From Deferrisomatales bacterium (GTDB lineage: Bacteria; Desulfobacterota; Deferrisomatia; Deferrisomatales; JACRMM01), in assembly GCA_033551855.1 (NCBI GenBank), contig JAWSUI010000077.1, positions 1-15,560 on the forward strand: a stretch of 15,560 nucleotides of DNA. The letters run 5' to 3'. Every line of letters starts with the position of its first letter. Within the stretch, counting starts at the first letter, position 1. The notes under the pieces were generated by a model. That model had not been told where the DNA came from, did no database searches, and saw nothing but the letters and a program-made list of their open reading frames with translations. Of this stretch, positions 1 to 15,560 are shown piece by piece. The position numbers and the translations under genes are program-made.

Positions 1-129
1 CTGCTCAAGACGGAAAAGCTGAAGGAACTGGCCAGGAAAAAAGAGGCGGCGGGCCGAAGTCCGAGGACCGAGGGCAGAGACGGTGAAATGACCAAGGTGG
101 CTTGGCGGCGTTGCTGCTCGGCAGTTTGA
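1..129 (+). CDS. Possible 3' end of an upstream CDS reading into the spacer repeat (partial)
   Basis: Frame 1 is open from the window edge (LLKTEKLKELARKKEAAGRSPRTEG...SAV, TGA at 127-129). The first ~15 codons look protein-like and the rest is repeat-derived. Cannot be confirmed without upstream sequence. Confidence 0.3.
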   Translation: MLKTEKLKELARKKEAAGRSPRTEGRDGEMTKVAWRRCCSAV

Positions 130-161
130 CGGCGCTGACAGGGGGAGGATCGTCGGGCGGG
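45..161 (+). repeat. 117-bp dispersed spacer repeat, copy 1
   Basis: Ungapped alignment to 3986-4102 with 7 mismatches (positions 48, 71, 91, 98, 112, 125, 141). Contains GGTGAAATGACCAAGG and two hairpins. Confidence 0.95.
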
Positions 162-263
162 TTGGCGGGGTGGGCGCCGGGGTCGTCGTTGAAAATCGTG
201 GGCTCTTGTGCCAGATTTGCGGATGATGGTTGTGCAGCATCAACCGATGGAGGAGGGTTTCCG

Positions 264-557
264 ATGGAGCCCATGAATGTAGACCAATACATCGATGATT
301 TGGCGAGAGCGGAGCATACGTCTAAGGAGGGCATTCTGAAAGAGGCTGTTCGTGCGCTCCTTCGGGAAAAAAAGCGTGCCATTCAGAGTGACCAGTTGGA
401 TCTGCTTCGGAGATATGGGGTGGCCAGCCCGAACGCTTTAGAGGAGAGAATTCGCCAGGGGCAAATCGAGGAGTCGCCCGCCTGGGAGGATCGTGTGGCG
501 TTGGACAACCTCACCTCGGCGCTGAAGCAGATCGAGCATGACCTCGCCGCTCTATGA
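264..557 (+). CDS. Small antitoxin-like hypothetical protein (97 aa), orphan
   Basis: GGAGGAGG RBS at 249-256 before ATG 264. RHH-like N-terminus (IDDLARAEHTSKEGILKEAVRALL) and a C-terminal 'PAWEDRVALDNL' segment resembling small proteins seen in TA neighbourhoods. Located in the TA array. Confidence 0.7.
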   Translation: MEPMNVDQYIDDLARAEHTSKEGILKEAVRALLREKKRAIQSDQLDLLRRYGVASPNALEERIRQGQIEESPAWEDRVALDNLTSALKQIEHDLAAL

Positions 558-600
558 ACAGCTAGGGCCGGACAGCACTAGCCCGTGACCCTCGACGACG

Positions 601-1011
601 TCAACCGCCCACCCCCTGGCATTTCTGAACTATCTCCTTCACCCTGTCTACGAACTGCATCGCATGGTCGAGAATCTCACGAGCCCGGGCTTCTGAAGTT
701 GGACAGAATTCGCCGTAATCTGACTTCTGACGCTGGTTGAATGCATCCCTCAGCACCATGGACATCTCTTTTGGAAGAATTCCAGGATGGACAAATTCGC
801 GGTCGATCAAGGCTAGAACTCCGGAATGTTTCGATGAACCAAGATCTTTTGTGATCAGCAACGCCAGTGCCGCATAGAACATGGCGTAGTATCCGCGATT
901 GACCACCCCAGCCCATTCAGCAACTTCTGAAAGGACCTGCGCCTGCTTGATGGCGTGATTTGCCTGTTGGAGGCGATAGTCGCTGAGCGCCTTGCGGTCC
1001 TCGCCCTTCAT
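601..1011 (-). CDS. HEPN domain protein (UPF0332-like), toxin partner of MNT
   Basis: 136 aa with 'VNRGYYAMFYAALALL...SKHSGV' and 'RQKSDY' motifs. ATGA overlap with the upstream MNT stop. Confidence 0.9.
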   Translation of the reverse strand: MKGEDRKALSDYRLQQANHAIKQAQVLSEVAEWAGVVNRGYYAMFYAALALLITKDLGSSKHSGVLALIDREFVHPGILPKEMSMVLRDAFNQRQKSDYGEFCPTSEARAREILDHAMQFVDRVKEIVQKCQGVGG

Positions 1012-1331
1012 ATAGGAACCCCCTCCTGCTGTATGGCTCGAATGAACGGTGAAGACCGGAGGGGAGTTTGCTCGAGCTGCTCAGGTGTGTACTCCACCGT
1101 GGTGATGATCCTGTCGAGTTGGTAGCCCACCTCCCAAGCGATCCTGCTGACGGCGTGGCAGACCTCGTCGTCAACGATGTCGAGAACGAGGCAGACGTCG
1201 AGGTCGCTCTCCGAGGAAAAATCCCCCCTGGCGCGGCTTCCGAAGACTAGGACCCTTTGCACCGGAATGCCGTTTTGGACGAGTCGCTCTTTGAGAACCT
1301 CGGCGACGGTCCTGTCCGTTGGGTGGAGCAT
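1008..1331 (-). CDS. Minimal nucleotidyltransferase (MNT) antitoxin
   Basis: 107 aa from ATG at 1331 with an AAGGA RBS. GSx10DxD motif 'FGSRARGDFSSESDLDV'. Confidence 0.92.
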   Translation of the reverse strand: MLHPTDRTVAEVLKERLVQNGIPVQRVLVFGSRARGDFSSESDLDVCLVLDIVDDEVCHAVSRIAWEVGYQLDRIITTVEYTPEQLEQTPLRSSPFIRAIQQEGVPI

Positions 1332-1425
1332 GGCTCTTGATCCTTCTCCGCTGCTACTCAAATGGCGATCGTCTCCTGAGCGTTCCGGATCCGTGGCGCA
1401 AGAGTGCCATCGGCGCGAGTTCGGA

Positions 1426-1620
1426 TCAAGGATTCCTAACCGCCCCGGCGTCGATCGGGGCGTGGAGGGAGAAGGGGAAGGCGAAGGACAGGACGTCCTC
1501 ATCGCCGGCGTCCACCGGGAGCACATCGGACACACGAACGATATCCCAGCCGCGGCCAGCGAGGGCCGCCACGGTCTTCGGCGAGACGTTCATGTCGGCG
1601 AGGAAACGAAGTGCGGTCAA
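1426..1620 (-). pseudogene. Truncated DUF5615-type PIN-like toxin
   Basis: 'LRFLADMNVSPKTVAALAGRGWDIV...GDEDVLSFA' matches the family N-terminal half. After ~1480 it runs into unrelated sequence and the expected 'R-x-L-I-T-x-D-x-D-F' half is missing. Confidence 0.8.
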
Positions 1621-1633
1621 CGTTGCGCGTCCG

Positions 1634-1864
1634 TCAGACGCTGTCGACCGTCCGGATCTGGTCGGAGACCACCCACGCCGCGTACTTGATGGCTTGCTCG
1701 ACGTCCTTGGCCTCCAACTCCGGATACGCCTCCAAAATCTCCTGTGTAGATTTCCCTCCTGCGAGCATCTTGAGGATCACGCTCACGGTGATCCTCATTC
1801 CTCGAATGACAGGCTGCCCCAAGCACACCTTCGGGTTTACGGTGATGCGGTCAAGAGCCTCCAC
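1634..1864 (-). CDS. DUF433 family antitoxin
   Basis: 76 aa 'RITVNPKVCLGQPVIRGMRITVSVILKMLAGGKSTQEILEAYPEL'. GGGGAGG RBS before GTG. Directly upstream of the DUF5615-like gene. Confidence 0.93.
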   Translation of the reverse strand: MEALDRITVNPKVCLGQPVIRGMRITVSVILKMLAGGKSTQEILEAYPELEAKDVEQAIKYAAWVVSDQIRTVDSV

Positions 1865-2018
1865 GGGACCTCCCCTTCTGCCGGCAGATGATTCGGCTAG
1901 ATCGGTGCCCCGAATCTATACGGCACCTCCCTTCGTCGCGGGCCGACCTGCGCGACACACGGCTTCATTCTACTTCGCCAGCGCATCGCACGCGAGGGTC
2001 AGGGACCGAGGCGCCCCG

Positions 2019-2150
2019 GCGGTGGTGGTTTTCGGGGCTTTCGGGCGAGGCGGAGGGTGGGAAGGCGTTTCATTGGTTTCATTGGCTCGATTGGGTTCAT
2101 TGGTTCAAGACCTGGGGGAAACCCCGACGGGGGACAGAGGACGGAGGGCG
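2019..2150 (+). repeat. Mosaic spacer: 33-bp module, GGGAAGGCGTTTC + 4x ATTGGNTYN, NGAGGAC units
   Basis: 2019-2051 matches 2919-2951 (29/33). 2059-2107 matches 5717-5747 with 4 vs 2 nonamers. GGACAGAGGACGGAGGGC at 2132-2149. Confidence 0.85.
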
Positions 2151-2189
2151 GAAGCGCCGGGGGTGTCTCTTTCGCCTGCCGCGGGAGTC

Positions 2190-2230
2190 TTGACCGCCGA
2201 TGGGATGCCTTATACATTTGATACATACAT
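2190..2230 (+). promoter_or_regulatory. sigma70-type promoter and ATACAT operator repeats of the RHH-VapC cassette
   Basis: TTGACC(2190-2195)-N17-TACATT(2213-2218). ATACAT at 2212, 2221 and 2225. Confidence 0.65.
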
Positions 2231-2251
2231 CATCGGGAAGGAGGCGCGCCC

Positions 2252-2485
2252 GTGGTTCGAACGCAGATTTACATCACCGAGCGGGAACAGCAGGGGCTCC
2301 GGGGCCTGGCCAAGACCACGGGCAAGTCCCAAAGCGAGCTGATTCGGGTGGCGATCGATCGGTTCCTGGCCGCCGCCTTGCCGGGGGAGCGTCGCGCCCT
2401 GCTGCGACAAGGGCGCGGCCTGTGGAAGGAGAGGGAGGACCTTCCCGACTTCGGCGAGCTCCGCCGGTCGTGGGATCGGCCGTAG
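2252..2485 (+). CDS. vapB: CopG/RHH-family antitoxin (VapB-type)
   Basis: 77 aa 'MVRTQIYITEREQQGLRGLAKTTGKSQSELIRVAIDRFL...GLWKEREDLPD'. AAGGAGG RBS before GTG. Confidence 0.9.
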   Translation: MVRTQIYITEREQQGLRGLAKTTGKSQSELIRVAIDRFLAAALPGERRALLRQGRGLWKEREDLPDFGELRRSWDRP

Positions 2486-2503
2486 GCTCCCGTGGGATCG
2501 GCC

Positions 2504-2890
2504 ATGGCCGCTGCGCTACTTCTGGACACGGACGTGCTCATCGACTATCTCCGCGGGCTCCCCCAAGCGGTCGGCTGGCTCGAGGACGTCGACAGCCCCC
2601 TCCTCCTCTCCGCCGTCACCGTGGCCGAGCTCTATGCCGGCGTGCGCGACGGGGAGGAACGCACCACCCTGGAAGCGTTCCTTGGGGCTTTCGAGACGAT
2701 CCCCGTGAACCGGGAGATCGCCACGCAGGGAGGTCTTTACCGAAGGGATTTCCTCCGCAGCCACGGCACGGGTCTGGCGGATGCCCTCATCGCGGCAACG
2801 GCCGCGACCGCCCAGGCGCGACTCGTCACCTTGAACGAGACACACTTCCCCATGCTCACCGAGATCCTCGTGCCGTACCGCAAGTCCTGA
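2504..2890 (+). CDS. vapC: PIN-domain toxin VapC
   Basis: 128 aa: 'LLDTDVLID', 'SAVTVAELYAG', 'LADALIAATA', 'LVTLNETHF'. Confidence 0.93.
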   Translation: MAAALLLDTDVLIDYLRGLPQAVGWLEDVDSPLLLSAVTVAELYAGVRDGEERTTLEAFLGAFETIPVNREIATQGGLYRRDFLRSHGTGLADALIAATAATAQARLVTLNETHFPMLTEILVPYRKS

Positions 2891-2918
2891 CTTCGGCGGG
2901 TCGTCCTTGCCGGGGGGA

Positions 2919-3086
2919 GCGGTGGTGGTTTTCGTGCCTTTCAGGCGAAGCCCGGGGGGGGGGAACCGCTGAGGACGGAGGACAGGAAGGGGGGAACCGC
3001 CAAGGCGCCAAGGACGCCAAGAGGGATCGAGGAGGGCTCGGTGCCGGCGAGAGGACCGGGAGCTCGGGTTGGTGAAATGACCAAGG
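2919..3086 (+). repeat. Mosaic spacer: 33-bp module, heptamers, CGCCAAGG module, GGTGAAATGACCAAGG
   Basis: 2989-3029 matches 6821-6861 (37/41). 2996-3019 is identical to 5836-5859 (24 bp). 3071-3086 is identical to 82-97. Confidence 0.9.
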
Positions 3087-3203
3087 GACAGGGTAGATTC
3101 CCGCGTGGACGGCCGGGCTGATGGGGCATCCTGGATGACGCCACACATTGCAGGAGGGGTGGTTGCCGGGGGGCAAGGCACGGCCTGTTGGCAAGGCACG
3201 GCC

Positions 3204-3264
3204 TTGACCGGCCCTCATTCCTTACCTATGATACCTGTCATTACCACGACGAGGAGGTAAGGAA
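3204..3264 (+). promoter_or_regulatory. sigma70 promoter with inverted-repeat operator for the AbrB-VapC cassette
   Basis: TTGACC(3204-3209)-N17-TATGAT(3227-3232). Perfect 10-bp inverted repeat TTCCTTACCT(3218-3227)/AGGTAAGGAA(3255-3264). Confidence 0.8.
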
Positions 3265-3265
3265 G

Positions 3266-3511
3266 ATGCTGGCTACGGTGACATCGAAGGGGCAGGTGAC
3301 CATTCCGAAGGCAATCCGGGACCTCCTCCACCTTCAACCCAACGACCGCGTCGACTTCGCCGTGGAGGAGGGACAGGTGGTCCTCAAGCCGGTGCAGACC
3401 CTGAGGGATCTGCGGGGAGCCGTTCCGGCTGCGGGGAAGGGGGATTTCGCCGAGCAGCGGGCCCGAGCGAGGGCCGCGGTGGGCCGACGCGTGCGGGAGG
3501 AGATGGAGTGA
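3266..3511 (+). CDS. AbrB/MazE/SpoVT-family antitoxin
   Basis: 81 aa from ATG 3266 with a GAGGAGG RBS. 'TVTSKGQVTIPKAIRDLLHLQPNDRVDF' signature. Confidence 0.93.
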   Translation: MLATVTSKGQVTIPKAIRDLLHLQPNDRVDFAVEEGQVVLKPVQTLRDLRGAVPAAGKGDFAEQRARARAAVGRRVREEME

Positions 3512-3939
3512 AGCGGATCTTCGTCGACACGAACCTCCTCATCCGCTACCTGACGAACGACGATCCGGCGAAGGCCGGCCGGGTCGAGCAGTGGCTCGAC
3601 AAGGCCGCGGCCGGCGAGGTCAAGCTGGTCACGGCCGAGATGGTTCTGGCCGAGACGGTCTGGGTCTTGGAGTCGAGCTACGGCCTCTCGAACGCCCAAG
3701 TCGCGCCGCTGATTCGGGGCATCCTGGCGACGCCGGGCCTGGAGGTCCTCAACGCGGCTCTGGTCACCCGGGCGCTCGACCACTACCAGGCACTCCGCGT
3801 CGACTTCGTGGACGGATACATCGCCGCCGTCATGGAGAAGCAGGGGATCGACGAGATCTTGTCCTTCGACCGGAAGCACATGCCCCGGCTCAAGGGGGTT
3901 CGGCACCGAGAACACGGAGGACGGAGGACAGAGGACTGA
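3508..3939 (+). CDS. vapC: PIN-domain toxin VapC
   Basis: 143 aa: 'FVDTNLLIRYLTNDD', 'VLAETVWVL', 'DFVDGYIA', 'ILSFDRKH'. GTGA overlap with the AbrB stop. The last residues and stop come from the heptamer repeat. Confidence 0.92.
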   Translation: MKRIFVDTNLLIRYLTNDDPAKAGRVEQWLDKAAAGEVKLVTAEMVLAETVWVLESSYGLSNAQVAPLIRGILATPGLEVLNAALVTRALDHYQALRVDFVDGYIAAVMEKQGIDEILSFDRKHMPRLKGVRHREHGGRRTED

Positions 3940-3985
3940 GGACCGACGACGGAGGACGGAGGCCAGAAGACGGAGCACGGAGGGC
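3916..3985 (+). repeat. Tandem heptamer array, 10 x NGAGGAC (degenerate)
   Basis: ggaggac ggaggac agaggac tgaggac cgacgac ggaggac ggaggcc agaagac ggagcac ggagggc. Confidence 0.92.
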
Positions 3986-4102
3986 GGCTGCGGGCCGAAG
4001 TCCGAGGACCGGGGGCAGAGACGGTGAAATGCCCAAGGCGGCTTGGCGGCGTCGCTGCTCGGCAGCTTGACGGCGCTGACACGGGGAGGATCGTCGGGCG
4101 GG
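3986..4102 (+). repeat. 117-bp dispersed spacer repeat, copy 2
   Basis: 110/117 identical to 45-161, same orientation. Confidence 0.95.
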
Positions 4103-4180
4103 AAGCCGGGGGGGACGTTGGTGGTCTCGGCGCCCTTCGCACAAGCCTGGGGGCGGGGAGCCAGGGGCTGGTGAGGTGAC

Positions 4181-4420
4181 CTACGTTTGCTCGTAGGCGC
4201 GCAGGAAATCGTCCCGCGAGATTCCTGCTTGGGAACGGATGGTCCGAAGGGTCGAGCCCTTGATGTGACGGTGATTCGGCCGGGTCAGGGGCGTCCGCTT
4301 GCCGTCTGGGGTTTCCCGGACCATGGCGATGTGCTCCCCCTCGCGGACCAAACGAGACCCCAGCGGCTCCAGGGCTTTGAGGACCCCGGCCTTCGGAGCG
4401 TCGACCGGAAATCTCGGCAT
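4181..4420 (-). CDS. hicA: HicA-family toxin
   Basis: 79 aa 'VLKALEPLGSRLVREGEHIAM...PNHRHIKGSTLRTIRSQAGISRDDF' with a G-x-H motif. TGATG overlap with hicB. Confidence 0.85.
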   Translation of the reverse strand: MPRFPVDAPKAGVLKALEPLGSRLVREGEHIAMVRETPDGKRTPLTRPNHRHIKGSTLRTIRSQAGISRDDFLRAYEQT

Positions 4421-4644
4421 CAGATGACCATCTCGGTCTCGGCCACGAATGCCTCGAGGACCGGCGATTCGTCCTGAAACTCGTCTGCGCCAAACGTCTC
4501 GACATGGAACCGAATCGCTGACTTCACGTCCGCGAGCGCTTCCTCGTACGTGTCGCCTTCCCCGACGACGATGCCTTTGAGCCCGAGAGGGTATGCCACG
4601 TACCCGTCCGGGTGCTTTTCCACGACGATCTTGAACTGGGCCAT
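4420..4644 (-). CDS. hicB: Short HicB-family antitoxin (no obvious DNA-binding domain)
   Basis: 74 aa from ATG 4644 with a GAGGAGGAG RBS. 'GYVAYPLGLKG...GEGDTYEEALADVKSAIRFH'. Confidence 0.88.
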   Translation of the reverse strand: MAQFKIVVEKHPDGYVAYPLGLKGIVVGEGDTYEEALADVKSAIRFHVETFGADEFQDESPVLEAFVAETEMVI

Positions 4645-4730
4645 TTCTCCTCCTCGTCCCCGGGGGACCGCGGGGGGCGGAGGGAGGTCGGGCGGGGCGA
4701 TGAGTTGGGGAAATGACCAACTGGCGGGGC

Positions 4731-4900
4731 GACATCCGTGCCTACGACGAGGCGAAGGGTTGTTCTTCCGACCCGGTGCCCTTCGAGCAGGCTGTGGCAG
4801 CATTCTAAAAAGCCTCTCCGGATTGAGTTACCAGCTCTTCATCGAACGGTCGCCTCAGAAGAACCTCGGGGCACTGGGCCACGGGCAACAGGCAATCCGG
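4731..4900 (+). pseudogene. Remnant of a RelB-like/RelE TA pair (antitoxin C-terminus + toxin N-terminus)
   Basis: 4731-4808 translates DIRAYDEAKGCSSDPVPFEQAVAAF*. 4823-4900 translates (TTG)SYQLFIERSPQKNLGAL..., a RelE-like start. Both are truncated. Confidence 0.7.
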
Positions 4901-4908
4901 CCCCCCCT

Positions 4909-5304
4909 TCACCAGACCGTAGGAACGCGGGAAGTACGAATCTTCCGGTCGCGACTCAGCACGGGAACGCCGAGGCTCACCGCTGTGGCTGCTATGAGAC
5001 GGTCTGGAAGGTCTGGCACATCGGATCGTGGAACGTCCTTCATGGCCTCGACGATCCCTCGTTCGACGGGAACTTCGACGAGGGACGCTTGAGGCTCGTG
5101 AAGCTTGTCGAGAACGCGGAGAAACACCTCCGGTCCGATTCGCCCCTTTTCGCAAAGATACACCAACTCAACGAGGGTGATAGCGGATATGGCAATGCTG
5201 TCGCCGGGACTCACCTCCATAGCCGCTCGGGCCGCACGAGACAGTCGTGGATCATCGAAGAGTGCCCAGACCAGTGTATGCGTGTCGGCCACGGCCCGGA
5301 TCAT
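4909..5304 (-). CDS. vapC: PIN-domain toxin VapC
   Basis: 131 aa from ATG 5304: 'VADTHTLVW', 'ISAITLVEL', 'DLPDRLIAATA', 'VLSRDRKI'. TGATG overlap. Confidence 0.92.
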   Translation of the reverse strand: MIRAVADTHTLVWALFDDPRLSRAARAAMEVSPGDSIAISAITLVELVYLCEKGRIGPEVFLRVLDKLHEPQASLVEVPVERGIVEAMKDVPRSDVPDLPDRLIAATAVSLGVPVLSRDRKIRTSRVPTVW

Positions 5305-5534
5305 CAGAGATCGCCTCGCGGAAAGCCGGACCACATCTCTTGCCGAGCCTCATCGATATCCTCCGCAGAGGGCGCGGCGCCCAGATCGGCGCACAACCCC
5401 ACCGTTGGGCGCATCTCCCCGCCGGGGCTGCCCAATTGCTGCTCCGACAGCTCCCGGGCGATGAGCTCGATCAGTCTGAGCTTGTCTGCGGGAGGAAGGT
5501 GTCGCGCAAGAGAGACGACCTGATCCACGCTCAC
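5304..5534 (-). CDS. Small antitoxin partner of VapC
   Basis: 76 aa from GTG 5534 (GAGGAG RBS 6 nt upstream): 'LPPADKLRLIE...GLCADLGAAPSAEDIDEARQEMW'. Translationally coupled to vapC. Confidence 0.85.
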   Translation of the reverse strand: MSVDQVVSLARHLPPADKLRLIELIARELSEQQLGSPGGEMRPTVGLCADLGAAPSAEDIDEARQEMWSGFPRGDL

Positions 5535-5582
5535 GGACAACTCCTCTCGGGCCCGGCGCGTCTTTGTGATGACCCGGGGTTG

Positions 5583-5610
5583 ATTCTACCCCGTCACACG
5601 AGGCGTGCAA
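5583..5610 (-). promoter_or_regulatory. sigma70-type promoter of the antitoxin-VapC cassette
   Basis: Minus strand TTGCAC-N16-TAGAAT. Confidence 0.65.
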
Positions 5611-5640
5611 GGTGCAGGGCGCAGATCGGGGGCGGGAAGC

Positions 5641-5938
5641 GCGGAGGACGGGGGGGAGGCGGAGGACCGATGACCGAGGACCGAGGACCGAGGACGGAGG
5701 ACGGGGGACGGGGGAAGGGAAGGCGTTTCATTGGGTTGATTGGTTCAGCGTTGGTCGGGTGGGTCGAGCGCAGCGGACCCACCAGCTGAGGACCGAGGAC
5801 GCAGGGCGGTTGCCGGGTCGCAGGTCCTGGTTCCGACCGCCAAGGCGCCAAGGACGCCAGGGACGCTCGGAAACCGCGGCCCTCGGGGCTGGTGAGCGAC
5901 CGCGGAAGTTGGGGGGGAATGACCAAGGTGGCATGGCG
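5641..5938 (+). repeat. Mosaic spacer: heptamers, nonamer module, REP-like hairpin, CGCCAAGG module, AATGACCAAGG module
   Basis: 7 heptamers at 5661-5709; nonamer module 5717-5747; hairpin GGTGGGTC/GACCCACC 5758-5783; 5836-5859 identical to 2996-3019; 5918-5938 matches 87-107 (20/21). Confidence 0.9.
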
Positions 5939-5962
5939 AGGTGCCCGAAGGTCACGGACAGC

Positions 5963-6253
5963 TCACTCGGGAAGCGATCTCAGCAGGCGGGAGACCTTGC
6001 GGTAGACCTCCCTGCGGTGCCCCGCGCGGACGACGAGGACGAGCAGCGCCCTGTCGCGAATCTGGTAGAGGAGCCGGTAATCCCCTTCTCGGATCCGCCA
6101 CAGGTTCTCAGGCCCTTCGATCTTCTTCGCGTTCTCCGGTCGAGGGTCGGCCCGCAAGGAGACGAGTCGCAGCAAGAGGGCAGTGCGCGTCTTGGCGGGG
6201 AGCTTCCGGAACTCGCGGGCCGCCCCCGGCAGGACATCGACCGTGTCGCCCAC
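5963..6253 (-). CDS. relE: RelE/ParE-family toxin
   Basis: 96 aa 'DPRPENAKKIEGPENLWRIREGDYRLLYQI...VVRAGHRREVYR'. Confidence 0.93.
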   Translation of the reverse strand: MGDTVDVLPGAAREFRKLPAKTRTALLLRLVSLRADPRPENAKKIEGPENLWRIREGDYRLLYQIRDRALLVLVVRAGHRREVYRKVSRLLRSLPE

Positions 6254-6261
6254 GGGCGACC

Positions 6262-6528
6262 CTACCGCCGGTGCCCGAGCTCTTCCAGCAGGGAATCCAG
6301 CGAAACGGGCTTCTCCCCGCTGCCTTCCGCCTCGTGGAGCGCCTGCAGCGCATCCAGGAGATCCAGTCGGTCCTCGAGCCTCTCCAGTAGCTCCAAGTCC
6401 TCCGCGGAGACGATGGCCGCCAAGGGCTTCCCGTGGCGCTCCACGAGGAAGCGTTCCCCGGCATAGGCCACTTTGTTCAGCAGGTCGGCGAAGTTGTCTC
6501 GAGCTTCGGTCACGGCCAGACGGGGCAT
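6262..6528 (-). CDS. Phd/YefM-family antitoxin
   Basis: 88 aa from ATG 6528: 'VTEARDNFADLLNKV...VERHGKPLAAIVSAEDLELLE'. Confidence 0.93.
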   Translation of the reverse strand: MPRLAVTEARDNFADLLNKVAYAGERFLVERHGKPLAAIVSAEDLELLERLEDRLDLLDALQALHEAEGSGEKPVSLDSLLEELGHRR

Positions 6529-6545
6529 TGCTTCCAATCCTTTCT

Positions 6546-6597
6546 AATCGAACAAATCGTACGTTTTCAGTATCGGCGCGGAGACGCTGCGGGTCAA
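6546..6597 (-). promoter_or_regulatory. sigma70-type promoter and operator repeats of the Phd-RelE cassette
   Basis: Minus strand TTGACC-N17-GATACT. Tandem AATCGAACA/AATCGTACG repeats just downstream of the -10. Confidence 0.65.
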
Positions 6598-6612
6598 GGG
6601 GGGGGCGGGGGC

Positions 6613-6861
6613 GGGAACCGCAAAGGCGCTGAGGACGCAGAGAGGTGCAAAGACGGTCTCACGCAACGATGCGATGTGTAGAGGCAAAGGCAAAGGCAAG
6701 GGCGGTCTCACGCAACGGCGCAACGTGGAAAGGCAAGGTCAAAGGCGGTTTCGCGCAACGACGCAACGGCCCAACGTGGCCCCTCCCCCGGTTGGGACGC
6801 GGGCGGTTTTCGCGGCTCTTGGGGGGAACCGCCAAGACGCCAAGAACGCCAAGGGGGACCG
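6613..6861 (+). repeat. Terminal mosaic spacer with 3 degenerate direct repeats and the CGCCAAG module
   Basis: Units at 6648-6678, 6697-6727 and 6740-6778 (CAARGRCGGTYTCRCGCAACG...), separated by GGCAAA runs. 6821-6861 matches 2989-3029. Confidence 0.85.
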
Positions 6862-7030
6862 GGGTGGTTCACGGGTCACGCTTCCATGTGGTGAAATCAC
6901 CACGCCTTGGGGATGCCCCGGGCTGAGCTCGCTGATTTGGAACGGCGGTTGGGGATTTCACCGCCCGCCCGCAGGGGGGCGCGGGGCGCAGGAGCCCGGC
7001 CGATGCGCATTGGGCGGGCGCGCCCGCTGC

Positions 7031-7046
7031 TGGCCCGTAGATTGCA
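7031..7046 (+). promoter_or_regulatory. sigma54 (-24/-12) promoter
   Basis: TGGCCC-GTAGA-TTGCA with exact GG-N10-GC spacing, ~75 bp upstream of the receiver gene. Confidence 0.7.
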
Positions 7047-7120
7047 CACCAACTCCGGTGCCCTCGGTTTGCATTGCTTCCTTGCCGATCCATTTTGCTC
7101 GCGTCAGAGGGGTGGAACCC

Positions 7121-7516
7121 GTGAACAAGGTACTGATCGTCGACGACGAGGATCTGGTGTCCCTGGGACTGGCGCGCGTACTGCGGCGGCACGATCGGGA
7201 CATCCGGTGCGCGAAGAGCGCCGAGGAGGCCTTGGAGGCGCTGGCCGAGTGCCCCTACGGCCTGTGCTTTCTCGACGTGCGCCTGCCCGGGATGAGCGGA
7301 CTGGAAGCGCTGGCGCACATCCGCGAGCGGTCGCCCCACACGCGCATCGCGATGATGTCGGCCGGGTATCTGAGCCCGGAGGACGAGGCCGCGATCTCGC
7401 GACAGGCCCACTACTTCGTCGGCAAGCCCTTCGACGTGAGCTTCGTGCGGTCGATCGCCGAGGAGGCGATGGGCCCCCCGCCTACTCCAGGTCAAACCTC
7501 TTCATCTGATACCTGA
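7121..7516 (+). CDS. Single-domain response regulator (CheY-like receiver)
   Basis: 131 aa from GTG 7121: 'VLIVDDE', 'FLDVRLPGMSG', 'MMSA', 'GKPF'. 3' end overlaps the convergent regulator gene by 35 bp. Confidence 0.9.
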   Translation: MNKVLIVDDEDLVSLGLARVLRRHDRDIRCAKSAEEALEALAECPYGLCFLDVRLPGMSGLEALAHIRERSPHTRIAMMSAGYLSPEDEAAISRQAHYFVGKPFDVSFVRSIAEEAMGPPPTPGQTSSSDT

Positions 7517-8891
7517 GGGTGTCGTAGCTGATCCGCAGGAGCTTGGCGGCCTTGCGCTTGTTGTGCTTGGCCTTCTCCAGCGCCTGCACGATCAGGTCGC
7601 GCCGCACCTCCTCGAGGGACAGCCCCCCGTCGGGGAGCACGAGGCGGGACACCGGCAGCGGGGGCTGGGGTTCCGGGTCGGGAGGCGCCCCCGGGGGTCC
7701 GGAGCCGACGAGCTCCTTCGGCAGGTGCTCGACCCCGATCGTGTCGGAGGCCTCGAGGACCACGAGTCGTTCCAGGACGTTCTTCAGCTCCCGCACGTTG
7801 CCCGGCCAGGGGTAGGCGAGGAGGGCCGCCCGGCACCCGGGCGAGAGGGCCTGCACCCGCGGGCGCTTGTACTTGGCCGAGAGGCTGACGAGGAAGTGCT
7901 CCGTGAAGGCGAGGACGTCGCCGCCGCGGTCCCGCAGGGGGGGCACGACCAGGGAGAAGGCGTCGAGGCGGTAGAGGAGGTCGAGGCGAAAGGCGCCCCG
8001 GTCCGCGGCCTCCCGGAGGTCCCGGTTGGTGCTGGCGATCACGGTGGCGTGGATCGGGATGTCTTCCTTGCCGGCGATGCGGCGGATCGTCCGCTCCTGG
8101 AGGACCCGAAGGAGCTTTCCCTGGAAGGCGAAGGGCATGTCCCCGATCTCGTCCAGGAGGATGGTGCCCCGGCCGGCCAGCTCGAAGACCCCCTTCTTCA
8201 TCGTCTTGGCGTCGGTGAAGGCGCCCCGCTCGTGGCCGAAGAGCTCGCTCTCGATGAGGGACTCGGTGAGGGCGGTGCAGTTGACCCCGATGAAGGGCGC
8301 GTAGTCGGGGGCGTCGCGGCGCATCCGGTGGTGGACGTGGCGGGCCACCACCTCCTTGCCCGTGCCGCTCTCCCCGGTGACGAGGATCGTGTCGACCCCG
8401 GCCGCGGCGATCTTCTCGACTTTCTCCCGAAGCTCGGCCATGCCCGGGGACCGGCCCACGAGCTCGGGGACGTCGGGCTCCCCCTCGGCGCTGCGCCGCT
8501 GCTCGAGCTCTCGCTTGAGCCGCTGCTTCTCCGCCAGGTTTCCGATGACCTTGCGGACCTCGTTGAGGTCGAAGGGCTTGGTAAGGTAGTCGGACGCCCC
8601 GGCCTTGAGGGCGCGGGTCGCGGTCTGGGCGGTGGCGTCGCCGGTGAGCATCACGACCTCGGTGTCCGCCCCCCGGTCGCGGAGCTCGCGCAGCACGTCG
8701 AGGCCGCTGCCGTCCTGGAGCCCGATGTCGAGGAGGACGACCTCGGGCAGCCATGCGAAGACCTTGTCGACCAGCCCCCTGGCGGTGGGCGTGGACTGGA
8801 CCTCGTACCCCTGCCGCTTGAGGACCCGGGTGAGGTTGAGGAGGATGAGGGGGTCGTCCTCGGCGATGAAGACCCGTCCCGGGGAGCTCAC
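7482..8891 (-). CDS. sigma54-dependent NtrC-family response regulator (REC-AAA+-Fis HTH)
   Basis: 469 aa from GTG 8891 (GTGA overlap with the kinase stop). GESGTGKE, ESELFGHERGAFTDA, LLDEIGDM, WPGNVREL and a C-terminal HTH. Confidence 0.96.
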   Translation of the reverse strand: MSSPGRVFIAEDDPLILLNLTRVLKRQGYEVQSTPTARGLVDKVFAWLPEVVLLDIGLQDGSGLDVLRELRDRGADTEVVMLTGDATAQTATRALKAGASDYLTKPFDLNEVRKVIGNLAEKQRLKRELEQRRSAEGEPDVPELVGRSPGMAELREKVEKIAAAGVDTILVTGESGTGKEVVARHVHHRMRRDAPDYAPFIGVNCTALTESLIESELFGHERGAFTDAKTMKKGVFELAGRGTILLDEIGDMPFAFQGKLLRVLQERTIRRIAGKEDIPIHATVIASTNRDLREAADRGAFRLDLLYRLDAFSLVVPPLRDRGGDVLAFTEHFLVSLSAKYKRPRVQALSPGCRAALLAYPWPGNVRELKNVLERLVVLEASDTIGVEHLPKELVGSGPPGAPPDPEPQPPLPVSRLVLPDGGLSLEEVRRDLIVQALEKAKHNKRKAAKLLRISYDTLRYQMKRFDLE

Positions 8892-10357
8892 GGCCCCTCC
8901 TCCCCCAGGCCATCCCGGGCGCCGGCGGCACCGTCCAGGGGGAGCTCGATCGTGAAGCAGGCCCCGCCCTCTTCCCGGTTGGCCGCGGTGAGGCTTCCCC
9001 CGTGCTGTGCCACGACGCCCCTCGAGATGGCGAGGCCCAAACCGGTGCCGCTCGCCTTCTGGGTGTAGAAGGGCTCGAAGAGCCTGTTCTCCAAGCCCGG
9101 GGCGATGCCGTGGCCGGTGTCGCAGACCCGGATCACGACCCGGTCGCCGTTCCGCCCGGTGGACACGGAGAGGGTGCCGCCGTCGGGCATGGCCTCGAAG
9201 GCGTTGGCCGCAAGGTTCAGGAACACCTGGACGAGCTTCTCGGGGTCGGCGACGACCGGCGGCACGTTCTCCCCCCACTGACAGGCGACCTGCACCCGGC
9301 CGTCGCCATGGCCCCTTCCCCTCGCCCGGTTCCTCGAGAGCTCCAAGGCCCGGTCCAGGAGGGGGTGCACGTCGACCCGGGCGAAGTGGGGCGGCTTCGG
9401 CTTGGCAAATTCCAGCATGCCGCGCATGAGGGAGTCGATCCGACCGATCTCGCCGACGGACATGGCGAGGATGTCCCTGACGTCGGGCGCGAGCTCCGCC
9501 TCCTCGTTCAGGACGTCGAGGGACACCTTGATGCCGGCCAGGGGGTTCTTGATCTCGTGGACCAGACCGGCCGCCACCTCGCCGCAGGCCACCATGTGCT
9601 CGGTCCGCTGAAGCTGCACCATCTGCTCCTTCAGGGACCGGGCCATCTGGTTGAAGGACTCCCCGAGCTCCCGGAACTCGTGCTCCAGCCCCTCCACCCC
9701 GTGGTCGAGGTTGCCCCCCTCGATCTGCCGGGTCGCGTGCAGGAGCGCGTCGATGGGCCGGGAGAACGACCGGAAGACGCTGACGGCGAGGCCGACGGCC
9801 AGCAGGGGACCCAAGGCCAGAAGGACATAGAGGACCCGGTTGGTCCAGAGGATCTGGGTCACCACCTGGGACGTCTTGCGCTCGAGCTGGGCCGTGGTGG
9901 CGGCGATCATCTCGTGGATCTTGTCCGCGAGCTCCGCCCCCTCCCCGAAGGCGGCGTCCTCCTCGGCCTTCAGGCGCTCGGTGTTGGCGCGGATCGTCAG
10001 AACCCTGCTGATCGAGCCCTCGAAGCGCCGGGTGCGGTCGAGAAGGTCCTCGAGGACCGCGTGGGTGGGCCGGGCGTGGTGGCACCCGAAGCAGCCCTCG
10101 AGGGACGAGCCCATGGCCATCACGTTCTCGACGATGCTGTCCACCCCCTGGAAGAATCGCGTGTTCCGGGCGGCGACGTTGGCCTTGACGGTCTGGACCC
10201 GCACCAGCAGCTCCTCGCGCATGAGCTCGATCTGGTGCAGCCGCACGAGCTCGTCGAGCTCGCTGGTGCTGCGGTGGATGCTTCGCGCGATGTACAGCCC
10301 GGCCAGGACGAACACGGCGCAGAAGACGACGGTGGCGACGAGGACCTTGCGTCTCAT
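8888..10357 (-). CDS. Membrane sensor histidine kinase with HAMP domain and periplasmic CxxCH motif
   Basis: Two hydrophobic segments flank a sensor region containing CFGCH. H-box HEIKNPL, N-box QVFLNLAANA, DTGHGI, GTGLGL. Confidence 0.95.
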   Translation of the reverse strand: MRRKVLVATVVFCAVFVLAGLYIARSIHRSTSELDELVRLHQIELMREELLVRVQTVKANVAARNTRFFQGVDSIVENVMAMGSSLEGCFGCHHARPTHAVLEDLLDRTRRFEGSISRVLTIRANTERLKAEEDAAFGEGAELADKIHEMIAATTAQLERKTSQVVTQILWTNRVLYVLLALGPLLAVGLAVSVFRSFSRPIDALLHATRQIEGGNLDHGVEGLEHEFRELGESFNQMARSLKEQMVQLQRTEHMVACGEVAAGLVHEIKNPLAGIKVSLDVLNEEAELAPDVRDILAMSVGEIGRIDSLMRGMLEFAKPKPPHFARVDVHPLLDRALELSRNRARGRGHGDGRVQVACQWGENVPPVVADPEKLVQVFLNLAANAFEAMPDGGTLSVSTGRNGDRVVIRVCDTGHGIAPGLENRLFEPFYTQKASGTGLGLAISRGVVAQHGGSLTAANREEGGACFTIELPLDGAAGARDGLGEEGP

Positions 10358-10408
10358 GGAAAGACCGGGAATCGGGGGCGGGGGGTCGGGGGTCGGGCTC
10401 TCACACGG

Positions 10409-11323
10409 TCACCGGTTGATGTAGTCGTACGTCGCGAGGTCGAGACCCGCGGTCTTCGCGTAGGCCGAGACCGCGGCGTAGTCGTCGTCGGTGGTCGGGA
10501 TGAAGCGGGCCGCCCCGAAGCGGCGGAGCACGGCGACCCCTTCCTCGTCCTCATGCAGGAGAAGCAGGGCGTTTCGCAGACGGTCGGTCAGGGCGGGGTC
10601 CAGGTCGGCGCGCACGGCCAGCGCGTTCTCGGGCACGGGGGGGGACCAGGCCAGGATCTCGAGCTCCTGGGCCGCCTCGGGATTCGCGCTCACGAAACGC
10701 CGGAACACGGTGTTCTTGAGGGCTCCGGCGTCCGCCTTTCGGTCGAGCACGTCGGCCACGACCCCCTCGTGGGTCCCGGCGAAGTAGGTCTCGCGGAAGT
10801 GGGTCGGATAGTCCACGACCCCGTGCTCCTTGAAGTAGGCCAGGGGGAACAGATACCCCGCGGTGGTGGCCTGGTCGACGAAGGCGAAGACCCCGCCCCT
10901 CATGTCCGCGGGGCCCCGAATGCCGCTGTCGGCCCGGACCACCAGGAGCCCGTGGTAGGTGGACGTGCCGTCGGGGCTCTCGGGCCGGGCGAGGACCCGC
11001 AGGCCGAGCTTCTGCTGGGAGAGGACGTACGTGAAGCTGCCGAAGAAGGCGCCGTCGAGCTTCCCCTGCTGGAAGCTCCCCACGATATTCCCGTAGCGGG
11101 GAAGCACCTTGAGCTCGATGCCGCGCCCGACCCGACGGGAGAGGATGTCCGCGAGCGGCCGGTAGCGCCGGAGCTGCTCGAAGAGGTCCTGCTCCGGAAG
11201 GACGCCGATGACGAGGGGAGCCTGCGCCGGAGCGCCCTGGGGGCCGGCCGCCCGGGCGAGAACCGTCACGCCGAGCGAGAATGCCAAAAGGAAAAGCCCC
11301 CCGATCACGGTCTTACACGGCAT
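10409..11323 (-). CDS. PhnD/phosphonate-type periplasmic substrate-binding protein (no transporter in the operon)
   Basis: Signal peptide; 'YHGLLVVRADSGI', 'FAFVDQATTAGYLFP', 'FAGTHEGVVADVL..KADAGA'. Confidence 0.9.
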   Translation of the reverse strand: MPCKTVIGGLFLLAFSLGVTVLARAAGPQGAPAQAPLVIGVLPEQDLFEQLRRYRPLADILSRRVGRGIELKVLPRYGNIVGSFQQGKLDGAFFGSFTYVLSQQKLGLRVLARPESPDGTSTYHGLLVVRADSGIRGPADMRGGVFAFVDQATTAGYLFPLAYFKEHGVVDYPTHFRETYFAGTHEGVVADVLDRKADAGALKNTVFRRFVSANPEAAQELEILAWSPPVPENALAVRADLDPALTDRLRNALLLLHEDEEGVAVLRRFGAARFIPTTDDDYAAVSAYAKTAGLDLATYDYINR

Positions 11324-11896
11324 CCTTCGGCTCCTCCCAGGCCGGTGCGCACGGCCCCCACCACCCCCCTCGCCACCAGCAAGGCTTCCCTATCGGCCCG
11401 GCCGGCTCGACGGTTGACGGGCCGGACGGGCCGCGGCCCGGTGGAGACTTCGGCCCACCCGGAGGGTTCGGCCTCCCCCGCGAACGCGCCCGCGATCGCC
11501 GGAAAGCACTCTGGGTGAGGGCATTCTCTCACAATGTCCCACGAAGTGTCCGCGAAAATTCGGTTCTTCCGGGAAACGACCGGGTGGGCCCGCCCACTCC
11601 GGCGGCTGAGGCCGGGCTGCACGGTTGGTGTGCTCCCCCGCCGCGTCCGGAACCCTCGCGGCATCGCGGCTCCCGAAGCGGCTGCCCAGGTCGAGCGGCC
11701 GTCCGCCTGCGCCGTCGGACCCACCCGCCTGGCCCTGGGTGCGGAAACCCGCCATTCCAGGGAGGACCAAGAATCCGGTGGAGCTCTGTCGGGGCCCGGT
11801 CACTCCGCGGCTCATGGTTCACCCGCGACGGCCCGATAGGGGTCGGCAGCCCCGGGCAGGCCGGGGCGCGGGACGCACTCCTGCCGAGGGCGGCCG

Positions 11897-12367
11897 ATGG
11901 CGGAACGGGAGAACGCGGCGCGGGTGGTCGAGGAGCGCCGCCGCGGGGAGCGGAGGACGGAAAGGGGCTACCGGTTCGTGGACCGCCGGTCCGGGTTCGA
12001 CCGCCGCACCGGGACGACGGCGGGACGGGCTTCCCCCCTCGGTGCCCTGGTGGAGGCCCTGCGGGCCCACCCGGGCCGCTTTGCCCTACTCCTGGTCGGG
12101 ATCAACACCCTCAACCTGGCGGACTACCTGCTGACCCTGGTCGCCCTGGCCAACGGCGTGGGCGAGGCCAACCCCTTCATGGCGGGGCTCTTCGAGCAGA
12201 GCTCGGCGTTGGCCGGGTTCGTCAAGGTGGCGCTCGTGGGGCTCGTCTCCGCCCTGCTCTGGCGGGTCCGGACCTTCCGGTTGTCCATCGTCTCCGCGGC
12301 GCTTATGCTGGGTCTGCTGTTCGGCGTCTTCGGGTTCCACCTGGCCGGCCTCTCCGCGCTGCGCTGA
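11897..12367 (+). CDS. DUF5658-like membrane protein with N-terminal ERR/DRR repeats
   Basis: 'LNLADYLLTLVAL..GVGEANPFM' followed by hydrophobic helices. N-terminus EERRRGERR...DRRSGFDRR. Confidence 0.8.
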   Translation: MAERENAARVVEERRRGERRTERGYRFVDRRSGFDRRTGTTAGRASPLGALVEALRAHPGRFALLLVGINTLNLADYLLTLVALANGVGEANPFMAGLFEQSSALAGFVKVALVGLVSALLWRVRTFRLSIVSAALMLGLLFGVFGFHLAGLSALR

Positions 12368-12553
12368 GCGGCCCGTACCGCAAGCCCACTGGCCGGGAGC
12401 CCGGCGGCAGCCGGGACGGACCGCACGGGACGCCCGGATGGACCGTCCGGATCGCGATTCCGATTTGGATTGGGGAGGGGAGCGGACATGGCTCGGCGGC
12501 ATGAGTTGCCCACGACCTGCGGTCGCCCCGAGGGATGAAACACCGACCGGTCG

Positions 12554-12590
12554 CCCTCACCCCAGGCCCCTCTCCCGGGGGGAGAGGGGA
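12554..12590. repeat. CCCTCACCCC...CCCTCTCCC/GGGAGAGGG extragenic palindromic element
   Basis: Stem CCCCTCTCCC/GGGAGAGGGG preceded by CCCTCACCCC, a widespread REP-like motif. Confidence 0.7.
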
Positions 12591-12648
12591 TTCAAGGAAG
12601 GGGTTTTCTTTCTAGGCGCTCTCGCTAGCCCCGCGGAGGGTTCTTCCC

Positions 12649-13530
12649 GTGTGGATCGACGCGCACGTCCACTGGTGCCTGTTCGGGCGCCCGCCCGAGG
12701 AGGTGGTGCCCGAGCTCGAGCGGCTCGCCGGCGCCGGGTGCGAGGCCGTGGTGGTCTTGCCCCTTCCCGCCATGGGGGCGCCCCCCGAGCGGGCGGTCCA
12801 CCTGATCCCGGGAGCCTACCGGGACTTCACCGGCATCGACCAGGAACGTATCGCCCACGACGACCTGGAGGCCTGGAGGTCCTTCCATGGGCTGTGGGCC
12901 GCCGAGCCCCGCCCACTGCGGGTGCACTCCTTCCTCGACGTGCGGGCCTGGGACGGGCGGTCCGACCTGGAGGCCTGGTGGGGCCCGGGGCACGCCGGGC
13001 TCAAGAACATCCTCGTCCTCGAGGAGGACGAGGCCAAGATGCGCATGCCGCCCCTGCGCCGGGTGCCCGGCATCGGCCGGGAGAAGTACCTGGAGGCGCA
13101 CCGGCACGTCTTCGCGGCGGCCGCCCGCTGGGGCGTTCCCCTCCTCTACCACGCGGACCTCACCCTGCACGCCGCCTTCGTGGAGGAGTGCCTCGCGGCG
13201 CACCCGGGGCTACGGGTCTGCATCCCGCACCTGGGGTTCAGCCGCCGCCGCATGGCCGAGCTGCTGGAACGGTTCCCCGGGGTGATGACCGACATCTCGA
13301 GCCTGCGGCCCTTCATCGAGGCCGACCCCGAGGCCTACCGGTCCTTCATGCTGGAGCTCCCCGACCGGGTGCTCCTGGGGAGCGACGCCATCGCCTGCCG
13401 AGACCTCGGCCCGGCCCTGGAATACGTAGCCTGCGTCCGGGGGCTCCGCCTGCCGGAAGAGGTGCAGGAGGCGGTGCTGCGGGGCAACGCCCGGCGCTTC
13501 CTGGGGAACCCACCCGACGCTTCCCCTTGA
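12649..13530 (+). CDS. Amidohydrolase-family (TIM-barrel metal-dependent) protein
   Basis: 'IDAHVH' HxH motif, 'LYHAD', 'IPHLG', 'LLGSDA', C-terminal 'GNARRFL'. Confidence 0.88.
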   Translation: MWIDAHVHWCLFGRPPEEVVPELERLAGAGCEAVVVLPLPAMGAPPERAVHLIPGAYRDFTGIDQERIAHDDLEAWRSFHGLWAAEPRPLRVHSFLDVRAWDGRSDLEAWWGPGHAGLKNILVLEEDEAKMRMPPLRRVPGIGREKYLEAHRHVFAAAARWGVPLLYHADLTLHAAFVEECLAAHPGLRVCIPHLGFSRRRMAELLERFPGVMTDISSLRPFIEADPEAYRSFMLELPDRVLLGSDAIACRDLGPALEYVACVRGLRLPEEVQEAVLRGNARRFLGNPPDASP

Positions 13531-13545
13531 AGGGGGGCCATCGGC

Positions 13546-13675
13546 GGACGCCTCGGCCGGGTGTCCCTGCCCCGGTCGAAGCGGACAGGCCGGCAACAGG
13601 GCGGGTGGGGGGCCGAGGGAAGCACGGCATTCCCCCGCCGACGCGCCCGCGGACGCCTTGGCGAGGCGTCCCTAC
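13546..13675 (-). repeat. Two co-oriented GTAG-type REP-like palindromes
   Basis: 13651-13675 reads GTAGGGACGCCTCGCCAAGGCGTCC on the minus strand. 13546-13570 is a 20/25 copy. Located between convergent genes. Confidence 0.75.
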
Positions 13676-13712
13676 CGAGGGAAGACCCGACTCCCCCTTG
13701 GAGGGGAGGCTC

Positions 13713-13949
13713 TCAGGCGGGGCCCAGGAGGCGGGCGATCGCCTCGGGACCCAGGAGCTTCCCGACGGACCGGACCTCCCCGTCGACGACCAGCGCGGGA
13801 AACGCAAAGACCCCGTGACGGGCGATCTCGTCGAGGTCGGTCACCTTCGTGACCGACGCCTCCCGCCCCGAGAGGGCCACCGCCTCCACGGCGGCCTCGT
13901 ACATCCGGATGCACTTGGGACAGCCCACACCGAGGACCTGGATCTCCAT
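13713..13949 (-). CDS. Small redox-active disulfide protein (MTH895-type thioredoxin family)
   Basis: 78 aa 'IQVLGVGCPKC...VTKVTDLDEIARHGV..FPALVVDGEV'. Confidence 0.92.
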   Translation of the reverse strand: MEIQVLGVGCPKCIRMYEAAVEAVALSGREASVTKVTDLDEIARHGVFAFPALVVDGEVRSVGKLLGPEAIARLLGPA

Positions 13950-13962
13950 CTCCGTGCTCCTT

Positions 13963-14682
13963 TCACCCGGCCGGCGGGAGCTGGTTGACGATCAGGTACA
14001 GCCCCACCGCGGCCAGGAGCGCCCCGGCGGCGCGGCGAAACCACAGGTTGGCCCGAGCGTAGCGCTCCGACGCCACCAGCCGCCGCACCGCGCCCACGGA
14101 GGTGCCGGCGACGACGAGCAGGGCGCAGTGCCCCACGGCGTAGAGCCAGACGAGCAGCAGGCCGTAGCCGAGGCTGGCCTTCGAGGCCACGTAGGCCAGC
14201 ACCACCGCGAGCACCGGGGCGGCGCAGGGGGCCGAGAGGACGCCGAAGAGCAGACCCATGCCGAAGGCGGCCCCGAGGCCGCTCCGGGCGGGGCGCACCC
14301 GCCCGAGCCGATTCGACAAGCCCGGCAGGCTCAGGTGCCAGAGGTCCCAGAACTGGGCGGCGGCCAGCAGGCACACGGCCGCGAGGACCCAGGGCCAGAA
14401 GGGTCCCGCGGCCCCGAAGTAGGTGCCGGCCGAGACCGCCGCGACGGCCATGGCGGAGAAGGACGCGGCCAGTCCGGCGACGAAGACGAGGGAGGTGAGG
14501 AGCCCCCGCCGCCAGTCGGTGACGGCGGCGTGCCCGCCGGTCAGGCCGATCAGCACCGGCACGGCCGCGAGGCTGCAGGGGTTGGCGGCGGTGGTGACCC
14601 CGCCCAGGAAGACGGCCGCCGCGGCCAGCCAGGGGCGGCTTTGGAGCCAGTAGCTCGTCAGCTCGGACAGCCCCTCGAGCAC
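13963..14682 (-). CDS. ccdA: CcdA/DsbD-type transmembrane electron transporter (cytochrome c biogenesis family)
   Basis: Polytopic membrane protein with two PC motifs: 'ANPCSLAAVP' and 'SAPCAAPVL'. Confidence 0.88.
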   Translation of the reverse strand: MLEGLSELTSYWLQSRPWLAAAAVFLGGVTTAANPCSLAAVPVLIGLTGGHAAVTDWRRGLLTSLVFVAGLAASFSAMAVAAVSAGTYFGAAGPFWPWVLAAVCLLAAAQFWDLWHLSLPGLSNRLGRVRPARSGLGAAFGMGLLFGVLSAPCAAPVLAVVLAYVASKASLGYGLLLVWLYAVGHCALLVVAGTSVGAVRRLVASERYARANLWFRRAAGALLAAVGLYLIVNQLPPAG

Positions 14683-14686
14683 GACG

Positions 14687-15091
14687 TCAGCCCCTCCGGG
14701 GCCAGAAGCCCAGGTCGGCCAGGCGCTCCAGGAGCTGGCGGGCGTCCAGGAGACCCTGGTGACGCGAGACCTCGACCCCCCCGGCGTCCAGGAAGACGAG
14801 GGTCGGGCTCAGGACCACCCGGTACGCCCGGACCTCCGCCGTGTCGCGGTCGACCCGGATGTCGCGGAAGATTACGGCGTCCCCGGTCTGCTCGGTCACC
14901 CGGCCGATCTCCTCCTTGAGCTCGACGCAGTACCGGCACCGGGGCCCGAGGCCGAACACCAGGACGGTGGGCCGGCCGATCTCGGGGGCGGTCGATGGGC
15001 CGGCCTGGGGGCCGCCCTCGGTCCGGCACCCCGCGGCGGCCGCCAGGGCCAGGAGCAGCGCGGCGGCGGCCGCAAGCTTCGTCGGTCTCAC
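14687..15091 (-). CDS. Thioredoxin-family lipoprotein
   Basis: 134 aa from GTG 15091 (GGGAGG RBS). Lipobox-like AAAGC, CRYC active site, 'SPTLVFLD' cis-Pro loop. Confidence 0.88.
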   Translation of the reverse strand: MRPTKLAAAAALLLALAAAAGCRTEGGPQAGPSTAPEIGRPTVLVFGLGPRCRYCVELKEEIGRVTEQTGDAVIFRDIRVDRDTAEVRAYRVVLSPTLVFLDAGGVEVSRHQGLLDARQLLERLADLGFWPRRG

Positions 15092-15179
15092 GTGGTTCCT
15101 CCCGGGGCTTCCTCTTCCTCGGTGCGGCCGCGTCTGCGGCGGTTGTCGACGGGACCTTACCACAGGGAGCTGGGAGGGT

Positions 15180-15199
15180 CCCTTGACATGGGTCAAGGG
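15180..15199. promoter_or_regulatory. Palindromic candidate operator between divergent genes
   Basis: CCCTTGAC-ATGG-GTCAAGGG perfect 8-bp inverted repeat. Confidence 0.5.
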
Positions 15200-15324
15200 G
15201 GGGCGTCGCGGCCGGGAGGCGGCTCCCACACAGGAACCCGCACGGCTTGCCCTGGGGGCGCGTCGTGGCACACTGGGTTCCTCGGAACGACCGTGCCCCT
15301 CCCCTTCCGCCGCCGAGGTGCCCC

Positions 15325-15560
15325 ATGACGCGCGCTCTTCGACTCACCGCCCTTCTCCTCCTCGCCTTGCTGCCCGCCTGCGCCGGCACCGGGAAGTCCG
15401 GGGAGACGGCGTACCCGGCCTCCCAGGAGCTGGTGGACCGGGCGACGGTGACGGCAAACCGGATGCGCGCCGACCCGCAGCTCTCGGCGCTGAACCACCT
15501 GCTGGCCCAGGCCCGGGGGGTGATGGTCTTCCCCGGGGTCCTCAAAGGGGGGCTGATCTG
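15325..15560 (+). CDS. SYLF/Ysc84-domain lipoprotein (partial, runs off the window)
   Basis: GAGGTG RBS. MTRALRLTALLLLALLPAC lipoprotein signal; 'LLAQARGVMVFPGVLKGGLI' matches the SYLF N-terminal pattern. Confidence 0.8.
   Translation, partial: MTRALRLTALLLLALLPACAGTGKSGETAYPASQELVDRATVTANRMRADPQLSALNHLLAQARGVMVFPGVLKGGLI

Follow-up and report, generated by a model that had tools for sequence, protein, structure and literature searches.

A row of nine toxin-antitoxin modules with spacers built from genome-wide repeats in a Deferrisomatales bacterium, likely an accumulation hotspot

Toxin-antitoxin (TA) pairs in mixed orientation are typical cargo of superintegrons, and how stand-alone chromosomal TA modules spread is, to our knowledge, an open question. 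Hairpin cassettes that carry a PF05635 (four-helix-bundle) or a PF13366 (GxxExxY) gene are kin to the ORF-bearing intervening sequences of 23S rRNA. Paired short-tandem-repeat 'multicopy nucleotide sequences' have been described in Geobacter metallireducens and G. bemidjiensis (PMC2700814, PMC2996986), while the arrays of TAACTGA heptamers have no known spreading mechanism according to the available text of PMC4679880. Further, cas operons can contain both PF05635 genes and TA pairs (PMC3936711).

The window analysed here, 15,560 nt from a Deferrisomatales bacterium (assembly GCA_033551855.1, 132 contigs), is an entire contig, so the left end of the array is out of view; its left flank is unassembled. 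The initial annotation had described nine TA modules with no other cargo, in the orientations +,-,-,+,+,-,+,-,-, and we confirmed both the TA-like content within 264-6537 and the order of strands. The modules and their promoters are as follows.

264-557, + strand: MJ0235-family gene (PF27273), likely antitoxin; some clusters of the family show a TumE fusion
538-588, + strand: partner frame of the MJ0235-family gene, stopping at about 565; 16 codons here
601-1011, - strand: HEPN gene (PF05168)
1008-1331, - strand: minimal nucleotidyltransferase (MNT; PF01909); the HEPN/MNT module spans 601-1331
1426-1620, - strand: truncated DUF5615 PIN-like toxin (profile positions 2-44 of 110)
1634-1864, - strand: DUF433 antitoxin; with the truncated DUF5615 it forms module 1426-1864
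2190-2218, + strand: sigma70-like promoter of RHH/PIN (sigma70 scan)
2252-2890, + strand: RHH antitoxin and PIN toxin (profile matches)
3204-3232, + strand: sigma70-like promoter of AbrB/PIN (sigma70 scan)
3266-3939, + strand: AbrB antitoxin and PIN toxin; a heptamer arm replaces the last codon and stop of the toxin
4181-4644, - strand: HicB-like antitoxin and HicA toxin (PF07927); the partner is assigned from position, with a weak DUF5678 match only
4727-4880, + strand: RelBE remnant, antitoxin end and toxin start, at 80% to an intact pair on contig C101
4909-5540, - strand: VapB-like antitoxin and PIN toxin (profile matches)
5963-6537, - strand: Phd antitoxin and RelE/ParE toxin (profile match)
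6569-6597, - strand: sigma70-like promoter of Phd/RelE (sigma70 scan)

The modules had been said to belong to different families, which is not true of all, as PIN occurs three times and RelE twice, and four of the nine are damaged; the toxin is cut in three and its stop lost in the fourth. The genome holds 40 PIN matches. At least four sigma70 promoters had been proposed, of which the scan returned three (at 2190, 3204 and, on the minus strand, 6597) against a shuffle mean of 0.6. In runs X1 and X2 the partner frame of the MJ0235-family gene continues past 565, each time differently from the window. Rfam gave three chance-level matches in the window and none at gathering score.

The repeats between the modules lie where they had been reported, exactly or within a few bases, and their counts are above chance, each module averaging at most 0.03 copies in 200 shuffles of 1-7100.

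45-176, + strand: 132-nt direct repeat, copy 1, at 91% to 3986-4117; includes module A
2019-2061, + strand: module D, array-specific (repeat search)
2059-2152, + strand: unpaired nonamer arm E, then a short heptamer arm B (repeat search)
2919-3035, + strand: module D, heptamer arm B and nonamer arm C, the arm of the GxxExxY element (repeat search)
3914-3987, + strand: unpaired heptamer arm B of about 10.6 units, arm of the four-helix-bundle element
3986-4117, + strand: 132-nt direct repeat, copy 2, with module A at 4023 and a GGGGACGT motif at its end (4110)
5642-5746, + strand: heptamer arm B followed by nonamer arm E, unpaired (repeat search)
5752-5785, + strand: RAYT-type REP hairpin, led by GTCG as a variant of GTAG; this REP is also found ahead of a RAYT remnant on C36
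5787-5931, + strand: arm B, arm C, module X and module A (5913) (repeat search)
6610-6867, + strand: degenerate arm C, octamer arms F and arm C, all unpaired; octamer family at 6647-6770

The 132-nt repeat, which has no further copy in the genome, was absent from the earlier description of the array, as were the octamer family and the REP. The arms called in the array, 12 in number, are without exception on the + strand, in agreement with the reported co-orientation. Spacers do occupy most junctions, but 558-600, 1332-1425 and 4880-4908 have no repeat module, and at 61 and 4002 the heptamer occurs as one unit only.

The modules made of heptamers, nonamers or octamers are arms, left unpaired, of hairpin elements that occur genome-wide. 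On C116 a four-helix-bundle gene lies between arms B, and on C82 a GxxExxY remnant is framed by arms C, which also surround whole genes at loci L081 and L060; the arms B and C of the array derive from elements bearing these genes. We saw no gene-bearing copy for arms E and F, and in the literature searched we found no link of such arms to four-helix-bundle or GxxExxY genes. In the array there is no element gene, the arms are single and co-oriented, and none of the 12 belongs to an inverted pair, while such pairs are present at 22 of the 119 repeat sites genome-wide. Paired elements fold with z from -2.4 to -7.5, the spacers of the array with z from +0.8 to -2.0.

The modules had been regarded as a kit for TA cassettes. 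Genome-wide, however, no TA gene lies within 300 nt of 100 of the 119 repeat sites, and 38 of the 42 small TA loci are free of repeat sites. With all TA gaps pooled there is enrichment for repeats (17/97 vs 78/1871, P=1.6e-6), and the four clusters with five or more TA matches all contain repeat sites; outside these four large arrays TA gaps are not enriched, with repeats in 3/61 of them and in 78/1871 other gaps (P=0.74). Next to AbrB/PIN homologues, arms were called at 1 of 32 loci by a strict repeat detector after removal of near-duplicates, and at about 8 of 39 by eye, the 39 being the closest of 80 loci. The B-E-REP order of 5642-5800 recurs on C37 and C94 flanked by non-TA genes, and junctions of the trp operon carry different repeat families across five related genomes with gene order unchanged. 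The spacer repeats are not TA-specific; they also fill ordinary gene junctions, including those of housekeeping genes, hence the array is likely a fast-changing hotspot and not a dedicated gene-capture system. We find it rather probable that TA modules accumulate here between spacers patchworked from hairpin arms, a REP and likely enhancer copies, with no cassette-capture machine involved.

If the element enzyme, with its GxxExxY nuclease fold or four-helix bundle, moved DNA beside one arm, the half arms would mark one-ended captures of TA modules. Intact element genes are present in the genome, and arms sit directly on TA ends, as where the PIN stop is replaced at 3914 and in run X5, where AbrB/PIN is abutted by repeat arms at both ends. 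Two arrays also share a copy of the C-X-A block together with adjoining non-arm DNA (79% identity between 5808-5931 and C101:4349-4467). We nevertheless regard such capture as quite doubtful. Inverted arms of the same family were nowhere found to enclose a TA module; the complete pairs on C12, C24, C48 and C82 adjoin TA modules and do not surround them; 97 of the 119 sites are unpaired genome-wide anyway; and among 80 long arm-C loci of other phyla just 4 gave a TA match, with profiles of low sensitivity.

Comparison with relatives shows that the content and neighbours of the array differ in a 99%-identical strain and in an 88%-identical relative. Some joins touch repeat arms, but those at 565, 600 and 1477 (in relatives 93-99% alike) and at 4880 lie outside modules and cut toxins, which differs from precise cassette exchange. 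The idea that the repeats form a kit for TA cassettes is not supported by these imprecise joins, nor by the same composites lying between non-TA genes. In run X5 the join of 3908 to 6843 has a 5-nt microhomology. Joints such as 565 to 5679, 1332 to 5672 and 5709 to 3199, where one side has fewer than 40 letters or unknown letters intervene, are weak. Where X1 and X5 diverge at 1332, we took this as a diverged paralogue and not as a breakpoint. One TA locus of the genome has an empty, arm-free site in genome G004, and the loci orthologous to the array in G004 and G030 have the two-component genes and no TA match in the stretches compared. The orthologous contig of G002 ends at window position 6900; neither C77 nor C86 has a start that overlaps a contig end, so the adjacency of C86 is one of synteny only. 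No JGI metagenome contig had the 24-nt anchor pattern.

Further, RAYT/Y1 HUH transposases might act in trans on REPs and GGGGACGT ends to cut, join and delete blocks. The genome has 11 Y1 matches, with Y1 genes inside the C24 array and at the end of the C101 array, where two copies of the end of the Y1 gene lie between TA modules. The GGGGACGT motif is found at ends of Y1-transposase genes as well as at 4110, and the REP family of 5752-5785 occurs beside the RAYT remnant and beside a RAYT gene in G005. Yet among nine modules there is a single REP and a single GGGGACGT end, neither of which coincides with an observed join, and there is no Y1 or RAYT gene on this contig, hence we give this route little credence. 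The only reverse transcriptase, on C70, has no linkage to the array and, judged by eye, resembles that of a group II intron.

The mixed orientation of TA pairs, familiar from superintegrons, could suggest a decayed integron array, and the repeat-rich position at a contig edge an assembly artefact. In line with the initial annotation, no attC, dif or integron integrase was found: pattern search, without a covariance model, found no RYYYAAC...GTTRRRY pairs in 1-7200; the best score to the IntI profile TIGR02249 in the 132 contigs was 84 bits against a cut-off of 265; and no dif pairs flank the modules, the one dif-like match of the genome being on C90. The spacers also do not fold. No dedicated integrase was found on this contig, which ends before the left flank of the array, and IS110 transposases (PF02371, PF01548) had no match in the assembly. 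In an independent run, contigs that match at 98-99% identity span 600-2022, 2049-2917, 3219-4019 and 4073-6604. Both explanations are largely refuted already, and we consider them highly improbable.

The right end of the array lies next to a two-component locus, to which module A appears to be related.

82-97, + strand: module A copy, GGTGAAATGACCAAGG, likely an NtrC-type enhancer site copied into the array
3069-3086, + strand: module A copy, the best palindrome (motif comparison)
4699-4721, + strand: module A copy, matching in 22/23 nt the site found upstream of a sigma54 promoter in G004, at the orthologous locus
6887-6965, + strand: a pair of A-type palindromes that likely form the receiver gene's native enhancer
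7031-7046, + strand: sigma54 -24/-12 match (pattern scan)
7121-7516, + strand: stand-alone receiver gene, right anchor of the array (profile match)
7482-8891, - strand: sigma54 activator of NtrC type that likely binds module A

From sequence comparison, GGTGAAATGACCAAGG is likely an enhancer site of the adjacent NtrC-type regulator. An A-type palindrome about 100-120 nt upstream of sigma54 promoters is conserved with the activator in G004, G030 and two further genomes, and was found at 3 of 10 orthologous promoters scanned and at 0 of 10 gene-body controls. We rejected 3069-3200 as a decayed enhancer and sigma54 unit; the spacing fits, but the -24/-12 pattern fails. Six A-type sites punctuate the region, five of them within the array, each near a TA module.

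It could be that a recombinase acting in trans integrates TA circles at palindrome A, one A per block, with the arms as passengers. With its five A copies the array does fall into five blocks, none of them without a TA module; the identity of the six sites to the leftmost copy (16, 16, 15, 13, 14 and 13 of 16) tends to drop from the left end; the 16-mer at up to 2 mismatches is confined to this contig in the genome; and the point at which run X5 departs from the window is precisely the left edge of the copy at 82. Such accretion still seems unlikely to us, as A is conserved as a likely enhancer at orthologous loci with no TA match, the sequence common to the surroundings of the copies ranges from about 13 to 132 nt with no fixed core, the X5 and X1 joins (3908/6843, 6604/7109, 565 and 600) avoid A, and none of the six tyrosine-recombinase matches of the genome is on this contig. 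Taken together, tandem addition of TA blocks at the enhancer palindrome, with a new palindrome copy at every step, by an undescribed system with its integrase in trans, or transduction of TA modules from one arm by a hairpin-element nuclease, is somewhat improbable; if either were true, chromosomal TA modules would have a route of spread without a visible vehicle.

The array is likely best read as an addiction-stabilised junk hotspot that is reshuffled by ordinary recombination, although this gives no account of the five extra A copies. None of the steps was seen directly; those we infer are the following. TA modules would reach the array by the same route as they reach ordinary gene junctions, with no need for repeats, and addiction would hinder their loss, so that dispensable junctions accumulate beside the sigma54 promoter region. 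Hairpin elements and REPs may insert at these junctions as in the trp operon. Imprecise deletions at short homologies would then trim the elements to half arms and cut toxins, with antitoxins surviving. Between the longer stretches that are shared (the 132-nt repeat, the C-X-A block and paralogous TA genes), recombination by the host could reshuffle blocks, with DNA from relatives taking part, and the repeats would be incidental substrates and not dedicated sites.

With its 40 PIN matches and its four TA clusters full of repeats, this genome lends itself to studies of how TA modules spread, and the repeated enhancer-like site A offers a clean test case for site-specific accretion. For the most part the locus calls for caution, as co-oriented modular spacers can stem from hairpin elements that have eroded, and do not have to be recombination sites. 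Besides site A, the finding that stays useful is that the arms are tied to four-helix-bundle and GxxExxY genes.

Among known systems, the sedentary chromosomal integrons, CALINs and pdif modules are similar in their rows of small TA modules of mixed orientation and variable content. They differ in having attC sites, IntI or dif pairs, whereas here there is no uniform site per module; precise excision in integrons keeps genes whole, whereas the imprecise junctions of this array cut genes and have left four of nine modules damaged. REP/RAYT systems resemble the locus in that one spacer holds a REP of a RAYT-linked family and the genome has Y1 transposases, but the REP is single, and no REP doublets or arrays lie between the modules.

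The TAACTGA heptamers of Beggiatoaceae, cyanobacteria and Bacteroidetes are likewise oriented, mostly unpaired, intergenic and spread over several phyla; they have another unit, lie mostly just upstream of start codons and have a proposed translational role, and the word 'toxin' is absent from the paper on them (PMC4679880). The Geobacter repeats have 7-8-nt tandem units, often in opposite-strand pairs at variable distance and at ordinary gene junctions, and several families can share an intergenic region, as in 31% of those occupied in G. bemidjiensis. Unlike our reading of the present arms, they were interpreted as regulator sites (PMC2700814, PMC2996986). Class 1 pairs are often adjoined by IS110 transposases, which the present genome lacks among the matches found, and the available parts of those papers make no tie to four-helix-bundle or GxxExxY genes and have no 'toxin' entry in Table S4. 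The hairpin elements with a four-helix-bundle or GxxExxY gene have arms B and C in common with the array, in which the arms are single.

The row of nine TA modules in the initial annotation was borne out. Searches of Pfam, NCBIfam and ESM Atlas, along with BLAST within the genome, place nine TA-like modules across 264-6537, followed by a receiver gene, an NtrC-type activator, a kinase and a PhnD-like gene annotated in the same way. The array is a genuine, variable TA cluster within a repeat-rich region. As the window spans all of contig C77, one of 132 contigs in an assembly of 4.24 Mb, the left end of the array lies outside view. The features referred to here are:

1-126: open frame entering from the contig edge and stopping within the 132-nt repeat; no family match
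45-176 and 3986-4117: copies of the 132-nt repeat (91%)
2907-2925: module D, overlapping a terminator-like hairpin
3170-3208: short tandem duplication directly before the AbrB -35 box
4699-4721: A-type palindrome
4727-4880: middle portion of a RelBE pair
5642-5800: arm B, arm E and REP, the REP at 5752-5785
12649-15091: amidohydrolase, two thioredoxin-like genes and a DsbD/CcdA membrane gene, ordinary in appearance

Four of the nine modules are damaged. The partner frame of the MJ0235-family gene ends after 16 codons in the window, and contigs from sequencing runs X1 and X2 diverge at 565 and keep the frame open over the 30 letters shown. Since TumE fusions of this family also occur (13-23% in two ESM Atlas clusters), we infer a cut toxin behind the gene. 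The DUF5615 gene matches profile positions 2-44 of 110 only, the RelBE remnant has its intact pair on contig C101 by within-genome comparison, and the second PIN gene reads into the heptamer array; 36 of 39 homologue loci have a Pro-stop instead, the other three being printed at a different offset.

Cassette content was expected to vary, and the array does differ in run X5, whose identity of ~88% points to a related species, and in X1 (99% identical). An X5 contig fuses 3908 to 6843 at a 5-letter microhomology (short side 83 letters), omitting HicAB, the RelBE remnant, VapBC and Phd/RelE; in its version of the 132-nt repeat 37 nt are missing, and the flank left of the module A copy at 82 is a different one. 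X1 carries 326 other letters in place of 6605-7108, has a different neighbour for the HEPN gene past 600, and retains the partner frame of the MJ0235 gene. The expectation that breakpoints fall in modules held in part: the joins at 3908/6843, 6604 and 82 touch modules, whereas those at 565, 600, 1477, 4880 and 7109 lie away from them. The joins were read from assembled contigs, which do not tell gain from loss. An assembly artefact is disfavoured, as X1 contigs at 98-99% identity bridge most of the array.

The repeats themselves are present where they were reported, all on the plus strand and far in excess of 200 shuffles. Genome-wide, eleven short-repeat families account for 119 non-coding sites. 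An inverted pair of the heptamer arm B surrounds a four-helix-bundle gene on C116; a GxxExxY gene on C43 and additional four-helix-type genes have arms of other families on either side. On C82 a pair of the nonamer arm C surrounds a GxxExxY gene reduced to its joined start and end; a whole gene is enclosed by arm C in Sorangium (L081) and in genome G008. When three of the 64 parts into which the GTDB collection is divided were scanned, a 28-nt arm C pattern turned up at 122 loci in many phyla, which extrapolates to an estimated ~2700 stretches; at 55 of the 122 loci an inverted partner lies no more than 900 nt away. Arms E and F also form inverted pairs, with no gene-bearing copy seen. Five paired hairpin elements fold with z from -2.4 to -7.5; none of six array spacers tested did so. 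Four related, longer four-helix-type genes (C3:142200-142950, C5:6000-6400, C50:600-1300 and C25:22300) were also observed, those on C3, C5 and C50 adjoining nonamer repeats of their own. That a protein of the hairpin elements captures DNA from one end seems improbable to us. The REP family of the array also adjoins a RAYT remnant on C36 and the genome holds 11 Y1 matches, but we give RAYT/Y1 transposase action equally little chance.

Using profiles made from the genome's own TA proteins (120 matches in 51 clusters), we found a TA gene within 300 nt of 19 of the 119 repeat sites; these and the following counts are approximate, as gene calls and patterns were home-made. A repeat site accompanies 4/42 small, 1/5 medium and 4/4 large TA clusters. 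The expected enrichment was seen for gaps adjoining TA genes overall (17/97 against 78/1871 other gaps, P=1.6e-6), but disappeared when the four arrays were excluded (3/61, P=0.74). The arm B, arm E and REP order recurs on C94 and on C37, there between mnmA-like and mtaB-like genes (named by eye). The trpE|trpG and trpG|trpD junctions carry differing repeat families or none in five genomes (G000, G001, G002, G004 and G005) with constant gene order, only 4 of 80 long arm C loci from other phyla had a TA match with low-sensitivity profiles, and an arm-bearing TA locus on C12 corresponds to an empty, arm-free site in G004.

Module A is probably a site of the host. At the orthologous locus of the two-component genes, three A-type palindromes in G004 and two in G030 lie upstream of a sigma54 promoter match preceding an NHL-type gene and multiheme cytochromes, and 4699-4721 shares 22 of 23 bases with the G004 site, scoring 41 against at most 24 in 100 shuffles. 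Another 10 promoter regions of the NHL-type gene, G030 included a second time, were scanned: four have a sigma54 match, three of them with an A-type site 99-121 nt upstream; the combination occurs in 0/10 gene-body controls. The window has two A-type sites upstream of a sigma54 match at 7031. As C86 begins with the NHL-cytochrome operon of this genome, 108 nt ahead of its sigma54 match, synteny suggests that two divergent sigma54 promoters may flank the array. The PhnD-like, kinase, NtrC and receiver set with a conserved candidate enhancer palindrome (6887-11323; also C86, L026 and L028) is tied in relatives to the NHL-type gene and multiheme cytochrome operon. The duplication at 3170-3208 looks like the sigma54 promoter of G004 and lies about as far from module A, but its spacing does not fit. 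Inside the array there are five additional module A copies, all of them close to a TA module; C101 has one weaker copy. Site-specific accretion at the enhancer, or capture driven by the arms, we consider unlikely, and a trans-acting recombinase adding blocks in tandem at module A somewhat more so.

The reading of a non-integron TA capture system using repeats as handles thus holds only in part: content varies, but the repeats are not TA-specific outside the arrays. We lean towards a hotspot, of which the parts and the variation are seen and the steps are conjectural. TA modules would arrive at gene junctions with no requirement for repeats and be retained by addiction. Hairpin elements and REPs would settle at the new junctions in the way they do elsewhere in the genome, short-homology deletions could reduce the elements to half arms and truncate toxins, and host recombination between longer common pieces might shuffle blocks.

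This genome has three other large TA clusters that carry repeat elements (C24:1-16000, L006; C101:1-5100, L001; C48:1-6200, L007), all adjoining surface-polysaccharide or cytochrome genes, those on C24 and C101 also with Y1 transposase genes. The motif at the end of the C101 Y1 gene (L001:2451, 3412, 6578) has two co-oriented extra copies between TA modules of the C101 array, paralleling the repeated module A. In G001 (C212, L054) 441-nt direct repeats at 4040-4477 and 6096-6530 (85%), unrelated to the window modules, enclose an AbrB/PIN homologue and pieces of defence-like genes. In G005 (C236, L057) a cas operon holds three TA pairs and heptamer arrays near cas2-like and RAMP-like genes (by eye). 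The present genome also has a lone reverse transcriptase whose leader resembles that of a group II intron (C70:16166-17455) and CRISPR-like arrays with periods of 61 and 71 (C2:130-587, C7:83-851, C39:138-2851).

The initial annotation saw no integron or pdif sites, and our searches agree: the attC pattern was absent from the array region, dif from the window, and IntI had no genome match above the cut-off; IS110 had no match in the assembly. A decayed integron, like an artefact, is hardly credible. The array looks like an integron array but differs in the features by which integron and pdif arrays are recognised. A survey covering few subscription journals found no published tie of such repeats to four-helix-bundle/GxxExxY genes or TA arrays. 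The nearest known counterparts are paired tandem-repeat sites at gene junctions in Geobacter (PMC2700814, PMC2996986, PMC3543383), oriented heptamers in Beggiatoaceae (PMC4679880) and cas operons with PF05635 genes and TA pairs (PMC3936711).
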